51,205 nucleotides of DNA from IMG/VR virus record IMGVR_UViG_3300010403_000009, positions 1 through 51,205 of that record; one strand, 5' to 3'. A model generated the notes under the pieces. The model did no database searches. It was given only the letters and a program-made list of their open reading frames with translations, and was not told the origin of the DNA. The stretch's first letter is position 1, and the number at the start of each line of letters is the position of its first letter. The position numbers and the translations under genes were made by a program. This stretch comes from a virus. Taxonomy: Duplodnaviria; Caudoviricetes. This document shows, piece by piece, positions 1 to 51,205 of this stretch.

Positions 1-123
1 ACCCCACGACAGAGAAGCCATGATCAATCCAATGCTGTGTTACGTGCCCGAGATGCATCTCGAAGGCTTCTGGCGCGTGAAGTTCGCTGACGTCTGCCTA
101 CTGATGCCGGATGCGGAATTCAT
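1..123. repeat. Terminal direct repeat, left copy (circular assembly overlap)
   Basis: 1-123 is identical to 51083-51205, and the ORF starting at 20 restarts at 51102. Confidence 0.95.
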
Positions 124-226
124 CGAGTTTGCCGATCGGATCAAGTATGACGAGGTGGAATACGAGGCCGAGTATGTGCAGCGGACCCGCGAGTACTATG
201 ATTCGCGGCCTGAAGCCAACATATGA
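20..226 (+). CDS. Hypothetical early protein (68 aa)
   Basis: ATGA overlap with the methyltransferase stop across the circular junction. Confidence 0.65.
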   Translation: MINPMLCYVPEMHLEGFWRVKFADVCLLMPDAEFIEFADRIKYDEVEYEAEYVQRTREYYDSRPEANI

Positions 227-325
227 AAGTTCAAGGAACCGCGCGGGTGATGAGATCCAGGCATAGCCTGTGGGCGCACATCCCGGCCCCGTGCGGTTTC
301 GTCCTAACTCAACGGGAGATGCAAA

Positions 326-502
326 GTGAAAGAGCAAGAATTGTCGGAACTCGCCACTGAGGCAGCGAAGAAGCAGGCCCGCAGCGTCTTTGAGAAGCGC
401 GCCCAGAAGGGCTATGAGACTACGATCACCCTGCGTGAGGATGAGCTGACCGCATTGCTTGCACGGGCGTTCGATGCCGGCCAGAAGGCCGAGAAGCGCT
501 GA
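326..502 (+). CDS. Hypothetical protein (58 aa, not in ORF track)
   Basis: GGAG then GTG; MKEQELSELATEAAKKQ...; TGATG coupling to the next ORF. Confidence 0.6.
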   Translation: MKEQELSELATEAAKKQARSVFEKRAQKGYETTITLREDELTALLARAFDAGQKAEKR

Positions 503-711
503 TGACCGGGTTCGACCGCTACGTGCCCGAACTCGATCCTGCCAATCAGGAACGCAATTACACATGCCTGAAAGCGAATGGCTCAGGCTGCATCATGGAG
601 CCACACGAAGCAGCAGCACTGATGGCGGAATCTCCGGGAGAGTACACGGCGCATACGGTTCGCATGACGCCTGCGCAGTTCGAGAAGCTGCCTGACTTTG
701 GGGGATGGTGA
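502..711 (+). CDS. Hypothetical protein
   Basis: Start/stop overlaps on both sides. Confidence 0.65.
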   Translation: MTGFDRYVPELDPANQERNYTCLKANGSGCIMEPHEAAALMAESPGEYTAHTVRMTPAQFEKLPDFGGW

Positions 712-1049
712 TGACAAAACAGTGCCTCCATTCTGAACTGCGCCGCGTGCGCAACGAAGAGGATGATGGCTACATGGACCTATGGGTCTGCGTAGAACCC
801 GCCTGTCCTTTTGAGATCGACCAGCGCGCAGTCGAACCGTCATCGGACCCTGTGATTCCCGTGCCCGAGCTAGTGTGGAACTCATGCGGGCCGGGTAACG
901 GCGGACTGTGGGATTGCCCTGACAGCATCCACTGCGCCGGCTACTGCTCGCCACCGTGGACCTTTGAGAAGGCCACGCAACAGCACCAGCAACGTCATCG
1001 TGAGTGGGTAGCGGAAGAAATCAAGCAGCGCGCTGTGAACCGGACTTAG
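711..1049 (+). CDS. Hypothetical Cys/His-rich protein
   Basis: Coupled ORF in the early operon; start could be 705-711. Confidence 0.55.
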   Translation: MTKQCLHSELRRVRNEEDDGYMDLWVCVEPACPFEIDQRAVEPSSDPVIPVPELVWNSCGPGNGGLWDCPDSIHCAGYCSPPWTFEKATQQHQQRHREWVAEEIKQRAVNRT

Positions 1050-1055
1050 AACCCT

Positions 1056-1301
1056 ATGGTCCCCGGCCTCATCATCAGCATAGATACGGGAACGCTCCCA
1101 TCCTCAATCGTCGCGGCGCTGCGCGAGCACGGCGTGACCGTCCTTGTAGGAGAGTCCATTGAATCACAAACGACGGCGCCCCAAGACCTCGCGGGCTGGG
1201 TGTCTCATGTGCAAGCCCAACAAAATGGGCAAGGGCTTAGAAAAGAAGCTCGGCCACCGTGGATTCGGAAAGCTACGCGCCGAGCACCACGCAAACTCTG
1301 A
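1056..1301 (+). CDS. Hypothetical protein
   Basis: Fills the operon between neighbouring ORFs. Confidence 0.5.
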   Translation: MVPGLIISIDTGTLPSSIVAALREHGVTVLVGESIESQTTAPQDLAGWVSHVQAQQNGQGLRKEARPPWIRKATRRAPRKL

Positions 1302-1339
1302 TCTCAAAGAGGCCGAGTGAGAACCACTCCGGAGCCTCA

Positions 1340-1663
1340 ATGAGCCTCTTCCAATGCCAAAACTGTGGATGCTGCGAGAACACCGCTCTCGCTGGGCAAG
1401 GGTGTAACGGATACGCAGAAACCTTTTACGATTGGACCGGCATCGAAGATCGCAAGGGCAAGAAGCTGTGCAGTGCGTGCGCTCCAACGCAATACGCTGG
1501 GGGAGAGGGACCGACAGAGTTTGGCAAGTGGCACGGGGAGTTTGAGCGTGTGTTCCTGCCGATGGGAATGTTCCGCACGGCGCGTGACGGCAACCTTGAG
1601 CACATCGAGTCCGGCAGCACGGACTTCAGACGATACGACCTGCGTCGAGGGACCGATGAGTGA
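1340..1663 (+). CDS. Hypothetical Zn-finger-like protein
   Basis: GGAG RBS; CxxCxCC ... CxxC motifs. Confidence 0.7.
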   Translation: MSLFQCQNCGCCENTALAGQGCNGYAETFYDWTGIEDRKGKKLCSACAPTQYAGGEGPTEFGKWHGEFERVFLPMGMFRTARDGNLEHIESGSTDFRRYDLRRGTDE

Positions 1664-1874
1664 GGTGGCGTGGGGCAGCGTCGAGCAGGCCCGGACAATG
1701 AAGCCGCTCCCGCGAGGATACGGGAAGAACCGGAAGTGCCCGTGCGGCTGCAAACAGAAGATCACGCACACGGGCTTCGGTGGTCACGTGGCCCTAACGA
1801 ATGGTTGCGAGCTTTATATCCGGCGCTGGGTGCGCGATGGCTCACAAGTGCGTCGATCTCCGGAGCAGACATGA
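1656..1874 (+). CDS. Hypothetical protein (CPCGC motif)
   Basis: GAGG RBS; ATGA overlap with the Thg1-like gene. Confidence 0.65.
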   Translation: MSEVAWGSVEQARTMKPLPRGYGKNRKCPCGCKQKITHTGFGGHVALTNGCELYIRRWVRDGSQVRRSPEQT

Positions 1875-2680
1875 GCGACGAACTAGGCGACCGCATGAAG
1901 CTGTACGAGATGGCCGAGGCCGGCCGTCGCTTCATGCCGCTGCTGCCAATCCTTGCGCGTGTCGATGGCCGCGCGTTCCATTCATTCACGCGAGGGATGG
2001 AACGCCCCTATAGCGAGGCCATGACCCAGTGCATGATCTACACGGCTGAGAGGCTCGCATTCGAAACTAACGCCTGCATGGCCTACACGCAGAGCGATGA
2101 GATCACGCTCGCGTGGCATTCGCTGGACCCCAAGAGTCAGGTCTGGTTTGACGGCCGCATCTGCAAGATGACTAGCCAACTCGGCGCGCTCGCGACTTTG
2201 CACTTCTATCGGGTGGCTGGCATCCACTTGGGCGAGAAGTACACACAACTTCTGCCGACCTTCGATGCTCGTGTCTGGCAGGTTCCAAACCGCACAGAGG
2301 GGGCGAACGTCTTTCTGTGGCGAGAGTGGGACTGTACTAAGAACAGCCTCACCATGGCCGCCTCAGCACTCTATAGCCACAATGAACTACACGAGGTAAA
2401 TGGCCAGCAGAAGCACGACATGCTGATGGCGAAGGGCGTCAACTGGAACGACTATCCGCCGTCATTCAAGCGCGGAACATTCGTGCAACGACGCCGAGTC
2501 GTTCGGCCATTCACGACGGAAGAGCTGGAGCAGTTGCCACCGAAACATGAGGCTCGCGCGAATCCAGCTCTTACGGTAGAGCGGTGGAAGATTGCGCCTG
2601 TCGCCATGCCGCCGTTCGGCACGGTCACCAATCGCGAAGCGGTGATCTTCGAAGGCGCCGAACCGAAACAAGATAGCTGA
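1871..2680 (+). CDS. tRNA(His) guanylyltransferase Thg1-like protein (3'-5' nucleotidyltransferase)
   Basis: Motifs LGDRMKxYE, RVDGRAFHSFT, YTQSDEI, FDGRxxK, FDAR, KGVNW, KRG; true start ATG 1871 after GGAG. Confidence 0.92.
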   Translation: MSDELGDRMKLYEMAEAGRRFMPLLPILARVDGRAFHSFTRGMERPYSEAMTQCMIYTAERLAFETNACMAYTQSDEITLAWHSLDPKSQVWFDGRICKMTSQLGALATLHFYRVAGIHLGEKYTQLLPTFDARVWQVPNRTEGANVFLWREWDCTKNSLTMAASALYSHNELHEVNGQQKHDMLMAKGVNWNDYPPSFKRGTFVQRRRVVRPFTTEELEQLPPKHEARANPALTVERWKIAPVAMPPFGTVTNREAVIFEGAEPKQDS

Positions 2681-2687
2681 ACTTCAA

Positions 2688-3062
2688 ATGGCAGAACTCG
2701 CAGGCAAAGACTATTTCACCGTCGAGGAGGCGGCGGTCTACGCTGGTATTTCATACAGTCACTGGCGTGCCAATGTGCAACCTGAGTTCCCACCGGGGCT
2801 GTTCAAGGGCAAACTCCTCTACCGCCGGGCCGATGTGGCGCGCTTCATCGAAAACAACACGACGTGGCCACGATCTATCCTCGAGGAACGTGCTGGTACC
2901 TCAACTGGTCGGAGAACGGGAACCAACGCCGGAAATCGCTCGGGGAGATCAGCGAGCATGAAGCCGACACTCAGCGTCGTGCGAAAGAACTCGAACTCAG
3001 GACAGGAAAACGGATCTTCATCGCCTCACGCGTCTTCGATGAGCACAGGAAGACCTACCTAG
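2688..3062 (+). CDS. xis: Putative excisionase (MerR/HTH_17-like winged helix)
   Basis: YFTVEEAAVYAGIS...FPP...LLYRRADVARFI; lies directly upstream of and overlaps the integrase. Confidence 0.7.
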   Translation: MAELAGKDYFTVEEAAVYAGISYSHWRANVQPEFPPGLFKGKLLYRRADVARFIENNTTWPRSILEERAGTSTGRRTGTNAGNRSGRSASMKPTLSVVRKNSNSGQENGSSSPHASSMSTGRPT

Positions 3063-3847
3063 CCTGGCACCGCAGCGAGTTTCCCGACTCGCACTACCGT
3101 GTCGAGCAGATCGCCAGCCAGCACTTCGGCGCATTCGAAGGCAAGCCCCTCTCCCAGATCCAGAACACCGACATCGAGCTCTGGAAGGCAGCACGCGTCC
3201 AGGTGGTGAGCCGCGAGAGCGTCGGCAAGGAGTTCCGCACCCTGAAGGCCCTCTTGCAGAAGGCAGTTGAGTGGGGCGAGATCGAAAAGAACCCGGCAGA
3301 ATATGTCGAAGAGCCGCGATCGCTCGAGTCGGCGCCCATCCACTGGTACACGAAGCCTCAGCTCGCGAAGCTCTATGAGCGCCATCACGGCCAGACGTGG
3401 AAGTTTCTCGCGAATACCGGCCTGCGCCGGACGGAAGCGAAGCAACTGCGAGTCGATCGGGTCGACTTCAAGCGCAAGGTGGTGACGATCGTCTCTACTG
3501 CAGGCGCCCGCACGAAATCGGGGAAATGGCGCGAGATCCCGCTCTCGGACAATGCCATCGCGGCCGCCCAAGCGCTCATTGCGGAGCACGGCAAGACCGG
3601 CTTTGTTCTGCCCCGGATCGCAAGCGAGAGCCTGTCGAGGGCCTTCCTGAAGGACGTAGCGCGGCTGGGGCTGGGCGGAAGTCTCCACAGCCTGCGCCAC
3701 AGCTATGGGGCACATCTCGTCATGGCGGGCGTCCCCTTGCGTTCCCTGCAGGTTCTGATGGGGCATGCGAGCTTCAGAACCACAGAGAGGTACGCCCATG
3801 TGGGCAAGGATCATCTGCGCGCGAAAGCCCGGCGGATCAACCTGTGA
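2864..3847 (+). CDS. int: Tyrosine integrase 1
   Basis: N-terminal arm-binding-like segment (WYLNW..G..RRKSLG); catalytic R (GLRRTE), K (KSGK), HSLRH, GH, Y (ERYAH); ends about 90 bp from attP. Confidence 0.93.
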   Translation: MATIYPRGTCWYLNWSENGNQRRKSLGEISEHEADTQRRAKELELRTGKRIFIASRVFDEHRKTYLAWHRSEFPDSHYRVEQIASQHFGAFEGKPLSQIQNTDIELWKAARVQVVSRESVGKEFRTLKALLQKAVEWGEIEKNPAEYVEEPRSLESAPIHWYTKPQLAKLYERHHGQTWKFLANTGLRRTEAKQLRVDRVDFKRKVVTIVSTAGARTKSGKWREIPLSDNAIAAAQALIAEHGKTGFVLPRIASESLSRAFLKDVARLGLGGSLHSLRHSYGAHLVMAGVPLRSLQVLMGHASFRTTERYAHVGKDHLRAKARRINL

Positions 3848-3848
3848 T

Positions 3849-3884
3849 GGTGTGCTGTTTTCCCAGCACTCTATAGCACTCTAT
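3849..3884. repeat. Putative integrase arm-type sites
   Basis: Tandem AGCACTCTAT x2 (3865-3884); GGTGTGCTG at 3849-3857 recurs at 4020-4028 on the other side of the core; shared (C/T)AGCAC core. Confidence 0.5.
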
Positions 3885-3934
3885 GGCAGTGATCTCTGTC
3901 CGCTACGTGATATCGCCTCTCCTGCAGCCTCTAA

Positions 3935-3982
3935 TGGCGTCCCCAAGGGGATTCGAACCCCTGTTACCGCCGTGAAAGGGCG
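3935..3982 (-). other. attP core: 3' 48 nt of a tRNA-Glu(TTC) gene
   Basis: Minus strand CGCCCTTTCACGGCGGTAACAGGGGTTCGAATCCCCTTGGGGACGCCA gives anticodon arm (TTC), T-arm, acceptor 3' strand and CCA; the 5' half is absent. Confidence 0.9.
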
Positions 3983-3986
3983 CCGT

Positions 3987-4002
3987 AGTTTCACGTGAAA
4001 CC
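3987..4002. promoter_or_regulatory. parS-like site 1
   Basis: AGTTTCACGTGAAACC, 14/16 match to TGTTTCACGTGAAACA with a perfect 14-bp central palindrome. Confidence 0.65.
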
Positions 4003-4111
4003 AAAGACTTGCAGTGCAGGGTGTGCTGCTTTTGAGCTAAAGCTCAACCAGTAGTCCCGCGAGACGATCACTGGTTTTACAAGTGACGTTTCGTGTGAAG
4101 AATGGCGAGTC

Positions 4112-4945
4112 GTGAACAACAACGACACGGTTACGGTCAGCCAAATCATCGACCGATACGAGGCGGAATGCCTCCACGAGCTCGCGCTCAGCACCCAACG
4201 CTCCTACCGCCGACACTTCGTCTACCTGCACCGCGCGTTCGGCCACCTTCTGGTGAACGAATTGAAGCCGAGGGACTTCGGTCCGTTTCTTCAGATCCCG
4301 CCCGGGAAGAAGGGCCGCGTCCAGCGAGTGCGGCAGCTCGCCGTACTTTCGGCTGCCTTCACACAGGCCGTCAGCTTCTGGTACAGCATGGAAAGGAATC
4401 CGCTCAGGGATGTGAAGCGGCCGAAGTTCAAGCCGCGCACGCGATACGTTGAGGACTGGGAGTACGACGGTGTGCGGGCGATGGCGGCGCAGCGCGTAAG
4501 ACTGGCGATGGAGATCGCCTACCTGTCCGGCCAGCGCCAGGGTGATGTGATCGGACTGAAGTGGGCGGACATCGACGACCGCATTCACTTCGTTCAGGGG
4601 AAGACCGGAAAACGGATCGGCATGAAGATCGGGCCGAAGCTCGAGGCTGTGCTGGATGAATGCTGGGGATTGCCGAGCGGCGGTAAGGATGGCGGGGCTT
4701 ATGTGATCTCGAGGAAGGTTGGCGGGCGCTATACGAGTGAGGGCTTCAGGGCGCAGTGGCAAAAAACGATCAACAAGTGGGTGCGCTCAGGGCAAACGCG
4801 CTGGAATTTTCATGACCTCAGGGCGAAATGCGTATCCGACTCTGGCTCACTGCAAGAAGCCAGTGACAGGGCCGGTCATCTGGACCAGCAAATGACAAAA
4901 AGGGTCTACGATCGCAATGAACGGCAGGTTGACTCGCTTGCCTGA
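4112..4945 (+). CDS. Tyrosine recombinase 2 (short; no evident arm-binding domain)
   Basis: GQRQGD, QGKTG, HDLRAK, AGH, RVY catalytic set intact; 277 aa. Confidence 0.88.
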   Translation: MNNNDTVTVSQIIDRYEAECLHELALSTQRSYRRHFVYLHRAFGHLLVNELKPRDFGPFLQIPPGKKGRVQRVRQLAVLSAAFTQAVSFWYSMERNPLRDVKRPKFKPRTRYVEDWEYDGVRAMAAQRVRLAMEIAYLSGQRQGDVIGLKWADIDDRIHFVQGKTGKRIGMKIGPKLEAVLDECWGLPSGGKDGGAYVISRKVGGRYTSEGFRAQWQKTINKWVRSGQTRWNFHDLRAKCVSDSGSLQEASDRAGHLDQQMTKRVYDRNERQVDSLA

Positions 4946-5007
4946 TAGAGGGGAATGGACGGCCACTCGTCTATAGGTTCAGGTATCAACGGCACAGAGA
5001 GGCCGAG

Positions 5008-5145
5008 ATGGACAGGGAATTGAAGAGGGATCTGTGGAGGATATTCTGGGGGCTGCTCTTAATGGCAGTAATGCTGGGGGGAATCGGGTACTTCGCGATG
5101 AAAGTACCCATGCTGAAAGAAGGCGGCGAGACTAATCAGCGCTGA
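5008..5145 (+). CDS. Small single-TM protein (45 aa, not in ORF track)
   Basis: GAGAGG RBS; MDRELKRDLWRIFWGLLLMAVMLGGIGYFAMKVP... Confidence 0.5.
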   Translation: MDRELKRDLWRIFWGLLLMAVMLGGIGYFAMKVPMLKEGGETNQR

Positions 5146-5300
5146 AGAAAGAACCCCCAGCCGAGCACGACGAAGAACAGTCCGGCGCAAAGCCAGTCGA
5201 TCTTGTTGGCAAACCCCTTACCCTCTGCGCCGATGTTCTTGAGCGCTCCAATGGCGAAGCACACAAGCGCGAGGATGTAGACGATTTCGTGGCCTGTCAT
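5136..5300 (-). CDS. Small two-TM membrane protein (54 aa), last gene of the lysis cassette
   Basis: AGGAG RBS before ATG 5300; two hydrophobic helices. Confidence 0.7.
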   Translation of the reverse strand: MTGHEIVYILALVCFAIGALKNIGAEGKGFANKIDWLCAGLFFVVLGWGFFLQR

Positions 5301-5308
5301 GGCAGCTC

Positions 5309-5791
5309 CTAAAGCTGTGGGGTGATTTCGGCTATTAACGCGGCGAGTCTGGCGCTGTTCCTGCGGCATTCTCCAACGGCGGCAGCAACTGAATCAGTGA
5401 GTCCATCGCCTGATGCTCCGCTGGCTGGAGGAGTTCCGGGCTGATGCGTGGCTTCATGCACGGAATGACTTGGGGGATCTCGCGCACGGGCTGCTGCGAG
5501 CAGGCGACGAGCGATGCTGAGATCACCAACAGCATCGTCAACCTGATGATTGAGCCCGGCGATGATTTCAGCATTGCGTTTGTCCGTAGCGTTGGCGGTA
5601 TCAATCTGGGCCCGCATGGCGACTCTGGCGGCCTGTTCTGCCTTGGTCTGCACGATGAGCCATGGCGCGCGCTCGTCGGCTCTGCCGGTGGCATAGCGCG
5701 TTTCACCCCACTTGTGGATAGCGAACCAGACCGCGCCGGCTGCTACGACAATGAGCAAGGGTTTCCACGTCAGCCTCAGGAACTCGATCAT
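5309..5791 (-). CDS. Rz: Inner-membrane spanin (Rz-like)
   Basis: ATGA-coupled start 5791; N-terminal TM, Ala-rich helical periplasmic part, C-terminal Cys; contains an embedded lipoprotein gene. Confidence 0.85.
   Translation of the reverse strand: MIEFLRLTWKPLLIVVAAGAVWFAIHKWGETRYATGRADERAPWLIVQTKAEQAARVAMRAQIDTANATDKRNAEIIAGLNHQVDDAVGDLSIARRLLAAARARDPPSHSVHEATHQPGTPPASGASGDGLTDSVAAAVGECRRNSARLAALIAEITPQL
5335..5574 (-). CDS. Rz1: Outer-membrane spanin lipoprotein (Rz1-like), embedded in Rz
   Basis: Signal peptide with lipobox SLVA-C and a Pro-rich mature part, in an alternate frame inside Rz. Confidence 0.8.
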   Translation of the reverse strand: MLKSSPGSIIRLTMLLVISASLVACSQQPVREIPQVIPCMKPRISPELLQPAEHQAMDSLIQLLPPLENAAGTAPDSPR

Positions 5792-6102
5792 GGCGGCGTC
5801 ACTACCGTGGAGGAAGTGCTTGCGGTTGTGGTGGTAGTTGACACCGGCGCATCCCACGTGCGGCCGTTGGTGACGTAGCTGTCGAACACGAGCTTCATGA
5901 ATCCGAAGATGGCAAGCACGACGACGCTGGCAAAGCCTGAAGCTTCGAGGCTGCGATCTTCTTTCGGAAGTGCCGTGTACCAGTGGAGCAGAAAGTTCGC
6001 GACCCAGATGGTCCACCACAGACAGCCGAACAGGAACAGACGCGGAAACAGGCGATAGGAATCGATCAGTTCTGCCGCATCGAGCCAGCGCGCCTTGTTC
6101 AA
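5788..6102 (-). CDS. Putative holin (2 TM)
   Basis: Two TM helices; coupled between endolysin and Rz. Confidence 0.65.
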   Translation of the reverse strand: MNKARWLDAAELIDSYRLFPRLFLFGCLWWTIWVANFLLHWYTALPKEDRSLEASGFASVVVLAIFGFMKLVFDSYVTNGRTWDAPVSTTTTTASTSSTVVTPP

Positions 6103-6440
6103 CCCCGCACTCCATCGGGCGAGACTGAATAGTGGTTAAAGTCTTTTTTCTGGAAATCCCCGCCCCAGCGATACTTCGGACCGAACGCTTTCCACCAGGC
6201 TCCGAGTTCTCGATGACCTGTGTCGTCCGTGATATAGACGCCGTTCGTGAACAGGTTGAGATCGATGGCGAGGCGCTCACAGTGCAGACTTCGAGAGATG
6301 CCTGACCCTGCGGCAGCATTTGCAGCGGCCTGCTCGGGCGAACGGTAGGCATCGCCGAAGGTCACTCCGTAACCCAGCTCTGCGGCCTTCTGAATGAGCC
6401 TTGCTGCAGACTGCGCGAACTCTTCCTGCAGGATACTCAT
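6099..6440 (-). CDS. Endolysin, M15 family Zn peptidase (L-Ala-D-Glu peptidase-like)
   Basis: YRSPEQA, SLH..RLAIDL, RWGGDF, DFNHYS motifs. Confidence 0.9.
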   Translation of the reverse strand: MSILQEEFAQSAARLIQKAAELGYGVTFGDAYRSPEQAAANAAAGSGISRSLHCERLAIDLNLFTNGVYITDDTGHRELGAWWKAFGPKYRWGGDFQKKDFNHYSVSPDGVRG

Positions 6441-6679
6441 GGATGTTTCACCGCTGCGTAAATGAGAGCGATAGCCCCCGGAACAGCTCCCGCTATAAAG
6501 CCCCAGACGCCCGCCTGAAACTTCAGCACCGCGATCTCTGCCTTGATGTCGGCGATATCGGCGGTGCTGAGTACGCTGATCTGCCCTTTGACTTCGCTGA
6601 TACCATCGGACAGACGGGTAAGTTCAGCGAGAATCAATCTCCTGTACTCGCCCCAGTCGCCTTCACTTTCCGGAGCCAT
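6437..6679 (-). CDS. Coiled-coil plus C-terminal TM protein (80 aa; holin/antiholin-like)
   Basis: Start ATG 6679 overlaps the PAS gene end; heptad region then hydrophobic C-terminus; ATGA-coupled to endolysin. Confidence 0.75.
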   Translation of the reverse strand: MAPESEGDWGEYRRLILAELTRLSDGISEVKGQISVLSTADIADIKAEIAVLKFQAGVWGFIAGAVPGAIALIYAAVKHP

Positions 6680-7100
6680 CAGAGATTCTGCGAACGACGG
6701 CAAGAGCGAGAACGCCTTGCGTGGAGACGAGTGGCCCGAGGATGATCTGGACATGAACCGTACGCCCATTGCGATGCTGGCCAGCAAGCGTCTGCGCAAG
6801 ATGCATTGGACGCACCGTTGGATTCGCGAAGTAGCGATCAATATGATTCGCGTGGCGCTCCCTCAAGCTCTCAGGCAGGAGCATATGCACCGGCTGGCCC
6901 AGTAGCAGCGAGCGCGGATAGCCGAACAGCAACTCAATCTGTTCGTTGCAGAGCTGAATCAGTCCCTGCTCGTTGATGACCAGAAGGCCATCGGGCAGCG
7001 AATCGACGAGCTGCTCGAGCATCGCCGGATCGACGACGACGCGATCCGACAGACGCTCGTTCATCTCCTTCAGCTTGTCGATGATCTCAGTCATTGCCAA
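6663..7100 (-). CDS. Stand-alone PAS-domain protein (FixL-like, putative heme PAS)
   Basis: LVDSLPDGLLVIN..G.I...N...E.LFGY....LLGQPV.MLLPE..RERH; G.HRNG; no output domain; ATG alternative at 7094. Confidence 0.9.
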   Translation of the reverse strand: MAMTEIIDKLKEMNERLSDRVVVDPAMLEQLVDSLPDGLLVINEQGLIQLCNEQIELLFGYPRSLLLGQPVHMLLPESLRERHANHIDRYFANPTVRPMHLAQTLAGQHRNGRTVHVQIILGPLVSTQGVLALAVVRRISDGSGK

Positions 7101-7304
7101 TCACGACATGCAGTCGAAGGCTTCCGCCTGACAACGCATCAGAAACTGAGTCTCATGCGGACTTTGCGTGTCATCAGGTCGCGCGAGGATGGCATCCATC
7201 TTCACGCGCCTCGGTCCCGTGATCCATCCGGAGACGGATGGATCTTCGAGAGACTTGCGCAGATTCTGACGAATGATAACTGGACCTGTATTTCCACCCA
7301 TCAC
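7101..7304 (-). CDS. Hypothetical protein (67 aa)
   Basis: Tightly packed between neighbours with an overlap at 7301-7304. Confidence 0.65.
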
Positions 7305-7756
7305 TTCTTCTCCTTCGGTTTCATACGTTGCATATTGCCCGTCGCGCCGAACTCGGAGTCGGACGGGAGTTTGTCGCCGTGAATGATATCGAGCGCTTCC
7401 TTATCCATTAGGCGCCGTTCGACAAGCCACATCTGAGTTTTCGTGGCCTTGAACTCATCCATCGCCTGCGCGTGCTGTGAATTCCAGCTCGCTGCTGTTC
7501 GCTCGTGCTCCGCGGTCCACATACGCTGCGTTTGCTCAAGAGCCGACGCGTTGGCATCGGCGCGAATCCACGCCCCAACACCGGCGACTGCGCCGGCGAC
7601 GCCACCGACAAACGCGAAACATAGCGCGATAATCGCCATCGTCTTGCTGCCATGGTCATTGATCTCTGAGCGAGAATTGGCGCCGCCGCCCTCAGACTTC
7701 TGAGACTTGTCCGGCGAATCGTGCCGGCGATCCATGCGCGGACTATCGTCGATCAT
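7301..7756 (-). CDS. Single-TM protein with helical C-terminal domain
   Basis: Likely start ATG 7756; [26 protein letters not shown]. Confidence 0.7.
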
Positions 7757-8249
7757 GCGGAATCTGCTGGAGTTGCTGCTCAATTCGGGTAGTCCGTTCA
7801 TCCTGTTCTTTTTGATGCTCACGGATGCCCGCGATCTGCGTGGCCTGACTCGAGAACTGCGAGGTAATCTGAAGTGACAGGAGCCATGCCGAACCCACCG
7901 CGGGAACCGCGACCCCGAGCACGGCAAGCACGAGATGCCAGCGTTTGATGACACCCTCTTCATCTCCATTGGTCATCTTGGGCGCCATCCGGCGCCCATG
8001 CCGGACGCCACGCTCGTAGGCCCTCTCTTCCTGTTCATATGCTGCATCCGGATCGTGACCCCGCATGCCAACTGTTTTCATTGCAAGGTCGATGGCTGTC
8101 TCGGCCTTTCGAAGAATCTTGTGAGAGAGACTATCTTCGTCCCACTTCGCGAGGATTTCCTCGGGTGCGCGCTCCATTGCGGATATGAATGGCACTTCCT
8201 CGGAACTCTGTGCGCTCGTCGTCAACTCCGCTCTCCTCTTCGCGCTCAA
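7743..8249 (-). CDS. Single-TM protein with C-terminal coiled coil
   Basis: TM LVLAVLGVAVPAVGSAWLLSL followed by Gln/Glu heptads. Confidence 0.7.
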   Translation of the reverse strand: MSAKRRAELTTSAQSSEEVPFISAMERAPEEILAKWDEDSLSHKILRKAETAIDLAMKTVGMRGHDPDAAYEQEERAYERGVRHGRRMAPKMTNGDEEGVIKRWHLVLAVLGVAVPAVGSAWLLSLQITSQFSSQATQIAGIREHQKEQDERTTRIEQQLQQIPHDRR

Positions 8250-8250
8250 T

Positions 8251-10446
8251 TCAAAGCGTTCCGTATCCCGTCAGAAACCATGTTGAGCCATCAAACGAGA
8301 CATCCACAAATGCGGCCGTAGCACTGGGAATAGTCTTCAGCCCGCCCACATCGAGCGTAAATGAGCCAAGGCCAGTGCGGACAATGCGGAATTTAGATCC
8401 TGCAACCGCATTGGTCGTGCTAAGTGTTACGGTCCGATTGGCAGTAAGCGTTCCTGCCCAACGCTGGATTTCATAGTCTGAACCCACCGTCAGTGTCTGG
8501 CTGGTATCACCTCGTGATGGTGATGGGCTCTTGAGCTGGTGAAGCCATGCGCTATTGTTGGTGGTGATCACGCCACTGGCGTTCTCCACCGTGCATCCAT
8601 TCGCCGCAGTGGAGGAAGCATTGTAGTACGCGTAGCTGCCGGCAAATACCCCACCTACATGATTTCCCCGACATACGACGTTCTTGGCTCCCGTGCCGAG
8701 CTGTATCCCGTTGCCCTGCGTGCCTTCGGCTGCGCCATCAAAGGCGGCTTCCTTGCCGATTCGACAACCCTCGATACGGAAGTTCGCGCACTTGTCGAGC
8801 ACGATACCCGCGAAGGACCCTGCCACACTGGTGCTGTTCCCTGAGATATTGCAATTGCGGATGAATCCGGTCTTTTCCCGAGCCGGACTCCAGATCGCAG
8901 ACCCGCCATTCAGATCGATACCGATCTGCGCGCAGTTGAAGATCTTCAGATGCTCAATGTTGATGCGCACCCATTCATCGGTTCCGAAGATGCCATGCTC
9001 GAAGCCATTGATGTGCCCGTTGCGAATATCGGCACACCCCGCAGAACATAGAATCCCGAAGCCATTGGCCGTGCCATCAATGGCAAACCCATCGAGCACG
9101 AAATCGCCGAGGTCGGTCTGCACCTGGTAGTCGGAGGGATGGCCGAGGGCTGCGACCACAGCTGCTAGGTACCCGCCGCTTGCGAGCTGGGCGCCGGATA
9201 GGGTGATCGCGGTACCGGAGATGGTGCGGCCCGTGATGTTGTGCAGACGTACGTTACGCTTTACGCCGATCTCATCCGAGCCCACCCACGGGCGATAGAA
9301 CAGGGATTCTCCGGTCGTAACGACGAGTACCGCCGCAGCGGAACGCACATAGAGATTTTCGACGTTGTAATTGTATGCTCCGGCGATCGTGAGCCCCGCA
9401 GAGGTCGTGGTATTGAGATAGCGGATATCAATGTTGCGGAACGTGAGATTGTGCGCGTGAGAAGTCTGGCGCTGATCCCCCGTGCCCGAGGTTGCCCAGC
9501 CAAACTCATAGTCGATGCCATCGCCGACGCTACCGCCGTCAGCATCGATGTTCTCGATCAGAACATTACGCAAGCCTCCGGTGAGCTGGATGAGAAGCCC
9601 GTTGGGATTACCAGTCGAGATAATCTTCAGATTTCTGAGGTAACAGTTTCCCTGCGGAGAGCTGAGCGCGCTGTCATATGTGTTCGGGAAATATTTCCCG
9701 GCACCGCATTCACTTGCGCGGGCACCGATCTGAATGGCAGAGATATTGGTGCCGCTGCCGGAATAGTTGAGCACGATCGTGCCGTTCTCCACGGAGAAAT
9801 CACGGATGCCCATAAGGACACCGGCGAGCACGTCATACGGCGATGAGAGGCTTTTGGTGAGGTTCAGCGTGCATCCCATCAGGTTCAGATGCACGCCATC
9901 CCGGCATGGAATCCAGTCATTGATGTAACAGGTGTCCGTGCCGGTGAGCGGCGGAAGATAGAAGGTCCCCGTCGGGCCTGTTTTGGTGGGGTCGAAGAGT
10001 GCCTGCAAATTGGCAGTGTTAGCCGTCGCGGAACTTGCATCGTTGAGCACAACATATCGCAGCAGGTTCTCCGGACCGCGGGAGCTGTCGATAATCGTGA
10101 CCCCGGTACTATTTTCGGCCTCAGTTTCCGGGTTCAGGATGCCGCCGATTTCCGCCTGCGTGATCACGAAAGGCGATGCAGGGTCGATCGTTAGCGATGG
10201 CGTCAAACCCGAGGGGTCACTCAGGACTATCTTCAGTTCAAAGTTGGCACCCGAGTAGATGGCCGGGAAATAGCCTTCATTGGTAGCCGTGATCGGATTC
10301 GCATGCGGATTTTGCAATAGAAAATCCTGATACGTCACGACAGGCGTGGAAGTCTGCGAGACGTAGGTGGTGCACTTCGCGCCACTCACGGGCTTGCCGT
10401 CCCTGTCCTGCAGAAACAGAAGCGGTTGAGGAATTAATCTCGACAC
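8251..10446 (-). CDS. Tailspike / depolymerase (head-binding N-domain plus pectin-lyase-like beta-helix)
   Basis: N-terminal DGKPVSGAK..Y...T....NPI..N..G anchor; repeated I.N..I / N.I beta-helix rungs; follows the ejection genes. Confidence 0.85.
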   Translation of the reverse strand: MSRLIPQPLLFLQDRDGKPVSGAKCTTYVSQTSTPVVTYQDFLLQNPHANPITATNEGYFPAIYSGANFELKIVLSDPSGLTPSLTIDPASPFVITQAEIGGILNPETEAENSTGVTIIDSSRGPENLLRYVVLNDASSATANTANLQALFDPTKTGPTGTFYLPPLTGTDTCYINDWIPCRDGVHLNLMGCTLNLTKSLSSPYDVLAGVLMGIRDFSVENGTIVLNYSGSGTNISAIQIGARASECGAGKYFPNTYDSALSSPQGNCYLRNLKIISTGNPNGLLIQLTGGLRNVLIENIDADGGSVGDGIDYEFGWATSGTGDQRQTSHAHNLTFRNIDIRYLNTTTSAGLTIAGAYNYNVENLYVRSAAAVLVVTTGESLFYRPWVGSDEIGVKRNVRLHNITGRTISGTAITLSGAQLASGGYLAAVVAALGHPSDYQVQTDLGDFVLDGFAIDGTANGFGILCSAGCADIRNGHINGFEHGIFGTDEWVRINIEHLKIFNCAQIGIDLNGGSAIWSPAREKTGFIRNCNISGNSTSVAGSFAGIVLDKCANFRIEGCRIGKEAAFDGAAEGTQGNGIQLGTGAKNVVCRGNHVGGVFAGSYAYYNASSTAANGCTVENASGVITTNNSAWLHQLKSPSPSRGDTSQTLTVGSDYEIQRWAGTLTANRTVTLSTTNAVAGSKFRIVRTGLGSFTLDVGGLKTIPSATAAFVDVSFDGSTWFLTGYGTL

Positions 10447-10464
10447 ATGAAACCCTCAAAAACT

Positions 10465-10488
10465 AAAAAACCCGCGCGAGGCGGGTTT
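10465..10488 (-). terminator. Intrinsic terminator before the tailspike
   Basis: AAACCCGC-CTCGC-GCGGGTTTTTT on the minus strand. Confidence 0.8.
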
Positions 10489-10510
10489 CGGGTGAAGCGT
10501 GCGAGTGCAG

Positions 10511-12517
10511 CTATTGCTGCATCAGTTCTCCCAGCTCCTGAATGTCAGGGTCTGGGGATTGCTGGGCCTGATTGATGAGCGCGGGCAAAGCACTTTGAGA
10601 TGCTCTCGTGGTCTTCGCGAGCCAGCGCACCGCATTCGGATTCGTCATGAAGCGCGCGGCGAGATTGGCGCTGCCGACACCACCGGCCACCGTCACGGCT
10701 CCTGCAACATGTCCGGTAAAGAGCGCGCCGAGGAATGCCGTCGCGGCAGCGGTCTGACTCACCGCCTGCCCCGTTCCGGATGGGTTGCGAAACACCTTCG
10801 AGCCCGTTCTGAGATTCGAGGCGACGGTTGCAATGCTGTCCATGTTCTGACGGAAGTCCGGGCCATAGCGATCAAACAGCACATTCTTCGCCTGCGGTGA
10901 CATCGTGTTCCAGTTGGTGAGAAACGTCTCCGTGCTGAAAACATCGCCCGTATCATCCTGAACGCCCGCCTTCGCGCGACCGAGCCGGCGCAAAACGGTT
11001 GCCGTCACCGTCTTCTGTTCCTGCGAAGGGAGAGACTGCATCACGGCCCGAAGGGTGGAGGCGCCTTCGCGTGTTCCAGAAGTCGCCGCCTTGAATACCG
11101 CCTCCGGGCCGCCGTTCTTGTCGATCACGGACTGAAGGAGATCCAGTCGTTTCGACCCTGCTGCGTAATACGCATTGGCACGGCTGAAGGCGCGCTGAGC
11201 ATCGGGACCCGCGGTCTGTGCGGCCCCCTGCATGTCGGCCGATAGCGAGGCATAGAGGCGCCTCCACTGGGCAATGGGCACATCACTCTGAAGCGGCGCA
11301 TCGGCGAGCTTCTGGCCCACCAGAGTCCGAAGCTGTTTCACCGCCTCGTATGGCATGACCCCGTTCGTTGCATCTTTCGCGAAGGCATCCGCGATTTGCG
11401 AGATCTGCGGTGTCATGAGATTCCTGGACGTGTTCTCGGCGCCCTTGATTGGCGTCGACAGATCCTTGAGCGCCGTCTGGGTGTTCGACACCTGCACTGG
11501 TTGGTCCGGCTTCACGTAGTTGTCGAGCTCGGAATACAGCTGGTCCGCGCGCGTCTTGAACCGGTCGAGAAAGCCGCCCCGATCAGAGATGCCACGGGTG
11601 ATCGCACGACCGGCCTGTTCGCCGCTGGCAGATGGAGCAAGGCTCGATGCCTGGCGCTCGAGGTTCGCCCCCAAGGCAGCCTGCTGCCTTTCTGCCGTGG
11701 CGGTCATTCGTCCCGCCGCCCCAGGTGTGCGCGACAGCAGCGATTCGGTCGCCTGCATGGTTCGCGATTGGGTCGCCTGTCCCATACTTGGGGTAGTGCC
11801 AGCCCGATCGAACGCGGCGATATTGTCAGCGACGTTCTGGGCTGAAGCTCCACCACGGGCGGCAATACGCAAGGCACTCTGCGGGGCGATGCGTGCAACA
11901 CTCGGGACCACAGCACCGAGGAAACCCGCAGCAGCCTGAACCTCGCGGCTGGCGCCTAATTCCGCGGCGGTCTGGCTTGCGAGCGCTCCGGTGACGCCGC
12001 TGACGGCTTTCGGAACACCCGCGCCACCAGGAAGCAGCACCGAACTCACACCTCCACCTGCGGCATAGAGCATGCGCGAGGCACGATCTTCGGGATGCGG
12101 GTTTTCCGCGGCTCTTCCGATCTTGTTCAACTGCGCGCGAAACCAGTCGCCGCTACCCACGACGTCGCTACGATCATCCGAGACTTCGAGTCCTTTCGGA
12201 ATGTTGTTGCCGGTGGCGGCGTGATAAGCCGTTCCCACCGCAGCCTTGCCGAGATCGATGATGTTCGCCATCGTGTCCACAGGAAGGCCGACGATTCCGG
12301 CAACCCCTGAATTGACGCCGGCGGCCAAGGCATTCGCGCGGTCGAGCGTGGACACGTCCGGCTTGCTGTGGGCATCGCTCTTACCCTGCGGCTCTTCAGC
12401 CGGCGCATCTTCCGGCGGCAGGCCCTGAATATAGGCTGCGAGTTTCTGAGCGCCTTCGTTGTCGCCGGCCGCATCCGCATTACGCAGGGCGGTATACAAC
12501 TCATCGCGCGAAGCCAT
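10511..12517 (-). CDS. DNA ejection (internal virion) protein, large
   Basis: 668 aa Ala/Gln-rich helical protein; N-terminal L..ALRNADAAGD...A.KLA motif; third of three ejection-position genes. Confidence 0.75.
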   Translation of the reverse strand: MASRDELYTALRNADAAGDNEGAQKLAAYIQGLPPEDAPAEEPQGKSDAHSKPDVSTLDRANALAAGVNSGVAGIVGLPVDTMANIIDLGKAAVGTAYHAATGNNIPKGLEVSDDRSDVVGSGDWFRAQLNKIGRAAENPHPEDRASRMLYAAGGGVSSVLLPGGAGVPKAVSGVTGALASQTAAELGASREVQAAAGFLGAVVPSVARIAPQSALRIAARGGASAQNVADNIAAFDRAGTTPSMGQATQSRTMQATESLLSRTPGAAGRMTATAERQQAALGANLERQASSLAPSASGEQAGRAITRGISDRGGFLDRFKTRADQLYSELDNYVKPDQPVQVSNTQTALKDLSTPIKGAENTSRNLMTPQISQIADAFAKDATNGVMPYEAVKQLRTLVGQKLADAPLQSDVPIAQWRRLYASLSADMQGAAQTAGPDAQRAFSRANAYYAAGSKRLDLLQSVIDKNGGPEAVFKAATSGTREGASTLRAVMQSLPSQEQKTVTATVLRRLGRAKAGVQDDTGDVFSTETFLTNWNTMSPQAKNVLFDRYGPDFRQNMDSIATVASNLRTGSKVFRNPSGTGQAVSQTAAATAFLGALFTGHVAGAVTVAGGVGSANLAARFMTNPNAVRWLAKTTRASQSALPALINQAQQSPDPDIQELGELMQQ

Positions 12518-13626
12518 TACTTCTTGCCGTGCTTCTTCAGAAGCGCCGCAATGTCATCGGGCACACCAGAGTTGCCCGAAGGAATCGGTCGATACCCGGC
12601 TTCCGGTGAATACAGGCTCTCGGTCTCTTCGTTCATTGCGGCAAGATTTGCGCGCAGGTTTGTGAGCTTCGTCTTGATCGTTTTCGGGCTGTCGGTCGAC
12701 TGCGGAATGAATGGTTTGAGACGCGGAAACTCTGCGGCGGTTACCGCAGCGCCCGAACGGTCATGGATCAGCAGGCTTCCGATATCCGCGACCTTCGCGC
12801 GCGGATCGACGCCGCCCGAATATTCCTTGCCCGGCAGTCGCTGGGTCATGGCATCCGGCATATAGTTCTGCATGCCGAATGCATCGGGGTTGTCATCCAG
12901 CGCCTTCATGGCGCGGTCGATCTTCCCGAGCGAGGCGCGATTCGAGATGATGCCTTGCGCGGCGGCGGGCGGAATCTGGCGAAGGTTCTTCGTGTTTGCG
13001 GCCACCGCAGGATCAGCCGGCCCCCCGGGGATGAATTCGAGGCCGCTGCCGTCCCCTTTCCACTGGAAACCGGTGGGGGGTTTATCGCCCATCGAGGGCT
13101 TCGACTTCTCGAAATTCAGCTTGTCATTTTCGAGCTTCAGCTGCGCACGCTGATATGGCGTCATGTCGTCTGGCATTGGAGCCTCAGCGACTTTCTTGCC
13201 ATTCTGATAGCGCACCTCGCCGGGCTTCAGCGTGAAGTTCTCGCCCTGATCCGGCGTCATGCCGAGCTCTGCGGCCGCATGAGCGCCAATCCCCTGCGCC
13301 ATCTTGGTGATTGCGCCATTGTCGAATGAGGCCCAGTCGTGACCGTTGCTCGACATCTGTTTCACAAGGTCCGGAAAGTTCTCTTCGACGAACTGTTTTC
13401 GCCGCTCCTCAGGAACCGCCAGAACCTGCTGCATGCTGGCGTAAAGTTTTTTTGCCTTGACGGCGCCCAGCTGAACTTTCGCCTGCTCCATGTTGACGTC
13501 ATGCTCTTCCTGCGCACGCTGATTGCCGGCGACCCGCTCATCCTGAGCCAGTCGTAATGCACGACCCTGCATGAAAGAGGTGACCGGCTGGGCCAGTTGC
13601 TGCGCGGATGCGATATCGAATGGCAT
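12517..13626 (-). CDS. DNA ejection protein, middle
   Basis: PPTGFQW...LEFIPGGPADP and RSGAAV...E motifs; position in the module. Confidence 0.7.
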   Translation of the reverse strand: MPFDIASAQQLAQPVTSFMQGRALRLAQDERVAGNQRAQEEHDVNMEQAKVQLGAVKAKKLYASMQQVLAVPEERRKQFVEENFPDLVKQMSSNGHDWASFDNGAITKMAQGIGAHAAAELGMTPDQGENFTLKPGEVRYQNGKKVAEAPMPDDMTPYQRAQLKLENDKLNFEKSKPSMGDKPPTGFQWKGDGSGLEFIPGGPADPAVAANTKNLRQIPPAAAQGIISNRASLGKIDRAMKALDDNPDAFGMQNYMPDAMTQRLPGKEYSGGVDPRAKVADIGSLLIHDRSGAAVTAAEFPRLKPFIPQSTDSPKTIKTKLTNLRANLAAMNEETESLYSPEAGYRPIPSGNSGVPDDIAALLKKHGKK

Positions 13627-13629
13627 ACG

Positions 13630-14553
13630 TTATCCCGGGAAGGCGTAGGGGCTGCTGCCTGAACTCGGACGGCCAAAGTAATTGCCACCCGCCATACCAA
13701 TCTGATTGATCGTGTTCGCCCAGCTGTTCCCTTGCGCGATATAACTGGAGGCCCGCGCATCGCCGGCATTCAGGATGGCGTTGCCGACGTTCGTGCCGCT
13801 GTTCTGGATCACGTTCGTGCTCGCATTGGTCGCCTGCTGACCGAAGCCTGCAATCGTCGCGATGCGGTTGTAGACGTTCTTGTATTCGTTCGAGGCATAG
13901 TCCTGCGCATAGCGCAGCGCGCCCTTGGCGCCCGCTCCGGACAATGCACCTCCACGTGAGACGAGGCTGTTCGTCAGCGCCTTGTTGCCTTCGTCGTACC
14001 GGAACTGATAGCCCGGATCTTCCTGAAAGTTGTACTTCGCATAGTTGCCCAGTTGGAGCGTAGCATTGAAATCCGAGACGTACTTCTGATAGCCCGCCTG
14101 CAAGGCAGGATTTGCCATCGTGCCATCGGAATGCCCCTTGGCCGCAGAGTAGATGGCGCCCGCCGGATCATAGCCCCCCTTCAGCATGTCTCCCGGCGTC
14201 GGCGCCAGAAGTCCGCCAATGATCCCGCCCCCGAACAGGCCGTGCTTTTTCTTCTTCTGGACCGGTGCGGTAATCGATGCCGGTTGCTGGGCGGACCAGT
14301 CTTCAAAGGAGAGTGGGCTCTGGGCCGCCCCTCGTGGAAGACCGGTAAGATCCATGAGCGCGGCCGTTGCCGCATAAGAGGCATCCCGATACGGCTTCTG
14401 CAGGCCGAGGGAGAGATCGCGTGATTCCCGCTCGTAATCAATCGCCGAGCTGGACGAGCTGGTCTGGGCATTCGCGGCTTTCTTCGCCGCCATATTGGAG
14501 GCGACGCCGCCCACCACCGCTCCACCGACGACCGCAGCAGCGACCCACGTCAT
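13630..14553 (-). CDS. DNA ejection/pilot protein (P22 gp7-like)
   Basis: Gly/Ala-rich hydrophobic N-terminus; DPGYQFR..EG, GGALSG...K...RYAQ.YAS.EY. Confidence 0.85.
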   Translation of the reverse strand: MTWVAAAVVGGAVVGGVASNMAAKKAANAQTSSSSSAIDYERESRDLSLGLQKPYRDASYAATAALMDLTGLPRGAAQSPLSFEDWSAQQPASITAPVQKKKKHGLFGGGIIGGLLAPTPGDMLKGGYDPAGAIYSAAKGHSDGTMANPALQAGYQKYVSDFNATLQLGNYAKYNFQEDPGYQFRYDEGNKALTNSLVSRGGALSGAGAKGALRYAQDYASNEYKNVYNRIATIAGFGQQATNASTNVIQNSGTNVGNAILNAGDARASSYIAQGNSWANTINQIGMAGGNYFGRPSSGSSPYAFPG

Positions 14554-15038
14554 GGCAGCTCCTGAGCACTGAGCCAGTGTTGCGCCTGCATCTTCAATTC
14601 CTCGAGCTGGTCCAGCTCCTCATAGTCCGTGCAGATGATTTCATGCTCGATTTCTTCGAGGTCGGTCTTGTCGGTAACATGGACCGTGGTCCATATCGTG
14701 TCGGTATGGGTATAGACCGCACGCTTTGTCCCTGCAGTTGAGATCATCGAATAGGGCGCCTTGAAGTGCTGCAGCCCATCCTTAGTGAACACCGTGACCT
14801 CACCCTGGGTGAGATGGTTGTAGTGGGAATGACGATGAATCTTCCCCACCACAATGGTATCGGCCGGAATGAAGATCTCGCGGATGTAGCAGCCGTCGGC
14901 AAAGGAATGCCTTAGCGGACATTCCACCTGCTCATGCTGGCGCAAGACCGCTTCCAGACTTGCAAGCTTTTCGCGAACCAGCCGCTTCTCCGGAAGCGCG
15001 TCCACCCGATAGTTGAAGCTGACGAGGTTCACTTCCAT
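14550..15038 (-). CDS. Cupin-fold protein
   Basis: H.F..G.Y.RE..IP....VGKIH.H.H.N....G; GTKR...H.DT.W.TVH. Confidence 0.75.
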   Translation of the reverse strand: MEVNLVSFNYRVDALPEKRLVREKLASLEAVLRQHEQVECPLRHSFADGCYIREIFIPADTIVVGKIHRHSHYNHLTQGEVTVFTKDGLQHFKAPYSMISTAGTKRAVYTHTDTIWTTVHVTDKTDLEEIEHEIICTDYEELDQLEELKMQAQHWLSAQELP

Positions 15039-15676
15039 ACCCGCGCGCGCAATGTTCCAGAAGAGATATCAAGCGTGCCGCCGGTCTTGTTGAAGAACGA
15101 CACGGTGACAGTATCGGCGGCAGTGACTTCGGCAGAAATCATGATTCCCTGAAGTGACAGGCTGAAACTTGAAAGCGCAAAATCACCGAGCGCGGCTCCG
15201 GTGCATGTGACCGTCGTCGTCGTTCCCGCGCCATCGACAAGACTCGGCGGATCGTAGGTTGTGGAGCCACTCAGGACATTCGAGAGCGCCACATAGCGCG
15301 CATCCGATTCAGACTGCGTCTGATAGACGGGATGCGGGTCGGTGTCAGCGACATGCGCGGCAAGGGCCGCTGCCGCAGAAGCCTCTGCCCCGCTTTGTGC
15401 GCCATTCGCAGCAGAAGACAGCGCGGTATCCGTGGCGTATTGAGGATGCGGATCAGGCGCTGCCTCATGCTGAGTGACCGCAGTACTGGCCGCCGTATCC
15501 GCCGTATCATTGATCTGCGTGACCGTGGTCGGCGCGAGATTGCCTGGGGCGACGGATGCAGGCTGAAGCTCATTCGAGCCCACACTGTTTGCGCTTGGCG
15601 TGACCTGCGTCGCTAAAAAGAACGTCGCCCACTCGCGTTCATTTTGCGGCGTGGTCTGAAAGGGACGAATGCCCAT
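15029..15676 (-). CDS. Tail needle/fibre-like protein
   Basis: TGATG-coupled start 15676; two H..x.DPHP.Y fibre repeats; P22 gp26 position. Confidence 0.65.
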   Translation of the reverse strand: MGIRPFQTTPQNEREWATFFLATQVTPSANSVGSNELQPASVAPGNLAPTTVTQINDTADTAASTAVTQHEAAPDPHPQYATDTALSSAANGAQSGAEASAAAALAAHVADTDPHPVYQTQSESDARYVALSNVLSGSTTYDPPSLVDGAGTTTTVTCTGAALGDFALSSFSLSLQGIMISAEVTAADTVTVSFFNKTGGTLDISSGTLRARVWK

Positions 15677-17052
15677 CAGTTCGCCGTCTGTTCGGCATTC
15701 GCCGTCGCAAGAATCAGCGTACGTCTCACCGGATCTGAGATCGCGTACCGATACACCCGATCCCGCGACCAGCCGAGGCGATACCAGATCGTGCGCGTGC
15801 GATAGCGACCGATCTTGCCCATTGCACGCCAGTGCTCGCCGGACCATGTTCGGCCGCCATCATCCGACCAGTCGAGCATCACCTGGGGATCTGAGCCCTG
15901 CCCCTGGTTGATTCCGGTTCCCTGTTCGAAGATCAGTTCCAGCCGCGTATGCCGGATGCGCTGGTTGTCGTTCGAAAGAGCAGCGGAGGTGGCGGAGCAG
16001 CGGAGAATGTCGCCCCACTCGGTGAACACGTCCGGATCGAGAATCCCGAGACGGTTCGTGTAGAAGTCGCCTGCGAACCACTTGTCGTATGCCCGAATCA
16101 CGAACAGAGGGCGCCAACGATCGAAGCCAAGACTCTTGCGCTCATGCCATCGGCTGGTTGATGGATCGAACACCACCGTTCCGCTATCTGAAGACAATGA
16201 AAAGAGTTTGTGGCCGCCCTCAATGAATTCCATCGCAAAGCAGGTCTTGTCCGGCCAGTCCTCGATGATCTGTTCCACCCATGTGGTGGAGACGCGCTCA
16301 GGCTTGTACCCATTCAGACGATAGACGAGGCCATCGTGGCCCAGAAAATAGACCGTGTTGTCACACTGGGCCACGGCGAAGCGCGACATGAGCCCGACTT
16401 CAAAGAGGCCGTTGGCCACGGCTTCAATCGGGAAATCAGCGGCTCCCGTGTCTTCGAATACCTGCCCGGAACGTTTGCCGAAAATGATCAACTGCCCATG
16501 GTCAATGGTGGCCCCGACATTGTTGTCGGGATTTCGTTCGACGCTGGCAAAATCGAGCGCATCCCATGTGAGAGGATCTCGATTAGCGGAGATCGCAAAC
16601 TTCCCCGAGCTGGGCACCCCAACGATGAAGTAGCCATCAAGGAGATGTACCCATTCCGCACCCGGGAATCCTTCCGAGGTGATCTGCTGGACCGAGAGCC
16701 CGTCGTAGACATAGCCCAGAAGATGCGTAACGCACATGAGGTGCGTTTCATCTCCTGCCATATGCACATAACTGCTGCCTGGAATGTTTCCGAGGGGGAT
16801 CGCATCACCTACCTCTGGAATCCGGTACAGCACCTCCCCCATCACGACATAGGGGATTCCGTTGACCTCGATGCCGCCCCGCGTGAATCCTGCGCCGACC
16901 GTGAGATAATCGGCGATCCCGTAGCTCTCAACGATTGCCGCGAAAGTCTTGGCGCCTTCCGGAGCCGCTTCGATATAGCAGTTGATCATCCGCTGGGAGG
17001 CGAGCGGCTTAGAGCGGTGAAGATAGCTCTCCAGCCCGAAAGAAATCCTCAC
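15676..17052 (-). CDS. Tail hub / packaged DNA stabilisation protein (P22 gp10-like)
   Basis: LDGYF, FASVE..PD, DPQVML.WSDDGG.TW, G.IG.Y, W.RLG..RDRV motifs. Confidence 0.9.
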   Translation of the reverse strand: MRISFGLESYLHRSKPLASQRMINCYIEAAPEGAKTFAAIVESYGIADYLTVGAGFTRGGIEVNGIPYVVMGEVLYRIPEVGDAIPLGNIPGSSYVHMAGDETHLMCVTHLLGYVYDGLSVQQITSEGFPGAEWVHLLDGYFIVGVPSSGKFAISANRDPLTWDALDFASVERNPDNNVGATIDHGQLIIFGKRSGQVFEDTGAADFPIEAVANGLFEVGLMSRFAVAQCDNTVYFLGHDGLVYRLNGYKPERVSTTWVEQIIEDWPDKTCFAMEFIEGGHKLFSLSSDSGTVVFDPSTSRWHERKSLGFDRWRPLFVIRAYDKWFAGDFYTNRLGILDPDVFTEWGDILRCSATSAALSNDNQRIRHTRLELIFEQGTGINQGQGSDPQVMLDWSDDGGRTWSGEHWRAMGKIGRYRTRTIWYRLGWSRDRVYRYAISDPVRRTLILATANAEQTAN

Positions 17053-17960
17053 CGCACATCCATCACAAAGGTGACCGAGGCGTTTTCCACATCGAAGTTG
17101 AGCGCATCCTCAAACATCATCGCGGCATCGGCGCGAAGCATGGCGAAGTCCTTCGCCGACAGAAGTCCGTAGTCCGGCGCGATCCGGACCGCGAGCCCGT
17201 AAATCATCGGTTCATACCACTCGCTCGAGCAGTCGGGCGTATCCGAAAGACCGATGATCGTGTCAGGCTCGTTCTGCACGATGAGCACGAGCTTTCCGCC
17301 ATCCGTGGGCCAGACTCTCAGAAGTCCGTTGGCCTGCTGACGCTGATACGAAATCTGATTGACGGGCCCGGTCGCGCCTTTCAATGAGAGGCGCTGATAT
17401 TCTCCGTCTCCGATCTGCGTGAGATCGATATCCCGGTCGCCGTCCCGCCGCATCGCATAGATGACCTTGAGCGGCTTGTGCGCTCTGGTCGTGTAGGTGT
17501 AGACCGCATTCCCCGAGTTAGCCGCAGAGACAAGGCCGGCACCGATCACTGATCCGGTGCTGTTGGTCGTCGTCCAGTGAATCGTGTTGTCATTGAGACG
17601 AATCCCGATGAAGTCGCCACTGGTAATTCCAGTGGTACTGGTGAGTGCCAGTGCCGTCGCGCCACTGTCCGCATCGGCGGCCAGCGTCGTCTCGAAATAG
17701 GTCGCGGTGGCGTGATCTCCGGCATCGCCGAGCAGATATGACTGCGTTCCTTTGGAAAGAAACACGGTGATCCTCTGGCGCCACTGGATATCGACGCCCT
17801 TGACTGGCCAACTCTTCAGCATGAGATTGAGCGAGGTTTTGCCATCGGCAATCTCATCGGGCTGCGCCGGCTCTCCGGCCTGATACACCCCGGCTTTCTT
17901 CAGCGCCGCCGCGATGATGTCATTCGCGGTCATCGAGAAGGCCTTGACTCCGGAGGACAT
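17049..17960 (-). CDS. Head-tail adaptor (P22 gp4-like) with an inserted beta domain
   Basis: TANDII..AL...G....GE; LNLML.SW; W.E...YGLA.RIAP.YG. Confidence 0.75.
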   Translation of the reverse strand: MSSGVKAFSMTANDIIAAALKKAGVYQAGEPAQPDEIADGKTSLNLMLKSWPVKGVDIQWRQRITVFLSKGTQSYLLGDAGDHATATYFETTLAADADSGATALALTSTTGITSGDFIGIRLNDNTIHWTTTNSTGSVIGAGLVSAANSGNAVYTYTTRAHKPLKVIYAMRRDGDRDIDLTQIGDGEYQRLSLKGATGPVNQISYQRQQANGLLRVWPTDGGKLVLIVQNEPDTIIGLSDTPDCSSEWYEPMIYGLAVRIAPDYGLLSAKDFAMLRADAAMMFEDALNFDVENASVTFVMDVR

Positions 17961-18349
17961 TACGACCTTCGCACCTTCAGGATCATCGAGCCCTGCATGC
18001 CGTTGATGAATCCGGTCGTGGTGAGCATGATCTTCCCGGTGCCATCGAGGCCCGAGGCATCCGAGAGGCCGCCGAAGGGCTGAAAGTCAACGTAGTTGTT
18101 CGAGGAACTGCAGGTCCAGATGGGGCTGTCGATGAGATCATCGAACTCGAGGCGCACACTGAAACCGTTGATGTCGTACCAGATCTTCTCGATCACCAAA
18201 CCCTTGGGGTTCTTGCGATCGATGAGATCCACGAGCGGATCGATGATGATGCTGTCGGTCACCTCTCCTGAACCATCGTTCTTCAGATACACCTTGAAGA
18301 AACACACATGTCCGTCCAGAAGCTTCCGGACGGCGACCGTATTAGCCAT
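17960..18349 (-). CDS. Putative virion protein
   Basis: GGAG RBS; beta-rich; between capsid and adaptor genes. Confidence 0.75.
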   Translation of the reverse strand: MANTVAVRKLLDGHVCFFKVYLKNDGSGEVTDSIIIDPLVDLIDRKNPKGLVIEKIWYDINGFSVRLEFDDLIDSPIWTCSSSNNYVDFQPFGGLSDASGLDGTGKIMLTTTGFINGMQGSMILKVRRS

Positions 18350-18360
18350 TGCACTCTCCG

Positions 18361-18383
18361 AAAAGGGGCCTTGCGGCCCCTTC
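18361..18383 (-). terminator. Intrinsic terminator
   Basis: GGGGCC-GCAA-GGCCCCTTTT on the minus strand. Confidence 0.75.
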
Positions 18384-18386
18384 GGG

Positions 18387-18911
18387 TTAGACCGGGACTT
18401 CCACCCAGCTCATATCCGCAATACCTACGGGTGCCGTCGTGATGTAGCTCAACTGCACATAGGTTCCAGGGATCAGAATCAGATCGCCCTCTCCGTAGTA
18501 GCGCGCGGTGAGTCCGGCCGCAGTCGCAGGGGTCGTCGGGGAATACCCCAGAATCTTCGTATAGACCGGAAGATTGGGAGTCGTGGAGGCGCTGTAGGCG
18601 CGGGCCGCGCAGGTGGTGACCAGTCCCGACCCGTCCCCCGCATAGATCCCGATAGTCGTCGTGGTGGCATGCGGCACCGGGCTTACGGCCACACTCTGTG
18701 CGAGGAAGAGAATGGCTGTGGCCGTCGGAACCGTGGTGTAGGCGAAAGCCGCCGAGACCACAACCAGCTTCTTTCCCGACCCATAGGGATTCGAGAGGAT
18801 GAAGCCGGTCGCCGTTGAGGTGTTGATCAGGGTGACGGTAGCCGCGGCCTGATTGCAGGCGGTGAACAGCTGCCCTGAACGGTTGTAATCGAGTGTTGCG
18901 ATATTCGACAT
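18387..18911 (-). CDS. Putative capsid-associated protein
   Basis: GGAG RBS; Thr/Ala beta-rich; downstream of the capsid gene. Confidence 0.75.
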   Translation of the reverse strand: MSNIATLDYNRSGQLFTACNQAAATVTLINTSTATGFILSNPYGSGKKLVVVSAAFAYTTVPTATAILFLAQSVAVSPVPHATTTTIGIYAGDGSGLVTTCAARAYSASTTPNLPVYTKILGYSPTTPATAAGLTARYYGEGDLILIPGTYVQLSYITTAPVGIADMSWVEVPV

Positions 18912-18929
18912 GAAAATCTCCGAAGGGTT

Positions 18930-19895
18930 TTAGCTGTCCACAGCAGGAATGACGAAGCCGGTCGCGCCAACCACGCCTGAGACACGATTCTCGAAAGCCG
19001 CAAGGCCGACGGTGGTCGTGAACAGCAGGTCGGTTGCGGTCGTGAGGGTCTGCACGTAGTTACGGGCGACGACACCGGTTGAGGTCGTGCCGCCTACGTT
19101 GATGAGCGAGCCGCCTGCCGTCGTCGTATTCGGCCGGTAGCAGAGGTTGTCCGTGCACACGAGGTTCGTGAGCACCCCTGCGGTCACAATGGCGAGGATC
19201 GCCTTGTCGTTCTGCACGGCCCACTTCAGATAGTTGTTCTGGGCGGTCAGCCGGTCGATGTCATTGGCCGTGAGGATCGTCGTGTTGTTAGAGGTCACTC
19301 CAAGATTCACGACGGTGTTGTTGTTGAAGGTGAGACCGTCGACCGTGTTGGCAATACCCGTCGATTTCACGATGTTGAGGAAATTCAGGACCGAGGAGGT
19401 GTCCTTGAAATAGCACCCCTGCACCGTGAATTCCTGTGCAGTCGTCAGCGTGAAACACGCCGCAATCGAGAGGAAATTCGCGACGAAGATGCAGTTCTGC
19501 ACCGAGATGTTGTTGGCGCTGACCGTGATGGTCGAGGTGTTGGCGGTGTCGAGTGTGAAGGTCGGGCGATTACTCCCGAGGCCAAGCCCCACAATAGCCA
19601 CCCCGGCAATGTTCCATGCCGCCGCAGTGGCCGTGGAGATCGCCTCCGCGTGGCCGGGCTTCACGAAGATGATGTCGCCGCGATTGGCCACACACTGGGT
19701 GATCGCATAGGCAAGGGTTGCGAAGGGGGCATCGAAGGTGCCGCGATTGCCGTCCGAGCTGTTGTGATGGCCCAGCAGCACCGTCGCGGAGGAGCTCGAC
19801 ACCCAGAATGTCTTGCCCGGGTGGGTCTGCATGAGCGGCACGCCGCGCACGTTGACGCCGGCCGGGAAGCCGTTGGGAAAATTAGAGACAGGCAT
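18930..19895 (-). CDS. Putative head decoration/fibre protein with beta-helix
   Basis: AGGAG RBS; G....PFATL.YAI..C.A..GD.I.VKPGH.E cap, then beta-helix rungs. Confidence 0.75.
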   Translation of the reverse strand: MPVSNFPNGFPAGVNVRGVPLMQTHPGKTFWVSSSSATVLLGHHNSSDGNRGTFDAPFATLAYAITQCVANRGDIIFVKPGHAEAISTATAAAWNIAGVAIVGLGLGSNRPTFTLDTANTSTITVSANNISVQNCIFVANFLSIAACFTLTTAQEFTVQGCYFKDTSSVLNFLNIVKSTGIANTVDGLTFNNNTVVNLGVTSNNTTILTANDIDRLTAQNNYLKWAVQNDKAILAIVTAGVLTNLVCTDNLCYRPNTTTAGGSLINVGGTTSTGVVARNYVQTLTTATDLLFTTTVGLAAFENRVSGVVGATGFVIPAVDS

Positions 19896-19944
19896 AACTC
19901 TCCTGTGAACCCCGGTGGGGTCCGTGTGGAAATCTCACAGTTCG

Positions 19945-19973
19945 AAAAGGAAAGGGCCCCGAAAAGGGGCCCT
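19945..19973 (-). terminator. Intrinsic terminator after the capsid gene
   Basis: AGGGCCCC-TTTTC-GGGGCCCT followed by TTCCTTTT. Confidence 0.75.
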
Positions 19974-19978
19974 CAGGA

Positions 19979-20893
19979 TCAAGCCCCGGGAGTTCCGTAC
20001 ATCCCGCGCGGATCACCCCAGCCGCAGCTGAAGCGGCGATAGAGTTTCGCTTTCGCGTTGTCCGTATCGAAGTCCATGTCCTGCTTGAACTCGGTGGCCT
20101 CACGATCGAACCACGTCATCCCACGCGGCGCATTCGTCTTCACGAAGAAGGCATCCGCATCGGTCAGGTAGTGATTGATCGCAACCTCGGGGATGATCCC
20201 CTTGGCCTTCAGGGCATTGATGGCGTTGTTGACGGTGTCATTCTGCAATTGCGACTGCAGAACCCGTTCTGCTTCGAAGTACAGCTGCGGCGGCAGAATC
20301 AGCCGCTTGGGCATGATGGAGACCTTCATGCCACGCGGATTGACCGCCGTCATGATCTGCACGGCCAGATCTTCCATCGAGGCTTCTGAGAAATCCGAAG
20401 CCGTCGCAAGGGCATTCGACCACGTGCCGCCCAGCGCGAGCGGATGGTCTGTGACGCACAGCGCCTTGCCATCGCCGCCCGTATACGCGGTGTTGAACGC
20501 CCGGTTGGCCACGTTCGCGGCCACGTTCTCTTCGGTCTGCCGCAGGGAGAAGGCGAGATCTTCCGCGCCACTCATCGAGACTTCCGAATAGAGATTGTCC
20601 GCCAGTGCCTCGCGGGTGACGATGTATCCCATCGAATACGCCAGGTGCGTAAAGCGCGTGGTGTAGCCCTGCGCCTTGGAGTCGTACTTGGTGCTCTCGC
20701 CTTCGGTCTTTACCGGCACCAGTCCGTATCCGGTCTGCGAGACGATCTCTTCGTAGTTGCGCTGTGAGGCCTCGCGCACATCGAAGATCTGCGTGTACTC
20801 GATGGGGTGTTCTGCGTACTTGGCTCCGAACCAGGCATGTACGCCGGGCCAGAGTGCTTTGGGGTGATTGCCAGTAGTGATTACGCCAGCCAT
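19979..20893 (-). CDS. Major capsid protein (HK97 fold, Mu gpT-like family)
   Basis: LWPG, K.EGE...YD, GGDGK.L...DHP, P.RL..PP.L, YLTD.DA.F, G..DPRG.YG.PGA. Confidence 0.9.
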   Translation of the reverse strand: MAGVITTGNHPKALWPGVHAWFGAKYAEHPIEYTQIFDVREASQRNYEEIVSQTGYGLVPVKTEGESTKYDSKAQGYTTRFTHLAYSMGYIVTREALADNLYSEVSMSGAEDLAFSLRQTEENVAANVANRAFNTAYTGGDGKALCVTDHPLALGGTWSNALATASDFSEASMEDLAVQIMTAVNPRGMKVSIMPKRLILPPQLYFEAERVLQSQLQNDTVNNAINALKAKGIIPEVAINHYLTDADAFFVKTNAPRGMTWFDREATEFKQDMDFDTDNAKAKLYRRFSCGWGDPRGMYGTPGA

Positions 20894-20904
20894 GTTGTAG
20901 CTCC

Positions 20905-21486
20905 TTACGCCTTACCGACAACCTGGTTGGCGAACTGATGACGATTGATCCGGACGTACCACTTCGCGTTCTCGCCAATGGCGTTATCCGCGCGATTGAC
21001 GAAACCGGTGAGCAGGAGGTCCAGCGTATTGGTGGCCGCTTCCGTGGCGTTGTTGATTTCAACGCCAGACATGCCGTTGGCGGTGGAACCCGAACCGACC
21101 ACGAAATTGGCATTCAGGCCCATATCGTTCGCGGTGAAGGCGGTGCCCCCTGCGGATTCCTGAATCTCGAAGAGGAGATTCGGATCATCCGCAATGAACA
21201 GCAGCCGCTGTGTGGAGGCGGCGCGATAGATGAGCGAGTCTCCCGTTACCGGCAGAACCGCCACACACACACCGACGATGATGTCGCCGGTAGCCGCCTG
21301 TTTGACATCCGCATAGATGTTGCCGTTGATCGTCTGAGAGGTGCCGATATAGGTCACCGGATCGCCCAGAAAAATCGCCGTGCCATCCCCCGTGGGGGTC
21401 GAATACGTGTTGGCGGCGCCGTTGTACGGCGCGCCGCTCAGATACCGCACGGGCCGCAGCCCGAACTTGGTATTTGCATTGGCCAT
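20905..21486 (-). CDS. Auxiliary capsid/cement protein
   Basis: MAN....FGLRPV..., IF.GD.V, DDP...FEIQ; immediately upstream of the capsid gene. Confidence 0.7.
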   Translation of the reverse strand: MANANTKFGLRPVRYLSGAPYNGAANTYSTPTGDGTAIFLGDPVTYIGTSQTINGNIYADVKQAATGDIIVGVCVAVLPVTGDSLIYRAASTQRLLFIADDPNLLFEIQESAGGTAFTANDMGLNANFVVGSGSTANGMSGVEINNATEAATNTLDLLLTGFVNRADNAIGENAKWYVRINRHQFANQVVGKA

Positions 21487-21505
21487 TTACCCATCTCCAA
21501 AAATG

Positions 21506-21524
21506 AAAAAGCCCCCGAAGGGGC
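21506..21524 (-). terminator. Intrinsic terminator
   Basis: GCCCC-TTCG-GGGGCTTTTT on the minus strand. Confidence 0.75.
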
Positions 21525-21551
21525 GATGTAAGCGAATGGCCATCACAGATC

Positions 21552-21980
21552 TCATGCGGGAAGTTCCTTGCGTTCGAGGTCCACTTCGCCGTACTGATTC
21601 TTGATGGACGCACCGCCAGCCTTGCCGGCACGAATCGCATCATCGACCATCCGGTTCGTTGCCTCTTTCTTCGCCTGATCTTCCTGATAGAAGGCTTCAG
21701 GGATTTCCATGAGGTACGCGCGGATGGGTTGGGATTGCGCTGTGCGCCCGACGACCGTTGAGGTCCGGGAATTGATATCTGTGTTGCCGCGGCCGACTTC
21801 TTTGTCGCCCACCGGGGTTTCACCTTTTCTGACGAAGGCGTATCCCGCGGCTTCCGCGCGCGCGATACGATCGTCCTGATCGTTGAACCAACGTCGAACG
21901 AAACCCTTTCTCTGTATCGTCTCCAGTCGCTTCCGATTCGCCGAAAACGGCGTTCGCTCTCTTCGTGTTGCGTCAGTCAT
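21552..21980 (-). CDS. Conserved head-module protein
   Basis: GF..RW.ND...RI..A...GY..V; LMEIP..FY.ED. Confidence 0.75.
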   Translation of the reverse strand: MTDATRRERTPFSANRKRLETIQRKGFVRRWFNDQDDRIARAEAAGYAFVRKGETPVGDKEVGRGNTDINSRTSTVVGRTAQSQPIRAYLMEIPEAFYQEDQAKKEATNRMVDDAIRAGKAGGASIKNQYGEVDLERKELPA

Positions 21981-22747
21981 TACTCACTCCAGTCGTAATT
22001 GGAGAGATATTTATCCTTGGTGAAGCCGGGAATGGTGCGCTCGAAGCGGGCACATGCATTCTTGGCCTCCTCAGGAAGATTCTCGAATGTCTTCGCCTTG
22101 CTGTTCTGGACCTTCTTCGGTTCGTGTCCCTCCGTGATGTGTTCCTCACGGCGGCTATTCTTGAACTTGTGGGGTACTTCGGCCTGCACACGCTCGGTCA
22201 GCCTGTCGAGAAAGGCCCGTCCCTTGAGACCGGGGTTTTCGCGGGCGATGAGGTCCGAGAGGCCATCGGCTATGGACTTCAGAACAGGGTCTGTCTGATA
22301 CCAGCCGTTCTCGTTGAGCCATGCCTGAGTGGCCGGGGGAATCTGTTCGGCTCTGGGGGGCTCTGCCTGCATCTCGCGAATCTGCCGGTCCTTGAGCGTG
22401 AACGCCTGTCCGTCACCATCGGTGATGGCTTTGGCGCGTTCGGCTTCGAGCTGGGCAATCGCGGCATCGCGTTCGCGGCGCTCTTTGGACACCGTCTTCT
22501 CGTGGAATTCATTGAAGAGGCGGTTGCCTTCCTTGAGCTCCCCGACTTCGCCTTTCAGATTCTCGACCGTTTTCAGGAGGTCGCGATTCTTCGCCTGTAC
22601 GTAGGAGAAGATCTGCTCGCCCCTTTCGACGAACGTCTTCGCATCGGCCCAGCGTTCCGGCGGGCCTTTCCACGCGGCCTGCTCCTGCCAGCCGTGGGCG
22701 CGCGCTTCGGCTTCGTAGTCACGTACTTCGCCTTCATTTGTGGACAT
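21980..22747 (-). CDS. Putative scaffolding protein
   Basis: EAR..GW...W.G....W.DA..FV; coiled coil; W...N.WY; charged. Confidence 0.7.
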   Translation of the reverse strand: MSTNEGEVRDYEAEARAHGWQEQAAWKGPPERWADAKTFVERGEQIFSYVQAKNRDLLKTVENLKGEVGELKEGNRLFNEFHEKTVSKERRERDAAIAQLEAERAKAITDGDGQAFTLKDRQIREMQAEPPRAEQIPPATQAWLNENGWYQTDPVLKSIADGLSDLIARENPGLKGRAFLDRLTERVQAEVPHKFKNSRREEHITEGHEPKKVQNSKAKTFENLPEEAKNACARFERTIPGFTKDKYLSNYDWSE

Positions 22748-23132
22748 GGAATGCCTTCCTGCTTTGCAGATCAGTGAAACTCACGCCTTCTTCGACAATC
22801 GCGGTCACATCGACATCGTTCATCAGCCGGTAGGACCGGCCGTCTTTCCCGGTCACCTGAAGACCACCATATTTCGCAAAGGCCACCCGTTCGCCAGGTT
22901 GCGCGAAGGGACGGGAGAAGCCCTGGGTGGTCGTCTGACCACCGGTCTTGCTGATGTGATCGAGATACGCATCGGGGCCGGAGGCCACGAAGGTCCCGAT
23001 GGACTGCGCCATCTGATGCAGCTCGCCCACGGTTCCGGGAATGATGATGCCGCCGTCGGTCACCTTCTCGATGTCATCCGGCAGGATCAGGACGCGGTCG
23101 CCGCAGGGGTGAATGCCTGACTCGTTCTTCAT
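22734..23132 (-). CDS. groES: Co-chaperonin GroES/Cpn10-like
   Basis: I.P.GDRVLI.PD..E..T.GGIIIP; G..VA.GP; GERV.FAKYGG..V...DG..YRLMND.DV.A. Confidence 0.88.
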   Translation of the reverse strand: MKNESGIHPCGDRVLILPDDIEKVTDGGIIIPGTVGELHQMAQSIGTFVASGPDAYLDHISKTGGQTTTQGFSRPFAQPGERVAFAKYGGLQVTGKDGRSYRLMNDVDVTAIVEEGVSFTDLQSRKAFHVHK

Positions 23133-23391
23133 CGGTCTGTAAATCCTCTATGAGTGATAAATCCTTGCTCTCGAATGCCTCGATGATGTCCTGCAGGGTG
23201 CCTTCCTCTGCCAGCAGCCACAGCTTGCCTTCCTGGGTTTTCTGCGGCTCGCAGGGGAAGAAGATTTCCGCGCGATCCTTAAAAGTCCGGTCCAGCCGCA
23301 TCCGGATCAACGCGAGAAAGTAGCGGGTAGTCTCCCCTTCCAGCCATTCCTCAATCTGCTCTTGAGGCGGGCTGTTTGGATTTGCGGTCAT
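23074..23391 (-). CDS. Hypothetical head-module protein
   Basis: EEWLE.E.TR motif; between portal and GroES. Confidence 0.65.
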   Translation of the reverse strand: MTANPNSPPQEQIEEWLEGETTRYFLALIRMRLDRTFKDRAEIFFPCEPQKTQEGKLWLLAEEGTLQDIIEAFESKDLSLIEDLQTDEERVRHSPLRRPRPDPAG

Positions 23392-25525
23392 CTGCGATCG
23401 CCTTGATACGTTTGCTGTTGGAGTCGATTCGAGCGGTGATCGCTTCGAACTGCGCGATATACACCTGCGCGTCGTCCTGCATCATTTCGTGCTGCAGTTT
23501 CAGAATATTCGCCTCGTTCACGGCAATATTCGAATCCGCGAGCGCCGCATCGATCTCCATGCGTGAGTGAGCTTCCAGAGTCCGTCTCTGTTCTTCGGCG
23601 GCCTTGAGGGCCAGTTCCGGGTTCTGCGGCGCCGGAATCGTGGGCTGACCCTTGTCATCGCGCGGATAGATTTCCTGTGTGTCGGGAATATCCATCGCTT
23701 CATGAAGACGTCGTTCGACCGCTGCGGGATCGTAGCCGGGGATGGTTGCGGCCCGCTGGGCGAGAAACTGCGCCTTCACCATATTCTCCTGAGAAGAGAA
23801 TGCATTGGGATCGGCGGCCGGCATGATATCGGTCGGATCACCGCTGTAGTCATTCTGGAGAACCGAGAAACGTCCCTCCATCGTCTCGTAGTACTCGACC
23901 GGATTGAGATAAATCCGGTTCAGCGTGTAGAGCTTGCGCAGCTCCTTGCGGAAACTCCGGTACAGACGCTTGAAGATGCCGTTGAACACCTGCAGGCCCT
24001 GTTCGAGCATTGCCTGCATGTTGTAGGCAGGAGTGTTCTGGCCCGGATTGTTGCCGGTCATTGCATCATTGACGGAGGAGACTTTTTCGCCGTACGAGAT
24101 CAGCAATGAGAGCAACTGAAACAGGACTGTCGAAGGCGCAGGAACCGGCAACGGCACGATGGAGTCTCGCAAGGTCTGGCCGGCGACATTGACCCGCTTC
24201 CATTCGCGCGGACGAAACCGCAGTTCACCCCCCTGAAGTCGGGCTCCCTTGCCGATGAAGCCCGAGGCCCCGTTCTGCAGGGTCCCCGAATCGATCAGCT
24301 GGTTGATCAGCGTGTTGACCGAATCGTTGATCGGACCGAGCAAAGCGCCCAGACCCAGATCATAGAATCCTCCATCGGGACTCGGAATGAAGCCGTACTT
24401 GGTGTAACACTCCATCGCCTCGATTCTGAGGACCTGAGGCTCTGCCTCATCAGATTTCTGGAGCTGCGCCATCTGCTGATCGAGCGCCGCCATCTGCGCC
24501 TGGCCGGCCTGCACGATCTGTGCGACCTGATTTGCCGCCGCGACATGCTGGTCAGTTTCCTGACCGGTCGGCGGAGGCAGCGACTGCACGGCTTCCTGCA
24601 ATTGAGCCGCAATGCCCTTCTTCTGGTCGCCGAGCGCCTTGATCTGAAGCGACTGCTGGGTGACCACCTCGCCGAAGCGGTGAACGATCCTCAATACCTT
24701 GCGGGTCGAGCGGTCGACAATGACCACATAGGGCTCGGGATAGGCATCGCCATCGAGATCGAGATAGCAATGCTGCTCGAGCAGCTCTCTTGAGGTGCTC
24801 GAGCTGACCGGAGGCGCCTGCAGGCCCTGCCGTGCATCGGAGAGTTTGGGTGTCTGGATCTGGGGCTGGCCGAGAGCCTTCGTGGAATACAGGCCCGAGA
24901 GCTGCTTTTCCCGGATCTCGCGGTCCGAGAGCTCGAAGACCTCAGTTTTACGCTCGCACTTCTCGAGGGTGCGCGTGTAGTAGTGAACGATCAGGTTCTG
25001 GGGCAGAACGAGCTTCGAGCAGTTGCGTTCGGTCTGCGCATCCCAGTAGGTCTTCTTGAACGCGCAGCCGATGATGGGAACGACGATGAACTTGCGGTCG
25101 GTATCCTCTTCCCAGTCAACATCCTGATCGAGGAGCTGGAAGGACATATGCCTTCCGATTCTTCCGGCACGGGCGGCTTTCTGGCCGTCGGTGTCCTCTC
25201 CCATGACCCGGTATTTCACAAGGTCCGGGGCTTTCACGAGGTTCGGATAGGCGCGCGCGGCAAACTGGAGAGCGGCAATCGTCACCAGCGGAAACTTCAC
25301 ATTCGCCGCATCCGGCCACGGCGTGTTTTTCGGCTCGACCATCTGAAGGGCGAGTTTTATCGCATTGTCGGTGCGCTTCTCCCACTCCTGACGCGACTGC
25401 CTGTCTTCGTCGTAGCCCTTGACGACCTCGCTGCCAATGGCGTTGCTCTGTTCTTCAGACAGCAATGCATCGACGTTGCGCGACGTCTGGATATCGCGCA
25501 GAGGGAGTGAAATGGGGTCCATCAA
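23351..25525 (-). CDS. Portal protein
   Basis: 724 aa directly after TerL; D..SR.EW, PWP.AANVK.P, G.AFKK.Y, QLIDSG.L.N; C-terminal helical barrel. Confidence 0.9.
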   Translation of the reverse strand: MMDPISLPLRDIQTSRNVDALLSEEQSNAIGSEVVKGYDEDRQSRQEWEKRTDNAIKLALQMVEPKNTPWPDAANVKFPLVTIAALQFAARAYPNLVKAPDLVKYRVMGEDTDGQKAARAGRIGRHMSFQLLDQDVDWEEDTDRKFIVVPIIGCAFKKTYWDAQTERNCSKLVLPQNLIVHYYTRTLEKCERKTEVFELSDREIREKQLSGLYSTKALGQPQIQTPKLSDARQGLQAPPVSSSTSRELLEQHCYLDLDGDAYPEPYVVIVDRSTRKVLRIVHRFGEVVTQQSLQIKALGDQKKGIAAQLQEAVQSLPPPTGQETDQHVAAANQVAQIVQAGQAQMAALDQQMAQLQKSDEAEPQVLRIEAMECYTKYGFIPSPDGGFYDLGLGALLGPINDSVNTLINQLIDSGTLQNGASGFIGKGARLQGGELRFRPREWKRVNVAGQTLRDSIVPLPVPAPSTVLFQLLSLLISYGEKVSSVNDAMTGNNPGQNTPAYNMQAMLEQGLQVFNGIFKRLYRSFRKELRKLYTLNRIYLNPVEYYETMEGRFSVLQNDYSGDPTDIMPAADPNAFSSQENMVKAQFLAQRAATIPGYDPAAVERRLHEAMDIPDTQEIYPRDDKGQPTIPAPQNPELALKAAEEQRRTLEAHSRMEIDAALADSNIAVNEANILKLQHEMMQDDAQVYIAQFEAITARIDSNSKRIKAIADDRKSKQPASRAD

Positions 25526-27312
25526 TATCCGGTAGTTACACAGCGGCCCTGGGGAACGTGAGCCTCGTAGGCCTCACGGTATTCGTCGTCCTCAATTTCT
25601 TTGTCGGTCTCGGGCTCGACCATCTCTTCGAGCATCAGACCGAGCCAGGCAAAGGCATCGAACTGATCCTTGTAGGCAAACTTCGGGTATTTCAGCAGTT
25701 CCTCTTCGAAGGCCGGATACCACTCAGAGTTCTTGTCGAAGCGCACCTTTCCGGCTCTCATGCGGGCCCGGATGGATTGCCCGCGCTTGTCCTTGTCCTT
25801 GGTCGGCGCCCTGTCATCGATGTTGATGAACTTGCGGGTCTCGGTCATCTTCGTGTTCAGAAACGGACCAATCGCTTTCGAGATGTTCTCGGACTCGACC
25901 CGGAAGATCTCCGGTTCCCAGCGGTCGTGGATCGAAAACATCTCCTCGACGATGCGTTCACCATCGAGGCGCTCGCGCCTGACATCCACGATATTGAGAA
26001 AGCCTTCAGAGTCGAGCCCTCCGACGACCATCGCGGTATAGGCATTCCTTTCGGTTTCCCCGATCGCAAGGTCTGCCCCCGCGTAGTAAGACTTGCGGGT
26101 CTCGAAGTGCATCGGCTCCATCGGCAGGAAGTCCTGCAAACGGAAGTAGGCGGTGGACGGATCAACCGGATCGTTCAGATACTCCGTCCCGTACACATCC
26201 AGCTGCCCGCGCCCGGCATAATCCGCACGCTTGCGGCGCAGGAACTCCGCGGGCCACTGCTCGGGCCAGAGCACCGATGAGAAATCCGGGTTGTGGGCGC
26301 GGTACTTGACCGAGGCCCACGAAGAAGGCTCGGGGTGGTATTCCCGCAGCTCCTCGATCACCGTTCGCTTGTCCTTGGTCGAGGGCATCATCCGGTCGAG
26401 AAGCGAGTCGTAGCCGACGATCGTCCCCACTACCCGGATCTTCCCCGAAGCCCGAAGGATCGGCCGTACCGTGCCGTAGAACCAGCGGCGAAACTTTTCC
26501 CGCCGCGAGTCATTCAGGACCATCTCGTCATCTTCCATGTCATCCGAGACACAGGTATCGGGACGCTTGCGCTCCCACTTGAGACCGCGCATCCGCTGCC
26601 CGGCACCCTTCACGATGACCCGGAACTTCTCCTCATCCCGGAACGAGCCAACGATGTCGGTCTCGGAAGTCTTCAGAAACTCCGCCAGCTTGTAGTCCCG
26701 AACCAGGTCCTCGTTCTCTTCAATCTCCACCCGCAGGTCATGGAGAAAGGCCGCCGCAAGCTCCTCGTTCGAACCCAGCAGCAGCAGATGCCGCATCCGC
26801 CGCGTACACAACCCGTGCAGTACATACGACCCCGTGATCGCGGTTGACTTCGCATGCCCCCGGGGAGCGGCCAGTGCCACCTGTTCGTAATCCGACCCGC
26901 ACAAGGCCCACCATTCCCAGTGAACCGCCGCAATCGGCTTGGGCTCGTCATAGCGTCCCTGCAGATAGACGCTCGTGAACCCCCACACCTCATCCGCAAA
27001 ATCCCAGTCGGCCTGAGACAGAAACGGCAGCGACGGAATAATCCCCCGCGCCTCCCGCTCGAGCCTCCCCACCTCCCTCAGATGCTCCGAAAGCTCATCC
27101 GAAGTCCGCTCTACCGGACGGGGACGGCCCTCGATATCCGCCTGCGCATCGGCGGTGTACCGGGCCCACTCCTCCGGGTGACGCGACTTCCATGCGTAGA
27201 TGACGTCTTCGCTTAACTCACACGCCCGCGCCGCCGCCCGAACACTCCCCTCCTCAATCACCGCCCTCGCCGCCCGGCGCCGGTCCTCTACCGAGTGCTG
27301 AAAATGGGCCAT
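25522..27312 (-). CDS. terL: Terminase large subunit with N-terminal HTH extension
   Basis: Walker A APRGHAKST, Walker B CVSDDME, coupling motif VVGT, nuclease GADLA...DQFDA; about 100 extra N-terminal residues with an HTH. Confidence 0.92.
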   Translation of the reverse strand: MAHFQHSVEDRRRAARAVIEEGSVRAAARACELSEDVIYAWKSRHPEEWARYTADAQADIEGRPRPVERTSDELSEHLREVGRLEREARGIIPSLPFLSQADWDFADEVWGFTSVYLQGRYDEPKPIAAVHWEWWALCGSDYEQVALAAPRGHAKSTAITGSYVLHGLCTRRMRHLLLLGSNEELAAAFLHDLRVEIEENEDLVRDYKLAEFLKTSETDIVGSFRDEEKFRVIVKGAGQRMRGLKWERKRPDTCVSDDMEDDEMVLNDSRREKFRRWFYGTVRPILRASGKIRVVGTIVGYDSLLDRMMPSTKDKRTVIEELREYHPEPSSWASVKYRAHNPDFSSVLWPEQWPAEFLRRKRADYAGRGQLDVYGTEYLNDPVDPSTAYFRLQDFLPMEPMHFETRKSYYAGADLAIGETERNAYTAMVVGGLDSEGFLNIVDVRRERLDGERIVEEMFSIHDRWEPEIFRVESENISKAIGPFLNTKMTETRKFINIDDRAPTKDKDKRGQSIRARMRAGKVRFDKNSEWYPAFEEELLKYPKFAYKDQFDAFAWLGLMLEEMVEPETDKEIEDDEYREAYEAHVPQGRCVTTGY

Positions 27313-27336
27313 CTGGTTATTTCATTGCGCAAATCA

Positions 27337-27352
27337 GGCTCCACGTGAAACA
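27337..27352. promoter_or_regulatory. parS-like site 2
   Basis: GGCTCCACGTGAAACA, 14/16 match to TGTTNCACGTGAAACA; intergenic. Confidence 0.5.
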
Positions 27353-27543
27353 AACGTTGCTCTCAGGGGCGCAGCTGTGCGTGAGAACGTTGCGTGGACT
27401 AGTGATTCTGTGACACAGGCCGTGCACTTCATCCCTGCATTGGGGCGGATAGCGTCTCTGACGAGCAGTCCAACAGGGGTGATGCACAAATTCACATCTA
27501 CGAATTTGCCCCTGCCGGCACCCCTGGAAGGGACCCAACCGAC

Positions 27544-28023
27544 TCAGCGTCGCTCAAGATAGCGGGCCGCAGCCCGCAGCAATGAGGGATCATCGCGGTA
27601 TGCGCCAAGGCCTGTGTTGCATCTTGCGCATAACAATCCGCGTACACATCGTGAGCAGCTCTTCGTGCCTGGGCAGCATGTATGGTCATGATCTAGCTGA
27701 GCGCCTTGCGGCTTCGGTCCACGGCCCACGCCTCGTGCCAGCGGGTCAAAGCCTTTGATTATCGGGTCATGGCAGATCGCGCAGCACCCTCTCTGTGAGG
27801 TGTATAGGCGCTCATATTCGTCGAGGGAGATGCCACGGGTCGCCTTCAAGTTAGTGGCGACCACTCCACGCCTGCCAACCGCAGTCGCACGCCTCAGGCG
27901 CTGGTAATCCCGCATATAGGTTGGACTCCGCGGGTCCAGCCCTGTCGCGACCTTCAGTGCGCGCGGAAGTGGTCCGATGAACTCCGCAGCGATCTCGGCA
28001 AGGCGCCGTTCCACGTACCGCAT
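27544..28023 (-). CDS. Endonuclease VII-family (beta-beta-alpha-metal) nuclease
   Basis: GISL.EY..L...Q.G.CAIC; LDHDH; VRGLLC..CNTGLG...DDP..LR.A..YL. Confidence 0.88.
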   Translation of the reverse strand: MRYVERRLAEIAAEFIGPLPRALKVATGLDPRSPTYMRDYQRLRRATAVGRRGVVATNLKATRGISLDEYERLYTSQRGCCAICHDPIIKGFDPLARGVGRGPKPQGAQLDHDHTCCPGTKSCSRCVRGLLCARCNTGLGAYRDDPSLLRAAARYLERR

Positions 28024-28034
28024 GTGACACGACC

Positions 28035-28047
28035 AATCAATGGTTTA
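28035..28047 (+). promoter_or_regulatory. Possible IHF site
   Basis: AATCAATGGTTTA matches WATCAANNNNTTR. Confidence 0.35.
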
Positions 28048-28101
28048 CACAGGCAGTTAATGTAACATGCCTCGAAACCATATGAAAATCAGCAGCATCG
28101 C

Positions 28102-28129
28102 ATTTGTCATAAGCATGATTATGCGAAGT
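28102..28129 (-). other. dif-like XerC/XerD recombination site
   Basis: ACTTCGCATAA-TCATGC-TTATGACAAAT, an 11-6-11 layout versus dif GGTGCGCATAA-TGTATA-TTATGTTAAAT. Confidence 0.75.
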
Positions 28130-28187
28130 AGTTGCTCGTCTCAGGCCGTCATCCTGACGCTGCACATGTGCGGATACCCACTGCGCT

Positions 28188-28484
28188 CTAGATCATCCTC
28201 GATATCACGCTGAATCGATGTCCCTGCAGCACCCAGCTAGTCGGTGTCAGTAGCGCTGAGCCGGGCAGTGTCCAGTACGACACACCGCGCCAGTGATCCC
28301 ACAACCATGCGATGAACTCACGCGAGATGCCCTCTTCGGCTGCACAAAGGGTCTGCGGCTGGTCATCCTTATCCTTCAGCATCTGGGCTGCCCACTTGAA
28401 CGACTCCTGACTGAGGTCCGCCGGCGTGGGCAGTTCAAGCACGGCGCGTATGCGTGGCTCTGGGATGTCCTCAACGCGTGTCAT
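28188..28484 (-). CDS. Hypothetical protein
   Basis: ATGA-coupled to the upstream gene. Confidence 0.6.
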   Translation of the reverse strand: MTRVEDIPEPRIRAVLELPTPADLSQESFKWAAQMLKDKDDQPQTLCAAEEGISREFIAWLWDHWRGVSYWTLPGSALLTPTSWVLQGHRFSVISRMI

Positions 28485-29725
28485 AGCTCATCCGTCGTTA
28501 CTGTCTCGGTGATGAATCGATCTGCCTGTTCAGGTCGTGTGCTTGACCTTGCGTGCTCTGGCCGGCCTCTCACGAAGTCCTGTGGATGGCGATATTCGAA
28601 TGAGCGGGGCCGGACCTTCAGGCCATCCCATTGCATCACCAGTTCTCCGGGCTTCACCCGGAAGCCTGTGCGGTCACAGATCTCATAGTTGACCGGGACA
28701 TCGGACGTGGCATTCGGGTTCTGCGGACCATCGGTGACGGCATCCCGGATGAGAGGCGGGGGCGCAATGCCGAAGGCGCTGACATTCGAGCTGGCAAGGC
28801 CGGTGAAGCTCGCTGTGGCGATCAACAGGCCATTGACAGTCACCGTAATCGAAGCTGAGCCTGCCCCTGAGACAGGGACGATGCTTGAGCCATCGCCGAT
28901 GACCTGGATGAGCGCTGTTCCGGGGGCGGCAGCCGTCGAGCTCCCCATGCCGCTTGCGATGACCGTGCAGGGCGCATCGCCCGTGCCACTGGCTCTTGAG
29001 GTCGTCGTGCCCTGAACGGTGGCCGTGATCGTCGCACTGCCCACACCATTGCTGAACAGGAAGCCTGCGGTGGCGCCCTGCCCGTCGACGATGGCGCCTG
29101 CGGTTGCAGCACCTGCCGCACTCGTGGTGATGACATTCGCACCGCTGCCACTGGCGGTGACGGTGATCGTCGCCACACCCGGGATGGCGTGGATGTTGGT
29201 GGTGGCCCCGAGTGCGGTGACCGTGACATTCGAGGCGCCAACTCCGCCCCCCACATAGGCCGTGGCATTGAGAGCAATCCCCAGTTGCTCGGTGAGCCGG
29301 AAACTGAAATTCGTGAAGTCCGAGAGATTGAGGGCGAGCCCCAGCGTCTCACCCACGCCCCAGAAGCGATTGATGATGGCGGTCTTGTCGGCCGGTGCCT
29401 GGTATCGGGCCGGACCCACAAATCCCAGTCGCGTCCTGCGGACCAGCTGGAAGGTAGTTGCTGTGACCGTAATCGTGGCGGAGCCGGCCGCGCCATTCGT
29501 CGAGCCCCCCGCCCCGGCAATGTTCGACTGGGCGAGCGCAAAGCCTGCGCTTCTCGCGATCGAAGCGCCCACCCCCGCAACTGTCGCACTGGCCGTGGCC
29601 GTGCCCGCCGTCTGCGAACTGCCGGCGACCGCAATGACCGTGATTGCGGCCGCGCCTGCTGCCGAGCGAATGATCCCCTGATAGGGGGCGGGCCCAATGA
29701 AGCCAAGACGGGTCTTACGGGCCAT
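28481..29725 (-). CDS. Ala/Gly/Thr repeat virion protein with C-terminal CDR..GF...WDGL.V...RHPQDFVRG domain
   Basis: About 12 G.A.I.V.A.G-type repeats; two TRLGF.GPA.YQ motifs. Confidence 0.8.
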   Translation of the reverse strand: MARKTRLGFIGPAPYQGIIRSAAGAAAITVIAVAGSSQTAGTATASATVAGVGASIARSAGFALAQSNIAGAGGSTNGAAGSATITVTATTFQLVRRTRLGFVGPARYQAPADKTAIINRFWGVGETLGLALNLSDFTNFSFRLTEQLGIALNATAYVGGGVGASNVTVTALGATTNIHAIPGVATITVTASGSGANVITTSAAGAATAGAIVDGQGATAGFLFSNGVGSATITATVQGTTTSRASGTGDAPCTVIASGMGSSTAAAPGTALIQVIGDGSSIVPVSGAGSASITVTVNGLLIATASFTGLASSNVSAFGIAPPPLIRDAVTDGPQNPNATSDVPVNYEICDRTGFRVKPGELVMQWDGLKVRPRSFEYRHPQDFVRGRPEHARSSTRPEQADRFITETVTTDEL

Positions 29726-29846
29726 TCAGATCACGCAGCGCGTCTTTGCGAATCCTCCCCTTGCCGACGGCTGAGGCTATCCCCTGGGCATCCGGAACCG
29801 CCGTGCGCCGGAAGAATCCGCAGAGCCATCCCATGAACCGCTTCAT
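29715..29846 (-). CDS. Small hypothetical protein (43 aa, not in ORF track)
   Basis: Fills the gap exactly; MKRFMGWLCGFF...AQGIASAVG. Confidence 0.45.
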   Translation of the reverse strand: MKRFMGWLCGFFRRTAVPDAQGIASAVGKGRIRKDALRDLNGP

Positions 29847-29847
29847 A

Positions 29848-30276
29848 TCAGTCGAAGGTGATCGTCGTCGACGTCGTCAGACGTGGCGTGACTCCAGAGC
29901 TCACACTGATGTTCGGCGTGAGCGTGCCGGAGACCAGCACTTTACCCGTACCGCTCGAGGCCGTCCCCACCGCGAAATGAGTCAGTGTCGCGCTGCCGCC
30001 GGTACATTGTGGGGCATCCACATTCGCAACGGGGCTTACGACATTCGAGCTTACCGTCCAGCCGCCTGAAGTTCGGGCGACCGCGGTACGCGCATAGCTC
30101 GTATAGCTCGTCTCATTCGTGGTCTGCGTGCCCGAGTCCCCCGGATCTGAGGTGTGAAAGCTCACATACAGACTCGTGAGCGGCGAGCTTGCCGCGTTGT
30201 CTGCAATGTTCGCAATCGCGGTCGCCTGAAAGATCAACTTTGCGAGATCGTTTTCGAAGGTGTCGCCCAGACTCAT
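29848..30276 (-). CDS. Small beta-rich fibre/minor virion subunit
   Basis: LYVSFHT.DPG, NE.SY.SYAR.AV, THFAVG...SG.G..L..G.L. Confidence 0.8.
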   Translation of the reverse strand: MSLGDTFENDLAKLIFQATAIANIADNAASSPLTSLYVSFHTSDPGDSGTQTTNETSYTSYARTAVARTSGGWTVSSNVVSPVANVDAPQCTGGSATLTHFAVGTASSGTGKVLVSGTLTPNISVSSGVTPRLTTSTTITFD

Positions 30277-30295
30277 TTCACGGTCCTCAGAAACG

Positions 30296-30318
30296 AAAAA
30301 ACCGGCATAAGGCCGGTT
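30296..30318 (-). terminator. Intrinsic terminator
   Basis: AACCGGC-CTTAT-GCCGGTTTTTT on the minus strand. Confidence 0.8.
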
Positions 30319-30340
30319 GATTCAGAAGTGGTTGGAAGGA

Positions 30341-30721
30341 TCAGGCAGCAGTGGCTACAGCGGTAACCGTGACGGTCCATTGCTCGGAAGAGGTCTTCAG
30401 AGGTAAGGCAATGACTTTGCGGGTGGCCATGTAGTCCCCGCTGCCTGAATTGAATAGCGCAATCTCGAGCCACGTATAATTCGCCTCGGCGGTGGTGAAC
30501 GTCGAGGTGTAATCAATCGAGTTCGAGGTGCGCAGGGGCGCAGAATCCAGCGCCTTTCTCAACTTGTTCGTACTCGCCTGCAGATCCGTCTGGCTCGCCG
30601 CGAAGACCGCGCTGCTGTCACCCACCCCGATCCGGGCATTCGTGAGATTGAATGGCGCGACCAGTCCATCGCCACAGAATAGAGAGGCGATTGCAATCGC
30701 GCCCTTATCGGTCGTTGCCAT
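30341..30721 (-). CDS. Small beta-rich fibre/collar-like subunit
   Basis: IGVGDS....A.QTDL, F...EAN..W.E.ALFN, RKV...KTS. Confidence 0.78.
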   Translation of the reverse strand: MATTDKGAIAIASLFCGDGLVAPFNLTNARIGVGDSSAVFAASQTDLQASTNKLRKALDSAPLRTSNSIDYTSTFTTAEANYTWLEIALFNSGSGDYMATRKVIALPLKTSSEQWTVTVTAVATAA

Positions 30722-30857
30722 CGTGCTCTTCGGTGAAGTCGTATATGCGCTCTTCGATCAACTCGCCTTCTGCGGTACGACGCACGAGTTTCACGCGCGT
30801 GATCTCGGTCTTGAGCTCCCCAGCGGGGGCCTCAGACGACGATGCCGGTGTCTGCAT
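30705..30857 (-). CDS. Small protein (50 aa), possible detached N-terminal hairpin of the next gene
   Basis: VKLVRRTAEGELIEER beta-hairpin; overlaps both neighbours. Confidence 0.5.
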   Translation of the reverse strand: MQTPASSSEAPAGELKTEITRVKLVRRTAEGELIEERIYDFTEEHDGNDR

Positions 30858-31890
30858 TGGAGGGCGCCGAGGTTTGTGTGCTGATGGTGAATCGGCCGCG
30901 ACCACTCACGAGGCTGTAGGCCGAGATCGAGCCACGCTGACCGGTCAGAGTGCCGGTCGTCCAGTACCACTCCCGGCCCAGATAATGATCGGCCGCCGCA
31001 GTCGTGATATCGCTGCATTCAAACTGTGTGGTCGTGGGCGTCAGGCCCGCAGTGGTGACTGTGCCGGGGATAAACTCATTCGCGGCCAGAGCCTGTCTCA
31101 CGGCCGCCGCTGAGCTGCTATTGATCTGCTTGACATTGGCCGGGGCATCACCCGAGACCAATGCATTGGGCGCGACACGCAGCCAGGCTTCGAGTGTTAC
31201 CCCCGCAGGCAGAGTTGCAAATACAGTGTCGGAAGATGGATTCGTGACCCACGCCGGGACCACTGTCGCCACCTTGGTAGTGCCATTGTAGGCCGTGACG
31301 ATACGGCCATTCTGGCCTGCGCCAGTGCCTGCAAGAGTCGCAACACTGCTGCCAACAAAGAAATCAGTCGTCGCACTGGCGCTCGCATCGAACGTGATGC
31401 TGTTGGCACCTCCAGCCTGTGCCGTGTTGATACGGCCATAGCCACGCGCATCGACGACGGGAACACCTGCAGTGTTGACTGTGGCGGCTGCCGTTCCTTT
31501 CCAGTTCACGACATTCACGCCAAGTTGCGCCGTCGTCGTATCGACCGTCGTGCCCGCGACGGACTGCAGGTCCACCTTGATATCGCCCGATTCCTGCGGA
31601 TAGATCAAAAGGCTGCGGGTCACTGCGTTCGTGGTCGAACTTTTGATCTGCACCACCACTGAGTCTGCATTCATTTCCGTCGAGGTGAGATCCAGATAGT
31701 AGTGGCCTGAACTCGTCGCAATCTCTGTCGCCTCATTAGTGCAGTCTGCCATCGTGCCGGCGTCCTTCGATACTTCTGAGTCGAGCCCAGCGGCGCCCGT
31801 ATTCAGCGCGCCCGTGTTCAGGCGCAAATCGAAATAGGCACGAAATGCCGTATTCTTGATCGGGACGGGCTTGGCGTCTGTGCTAGCCAT
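30832..31890 (-). CDS. Virion protein: Ig-like N-domain plus two repeated beta domains
   Basis: SKD.G, G.YYL.LT..EMN; duplicated D.F/Y.G......GT..GQ...I.AY units. Confidence 0.78.
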   Translation of the reverse strand: MASTDAKPVPIKNTAFRAYFDLRLNTGALNTGAAGLDSEVSKDAGTMADCTNEATEIATSSGHYYLDLTSTEMNADSVVVQIKSSTTNAVTRSLLIYPQESGDIKVDLQSVAGTTVDTTTAQLGVNVVNWKGTAAATVNTAGVPVVDARGYGRINTAQAGGANSITFDASASATTDFFVGSSVATLAGTGAGQNGRIVTAYNGTTKVATVVPAWVTNPSSDTVFATLPAGVTLEAWLRVAPNALVSGDAPANVKQINSSSAAAVRQALAANEFIPGTVTTAGLTPTTTQFECSDITTAAADHYLGREWYWTTGTLTGQRGSISAYSLVSGRGRFTISTQTSAPSNADTGIVV

Positions 31891-31908
31891 GAAATAGTTG
31901 CTCCGGGA

Positions 31909-32586
31909 TCAGCCAAAACTGAAGAATGGATTGCCCAGCACGGTTGCCTGCTGATTGAGTACACCTGGATCGACGGAGGCTCCCGCAGTAACGTTGCCCG
32001 CTTCCCAGTCGTCCCCGCGAAGCAATGCAGATGCAATGAGTCCGCAGATGCCGGGCTTGCCGGTCGTCAGGATCGACGAACTATCACTGCGAGTTCCGAG
32101 TGATACGCCGTTCTTGTAGATCGTGAACGTGACCGTCGTACTGACCGTGGTCGCTTCACATTCGAGCGTGTCACCACTGGCAAAGGTGGTATTGAGCTGC
32201 GCACCGATCGCCGTCACCGTCCCGTTGACGATCTTCTCGACCACGATGCCGGCAGTCCCGGTGCTGTCGAAAAAGTAGATCCGGTAGGCAGAGAACGAGC
32301 CGAATGCGCCACCATTATTGAGCAGTGAACCGCCAATCTTGTCGTTCGAACTGAACGAGCCAAGAATCTTGAGGCTGAAATACTGATCGACGGTGAAAGA
32401 GCCGGCGCCCTTCCATGAACAGTCGGCCATATTTCCGAATGCGTTCTGAAACCCATTCGTCGCGATGCGCAGCTGGCCGTTGCTGGCGTTCTGCTCGACC
32501 CAGTCTCCACTCGAATTGAGCACACTAACGTTCGTGCCGTCTGCCGCAGTGAATGGATAGGCAGAGACGACGACGGTGCGGGTCAT
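31909..32586 (-). CDS. Beta-sandwich (ConA/lectin-like) protein
   Basis: F..ADG, DQY, Y......I.K.VNG, GD.L, YKNG, G.PG, DDWEAG pattern. Confidence 0.7.
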   Translation of the reverse strand: MTRTVVVSAYPFTAADGTNVSVLNSSGDWVEQNASNGQLRIATNGFQNAFGNMADCSWKGAGSFTVDQYFSLKILGSFSSNDKIGGSLLNNGGAFGSFSAYRIYFFDSTGTAGIVVEKIVNGTVTAIGAQLNTTFASGDTLECEATTVSTTVTFTIYKNGVSLGTRSDSSSILTTGKPGICGLIASALLRGDDWEAGNVTAGASVDPGVLNQQATVLGNPFFSFG

Positions 32587-32590
32587 GATT

Positions 32591-33667
32591 TCAGAACACG
32601 GTTAGTGGAGGCTTGAACACAGAAGCGGTACAAGAGCCATCAGCAGAGGTCTGGCGCCACATCGCATAGCAGTCGTAGTCAGAGACATATCCGACGAAGA
32701 TCGTATTGATCGATGGCGAGCCGGCCGCCGGAGCGGTTACGCCGAGCGAGGCCCATGAATCGGCCGCGCTGTTGTAAGTCCACATGCCGCCACCGGGAAC
32801 AATCAGCAGAGGTCGGCGGATCAATCCATTCGTGTCCGAACGCGTGGAGACATCGGCATCAACGACAATGCCGCCGGTTGCGCTCGAGGTCGGAATCTGA
32901 ACCTGCGCGGGCAGGTTGTTCTTGTTGACCACACTGCCGGTCGCGGGAATCTGCACCAGCGCCAACGCACTGAAGTTATTGCCACCACACATGTAGGAAT
33001 TGGTGGAGGCAATGTCATAGAAGCCGTTCGAGAAGTCGGCAACCTGAATGCCGCCCGAGCCGAATCCGGGCCAGCGCGTTGACCATGAATTCGCAGCCAC
33101 ATCCCACTGCGTGATGCCATACGTGCTGCCGCTGAGAACTACCCCCTGCGTGCCCACTGTCGGGTTGAAGGCCATGCCCGGGAGCTGCGCGTGCCCGCCC
33201 TGCGGGTCATCGCCACTGACGAGAGACCATGCCTTGGTAGCGGCAGGCCGGTAGTACAGCCTGAACGAGGAGCCATTGCCGTAGGGCTCGTGAAAAAAGA
33301 GCTTGCCGCGTGCCGGATCATGCGTTTGCAGACTGAACTGATGCATGTCGCTCAGGCCCGCCGCGATCGGCACCGCATCCGTATTGCGCCATGCGTTCGA
33401 ACTGTCGCTGAAGTTCAGCATCAGGCTCTGACGGCCGTTATGGCCGTGGCCGTAGTAAGCGATCTCCCTGTTGATCTTGTCCCACGCGAACTTGATGCCG
33501 TTCGAGGTGACGGGATCAAGACCCGCAGGATTGCAGACGCTGCCCGGCAGAAAGCCGCCGGCCCAGTCCTGCCAGGTGTTCACAGACATCGTCGCCACCC
33601 GCGTGGCGAGTGACGAGGTTGGCGCGGCAGCCACCGTGAACGTGATTGCCCTGTCTGCGTACTGCAT
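32591..33667 (-). CDS. Beta-propeller (Kelch-like) protein
   Basis: Repeated Y/W-D/N...N.W blade ends (FSDSSNAW, WDVAANSW, YNSAADSW). Confidence 0.7.
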   Translation of the reverse strand: MQYADRAITFTVAAAPTSSLATRVATMSVNTWQDWAGGFLPGSVCNPAGLDPVTSNGIKFAWDKINREIAYYGHGHNGRQSLMLNFSDSSNAWRNTDAVPIAAGLSDMHQFSLQTHDPARGKLFFHEPYGNGSSFRLYYRPAATKAWSLVSGDDPQGGHAQLPGMAFNPTVGTQGVVLSGSTYGITQWDVAANSWSTRWPGFGSGGIQVADFSNGFYDIASTNSYMCGGNNFSALALVQIPATGSVVNKNNLPAQVQIPTSSATGGIVVDADVSTRSDTNGLIRRPLLIVPGGGMWTYNSAADSWASLGVTAPAAGSPSINTIFVGYVSDYDCYAMWRQTSADGSCTASVFKPPLTVF

Positions 33668-35496
33668 CAGCCGGGCGTCACTGTGAAGCCACCCGGGAAC
33701 GGAATCGGCTGTGTTCCCGTCAGCACTTCGTCATAACAGGTGAACGTGTCATAGCCAACGCCGGGAGACTTTCCGGTCTGATATGGCAGAAGCCAGATCG
33801 CATTGTGGCCACCATTTGCAGTTCCCAGCTTGATGTTGCCGATGTAGCTGTGCATCTTTTTGGGCGCCTGCCCAGAGACAGCGCACCATGACTCGTAGGT
33901 GCTGCTGGCCGTTCCCAGCGTTCCGATCTTGTTGCGGACCATGAACGTCATGTAGACGTCCGGGACGTACTTGGCGCCTCCGTTCTGGGCGTGAGGCGTG
34001 CCGGTGTAAGTCGGCATCGAATACATCGGGCCCCAACGGGCCCACGCAGTGGGACAGTTCGTAACTGCTCCACCGTTGTCGATCGCATTCTGAAATCGGA
34101 AGTCTGAGCTGTTGCAGGCGCTTGACCATGCCTGCGAGAACTGCACGAAGCTTGAGCCATCCTGGTAGTACGCCAGAGGACAGCCCATCTGAAAGCTGTT
34201 CTCCATGACAACTTCGTTGTTCTGATTGCTCGCACTGAAGTGGGAGCAGATCAGCTGCTTGAATCCGTTCGAATGAATGCCGTCGCCGATGCCGGGCGTT
34301 CCCGGAAAGAGACCATTGCAGAACGCCGCAGGCAGATACTGCGACCACTGAACGTAGTATTCGCTGTTATTGCCAAACAGCGTCTGCGCAGGACTGATGT
34401 AGAGACGTATCCCGCCAGAGGACGTGCTATCCGCATTCAGAATGTTGAATCGTGCGGAACCCACACCACTGCGTCGGATGTTCGGCTCGAATACAACATG
34501 ATTCGCCTGAGCATCCTGCAGTGTATTCGCCTGAACATCTGCAAGGCTCGTGAATCGGACTGCGCGCAGAATTCCGGCAGAAGCCGAACGCGCTTCGAAA
34601 TCCACCTCGTTCGCGAGCTGCTCGGCATCGAAGATGCGAATCGTTGGCGAAGTCGTTGTGCCCGGTGCGCTTGCGGTGGTGCCGATCACATGCAAAGCTG
34701 ACAACGAATGACCGCTCAGAAGTGCACCGGATACCACCCGCGCACCTGCTGCACCCGTGGTCAGCGAGGCCAGATTCAGGTCGTAAGCAACGTTCTGCTG
34801 AGGGGACTGGGTTGGCGTACTTGCGCCATTCCATGCCACTGCCCCGGCGGCCCCGGAGGTCGACAACGACTGTGAGGGGCTATAGTTACCGAGGTTACCG
34901 GCGTTGTCCTTCGCGCGAACCCGATATGAATAACTGGTCGATGAGATCAGGCCCGTATCGGCGTAGCTGATCGTCGCAACGTCCTGCGCAATGATCTGCC
35001 CGTTGCGCTCTACATCATAGCCCTTCAGTCCCGAGCCACCGGTGTCCGTTGAGGCCGTCCACGTCAGCGTGATGCTGGTGGTCGTCGCAGACACCAGCGT
35101 CGGGGTTCCGGGAACGCCCGGCGCGGTCTGGTCAGGAGTCGTTGCGCTCGCCGAAGAACTTAACGCACTTGGATTTCCGGCGCCATCGATAGCCAGTACC
35201 TTGTAGAACCATGTCTGGCTCCCCGCAACCGTCGTGTCATCGAATTGCGGCAGCAGGGATGAACTCAGAAATGTATAACTGCCGCCGCTTGTCGCTGAGC
35301 GATAGATGGCGTAACTGCCGATGCCCGACTGCGAATCAGACGAAGCTGACCACACCAGCCGGATCGTGCTCTGGGAAAATCCGCTCGCAACGAGATTGAC
35401 CGGGATCGAGGGCGCCGTGACATCCGGGGTAAAGATCGTGCGCGCCAGCGTGCTCACCTGCAGGTCCCACGGGGCCAGAGGCTGCGCCACATTCAA
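33667..35496 (-). CDS. Fn3 x2 + partial Ig + jelly-roll (lectin/polysaccharide-lyase-like) protein
   Basis: Two canonical Fn3 (P..P.NL..I.L.W..S.D..G...Y; Y.V.A.D.AGN.S); C-terminal YYVQW, GFKQ, YDEV.....I. Confidence 0.82.
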   Translation of the reverse strand: MNVAQPLAPWDLQVSTLARTIFTPDVTAPSIPVNLVASGFSQSTIRLVWSASSDSQSGIGSYAIYRSATSGGSYTFLSSSLLPQFDDTTVAGSQTWFYKVLAIDGAGNPSALSSSASATTPDQTAPGVPGTPTLVSATTTSITLTWTASTDTGGSGLKGYDVERNGQIIAQDVATISYADTGLISSTSYSYRVRAKDNAGNLGNYSPSQSLSTSGAAGAVAWNGASTPTQSPQQNVAYDLNLASLTTGAAGARVVSGALLSGHSLSALHVIGTTASAPGTTTSPTIRIFDAEQLANEVDFEARSASAGILRAVRFTSLADVQANTLQDAQANHVVFEPNIRRSGVGSARFNILNADSTSSGGIRLYISPAQTLFGNNSEYYVQWSQYLPAAFCNGLFPGTPGIGDGIHSNGFKQLICSHFSASNQNNEVVMENSFQMGCPLAYYQDGSSFVQFSQAWSSACNSSDFRFQNAIDNGGAVTNCPTAWARWGPMYSMPTYTGTPHAQNGGAKYVPDVYMTFMVRNKIGTLGTASSTYESWCAVSGQAPKKMHSYIGNIKLGTANGGHNAIWLLPYQTGKSPGVGYDTFTCYDEVLTGTQPIPFPGGFTVTPG

Positions 35497-35542
35497 TGCC
35501 GCTTACAGATGCCGAGTTTCGGAAAGCGACGGCAGAGCCACT

Positions 35543-35863
35543 TCAGGATACCGTCAGGCCAAAAGGGTCGGCAGGGACCCTCGCATCCACATCGAAGGCA
35601 GGGCCCGTTACGAGACCCGATTTCGTGCCGTTGCTTGCCGCTACTCTCACCGCCCATGTATGGGTGGTATTCGAAAGCGTGCCGAGTGTTGCGACCGGGA
35701 AGTTGTACTGCCCGTTCTGCGCCCACGCGACCGGAATTGATACCGCCGCCTTGCCGTCGAGCGACAATTCTGTTCCGATGTACTGAGCCGCGCCAAGCGC
35801 GCTGCCGTCGGTGAACTTGTTGGCGTGCTGCCAACTCAGGGTCGTCGGATTCATCACATTCAT
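35543..35863 (-). CDS. Single Fn3-like domain protein, apparently permuted
   Basis: Starts at TLSW...TDGS, has WAVRV...NG.KS, and ends PADPFGLTVS. Confidence 0.75.
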   Translation of the reverse strand: MNVMNPTTLSWQHANKFTDGSALGAAQYIGTELSLDGKAAVSIPVAWAQNGQYNFPVATLGTLSNTTHTWAVRVAASNGTKSGLVTGPAFDVDARVPADPFGLTVS

Positions 35864-35865
35864 GT

Positions 35866-37926
35866 CTATACTTCCAGGAAGCGGCGGAGGGTTATTGACC
35901 GGCGGTGGGTTTCCACCGCCGGCGGGGGGACGAAAGGGGGGGGCGGCTCGGCCTCCAGGCCGAGCGAGAGCGAAAGACTGATCGCACTTCCAACCGTCAC
36001 AATCGAACCTGCCACGGGTGTCTGCGCAAACACGAGCCCGAGTGTCAAGGCATTCGCAAGACTGCTCGTTGCGCCCAGCGCAAAACCTGCCGCGAGCAGC
36101 TCTGCAGTCGCCTCCTCCAACGTTTCGCCCACGACATCCGGCACCGTTGCGGTAGGCGTAGGGTCGATCTGGACAAAAACATCGAAGCTGAAAAGATTGC
36201 TGCTCGCTGAGCCGAATGAATTCGTGCCGATGATTGCGAGTGAGCCATAGACTGCGCTGGCCGTCGGCGTTCCGGTCACGACCCCGGTGGATGGATCGAT
36301 GCCAATGCCCGGTGGTGCGCCGTTCAGTGTGTATGTGGTGACAAACTGGAACAGCGGCGAGGCATCATAGGGCACCATCGCGACATTGATCTCATTCGAG
36401 AAGTCGCTGATCAGCCCTGCAAAGGTCGGGGCGTTCGGCGGATCTTCAACGATGATGATGAACGGATCAGACTCGTCATACGAGTTCTCGGAGTCGGTTC
36501 TCCGGATCGTATACGGGCCGTAGGTGCCAGAGGTATCCGGCGTGCCTGTCATCGCGCCCGTCCCACTATCGAGCGCAAGGCCTGACGGGATCGTCGGGCT
36601 GATCGTGTAGGTGCCGCTACCCGAATCCTGATCGACGAACAGCGCCCCGTAACTCTGGGTCGCAATCGCCACGTTCCGCACAAACGTCACATCGGCAATG
36701 TTGGGGCCGATGAAATCCGGGAACAGACCGCGAAGGTCCCATGTGTACCACGAGGACCAAACGCTGCCGTTGTGCCAGCGCCATTGCATCGTGGTGGCGG
36801 TGTCATCCCAGCTCAATCGTCCATCAGCATCAACCGTAATCGTTCCAGATCCAGCCGTACGCTTGTATTCAATCTGGACCGCGCCGGTGATATCCGGGGA
36901 ACTGTAGAGTCGTGTTGGCCTGTTGCGCGAGTCGAAGGTGAGTGCACGAAGGCCCCCAATATCGACGTAGGAGGTTCCAGAGGGTGGCGTGAAGGTCACC
37001 GTCTTGATGGCCGCGGCCCCTGTTCCGGTCGTCACCTGAACCGTCTTGCTGCCGTTACGGATGTTTCCCTGAGTGATGTCGACCTGTATCGAGGTCGCCG
37101 CCCACGAGTCGACCGACAGACTCTGCGTCAGCAGGCCATCGATGAGCAGGACGCCACCGGTTCCCTGTGCAGCACCAAAGGTCGTGCCGGTGATGACGAC
37201 ATTCGCCTGAGTGGAGGTGATGACGTTGTCGCCATCGACATCCGTGATTGCCGGGGCGGTTGACGTCGAGCTCTTGAGCGCAATCAGCACGCCCTGACAG
37301 TTGCCCGAATTATCCGCAATGCTGATCGTTTGTGAGCTGATCGCAATCGCTGTGTGGGCGGTCTGCTGCTGATAGCCGGCCCAGACAGCAAGCGTGGTCC
37401 CCGCTCCAACGAGCGAACCCAACGCCGTGAATCCGGACAATGCGGCAATCGTTGCGCCATTCGACAGCGCGGTCTTGCGATGCATGCCGAAGGCCAAGAC
37501 CCACGCGTTGTCCAGTGAAGGCGTGAGCGAGGGATACGGAATCTGATTCGTGTTGCTGGAAGCTCGAGACCGCGCCTCCCCGCTGACCACGAGCGTTGCA
37601 TCCGTCGTATAGACATCACCCTGAAGCAGGATGACGACGGCGTAACAGTCGACACCCCACACTATGGTGGGCGGAACGGTATCGCCGGCAGCCACGATCT
37701 TGGTGTAGACCGCGATATTGGGTGCGGAGACGTTGTCGTCGATCTCGGTCCAGCCCGCAGGCACCGAAGGTCGGCTCGAGCCGCCATAGCTCGTCGTTGC
37801 ATATACGGCGCGGGTCGTCGTCGACGCCATCGAACTCGAGACCCAGCCGGCAGGCCATGACGGGGAGATCGTTCCACCCGAGGCGTGAGCCACCGTACCG
37901 ACGCCGTAGATCGTGTAGGCGCCCAT
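35866..37926 (-). CDS. Multidomain virion protein: IPT/TIG + two Ig (He_PIG-like) + PASTA
   Basis: P.IT...V.ITGT.FG..QG..W..T.I; two P.G...D..TG..TGTP repeats; VPDVVG.TLEEA...L..AGF...Q.P.AG..V..G..I.L..S.G. Confidence 0.82.
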   Translation of the reverse strand: MGAYTIYGVGTVAHASGGTISPSWPAGWVSSSMASTTTRAVYATTSYGGSSRPSVPAGWTEIDDNVSAPNIAVYTKIVAAGDTVPPTIVWGVDCYAVVILLQGDVYTTDATLVVSGEARSRASSNTNQIPYPSLTPSLDNAWVLAFGMHRKTALSNGATIAALSGFTALGSLVGAGTTLAVWAGYQQQTAHTAIAISSQTISIADNSGNCQGVLIALKSSTSTAPAITDVDGDNVITSTQANVVITGTTFGAAQGTGGVLLIDGLLTQSLSVDSWAATSIQVDITQGNIRNGSKTVQVTTGTGAAAIKTVTFTPPSGTSYVDIGGLRALTFDSRNRPTRLYSSPDITGAVQIEYKRTAGSGTITVDADGRLSWDDTATTMQWRWHNGSVWSSWYTWDLRGLFPDFIGPNIADVTFVRNVAIATQSYGALFVDQDSGSGTYTISPTIPSGLALDSGTGAMTGTPDTSGTYGPYTIRRTDSENSYDESDPFIIIVEDPPNAPTFAGLISDFSNEINVAMVPYDASPLFQFVTTYTLNGAPPGIGIDPSTGVVTGTPTASAVYGSLAIIGTNSFGSASSNLFSFDVFVQIDPTPTATVPDVVGETLEEATAELLAAGFALGATSSLANALTLGLVFAQTPVAGSIVTVGSAISLSLSLGLEAEPPPPFVPPPAVETHRRSITLRRFLEV

Positions 37927-39101
37927 CAGGCTGTAGTCCAGCTGCCTTCAGACGGGGTGCCGGTGTTCGTCGCTCCTGCCACCGCATGAATCGCCGCACG
38001 TTGCGCGGTCCACCGATGGGGATCGGATGAATTCGCGCCCGAGGGCAGATAGTCGTTGTACAGGTGCACGATGTGCCAGGCATGCATCGTCGTTCGTTCG
38101 TAGGCGATGTAGCCCGCCGGCAGCATCGTTCCGCAGCTGCCCTGAATCTCGGAACACCACGGCATGCGGTTACGAAGATCGGTGTACTTCACCTGCGTGG
38201 TGACGGCATCGACCTTGTTCAGACCGCGGAAGACGAGCGCCGTCGTGATCGTCTTTACGTTCGTCGGATAGTTCGAGGGCAAAGGTGTCGGCACCGCAGA
38301 GCCATCGTTCATGATCTCCGGATCTGGCCCCCCGACTGCCACCGCTCCGGTCGTACGCGCATGGTTCAGCAGGTCCGACATGTTGTCGTAGGTGCCAAGA
38401 AAGTTCGCCATGAAGCGCTGCATCGTCGTCGGCCATGCCGTGCGTGTGGCGGTCAGCAAGCGCTTGTACTGCGTGATCAGGCCCGAGACCGAAAGACCTG
38501 CCGAACCGGTCGTGGTCTCGCCCATTGGCGACCACATCTCGAACAGCGGATGGCTGTCGAACTTCGCCCCATATGCCTGTGAGAGCGCAATGAAGCGATC
38601 CATCACCGGCGCCGTGTCGAGCAGCGGGATCGAGGTCAGCGAGCCGGACCACGCAGATCCTGCTGGCGCCACCTTGATGTAGCCGTTACTGACCCAGTAC
38701 GAGGGATAGACATTCCCCGGAACGTTCCCGGTCGCTGTACCGAACGTCCGGTCGTAGTTGCAGAGGATCAGCCGCTTTGGAAATGTGAGCGAGGCGCACT
38801 TGTCGAGAATCGTCTGAACGATCTTGAAGCCGCCAGTGAAATCCCCCTGCGCTCCTTCCAGGTACCAGGGATACAGCATGATCTGTACGCCCTTGACCTC
38901 ATCATCCCCGCCGATCGAGTCGAGGATGGCAAAGGCTTTGGCCTGAAACGTCGCATCCCAGCGAGCGACCGACAGCGAGGGGTGGACGTAGTGCCCGGCG
39001 TGGAACTTGACCGCTGTGCTGACCCCGCCTGCGGGACAGGTTTCGCGTTGACCGGATACAGACAAGGCCTGAATGGCGTTCTGGCCGGTTCTGTCGGTCA
39101 T
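37926..39101 (-). CDS. Putative glycoside hydrolase (clan GH-A-like TIM barrel)
   Basis: GVQI...W.LE...G.F; AYGAKFD.HP.FE; candidate catalytic Glu in GETT and SEIQ; GGPDP. Confidence 0.7.
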   Translation of the reverse strand: MTDRTGQNAIQALSVSGQRETCPAGGVSTAVKFHAGHYVHPSLSVARWDATFQAKAFAILDSIGGDDEVKGVQIMLYPWYLEGAQGDFTGGFKIVQTILDKCASLTFPKRLILCNYDRTFGTATGNVPGNVYPSYWVSNGYIKVAPAGSAWSGSLTSIPLLDTAPVMDRFIALSQAYGAKFDSHPLFEMWSPMGETTTGSAGLSVSGLITQYKRLLTATRTAWPTTMQRFMANFLGTYDNMSDLLNHARTTGAVAVGGPDPEIMNDGSAVPTPLPSNYPTNVKTITTALVFRGLNKVDAVTTQVKYTDLRNRMPWCSEIQGSCGTMLPAGYIAYERTTMHAWHIVHLYNDYLPSGANSSDPHRWTAQRAAIHAVAGATNTGTPSEGSWTTA

Positions 39102-39112
39102 GAAGCTCCAAT

Positions 39113-39137
39113 AAAAAAGCCCGCACGAGGCGGGCTT
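39113..39137 (-). terminator. Late-operon terminator (tR'-like)
   Basis: AAGCCCGC-CTCGT-GCGGGCTTTTTT between Q and the first late gene. Confidence 0.85.
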
Positions 39138-39250
39138 GAGGATGATCGCGGGTGTCTAGCGATCGATGAGATCAATCCGCAGACCGAAACCTGCGGAGGA
39201 ATTTCGGGCGCAACTTGTCCGGCGCAGTTAACTACCAACTGAAAATAGCT

Positions 39251-39730
39251 TCAAACTTTCCGCTCAGCTTTCACGAGTTCCGAATACCAGACATCGATCA
39301 GCAGACGCGAGCGATGCAGGTGGGCTTTCATGCTGGCAACTGACATATGCTCATCCTTCGCCATGACCTCCATCGGCGCCCAGTTCGTGTAGTAGCGTTT
39401 GATGCAGCGCTGGCCTTTCTTCCAGAGCTTCAGCCAGCAGGCCTCGATATGCTCGGACTGCAATGACAGGCTGACCGGCGGGCGCCCTGCCTGGATCGCA
39501 CCCGAAGGCCCCTGCTCGATCACACGACCCAGCAACGTATTGGGCGGCAGCGAGCCCGCATCCCGCTCCCTGACCTCCTTTCCCCATTGCTCAAGCAGTG
39601 AGTGGATGAACTTCGTGGCCGGGTCCATGCGGTTCATGGCGCGCGGATCACGTTCGACCACAGTATTGCCGCTTGGGAAGCGCGGGACAGGAATGGACAG
39701 GATGTCACCAGCGACAGGCAGTGCGTTCAA
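39251..39730 (-). CDS. Q: Late antiterminator Q-like protein
   Basis: LLEQWG motif and C-terminal HTH-like segment; last early gene before a strong terminator; start uncertain. Confidence 0.65.
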   Translation of the reverse strand: MNALPVAGDILSIPVPRFPSGNTVVERDPRAMNRMDPATKFIHSLLEQWGKEVRERDAGSLPPNTLLGRVIEQGPSGAIQAGRPPVSLSLQSEHIEACWLKLWKKGQRCIKRYYTNWAPMEVMAKDEHMSVASMKAHLHRSRLLIDVWYSELVKAERKV

Positions 39731-39794
39731 GATGGACTCCCCGGATGTGCTTCATTAATTGGTTGAGGCGTAAAGCAAATAGTGATGAAACTGG

Positions 39795-40127
39795 TCACGG
39801 CAAAGTGACCTTGAAATACTGCATATCGCTGAATGTACCCGGCGGACTGAAACCTGCGATCGGTACGATGGCTCCAATCGCGCGCAGCGCTTCATCAGGC
39901 GTCTTGCAGAGCTTCACGCCCCAGATCCTGAAGTTCTCGAGCTGAGCGGGATCACGCTTGCGGTTCTTCGTCACACCATCGCAATCGATCAGGAAGTACT
40001 TTTCTCCGAAACGAACGAGCAGATCGCAGGGGCGGCCGATGGGCCAGACATCCGCCCCTCGTGCCCGGAGAGCTTTGACGATGGCATCTGATGTACCGTC
40101 CTTGCGGTGGGTGCGGTGGCGGCTCAC
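39795..40127 (-). CDS. VRR-NUC/PD-(D/E)xK-like nuclease, possibly degenerate
   Basis: R.D.....IV.ALR..GA.V....P.DLLV...; Q..F..W; the usual E.K is replaced by DCD. Confidence 0.6.
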   Translation of the reverse strand: MSRHRTHRKDGTSDAIVKALRARGADVWPIGRPCDLLVRFGEKYFLIDCDGVTKNRKRDPAQLENFRIWGVKLCKTPDEALRAIGAIVPIAGFSPPGTFSDMQYFKVTLP

Positions 40128-40465
40128 CGGTTCGCCTCAATCAGCATCTCAGCCTCCGCTCTCGTCGCCACGCACCCTAGGTTCGTCGGCGGGTCGCCTC
40201 GCTTCCACGCGGTGTAACTCACCGAGTTCTCCGAGGCGTCTTTGGAGATCGAGTAAGCCCCACACGCTGTTAGAACGTACCCACTTCGTTTCCCAGTCTT
40301 CACGGGCTCCAGCCACTGAAGAGGCGGGAGTTCTGCCTTCGGCGTCGCCACTGCTACGGACGGTTTTGAGTGTCTGGCTAACTTTTCCCACATCGTCTCC
40401 TGACTGACGTATTTCTCAGCCTTTCGCATCGGGCTGTATGGCGCCTGAGTCATCTTATGGCACAA
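40124..40465 (-). CDS. Hypothetical protein
   Basis: Overlaps the next start; exact start uncertain. Confidence 0.6.
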   Translation of the reverse strand: MCHKMTQAPYSPMRKAEKYVSQETMWEKLARHSKPSVAVATPKAELPPLQWLEPVKTGKRSGYVLTACGAYSISKDASENSVSYTAWKRGDPPTNLGCVATRAEAEMLIEANR

Positions 40466-40501
40466 TGCTTGCGATGTTAACGAACGCCATGTACCACCTG
40501 T

Positions 40502-40729
40502 TCACACTGCTGGCTCTGAATCCGGCGCTCGTGGAGCGATACCGCGGCCATCTGCCGTGCTCGTTTCTGGCAGCGCTGGGACTGGAAGACGATCAGTGCC
40601 GCGAATCCGAACCTCATGGATTTCCTCGGCTGGCGAACTAGCTCGCAACCAATACGGCGGATCGCAGCGGCACCCGAGTTGATGCTGGCAACCTGGCTGG
40701 ACTCGTTGAGGCTTGCGGTAAGCGTTCAT
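40502..40729 (-). CDS. Hypothetical protein
   Basis: ATGA overlap with the upstream ORF. Confidence 0.5.
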   Translation of the reverse strand: MNAYRKPQRVQPGCQHQLGCRCDPPYWLRASSPAEEIHEVRIRGTDRLPVPALPETSTADGRGIAPRAPDSEPAV

Positions 40730-41007
40730 CGGCTAACCCCTCGCATCCGTCCCAGCACCTCGGTACGTCCGCCTCCCATCGCACCCTCGGGCATGACTGG
40801 CGCGTTCGGATGCGTCAGTACGCGGTCGATCGGGACCGGCCCTCGGAGCCGCGTGATATCCGCGTCGAGTTCGTGGTGGACCTTCGAGTAGGCGCTCGCG
40901 AACTGCCCCCAGAAGTAGACCGAGGCAGCCGCATCAGCTCTCACGCTGGCCAGTTCGTCCTCAAGACGTTTGATCTCGGCGTGCAGAATCTCAGTTGGCG
41001 TGTCCAC
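40726..41007 (-). CDS. Hypothetical coiled-coil protein (93 aa)
   Basis: GGAG-N6-GTG at 41007; the longer ORF-track start at 41310 lacks an RBS. Confidence 0.55.
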   Translation of the reverse strand: MDTPTEILHAEIKRLEDELASVRADAAASVYFWGQFASAYSKVHHELDADITRLRGPVPIDRVLTHPNAPVMPEGAMGGGRTEVLGRMRGVSR

Positions 41008-41324
41008 AGATATCTCCGGGCATAACTCGGCCCCTTTCCCCCATGGATAGCCATTGAGGTACTCAGCTCCCCTGTGCTTTACGCACTCCCTCCACGAGGG
41101 ATTCCACATACGACCGGGGTGCAATTGGGACAGCAGAGCCCGGAATTCAGCCTGACCGCCTGAGGTTTCGACTGACTGCGTGTCGTGACACAGTGGCACC
41201 GCTACCTTTCCGGGGAACGACCCCTTGAAGTCCGAGCGAACTTGTTTCACAATTGAAACGTACTGCGACGTTCCCTGCGATCCCAAGACGGCCCGATGGA
41301 CTTCCACCACGGGCCGTTTTCATT
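41008..41324 (-). other. Structured, probably non-coding segment at the usual replication-gene position (candidate origin)
   Basis: Hairpins at 41288-41317, 41087-41101 and 41074-41086; G5A3G4 tract on the minus strand at 41031-41042. Confidence 0.45.
41225..41322 (+). ncRNA. Putative short antisense RNA unit (OOP/RNA I-like): promoter plus about 60 nt RNA
   Basis: TTGAAG(41225)-17 bp-CACAAT(41248), then hairpin ACGGCCCG/CGGGCCGT followed by TTTCATTT. Confidence 0.5.
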
Positions 41325-41600
41325 TCAGAGCTGCGCGAAATCAATACTCGTCTGTGACGTCACGGCGCTCGATACGCCGTAAACCAGCAGGTAGCGCGCA
41401 ACCCTCTTCCCGTCTCCGACATCCACCATTCGCGATCGGATGTCGTGCCCCGCCTTCTTCAGATCCCAGATACGAGCTCCCAGCCGGAAGCAGCCGAACA
41501 TGTCGAGCGCTTCAAGAGGCGTGAGGGTTCGTCCTGACCTGAGGTAAGCCAGGATCTGATTGCACTGAGTCGCGGCATTCGATGACGCGTCAGTGCTCAT
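41325..41600 (-). CDS. Winged HTH protein (HTH_39-like)
   Basis: Q...IL.YL..G..LT.LEA...FGC.RL.ARI.DLK..G..I; ATGA-coupled start 41600. Confidence 0.8.
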   Translation of the reverse strand: MSTDASSNAATQCNQILAYLRSGRTLTPLEALDMFGCFRLGARIWDLKKAGHDIRSRMVDVGDGKRVARYLLVYGVSSAVTSQTSIDFAQL

Positions 41601-41719
41601 CGAGAGAGCGATCCGGACGCCCATGAGGTTGGTGCGTCGCTGTGATACAGCAGCTCGGACGGATCGAAATTCGCCGGTCCACGTTTGTATGCGCGGGTCT
41701 GGTACGGAATCTTGCGCAC
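41597..41719 (-). CDS. Small hypothetical protein (40 aa)
   Basis: Overlapping stop/start on both sides. Confidence 0.4.
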   Translation of the reverse strand: MRKIPYQTRAYKRGPANFDPSELLYHSDAPTSWASGSLSR

Positions 41720-41880
41720 TAATTCGCCCTCGCCTTCGGAAACAGCGAACGCGAGAATGTGTCGCGTCTCGACCCGTTCAGTACCTTCGCTTCGAGCAGA
41801 CGATTTAACGGAAGACGGGACTTCGCCGTCTTATGACGGGTCTCGTGCAGCATTTCGGTTTTCTCTGGCACAGTGCGCAT
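41719..41880 (-). CDS. Small basic hypothetical protein (53 aa, cII position)
   Basis: Directly after cro; coupled to the next ORF. Confidence 0.35.
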   Translation of the reverse strand: MRTVPEKTEMLHETRHKTAKSRLPLNRLLEAKVLNGSRRDTFSRSLFPKARAN

Positions 41881-41892
41881 AAGAAAAACGAA

Positions 41893-42114
41893 TTAGGCGG
41901 AGAGCGCTGAATCGCGCTTCGCAAATCCGCGCTTCTTGATCGGTAGCTTGGAAGCCTTGAACTTCCCTTTGCTCAGAACCTCGATCTGGAACGCCCGGTT
42001 TTCAGGGATCAGTCCGTCATCCCACTGCGAGATTGCCTGGGTGGTGCACTCGAGTGCCGCCGCCAGACCGGAGATGCCACCGAAGTGTTTAATGACGTCG
42101 CTGAGCTGATGCAT
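41893..42114 (-). CDS. cro: Cro-like repressor
   Basis: VIKHFGG...LA.AL..T.QAISQW....IP..RA.QIE.LS.GK.K; divergent from cI. Confidence 0.88.
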   Translation of the reverse strand: MHQLSDVIKHFGGISGLAAALECTTQAISQWDDGLIPENRAFQIEVLSKGKFKASKLPIKKRGFAKRDSALSA

Positions 42115-42121
42115 GCCCCCG

Positions 42122-42192
42122 AGCGTAAATCTACTTACTATTTTCGTCAAGTCGCCTTACTCACACCCGCCCGCAAGCGTAAGTACACTTAC
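42122..42192. promoter_or_regulatory. pR-like promoter and three operators
   Basis: Minus-strand TTGACG-17-TACGCT; GTAAG-N4-CTTAC-type palindromes at 42125-42138, 42147-42160 and 42179-42192 (the last is perfect). Confidence 0.8.
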
Positions 42193-42196
42193 AAAT

Positions 42197-42643
42197 GTGA
42201 CAGTAAAGAAAAAACGTGAGCGCGATCCCCGTGCGATCATTCGCGGGATCAAGATCAGGGAAGCCCGCATGGAGCGCGACCTATCGCAGGAAGCTGTTGC
42301 CAAGGCGTTGGCCCTAAAAAGTCGCGAGGCTGTCTCGCAATGGGAACGTGGCGACGTAGGCGAGCTCGAGCGAACCAACCGGCTCGGGCTATGCAAACTG
42401 CTTGGTTTTGAGGAACGCGAGCTACTATTGGACCCGGACAGCGCTCCCCCGGAGTTCGAAATGCCACTCAGTCGTGAGGCGAAGAGCGTTGCTTACAGGT
42501 GGGACGACCTGCCCGAGACTCTGCGCGGATGGCTCAAGCAACGGATGTCAGAAGCCGAAACAATGCAGCGCAAGTCACCAGGGCTCGCGAAGCATGTTTT
42601 CCCTGAATTAGACGACCCGCCGAAGCCAAAGAAAAAGCCCTAG
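42197..42643 (+). CDS. cI: CI-like XRE repressor lacking an S24 peptidase domain
   Basis: IREAR....LSQE.VA......EAVSQWERG HTH; short helical C-terminus; likely GTG start at 42197. Confidence 0.82.
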   Translation: MTVKKKRERDPRAIIRGIKIREARMERDLSQEAVAKALALKSREAVSQWERGDVGELERTNRLGLCKLLGFEERELLLDPDSAPPEFEMPLSREAKSVAYRWDDLPETLRGWLKQRMSEAETMQRKSPGLAKHVFPELDDPPKPKKKP

Positions 42644-42689
42644 TGCACCGCGTCATAGGGAACGGTTTCACCTTTTTGCGCCATCGAAC

Positions 42690-42728
42690 GTAAGCGCACT
42701 TGACATCCGGCGTAAGCCGATTTACGCT
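42690..42728 (+). promoter_or_regulatory. pL-like promoter and two operators
   Basis: TTGACA(42700)-17-TACGCT(42723); operators GTAAGCGCACTTGA (42690) and GTAAGCCGATTTAC (42712). Confidence 0.82.
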
Positions 42729-42768
42729 TCATCTCACTCGCTGGATCACCCAGCGCAGGAGACGCGAA

Positions 42769-42873
42769 GTGCCCTCACTCAAACAGGACCTGCTCTGGAT
42801 CGCCCTCGGCGCCGTTGAGATCAGCGTGGGTTTCGCTATCGTCGCGCTGGCCGTGCAGGCGGTGCTCTCGTGA
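42769..42873 (+). CDS. Small TM peptide (34 aa), first pL gene
   Basis: AGGAG RBS; hydrophobic; GTGA coupling to the next ORF. Confidence 0.55.
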   Translation: MPSLKQDLLWIALGAVEISVGFAIVALAVQAVLS

Positions 42874-42989
42874 GCTACTGGTTCACCACAGACCCCGTTC
42901 CCGCCCTCGTGCGTTCGGTCAGCCCCGTATTCGAGTGCGACGACCGGGAGATTCTGGCGCGCTCGATTGAAATCGAGGTGGCGTCGTGA
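42870..42989 (+). CDS. Small hypothetical protein (39 aa)
   Basis: GTGA overlaps at both ends. Confidence 0.5.
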   Translation: MSYWFTTDPVPALVRSVSPVFECDDREILARSIEIEVAS

Positions 42990-43171
42990 GTATCCGCTCA
43001 CAAGAAAGGACCGCCTCTGAATCGCTCGCGATTGAACGCAAGGCACGCCGTCTCGCGCTGGAGATCGCGAAGCTCGAATCGAGCCCATTGATGCGCGACT
43101 ACGTGCCGACCCATATCCAACAACTCGCGAAGGACTTGCTAGCCGTTGTCGGCCCGCACGAAGAGCCATGA
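42986..43171 (+). CDS. Hypothetical protein
   Basis: GAGG RBS; coupled. Confidence 0.6.
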   Translation: MSIRSQERTASESLAIERKARRLALEIAKLESSPLMRDYVPTHIQQLAKDLLAVVGPHEEP

Positions 43172-43392
43172 GCATTCAGAGAGTAGAAGGGATCGAACCC
43201 ACCGGACTGCCCGATGCAGAGACCGACTATCTGGATGCGCTCCAGCTCATCCAGTCGGCCGTCGAAGCAATGGCACGACTACGCACGAAGCTCACCGGCT
43301 CCGGCGCTGAAGCGGCCCGCTCGATCTCCATCGCCATCACGCAGGTTGAAGGCGGCGAGCTCTGGCTGAAAAAGGGATGGGCGCAGAAGTGA
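43168..43392 (+). CDS. Small helical-hairpin protein, possible Acb2/Tad1-like
   Basis: C-terminal R.ISIAIT..E....W motif. Confidence 0.6.
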   Translation: MSIQRVEGIEPTGLPDAETDYLDALQLIQSAVEAMARLRTKLTGSGAEAARSISIAITQVEGGELWLKKGWAQK

Positions 43393-43694
43393 CTACTTCC
43401 CACACCGTCAGTGCCTCTTGCGCAGAGAACTGTGCTTCTCACCGGACCAATCCATACGGAGCGGTGTACGCATGCGATTGCCCGGCCGGCGTGGGCAAGC
43501 CGCGCTTCAAAGTGACCGCGATCATCAAGTACCACATTGAGGTGGGAACCTTCGCCGCAGGTTCGTCCGATGAAGCGCAGCGATTGGCCGAAGACACTGA
43601 CCGCTGGCACGCGATTTCAAACAACTCTCGCGGCGGTATCTATGACACGCAGGTAGAGGCGGAGTCGGATGATCTCCAAGGTAAACAACTATGA
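43389..43694 (+). CDS. Hypothetical protein
   Basis: Coupled ORF. Confidence 0.55.
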   Translation: MTTSHTVSASCAENCASHRTNPYGAVYACDCPAGVGKPRFKVTAIIKYHIEVGTFAAGSSDEAQRLAEDTDRWHAISNNSRGGIYDTQVEAESDDLQGKQL

Positions 43695-43900
43695 GCAAAG
43701 CAAAAGCATCCGGTCATGTCTTCGTTGTGGCGCGCAAGTACATCGTACAAGTCCAGCATGAGGTCACCGCGAATTCTCTGGCCGAGGCTGTCGGCAAACT
43801 CGCGCAACTCAAGTACGACGACTTCAGCGAATACGGCGAGCAGATCGAAACGGTCGATGAAACCGCATGGCTTCGCGACGCAATCGAGAACAAGCCGTGA
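43691..43900 (+). CDS. Hypothetical protein
   Basis: ATGA-coupled. Confidence 0.65.
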   Translation: MSKAKASGHVFVVARKYIVQVQHEVTANSLAEAVGKLAQLKYDDFSEYGEQIETVDETAWLRDAIENKP

Positions 43901-44193
43901 AATTCCCCATCGGTCCCGATGACAGGATTCCGCGCGCGTGGCTCAAAGGAAAGGCAATGGACATCAACAAGGCCGCTGAAATCGTCTATGCCGGCGCACC
44001 CGGCAATCTGGAGGCACCTGTGCTCACACCACTACCGACTGCCGAAGTGCTCCACCTGCGCGTGGAGAACAAGCAGCGCACGCTGGCTCGTCTCGCTCGG
44101 GAGATCGCCGAGAAGGAACAGCGCGTCTCGGATCTGGCCCACGAGATCTGGCTGCTCAAGCTGGAACGCGAGGGAGTGCAGAGTCATGGCTGA
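43897..44193 (+). CDS. Hypothetical coiled-coil protein
   Basis: GTGA-coupled; alternative ATG start at 43957. Confidence 0.6.
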   Translation: MKFPIGPDDRIPRAWLKGKAMDINKAAEIVYAGAPGNLEAPVLTPLPTAEVLHLRVENKQRTLARLAREIAEKEQRVSDLAHEIWLLKLEREGVQSHG

Positions 44194-44404
44194 TTGCGCA
44201 GATGCCAACATCGCATCGATCCGCGAGCTTGCGAAGACGGCTGACGCCGAGACGCTGCGCGAGATTGTGAACCTCCTGTGCGACCGTATCGAGACTGCGC
44301 AGCGCCTGAACGAGAAGGTTCAGCGCGGCCTCGCTGCACAGAAAACCCACATCGAGGAAGCGCAGCGCGAGATTCGTCGTTTGTCGGAGGTGCGCCGTGG
44401 CTGA
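44186..44404 (+). CDS. Hypothetical coiled-coil protein
   Basis: GGAG RBS; heptads. Confidence 0.6.
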   Translation: MADCADANIASIRELAKTADAETLREIVNLLCDRIETAQRLNEKVQRGLAAQKTHIEEAQREIRRLSEVRRG

Positions 44405-44789
44405 CTTTTTCGACATGCTACCGAAGCGCGACCCAAAGATGGATGCGCGCATTCTGGACTCGCTTTACCCGAGCGACTTCTTTCCGAAGAAGGGCGAGTA
44501 CTTCCGCGTTCGGGCTTGCACGATCGCGGATCGCAGCTACATGGGCGACATCTGGCTCTGTATCGAATCTCAGCAACACTGCGCGGTTGGCAAGCGAGTG
44601 CTGAGTTCGTATTCAGGGCTTGACCCGAGGCCCAGCATCATCGGCGGATTGGGTGAGGTGAAGTCCTTCGTTGCTGGCGACGTGATCTTCTACGACTGCA
44701 CGCAGATTTGGGCGGCTGTTGAAGAGGATCGTGGCGCGCCAGTCGAACTCCCCGCCAAACCATCGTCTGATGAAACGGTGCAGTCGTGA
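44397..44789 (+). CDS. Hypothetical protein
   Basis: GGAGG RBS. Confidence 0.65.
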   Translation: MADFFDMLPKRDPKMDARILDSLYPSDFFPKKGEYFRVRACTIADRSYMGDIWLCIESQQHCAVGKRVLSSYSGLDPRPSIIGGLGEVKSFVAGDVIFYDCTQIWAAVEEDRGAPVELPAKPSSDETVQS

Positions 44790-44823
44790 GTCCGCTCCCT
44801 GACGATCACCAAGGTAGGAAGCC

Positions 44824-45135
44824 ATGAGCACATCGCGATACACCGTCGAGATTCTCGCTTCCGGCCAGCCGCGAGCTTATGCGGATTCGAGATCTCATGT
44901 GCGCGTGACCATCGAATACTTCTTCGCATGGCTCGGCGATCCGAAAGATCCGCGCTCAGCATGGAAGGTGAACGAGTCGTGGACCGAAGAGAAGATCCGC
45001 GCGCTGCTCCCGCATCTGCGCTGCGGGTTTACCGAGAACACCGAGTGGAAACTTGGCAGCGCGAAGCTCGACTGGCTCAAGCAAGTGAGCCCCGGCGTAT
45101 GGGAATTCCACACAAGCGAGCCCTTCAATGACTGA
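44824..45135 (+). CDS. Hypothetical protein
   Basis: AGGA RBS. Confidence 0.65.
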   Translation: MSTSRYTVEILASGQPRAYADSRSHVRVTIEYFFAWLGDPKDPRSAWKVNESWTEEKIRALLPHLRCGFTENTEWKLGSAKLDWLKQVSPGVWEFHTSEPFND

Positions 45136-45487
45136 TCCGCTCACCAATGAACAACAGGTGCATGCGCGCCCGCTGCCGGTGACAGATGTCGATCTCGCAT
45201 TCGGCGGGAAGATGGACAAGCTGCTACCGCTCTATCGGAGTCTTCCCGAAGAGTTCCAGCACGAGCACGATCAATTCTCGCCGCTCGTCAATCGCTGGTT
45301 CTTCAGCGGGCTCGACAAGACGTTGCTCAAAGCGAAAGACGGCATCGACGAGAAGATGGCATGGCGACACCTCGCCGCGATCATGCGGAGTTTTGAGCCG
45401 AAACACGAGCACAAGGTCGCCGGTGTCGCATGGCTCATGTCTCAGTGGTTTGAGCCGGTGACCGCACTCCAGCGGAGCACCCCATGA
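45128..45487 (+). CDS. Hypothetical phage protein
   Basis: WFF.G and SFEPKHEHK.AG.A.LMS.WF motifs. Confidence 0.7.
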   Translation: MTDPLTNEQQVHARPLPVTDVDLAFGGKMDKLLPLYRSLPEEFQHEHDQFSPLVNRWFFSGLDKTLLKAKDGIDEKMAWRHLAAIMRSFEPKHEHKVAGVAWLMSQWFEPVTALQRSTP

Positions 45488-45648
45488 AGCCCGAGACGGC
45501 AGGAATGATCGTCTGCGGCGTCTTCATCCTGATCGCCATCGTGTGCGCGGTCGCAGATTTCGAAGCCCGCAAGCCCAAGAAGAACATTCGGCTCCCGCGC
45601 CATGTTGCATGGGACCGCGCAGCCAAATATTACGGAGATACGGAATGA
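45484..45648 (+). CDS. Small TM protein (54 aa, not in ORF track)
   Basis: ATGA overlaps at both ends; N-terminal TM. Confidence 0.6.
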   Translation: MKPETAGMIVCGVFILIAIVCAVADFEARKPKKNIRLPRHVAWDRAAKYYGDTE

Positions 45649-46400
45649 GCGTCATTGTGAAACAGGACGGCACGCTGGCCACGCGCGATCAGGCGCCGGT
45701 TGCGAGCTTGCTCGAAGTGATCAGCCGGGCAGCATCCGACCCGTCCGTGGACATCGAGAAGATGGAGCGGCTGATGGCCATGCACGAGCGCATCACCGCG
45801 CGCCAGGCTGAGGCTGCGTTCAGCGCCGCCATGTCGGCCGCGCAGGCGGAGATGAAGCGGGTATCGGCCGATGCCACCAATCCCCAGACACGCAGCGACT
45901 ACGCCTCCTACGGCAAGCTGGATAGCGTTCTGCGGCCAATCTATACCCGCCACGGGTTCTCGCTGACGTTCAGCGATGGCGAGACCGCGAAGCCGGAACA
46001 CGTCCGCGTGGTGTGCTTGGTGCGCCACACGGCTGGCCACAAAGAGACGCACTGGAAGGACATGCCCGCCGATGGCAAGGGCGCCAAGGGCGGCGACGTG
46101 ATGACGAAGACCCACGCGGCCGGCGCGGCCCAGCAGTACGGCATGCGTTACCTGCTCAAGGGCATCTTCAACGTCGCTATCGGTGAGAACGACAACGACG
46201 GGAACGCGGCTGACGAGACGATCACCGAGCAGCAGGCCGCTGACCTTGAGGCGCTCTGCACCGAGGTGGGCGCGCGCCCCGACAAGTTCCGCGAGCTGTT
46301 CTGCAAGGTCGAGACCTTCGACCAGATCCCCGCCAAGAATTACGACGCCTGTGTGGCCGAGTTGCGGCGCTATGGCAAGAACCGGAGCGCTGGCAAGTGA
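45645..46400 (+). CDS. erf: ERF-family single-strand annealing protein
   Basis: DIEKMERL, YAS...L...LRP....HGFS, V.C.V.H..GH, YG.RYLL..IFN....DNDGN. Confidence 0.88.
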   Translation: MSVIVKQDGTLATRDQAPVASLLEVISRAASDPSVDIEKMERLMAMHERITARQAEAAFSAAMSAAQAEMKRVSADATNPQTRSDYASYGKLDSVLRPIYTRHGFSLTFSDGETAKPEHVRVVCLVRHTAGHKETHWKDMPADGKGAKGGDVMTKTHAAGAAQQYGMRYLLKGIFNVAIGENDNDGNAADETITEQQAADLEALCTEVGARPDKFRELFCKVETFDQIPAKNYDACVAELRRYGKNRSAGK

Positions 46401-47008
46401 TCGAGATATTCGACTGCGAGCAGAACAGCGATGCCTGGTACGCCGCGCGGCTCGGGCTGCCGACAGCCAGCGAGTTCAAGTCGATCCTCGCCAAGGGCGA
46501 AGGAAAGATGCGCCGGAGCTACATGCTGAAGCTCATAGGCGAGGTTCTGACGGGCGAGCGCGAGGACAGCTACTCGAACGACCATATGGAGCGCGGGCAC
46601 GCCCACGAGCCTGACGCTCGCAATCTCTACATGTTTCAGCGTGACGTAGAGATTCAGCGCGTCGGATTCATCAAGAACGGGCCGAAGGGGTGCAGCCCCG
46701 ATGGGCTGGTGGGCAAGAACGGGATGATGGAGACAAAGTCGAAGATGTCTCACCTACATCTCGATGTGCTCCTCCGCAACCGCCTGCCGCCTGAGCATAC
46801 CGCGCAGTGCCAAGGTGCGTTGTGGGTGGCTGAGCGCGAGTGGATCGACTTCTGCTCGTACCGCCCAAAGTTGCCGCTAGTCGTCATCCGCGTGTTCCGG
46901 GACGAGATCTACATCAAGAATCTCGCCTCCGAGGTAGACGCATTCCTCGCGGAAATGAACGAGCTGATGGCTCGCGTCAGCGAGTACAGGATTTCGGAGG
47001 CCGCGTAA
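46397..47008 (+). CDS. YqaJ/lambda-type 5'-3' exonuclease
   Basis: W...RLG..TAS, M.RG...EP.AR, GCSPDGL, E.K, Q.QG.LWV. Confidence 0.9.
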   Translation: MIEIFDCEQNSDAWYAARLGLPTASEFKSILAKGEGKMRRSYMLKLIGEVLTGEREDSYSNDHMERGHAHEPDARNLYMFQRDVEIQRVGFIKNGPKGCSPDGLVGKNGMMETKSKMSHLHLDVLLRNRLPPEHTAQCQGALWVAEREWIDFCSYRPKLPLVVIRVFRDEIYIKNLASEVDAFLAEMNELMARVSEYRISEAA

Positions 47009-47433
47009 TGGCTGAGATCTTCCAGAAGCGCACTCTCTCCGGCTGGATACCGGCCGATGAGCCGAGCCAGGCGGAATGGCGCAAGCAGAAGTTGGGCGAG
47101 GTGTACCGCGGGAAGTTCGCGAAGCCGCGCAACTACAAGCACCACTGCCAGTTCATGGCCCTGCTGGAGCTGACCTTCAACAATCAGGAGCAATACGACA
47201 ACGAGCGCATGTTCCGCCGCGCCGTGGCGCTGGAGGCTGGCTTCGTCGATACGATCATCACGCTCGACGGCGAGGTGCATCTGATTCCGAAGTCCTACAG
47301 CTACGACGAGCTGCCGGACGAAGACGATTTCACCAAAGAGTTCGGGGCGGCCATGACTGTGTGCGCGAGAATCCTGCGCATGGCCGCCCCCGAGCTCGAG
47401 CACGAAGTCTCGAAGTACGCGGTGGCCGCGTGA
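47008..47433 (+). CDS. DUF1367-like protein
   Basis: PRN.KHH..F.ALL; F......AG; PKS.SY. Confidence 0.7.
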   Translation: MAEIFQKRTLSGWIPADEPSQAEWRKQKLGEVYRGKFAKPRNYKHHCQFMALLELTFNNQEQYDNERMFRRAVALEAGFVDTIITLDGEVHLIPKSYSYDELPDEDDFTKEFGAAMTVCARILRMAAPELEHEVSKYAVAA

Positions 47434-47780
47434 CCTTCCGTAGCTCACCAATTCTTCGGATGTCGAAAGGCGAGACCTGCGTTCGCTGCAATCGCCGGCA
47501 TGAGAGCGTGGTGGGCGCGCACTACACAGGCGTACGTCGCGGCTCGTACGGTGGCGGCTTGGGGATCAAGGTGCACGACTGCCTCGTGGCGGACCTCTGC
47601 CAGGAATGCCACGCCTACATCGATACCCTCTCGCGCGACAAAGAGGGCCGCTGGGGCCACAGCGAAGAATTCCTTCACTACATCGCACTGACCGTTGCCA
47701 AGCGCTTTGAGAGCGGCAAGTACCGCATCGGGCACGAGGCTCTGGTCCCCGAAGCTCTTGTTTCGAAAACCGGAGAATAA
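47430..47780 (+). CDS. DUF1364/HNH-like Zn-binding nuclease
   Basis: C.RC.....VVGAH, G.GIK..D...A.LC..CH...D. Confidence 0.75.
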   Translation: MTFRSSPILRMSKGETCVRCNRRHESVVGAHYTGVRRGSYGGGLGIKVHDCLVADLCQECHAYIDTLSRDKEGRWGHSEEFLHYIALTVAKRFESGKYRIGHEALVPEALVSKTGE

Positions 47781-47782
47781 CT

Positions 47783-48178
47783 ATGAATCTTGCCGAGCGA
47801 GTTGAGAGCGTCCTGAAGGATTGTCTTTACAAGGATGGCGAGTTCGAAGGCGATACGCCTCCAGCCGATGCCGTGATCGCAGACGGCATCATATCGAAAT
47901 TCGCATTCCATCCTGAGCGACTCGCCTCTCACAAGGCAGACATCGCTGCCCTGTGCAATGAATTGCCTGACACCTTCCAGCGATCTGGTGGCGGTGGCTG
48001 GACGTTCTTGAATCTCTGTCAGACGAAGGACGGTGAATTATGGGGTGAGCACCGCAACTGCGAGCAACTCGTGGTGCTGGCCATCGCTAGCGGGCAAGGC
48101 GGCTATGCGATGCCGCGGGAAATGTGGTCAATGCTTCCTGGAAGTATGCCGTACGTGTACTTCGATACGAGACAGTAG
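47783..48178 (+). CDS. Hypothetical phage protein
   Basis: GGAG RBS; GGGWTFLN.C, W..LPG.MPY. Confidence 0.75.
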   Translation: MNLAERVESVLKDCLYKDGEFEGDTPPADAVIADGIISKFAFHPERLASHKADIAALCNELPDTFQRSGGGGWTFLNLCQTKDGELWGEHRNCEQLVVLAIASGQGGYAMPREMWSMLPGSMPYVYFDTRQ

Positions 48179-48191
48179 ACCGCAACAAGTC

Positions 48192-48566
48192 ATGACCATG
48201 GCGGACTATTTCGGAAATCTATCGCCCGCTCGCCGCGCGGCCTACCTGCGGCGTGTTGGGCCGACGATAGCGATGTGCCAGTACCTGTCTTTCGAGCAGA
48301 TGAATCGATTCATCAACCAGCGAAGGAATGCTATGAACGTTTCAAGATTGCCGACGAAGCAGGAGCGATACGCGGCACGCATCGAGGCATGCGCTACCGC
48401 GCTCGATCCAGCGATAGCATCGTGCGCCAGCTCCTACGGCACATGGATACTCATCGCGGCTCTCACCCAGTCGTACGAGGATGTTCTGCACCACCTGTAT
48501 CTGACAGACCGCGCGCAGGCGCAGGCATTGCTGCACAAGGTGCGGCAGATCATGGAGGCCCGATGA
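48192..48566 (+). CDS. Hypothetical protein
   Basis: Start uncertain (48192 or 48333). Confidence 0.55.
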   Translation: MTMADYFGNLSPARRAAYLRRVGPTIAMCQYLSFEQMNRFINQRRNAMNVSRLPTKQERYAARIEACATALDPAIASCASSYGTWILIAALTQSYEDVLHHLYLTDRAQAQALLHKVRQIMEAR

Positions 48567-48760
48567 GTCAAATGAAGTATCGGCAGCCTGGATATCTCCA
48601 CTGCAGGTCGAGAGCCGTAAGGGCCATGCAGGCTATGCAAGATTATGGAATGGAGAAGCCGTTGCATGGGAGGGATCACTACTTCGTGATCTTCACCATG
48701 GGGCTCGATATGTGCGCTAGATGCCGCAAGCCGCGCAGCGAACACCCGAGGGCGAAATGA
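48563..48760 (+). CDS. Hypothetical protein
   Basis: ATGA-coupled; CxxC...H. Confidence 0.55.
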   Translation: MSQMKYRQPGYLHCRSRAVRAMQAMQDYGMEKPLHGRDHYFVIFTMGLDMCARCRKPRSEHPRAK

Positions 48761-48921
48761 TCGCGCTCGCCTTTTTCGTACACTTCACGCCGCCCTGCGC
48801 GCCTCACGGCTCGTACGTCTATGCCGCAGGCCCGTCGAACAACTACCTGCAACAGCACTGCAGGCTGATCAGGCGGGATACGAATCTGTACTGGTGCCCG
48901 GCGCCGAAGGTGAAGCGATGA
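48757..48921 (+). CDS. Hypothetical protein
   Basis: ATGA-coupled. Confidence 0.5.
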   Translation: MIALAFFVHFTPPCAPHGSYVYAAGPSNNYLQQHCRLIRRDTNLYWCPAPKVKR

Positions 48922-49178
48922 GTGAGTTAGTCCCTGCAGATCAGCGGCTCAAGGCGATTCGAGAACGCGTCAAAGAGTCGCGCGGCGTGTTCTATGTTGG
49001 CGCTGCCCGGTTAGATCATCGGGAAGAACAGACGGCCAAAGAGGATCGGCAGTGGTTACTGGAGTATGCCGACAAACTGATGGAGTACGCCGAACACAAA
49101 CTCGGTTGCTCAACACTGAACACGCACCATTGTTCGTGTGGCCTCGTACAGTTGCTGCCGGATCGGAGAGTTTCATGA
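48918..49178 (+). CDS. Hypothetical protein
   Basis: ATGA-coupled; H...C......CSCG. Confidence 0.6.
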   Translation: MSELVPADQRLKAIRERVKESRGVFYVGAARLDHREEQTAKEDRQWLLEYADKLMEYAEHKLGCSTLNTHHCSCGLVQLLPDRRVS

Positions 49179-49585
49179 CCTCAAACCTCCAAAGTGACCC
49201 GAATATCTGCGGCGAGGACGGGCCGATTACGGCCGAGCAATGCGCGCTGTGGCTGGACGCAAAGTATCGACGACACGGCGAGCTTGAAGACCGCGCGGCG
49301 GCGATGTGGCTGCGTAAGCTATCGGCGCGATCCGTTCCCGAGACGACTTGTTCTCTTCCGCATGATCACTTCGGCGCATGCGAGACACCCGCGAAGCCTT
49401 CGATGATCAAGTTGCTCGACCAAGTACGCGAGCGCTATCGCGAAGTTAACCCCGGCCAGTGTCGAATACTCAGCAACGACGATTGCCGGTGCTTTTTGTG
49501 CCTTACCGATTCAGCGATGGTCCTCGCGAGCCAAGCCGAACGAGGCGCAGTGAAAACAACACCGAATACATCAACAGGAGAATGA
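49175..49585 (+). CDS. Hypothetical Cys-rich protein
   Basis: ATGA-coupled. Confidence 0.55.
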   Translation: MTSNLQSDPNICGEDGPITAEQCALWLDAKYRRHGELEDRAAAMWLRKLSARSVPETTCSLPHDHFGACETPAKPSMIKLLDQVRERYREVNPGQCRILSNDDCRCFLCLTDSAMVLASQAERGAVKTTPNTSTGE

Positions 49586-49840
49586 CGATGGGTATTGCGC
49601 GCCTGCCTTCTTCCTGCGTGATGGCGCCGCTATTCATGTCGCGACGCTTATGAGCGCGAGATGGATCGTTGGTAGCCTGCTGTGAGCGAGTCCTGAAATG
49701 CTAAATGCTTTGTATTTCGCAATCGGTTGCGTGCTGCTCGCCATTGGCATGGTCATCGCTACGCTCGTTATGACGATACGCGAGATTCGCCGTCTGCGGC
49801 GCGCTCTCAGATCAGGCGATACATCCACACCGGAGCGAAC

Positions 49841-50185
49841 ATGAACGCATTGCCCGCGCAGATCACAATTGGCCAGAAGTATGGCCCGGCGATGGAGATC
49901 ACCGAACAGGCTCAGGCAACGGAATACTTCGAGCGCTGTGTTGAACACTGCATGAACTTCGGAAAGTCGCGGGACGAAGCCGAGGCCATCGAGCGCGCGA
50001 ACCTCGGTTACTACGCCGGCTATTACAACAACGAAACACGCATGCGCGTGGAGCGACTGTTCTCATGCGCGCATCCGATCTTCGGGAGCATCGCGGACAA
50101 AGGCATCCCGACGCCGGAGGAAGCCTTCGAAGCCGGACGCAAACTCGCGGCATCACAGGACAATGGACCTTCGGAGCCGAAATGA
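49841..50185 (+). CDS. Hypothetical protein
   Basis: GGAG RBS; NLGYYAGYY...HPIFG motif. Confidence 0.7.
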   Translation: MNALPAQITIGQKYGPAMEITEQAQATEYFERCVEHCMNFGKSRDEAEAIERANLGYYAGYYNNETRMRVERLFSCAHPIFGSIADKGIPTPEEAFEAGRKLAASQDNGPSEPK

Positions 50186-50382
50186 ATCTCACGGGCAGGC
50201 TATTCGATATAGGCACGCTTGAAGACGAGAAGGTCGGTTTCTCAATGCGCCTTGGTACTAGCCGCATCATCACCGTGACCGGCCTTGAGCGCGACGAGGT
50301 GAAGGCACTGGCGCCGCTATTCGGTAAGTCGGTCACTCTCGTCATCGGGTCACCTCTCAGCGCATCACCGGAGGGCAAATGA
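50182..50382 (+). CDS. Hypothetical protein
   Basis: ATGA-coupled. Confidence 0.6.
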   Translation: MNLTGRLFDIGTLEDEKVGFSMRLGTSRIITVTGLERDEVKALAPLFGKSVTLVIGSPLSASPEGK

Positions 50383-50564
50383 AAAAGCGCAAGCGTAAGT
50401 GTCGTGACTGCAATGGTGTAGGCAAGGTGTCTCTCGCCTCTCGGACGCATGCTGTCATGCCGATGGTCACTTGCCCTCGCTGTGATGGCAGCGGCAAAGA
50501 AGGCGGAAGTCTTCCGAGCCACATATCGCCGGATCGTCTCGCTGACGGCCGGGACTCGCTGTAA
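50379..50564 (+). CDS. Small DnaJ-type Zn-finger protein
   Basis: Two CxxCxGxG repeats. Confidence 0.6.
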   Translation: MKKRKRKCRDCNGVGKVSLASRTHAVMPMVTCPRCDGSGKEGGSLPSHISPDRLADGRDSL

Positions 50565-50580
50565 CCGTGCCTCCGAAGCT

Positions 50581-51105
50581 ATGAACGCGCAACTCGTCTT
50601 CCCCCCTGTCTTGGATGCCTGCTGCGGGCCTCGCATGATGTGGTTCGACAGCCAGGATCGCCGCGCCTTGTTCATCGACAAGCGACAGGAGACTCATCCG
50701 ATGGCCGGTGTCAACGATCCAGGCCGTGCTCCGATAGTCGTAGCGCCAGATATCGTCGCTGACTTTCGCTCGATGCCGTTTCCTGACGAATCGTTCTACC
50801 TGGTGGTGTTCGATCCGCCTCACATCAAGGCCTCGCGCGCAGGCAAGCGCGGCCGCTTCAAGAAGATCTACGGAGTGCTCCCGCACGATTGGCGGGAAAT
50901 GCTTAGCGCTGGCTTCGCGGAGTGCTTCCGCGTGCTGAGGCCTCACGGGATGCTCATCTTCAAATGGTCGGAGCACTGCTACCCACTGAATGACGTGCTG
51001 GCGTTGACGCCGCACAAGCCGCTATTCGGGCATCGCACGACGCGCTCGACGCACTGGTACACCTTCATGAAGGGTTCCGCTCACCCCACGACAGAGAAGC
51101 CATGA
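50581..51105 (+). CDS. Class I SAM-dependent methyltransferase (amino-MTase-like)
   Basis: VLDACCG (SAM binding), VVFDPPH, ECFRVL...G.LIFKW. Confidence 0.85.
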   Translation: MNAQLVFPPVLDACCGPRMMWFDSQDRRALFIDKRQETHPMAGVNDPGRAPIVVAPDIVADFRSMPFPDESFYLVVFDPPHIKASRAGKRGRFKKIYGVLPHDWREMLSAGFAECFRVLRPHGMLIFKWSEHCYPLNDVLALTPHKPLFGHRTTRSTHWYTFMKGSAHPTTEKP

Positions 51106-51205
51106 TCAATCCAATGCTGTGTTACGTGCCCGAGATGCATCTCGAAGGCTTCTGGCGCGTGAAGTTCGCTGACGTCTGCCTACTGATGCCGGATGCGGAA
51201 TTCAT
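51083..51205. repeat. Terminal direct repeat, right copy
   Basis: Exact copy of 1-123. Confidence 0.95.

Follow-up and report, generated by a model that had tools for sequence, protein, structure and literature searches.

A candidate OOP-like antisense unit downstream of an HTH_39 regulator gene in a lambdoid soil phage without recognisable replication genes

How is a phage replicated whose genome encodes no recognisable replication protein, and what is the role of the 41008–41324 stretch at the O/P position of its early operon? These questions are raised by a 51,205-bp IMG/VR record originating from a soil metagenome, the whole of which is the window analysed here. The original prediction had proposed at this place an RNA-primed, ColE1-like origin under the control of an OOP-like antisense RNA. 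We give an even chance to the locus being an OOP/pO-like antisense unit, situated at the junction downstream of a gene that occupies the cII position and encodes an HTH_39 protein.

Genome layout, relatives and the search for replication genes

The genome is that of a complete lambdoid phage, with a layout mirroring that of lambda. It had been described as apparently complete, and the direct terminal repeats, 123 bp in length, together with a CheckV completeness of 100%, bear this out. The best match of the capsid protein has 47% identity in cultured phages and 61% in any record, the latter from an uncultured phage, and a distant blastn search found no DNA match to positions 39200–42700 in 50,697 phage records. 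The locus is covered by one sequencing run, the probable source run; two other runs cover only 41762–42700 and scattered short pieces. The genes and sites that frame it are the following.

42113–42643, plus strand: CI-like repressor gene
41893–42150, minus strand: Cro-like gene (P22_Cro, E 1.7e-18 in Pfam)
tail from 41888, feature to 41880, minus strand: sense-strand terminator-like hairpin 3' of the Cro-like gene (dG −18.1)
between the Cro-like and HTH_39 genes, minus strand: orf53, an ORF of 53 codons
41325–41624, minus strand: HTH_39 winged-helix gene, 99 aa (Pfam HTH_39, PF14090), at the cII position
40726–41310, minus strand: ORF consisting of the 41008–41310 open frame and a conserved 93-aa gene
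40726–41007, minus strand: the 93-aa protein gene (orf93), predicted coiled coil, start GTG 41007 with GGAG at 41014–41017
40454–40725: second gap, 272 bp, between the 93-aa gene and orf109
40124–40453, minus strand: orf109, start at 40453 fixed by N-terminal conservation with the related phages G001 and G005
39795–40127, minus strand: orf110, overlapping orf109 by 4 nt
39251–39730, minus strand: 159-aa ORF of the early operon, downstream of orf110
39117–39137, minus strand side: terminator ahead of the late genes

The HTH_39 gene follows the Cro-like gene in second or third place, with its stop end at 41325; its product scores 65 bits in Pfam against a curated cut-off of 21.3 (E 5.7e-18) and belongs in PHROGs to phrog_4973, whose function is not annotated. 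In the 40454–40725 gap all three minus-strand frames score between −0.10 and −0.51 per codon. The 159-aa ORF is taken as a Q-like antiterminator by its sequence and position only, and the late genes beyond the 39117–39137 terminator include those of the large terminase and the major capsid protein. Besides the repressor, the plus strand carries small genes without known function and genes for ERF, a YqaJ exonuclease, DUF1367, a methyltransferase and a Thg1-like protein, and it also encodes an excisionase-like HTH protein and two tyrosine recombinases.

Two related records bounded by terminal repeats were used for comparison. G005 (52,931 bp, 100% complete) shares the virion genes at 30–95% identity, most of them above 50%, as well as the Q-like gene, orf110 (60%) and the HTH_39 gene (70%). 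G001 (41,425 bp, completeness estimate 45%) has different virion genes and the same early order as here, with a zinc-ribbon-like ORF coupled to an orf93 homologue, a terminator, a 254-bp gap and homologues of orf109 and orf110.

The claim that the genome has no recognisable replication proteins was upheld by Pfam, PHROGs and six-frame family scans, all of which ended without a replication family. Pfam assigned none to any of 50 genome ORFs, and PHROGs no replication function to any of 40 ORF queries; under 'DNA, RNA and nucleotide metabolism' PHROGs listed only an HTH 'DNA binding protein' match, on the Cro-like protein. None of the six families scanned in six frames (DnaB_C, Phage_rep_O, HTH_36, SSB, IstB/DnaC and Prim-Pol) was matched, and a search for the Walker-A pattern, which took in every six-frame ORF from 45 aa upwards, gave three matches, none of them in early genes. 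The family scans covered the ORFs other than about 23, mostly structural or from the lysis region, at 5.1–23.4 kb and 28.2–28.5 kb; most of the structural ones among these have homologues in the structural block of G005. Five large ORFs of the late operon (391, 358, 352, 414 and 724 aa) matched no family in Pfam or PHROGs, and some 30 of the small early ORFs are orphans.

The relatives gave a similar picture. Six-frame scans of G005 were negative for HTH_36, Phage_rep_O, IstB and Prim-Pol, and Pfam recognised RecT only, and no replication family, among 10 of its early ORFs. Scans of G001 were negative for DnaB_C, Phage_rep_O, IstB and Prim-Pol, with one weak, sub-threshold match to HTH_36 (15.4 bits). 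Remnants of four initiators encoded at other HTH_39 loci were not detected by tblastn in the three genomes (best E 0.17). A literature search, partial in its coverage of the sources, found no paper on phages without replication genes.

In these phages a protein-free origin is less likely than a cryptic initiator, for which the best candidate may be the overlapping pair orf109–orf110, the only early genes common to this genome, G005 and G001. All 15 members of the orf109 family are either unnamed or annotated as hypothetical. The structural model of orf109 (pLDDT 79.4) had no PDB fold match at E ≤ 0.001 in Foldseek (best E 0.59), and a PDB profile search with orf110 returned nothing significant (best E 0.3). 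Two resemblances were discarded: that of orf109 to dodecin, its best PDB profile match, which at E 0.017 was not significant and was judged irrelevant, and a 'VRR-NUC-like' label for orf110, a visual impression that no tool supported.

The antisense terminator and its candidate promoter

The elements located on or near the plus strand of the locus, antisense to the pR operon, are listed below.

41225–41253, plus strand: sigma-70-like promoter candidate TTGAAG-17-CACAAT, weak (8/12 match)
41244–41259: palindrome of 16 bp, GTTTCACAATTGAAAC, which overlaps the candidate −10 and has no second exact copy in the genome
41260–41322, plus strand: predicted antisense RNA of about 60–65 nt, both ends predicted from the promoter-like site and the terminator
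41286–41325, plus strand: intrinsic terminator, with a hairpin at 41286–41319 and a T-rich tail at 41317–41325

Of the features noted earlier in this stretch, only the terminal hairpin stands out clearly. It had been described as terminator-like and is indeed the strongest terminator in the genome: with a dG of −20.9 kcal/mol, it ranks first of the 30 terminator-like sites found by our own scan. On the plus strand it consists of a bulged 13-pair stem followed by TTTTCATTT, and the 69-nt RNA spanning 41258–41326 has a folding z of −3.18 (1 of 200 shuffles). The T tract is present on the plus-strand side only; since on the minus strand the stem is not followed by a U tract, the element terminates antisense transcription only. 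It ends at 41325, the base with which the complement of the HTH_39 stop codon begins.

Both the orientation of this terminator and its recurrence among relatives are shown by the sequences. In G005 the Cro-like gene, orf53, the HTH_39 gene and the opposite-strand terminator follow in the same order, the terminator lying directly after the HTH_39 stop and ranking fourth of 30; the antisense terminator of G001 ranks first of 22. An antisense terminator after the gene is found in all three of the closest distinct HTH_39 loci, namely G005 and the L002/L040 and L004 groups (70, 60 and 56% identity, respectively), that of L040 being confirmed by the scan tool, and the stems of this genome, G005, G001 and L040 differ in sequence. 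Of all 36 distinct HTH_39 loci, four carry an antisense terminator no farther than 90 nt from the stop, and one of these four is doubtful. An 18-nt pattern flanking the terminator was matched in 18 viral stretches, about 15 of which have a GC-rich hairpin directly after it as judged by eye; with a rough chance expectation of about 10 in such a collection, these matches were treated as generic terminators rather than as a family.

The promoter-like sequence TTGAAG-17-CACAAT lies on the opposite strand, as originally stated, about 60 nt from the terminator, and is the sole 8/12 site on either strand within 41000–41330. Such sites number 57 in the genome (0.56 per kb per strand), so that the chance of finding one 30–150 nt upstream of a given position is 7%, and a stricter 9/12 scan does not list the one at 41225–41253. 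A comparable 8/12 site is present in G005, some 60–90 nt upstream of its terminator, and no comparable site was found in L031 and L049. The palindrome overlapping the candidate −10 has two matches in the genome at up to two mismatches, against 1.22 expected. The candidate antisense RNA is predicted to fold into one stable and one marginal stem-loop. The suggestion of an OOP-like antisense RNA is plausible in view of the strong and recurring terminator, with the promoter and the RNA keeping the standing of candidates.

Coding potential, G tract and origin signals of the 41008–41324 stretch

The original prediction had placed about 315 bp between the HTH gene and the nin-like genes. These limits hold, with the HTH_39 gene ending at 41325 and the next gene starting at 41007, but the interval is not plainly intergenic, as the following two features lie within it.

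41008–41310, minus strand: open frame of 101 codons, in frame with the 93-aa gene and continuous into it
41031–41042, minus strand (pR-sense): G tract GGGGGAAAGGGG, 24–35 nt upstream of GTG 41007

Under a Markov null, the probability of the frame being open is 0.085. Its coding score, −0.041 per codon, compares with −0.25 ± 0.10 for random open frames; it is attained by 1.9% of these and by 10.7% of shadow ORFs, and the 12 family-supported early genes all score above it (−0.016 to 0.31). Codons 11–60 are gene-like (0.11–0.15) and codons 51–100 are not coding-like (−0.08 to −0.16), while GC by codon position in the long ORF, 0.66/0.48/0.69, is of the coding pattern. Taken together, the coding statistics of the open frame are ambiguous, and we regard translation of some part of it as possible, at somewhat less than even chances.

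The possible start codons differ in their context. GTG 41310 lies inside the stem of the −20.9 kcal/mol hairpin and has no SD sequence, the in-frame GTG 41199 is preceded by AAGG six bases upstream, and GTG 41007 by GGAG, likewise six bases upstream. The gene has been called publicly in two forms, of 93 aa from 41007 (Logan/ENA) and of 127 aa from 41109 (JGI); no public call has the 194-aa form or begins at 41310.

An exhaustive search of 1.84 billion representatives with the long ORF returned 10 matches, all on residues 106–190, and a word-indexed search returned two. For the N-terminal half, searches of 1.84 billion representatives and of 5.8 billion clusters gave no homologue, and none at E ≤ 0.1; its best score in the ESM Atlas (0.84) is at chance level, and tblastn against 89 retrieved records gave a best E of 3.9. 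No locus related to the long ORF was found in viral, genome or metagenome contigs, and an AlphaFold model of the 194-aa ORF, made without an alignment, was uninformative (pLDDT 35.9). The family of the 93-aa protein (P0001–P0012), for which neither Pfam nor PHROGs has a model, shares a core. Its nine short homologues are 58–123 aa long, and in six of them the match begins at residue 2–7, giving the same start as here; variable N-terminal extensions of 26–71 aa occur in five of 11 family members. Unlike in the rest of the family, the frame in this genome is open for 101 codons further upstream. A homologue of orf93 belongs to a recombination operon in L032, and orf93 is absent from G005.

The G tract is present on the pR-sense strand, where it had been reported, but is only mildly unusual. 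G5 runs are fewer in the genome than in shuffled sequences (65 versus 104 expected), and the double G-run at 41031–41042 is one of nine in the genome; on the sense strand of the stretch, runs of G4 or longer are enriched about fourfold (four versus about one expected), and the sense G-skew over 41008–41107 is 0.30. The tract is followed by a start codon 24–35 nt further on, and P0001, a close homologue, carries G-K-G at an equal distance from the conserved start. A role linked to coding or translation fits this at least as well as hybrid formation does.

Nothing at the locus marks an origin of replication. The several hairpins ascribed to the stretch were not recovered as significant structure: the sense RNA 41008–41280 has a z of −0.37, with 67 of 200 shuffles folding equally well or better, and inclusion of the terminal hairpin brings the pR-sense RNA to only −1.49. 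Rfam models, RNAI among them, gave no match at the gathering score genome-wide and none at E ≤ 1 in 40400–42300. There are no direct repeats or iterons in the stretch and no DnaA boxes within 39–42.3 kb, the nearest being at 37310; at up to one mismatch the genome contains four, against 5.05 expected. The AT-richest 40 nt are found in the operator region at 42175–42220, outside the stretch. An inflection of the GC skew had been put forward as a check, and the minimum was located at 43–44 kb, away from the stretch; because the coding strand switches at 43–44 kb, this minimum is confounded, following the coding strand and locating no origin.

The equivalent gap of G005 measures 452 bp. Stops interrupt all of its frames, its GC content is flat over the codon positions, and it is not unusually structured (z −1.32); nothing in it apart from the terminator can be aligned with 41008–41324. 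L031 contains two copies of a 10-nt repeat with a G6 run, and a third G6 run was seen by eye; collinear matches of 13, 12 and 10 nt in L031 were considered as a conserved element and rejected, since global alignment shows scattered identity only. An apparent enrichment of TGAAA/GTGAA was noticed by eye in the gaps of the three phages, and no claim is based on it.

Comparison with known systems and competing explanations

In one published study (PMC3985674), lambda pO is described as driving a short antisense RNA against cII and opposing pR near the origin, and convergent promoters near the origin as modulating lambda replication. The locus resembles lambda oop in that it directly follows the second regulator gene in the pR operon and would be transcribed against pR; the candidate RNA, too, would be short and would end at an intrinsic terminator. 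The order of regulator, antisense terminator and replication gene in the L002 group is that of lambda cII, oop and O; unlike in lambda, no O-like gene follows in this phage. Lambda oop overlaps the 3' coding end of cII, which is the basis of RNase III-dependent cII control, whereas the RNA predicted here has no overlap with the upstream coding region and ends at the first base of the stop complement. Further differences are that there is no sequence or Rfam similarity to oop, that the upstream protein matches HTH_39 only and no CII family in Pfam, and that, unlike lambda pO, the promoter is a weak candidate.

Under the OOP-like reading, we infer a promoter, an antisense RNA and a regulatory effect that would work together in the following way. 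The weak plus-strand promoter at 41225–41253 would start an RNA of about 60–65 nt, which would end at the strong 41286–41325 terminator abutting the HTH_39 stop codon. Being head-on to pR, the unit would lower the expression of the genes beyond HTH_39, either because its RNA pairs with the pR transcript or because polymerases collide, and it would in addition keep antisense transcripts from running on into the HTH_39–cro–cI region. The remaining approximately 280 nt would be lineage-specific sequence, an open frame leading into the 93-aa gene, which would be translated from GTG 41007. Several observations count against such a unit: the promoter is an 8/12 match with a 7% chance of occurrence, and L031 and L049 have no such site; only four of 36 HTH_39 loci, one of them doubtful, have the terminator within 90 nt; the predicted RNA spares the upstream coding region, unlike lambda oop; the terminator could be a mere insulator without a dedicated small RNA; and, with an open frame whose score is coding-like, the stretch may for the most part encode protein.

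The ColE1 analogy rests on three likenesses, namely no recognisable initiator, a G-rich tract on the transcribed strand and a candidate for a small antisense RNA. In ColE1, RNA I is about 108 nt long, has three stem-loops and is complementary to the 5' end of the preprimer, which is itself highly structured, its folding controlling hybrid formation; at the origin a G-rich RNA hybrid is formed, cleaved by RNase H and extended by Pol I. By comparison, the candidate RNA has about 60–65 nt and one stable stem-loop rather than three, and would pair about 900 nt downstream of pR rather than at a preprimer 5' end; no RNAI match was found, the sense RNA is not structured beyond chance, and G005, though a close relative, shows no conservation of the stretch. 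The analogy fails in each feature that can be tested, and with the negative Rfam result, the single stem-loop and no repeats or DnaA boxes, the proposed ColE1-like origin is unsupported, although computation cannot refute it. Transcription-dependent origins of phages are a looser parallel: ori(uvsY) and ori(34) of phage T4 are R-loop origins and ori-lambda is activated by transcription, and transcription from an early promoter likewise runs through the candidate region here. T4 and lambda encode their own replication proteins; in this phage none is recognised, and there is neither an AT-rich unwinding element nor iterons.

Three other explanations were weighed against the OOP-like unit. A rather unlikely but serious one is that the stretch is mainly coding and represents an orphan N-terminal extension of the small conserved protein, in a 194-, 158- or 127-aa form; the 93-aa form could be made alongside from an internal GTG, and the hairpin would only shield the HTH_39/immunity region against antisense transcription, without a dedicated small RNA. 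The 101 codons open in the downstream frame (P = 0.085), a score above that of 98% of random open frames, the gene-like codons 11–60, the coding type of GC by codon position, the extensions in five of 11 family members, the 127-aa JGI call and the in-frame GTG 41199 with AAGG upstream all agree with it. They have to be set against an N-half without a homologue, a score that is below that of all 12 early genes and is reached by 10.7% of shadow ORFs, negative codons 51–100, a GTG 41310 buried in a stem without an SD, and short homologues of which six of nine start 2–7 residues before the conserved core; the G005 gap of 452 bp has stops in all frames, and the AlphaFold model (pLDDT 36) is uninformative. 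It is decidedly unlikely that the stretch is the recombination scar of a lost or swapped replication module, the phage then relying on an unrecognised initiator, on recombination-dependent replication or on a helper. What speaks for such a scar is that other phages have a replication gene directly after HTH_39. In L002 and L050 its product matches HTH_36 and, weakly, DnaD_N, in L049 HTH_36 is matched below the cut-off, and in L054 and L065 the gene encodes a T7-type primase-helicase and Phg_2220_C, respectively. A mosaic break is also close by, relatives in other runs sharing only 41762–42700; orf93 is part of a recombination operon in L032 and absent from G005; the sole early genes common to the three phages, orf109 and orf110, are prime candidates for an initiator; and recombination genes (ERF, YqaJ and endonuclease VII) are present. 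However, tblastn detected no remnant of the four initiators (best E 0.17), the orf109 model has no PDB fold (best E 0.59) and PDB profile searches gave nothing significant, and three records with terminal repeats, two of them 100% complete, argue against simple defectiveness.

By analogy with ColE1, T4 or mitochondrial origins, the stretch could also be a host-dependent cis origin, in which a lasting RNA–DNA hybrid of the pR transcript at the G tract would prime DNA synthesis and the antisense RNA would throttle it; we consider this very improbable. It would accord with the lack of replication families in the genome and in the partial checks of G005 and G001, with the gaps of 250–450 bp without a supported gene that all three phages have at the O/P position, with the fourfold enrichment of sense G runs of four or longer, the G-skew of 0.30 and the G6 repeats of L031, and with the modulation of lambda replication by convergent promoters near its origin (PMC3985674). 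Against it, Rfam is empty, neither the sense RNA nor the G005 gap is structured beyond chance, and outside the terminator no sequence of one gap can be aligned with those of the other two phages; there are no direct repeats, no DnaA box lies in 39–42.3 kb, and the AT-richest 40 nt are elsewhere; G5 runs are below shuffles genome-wide, the G tract precedes a start codon, and small proteins without an assigned role are possible initiators. An extended form of the idea would make this genome, G005 and G001 a lambdoid soil phage lineage without a replication protein of its own, replicating from a fast-evolving cis O/P region where an R-loop over DNA rich in G runs would load the host replisome via PriA or Pol I and the OOP-like unit would set the firing rate; this, too, is a long shot.

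If the antisense unit is real, the lambda layout of regulator, antisense RNA and replication genes extends to unrelated HTH_39 regulators in soil phages, and this layout would be conserved without sequence homology. Independently of that, there are now three temperate phages of 41–53 kb, bounded by terminal repeats, in which, as far as the partial checks of G005 and G001 go, no initiator, helicase, loader, primase, polymerase or SSB is recognised. Their few small conserved proteins include an initiator of a new type, or else they use a host-only origin, and either outcome would add a type of replication module to those that we know of for tailed phages.

The second gap, and gaps of two relatives

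Below the conserved 93-aa gene orf93 (40726-41007, minus strand) lies a second gap in the window phage, and gaps of its close relative G005 and of G001, a relative with different virion genes, contain repeats:

40438-40725, window: interval containing the second gap, 272 bp
4156-4389, L038 (the G005 locus): three 13-nt direct repeats, 85% alike, inside a 452-bp gap
3162-3265, L031 (the G001 locus): perfect 15-bp inverted repeat, arms 58 nt apart, in the gap after the orf93 homologue

The 67-codon ORF on the plus strand of the second gap had a borderline coding score of 0.03. A promoter-like site running from 40480 to 40452 on the minus strand, the sole 9-of-12 match on that strand within 39-43 kb, overlaps the start codon of orf109 (40124-40453, minus strand). 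The G005 direct repeats are spaced 74 and 147 nt start-to-start, and the L031 gap also carries two exact copies, 70 nt apart, of a 10-nt repeat with a G6 run, each located immediately upstream of one arm of the inverted repeat.

The immunity region

A strong terminator-like hairpin follows the Cro-like gene (41893-42150, minus strand):

about 41880-41932, minus (sense) strand: terminator-like hairpin, dG -18.1

Its position directly 3' of the gene resembles that of lambda tR1, and a comparable, top-ranked site with dG -17.5 occurs at 12811 on the minus strand of G005. The analysis recognised no N-like antiterminator. Contigs from two other metagenome runs match the window only in the cro/cI immunity region (41762-42700, 80-99%), and diverge from it at about 41762-41877. 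This break marks a mosaic boundary directly upstream of HTH_39 (41325-41624, minus strand).

Late operon and early-left genes

1670-2680, plus strand: gene for a Thg1-like tRNA-His guanylyltransferase (match to Pfam Thg1 at E 2e-23)
2864-3847 and 4112-4945, plus strand: tandem tyrosine recombinase genes
27544-28023: endonuclease VII gene
28481-39101, minus strand: late-operon genes, about 11 kb, flanked by the Q-like gene and terminase

The late-operon products include proteins bearing Ig-like, fn3 and PASTA domains; no family match was found for four large ORFs of this operon (391, 358, 352, and 414 aa), nor for the 724-aa ORF immediately below terminase. The Thg1-like gene belongs to the early-left operon, adjoining the excisionase-like and integrase genes, and the window phage has no tRNA gene. 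The second tyrosine recombinase is 59% identical to one of G005.

The orf109-orf110 pair

39795-40453, minus strand, window; 4606-5264, L038; 3708-4405, L031: orf109-orf110 gene pair, 4-nt overlap

The predicted model of orf109 (pLDDT 79.4), a sheet of four strands with a helix at the C-terminus, had no fold match in PDB. Checks for replication genes, partial for G005 and G001, found none in any of the three phages. The pair is the sole early module that all three share, and orf109-orf110 is a candidate for a cryptic replication function.
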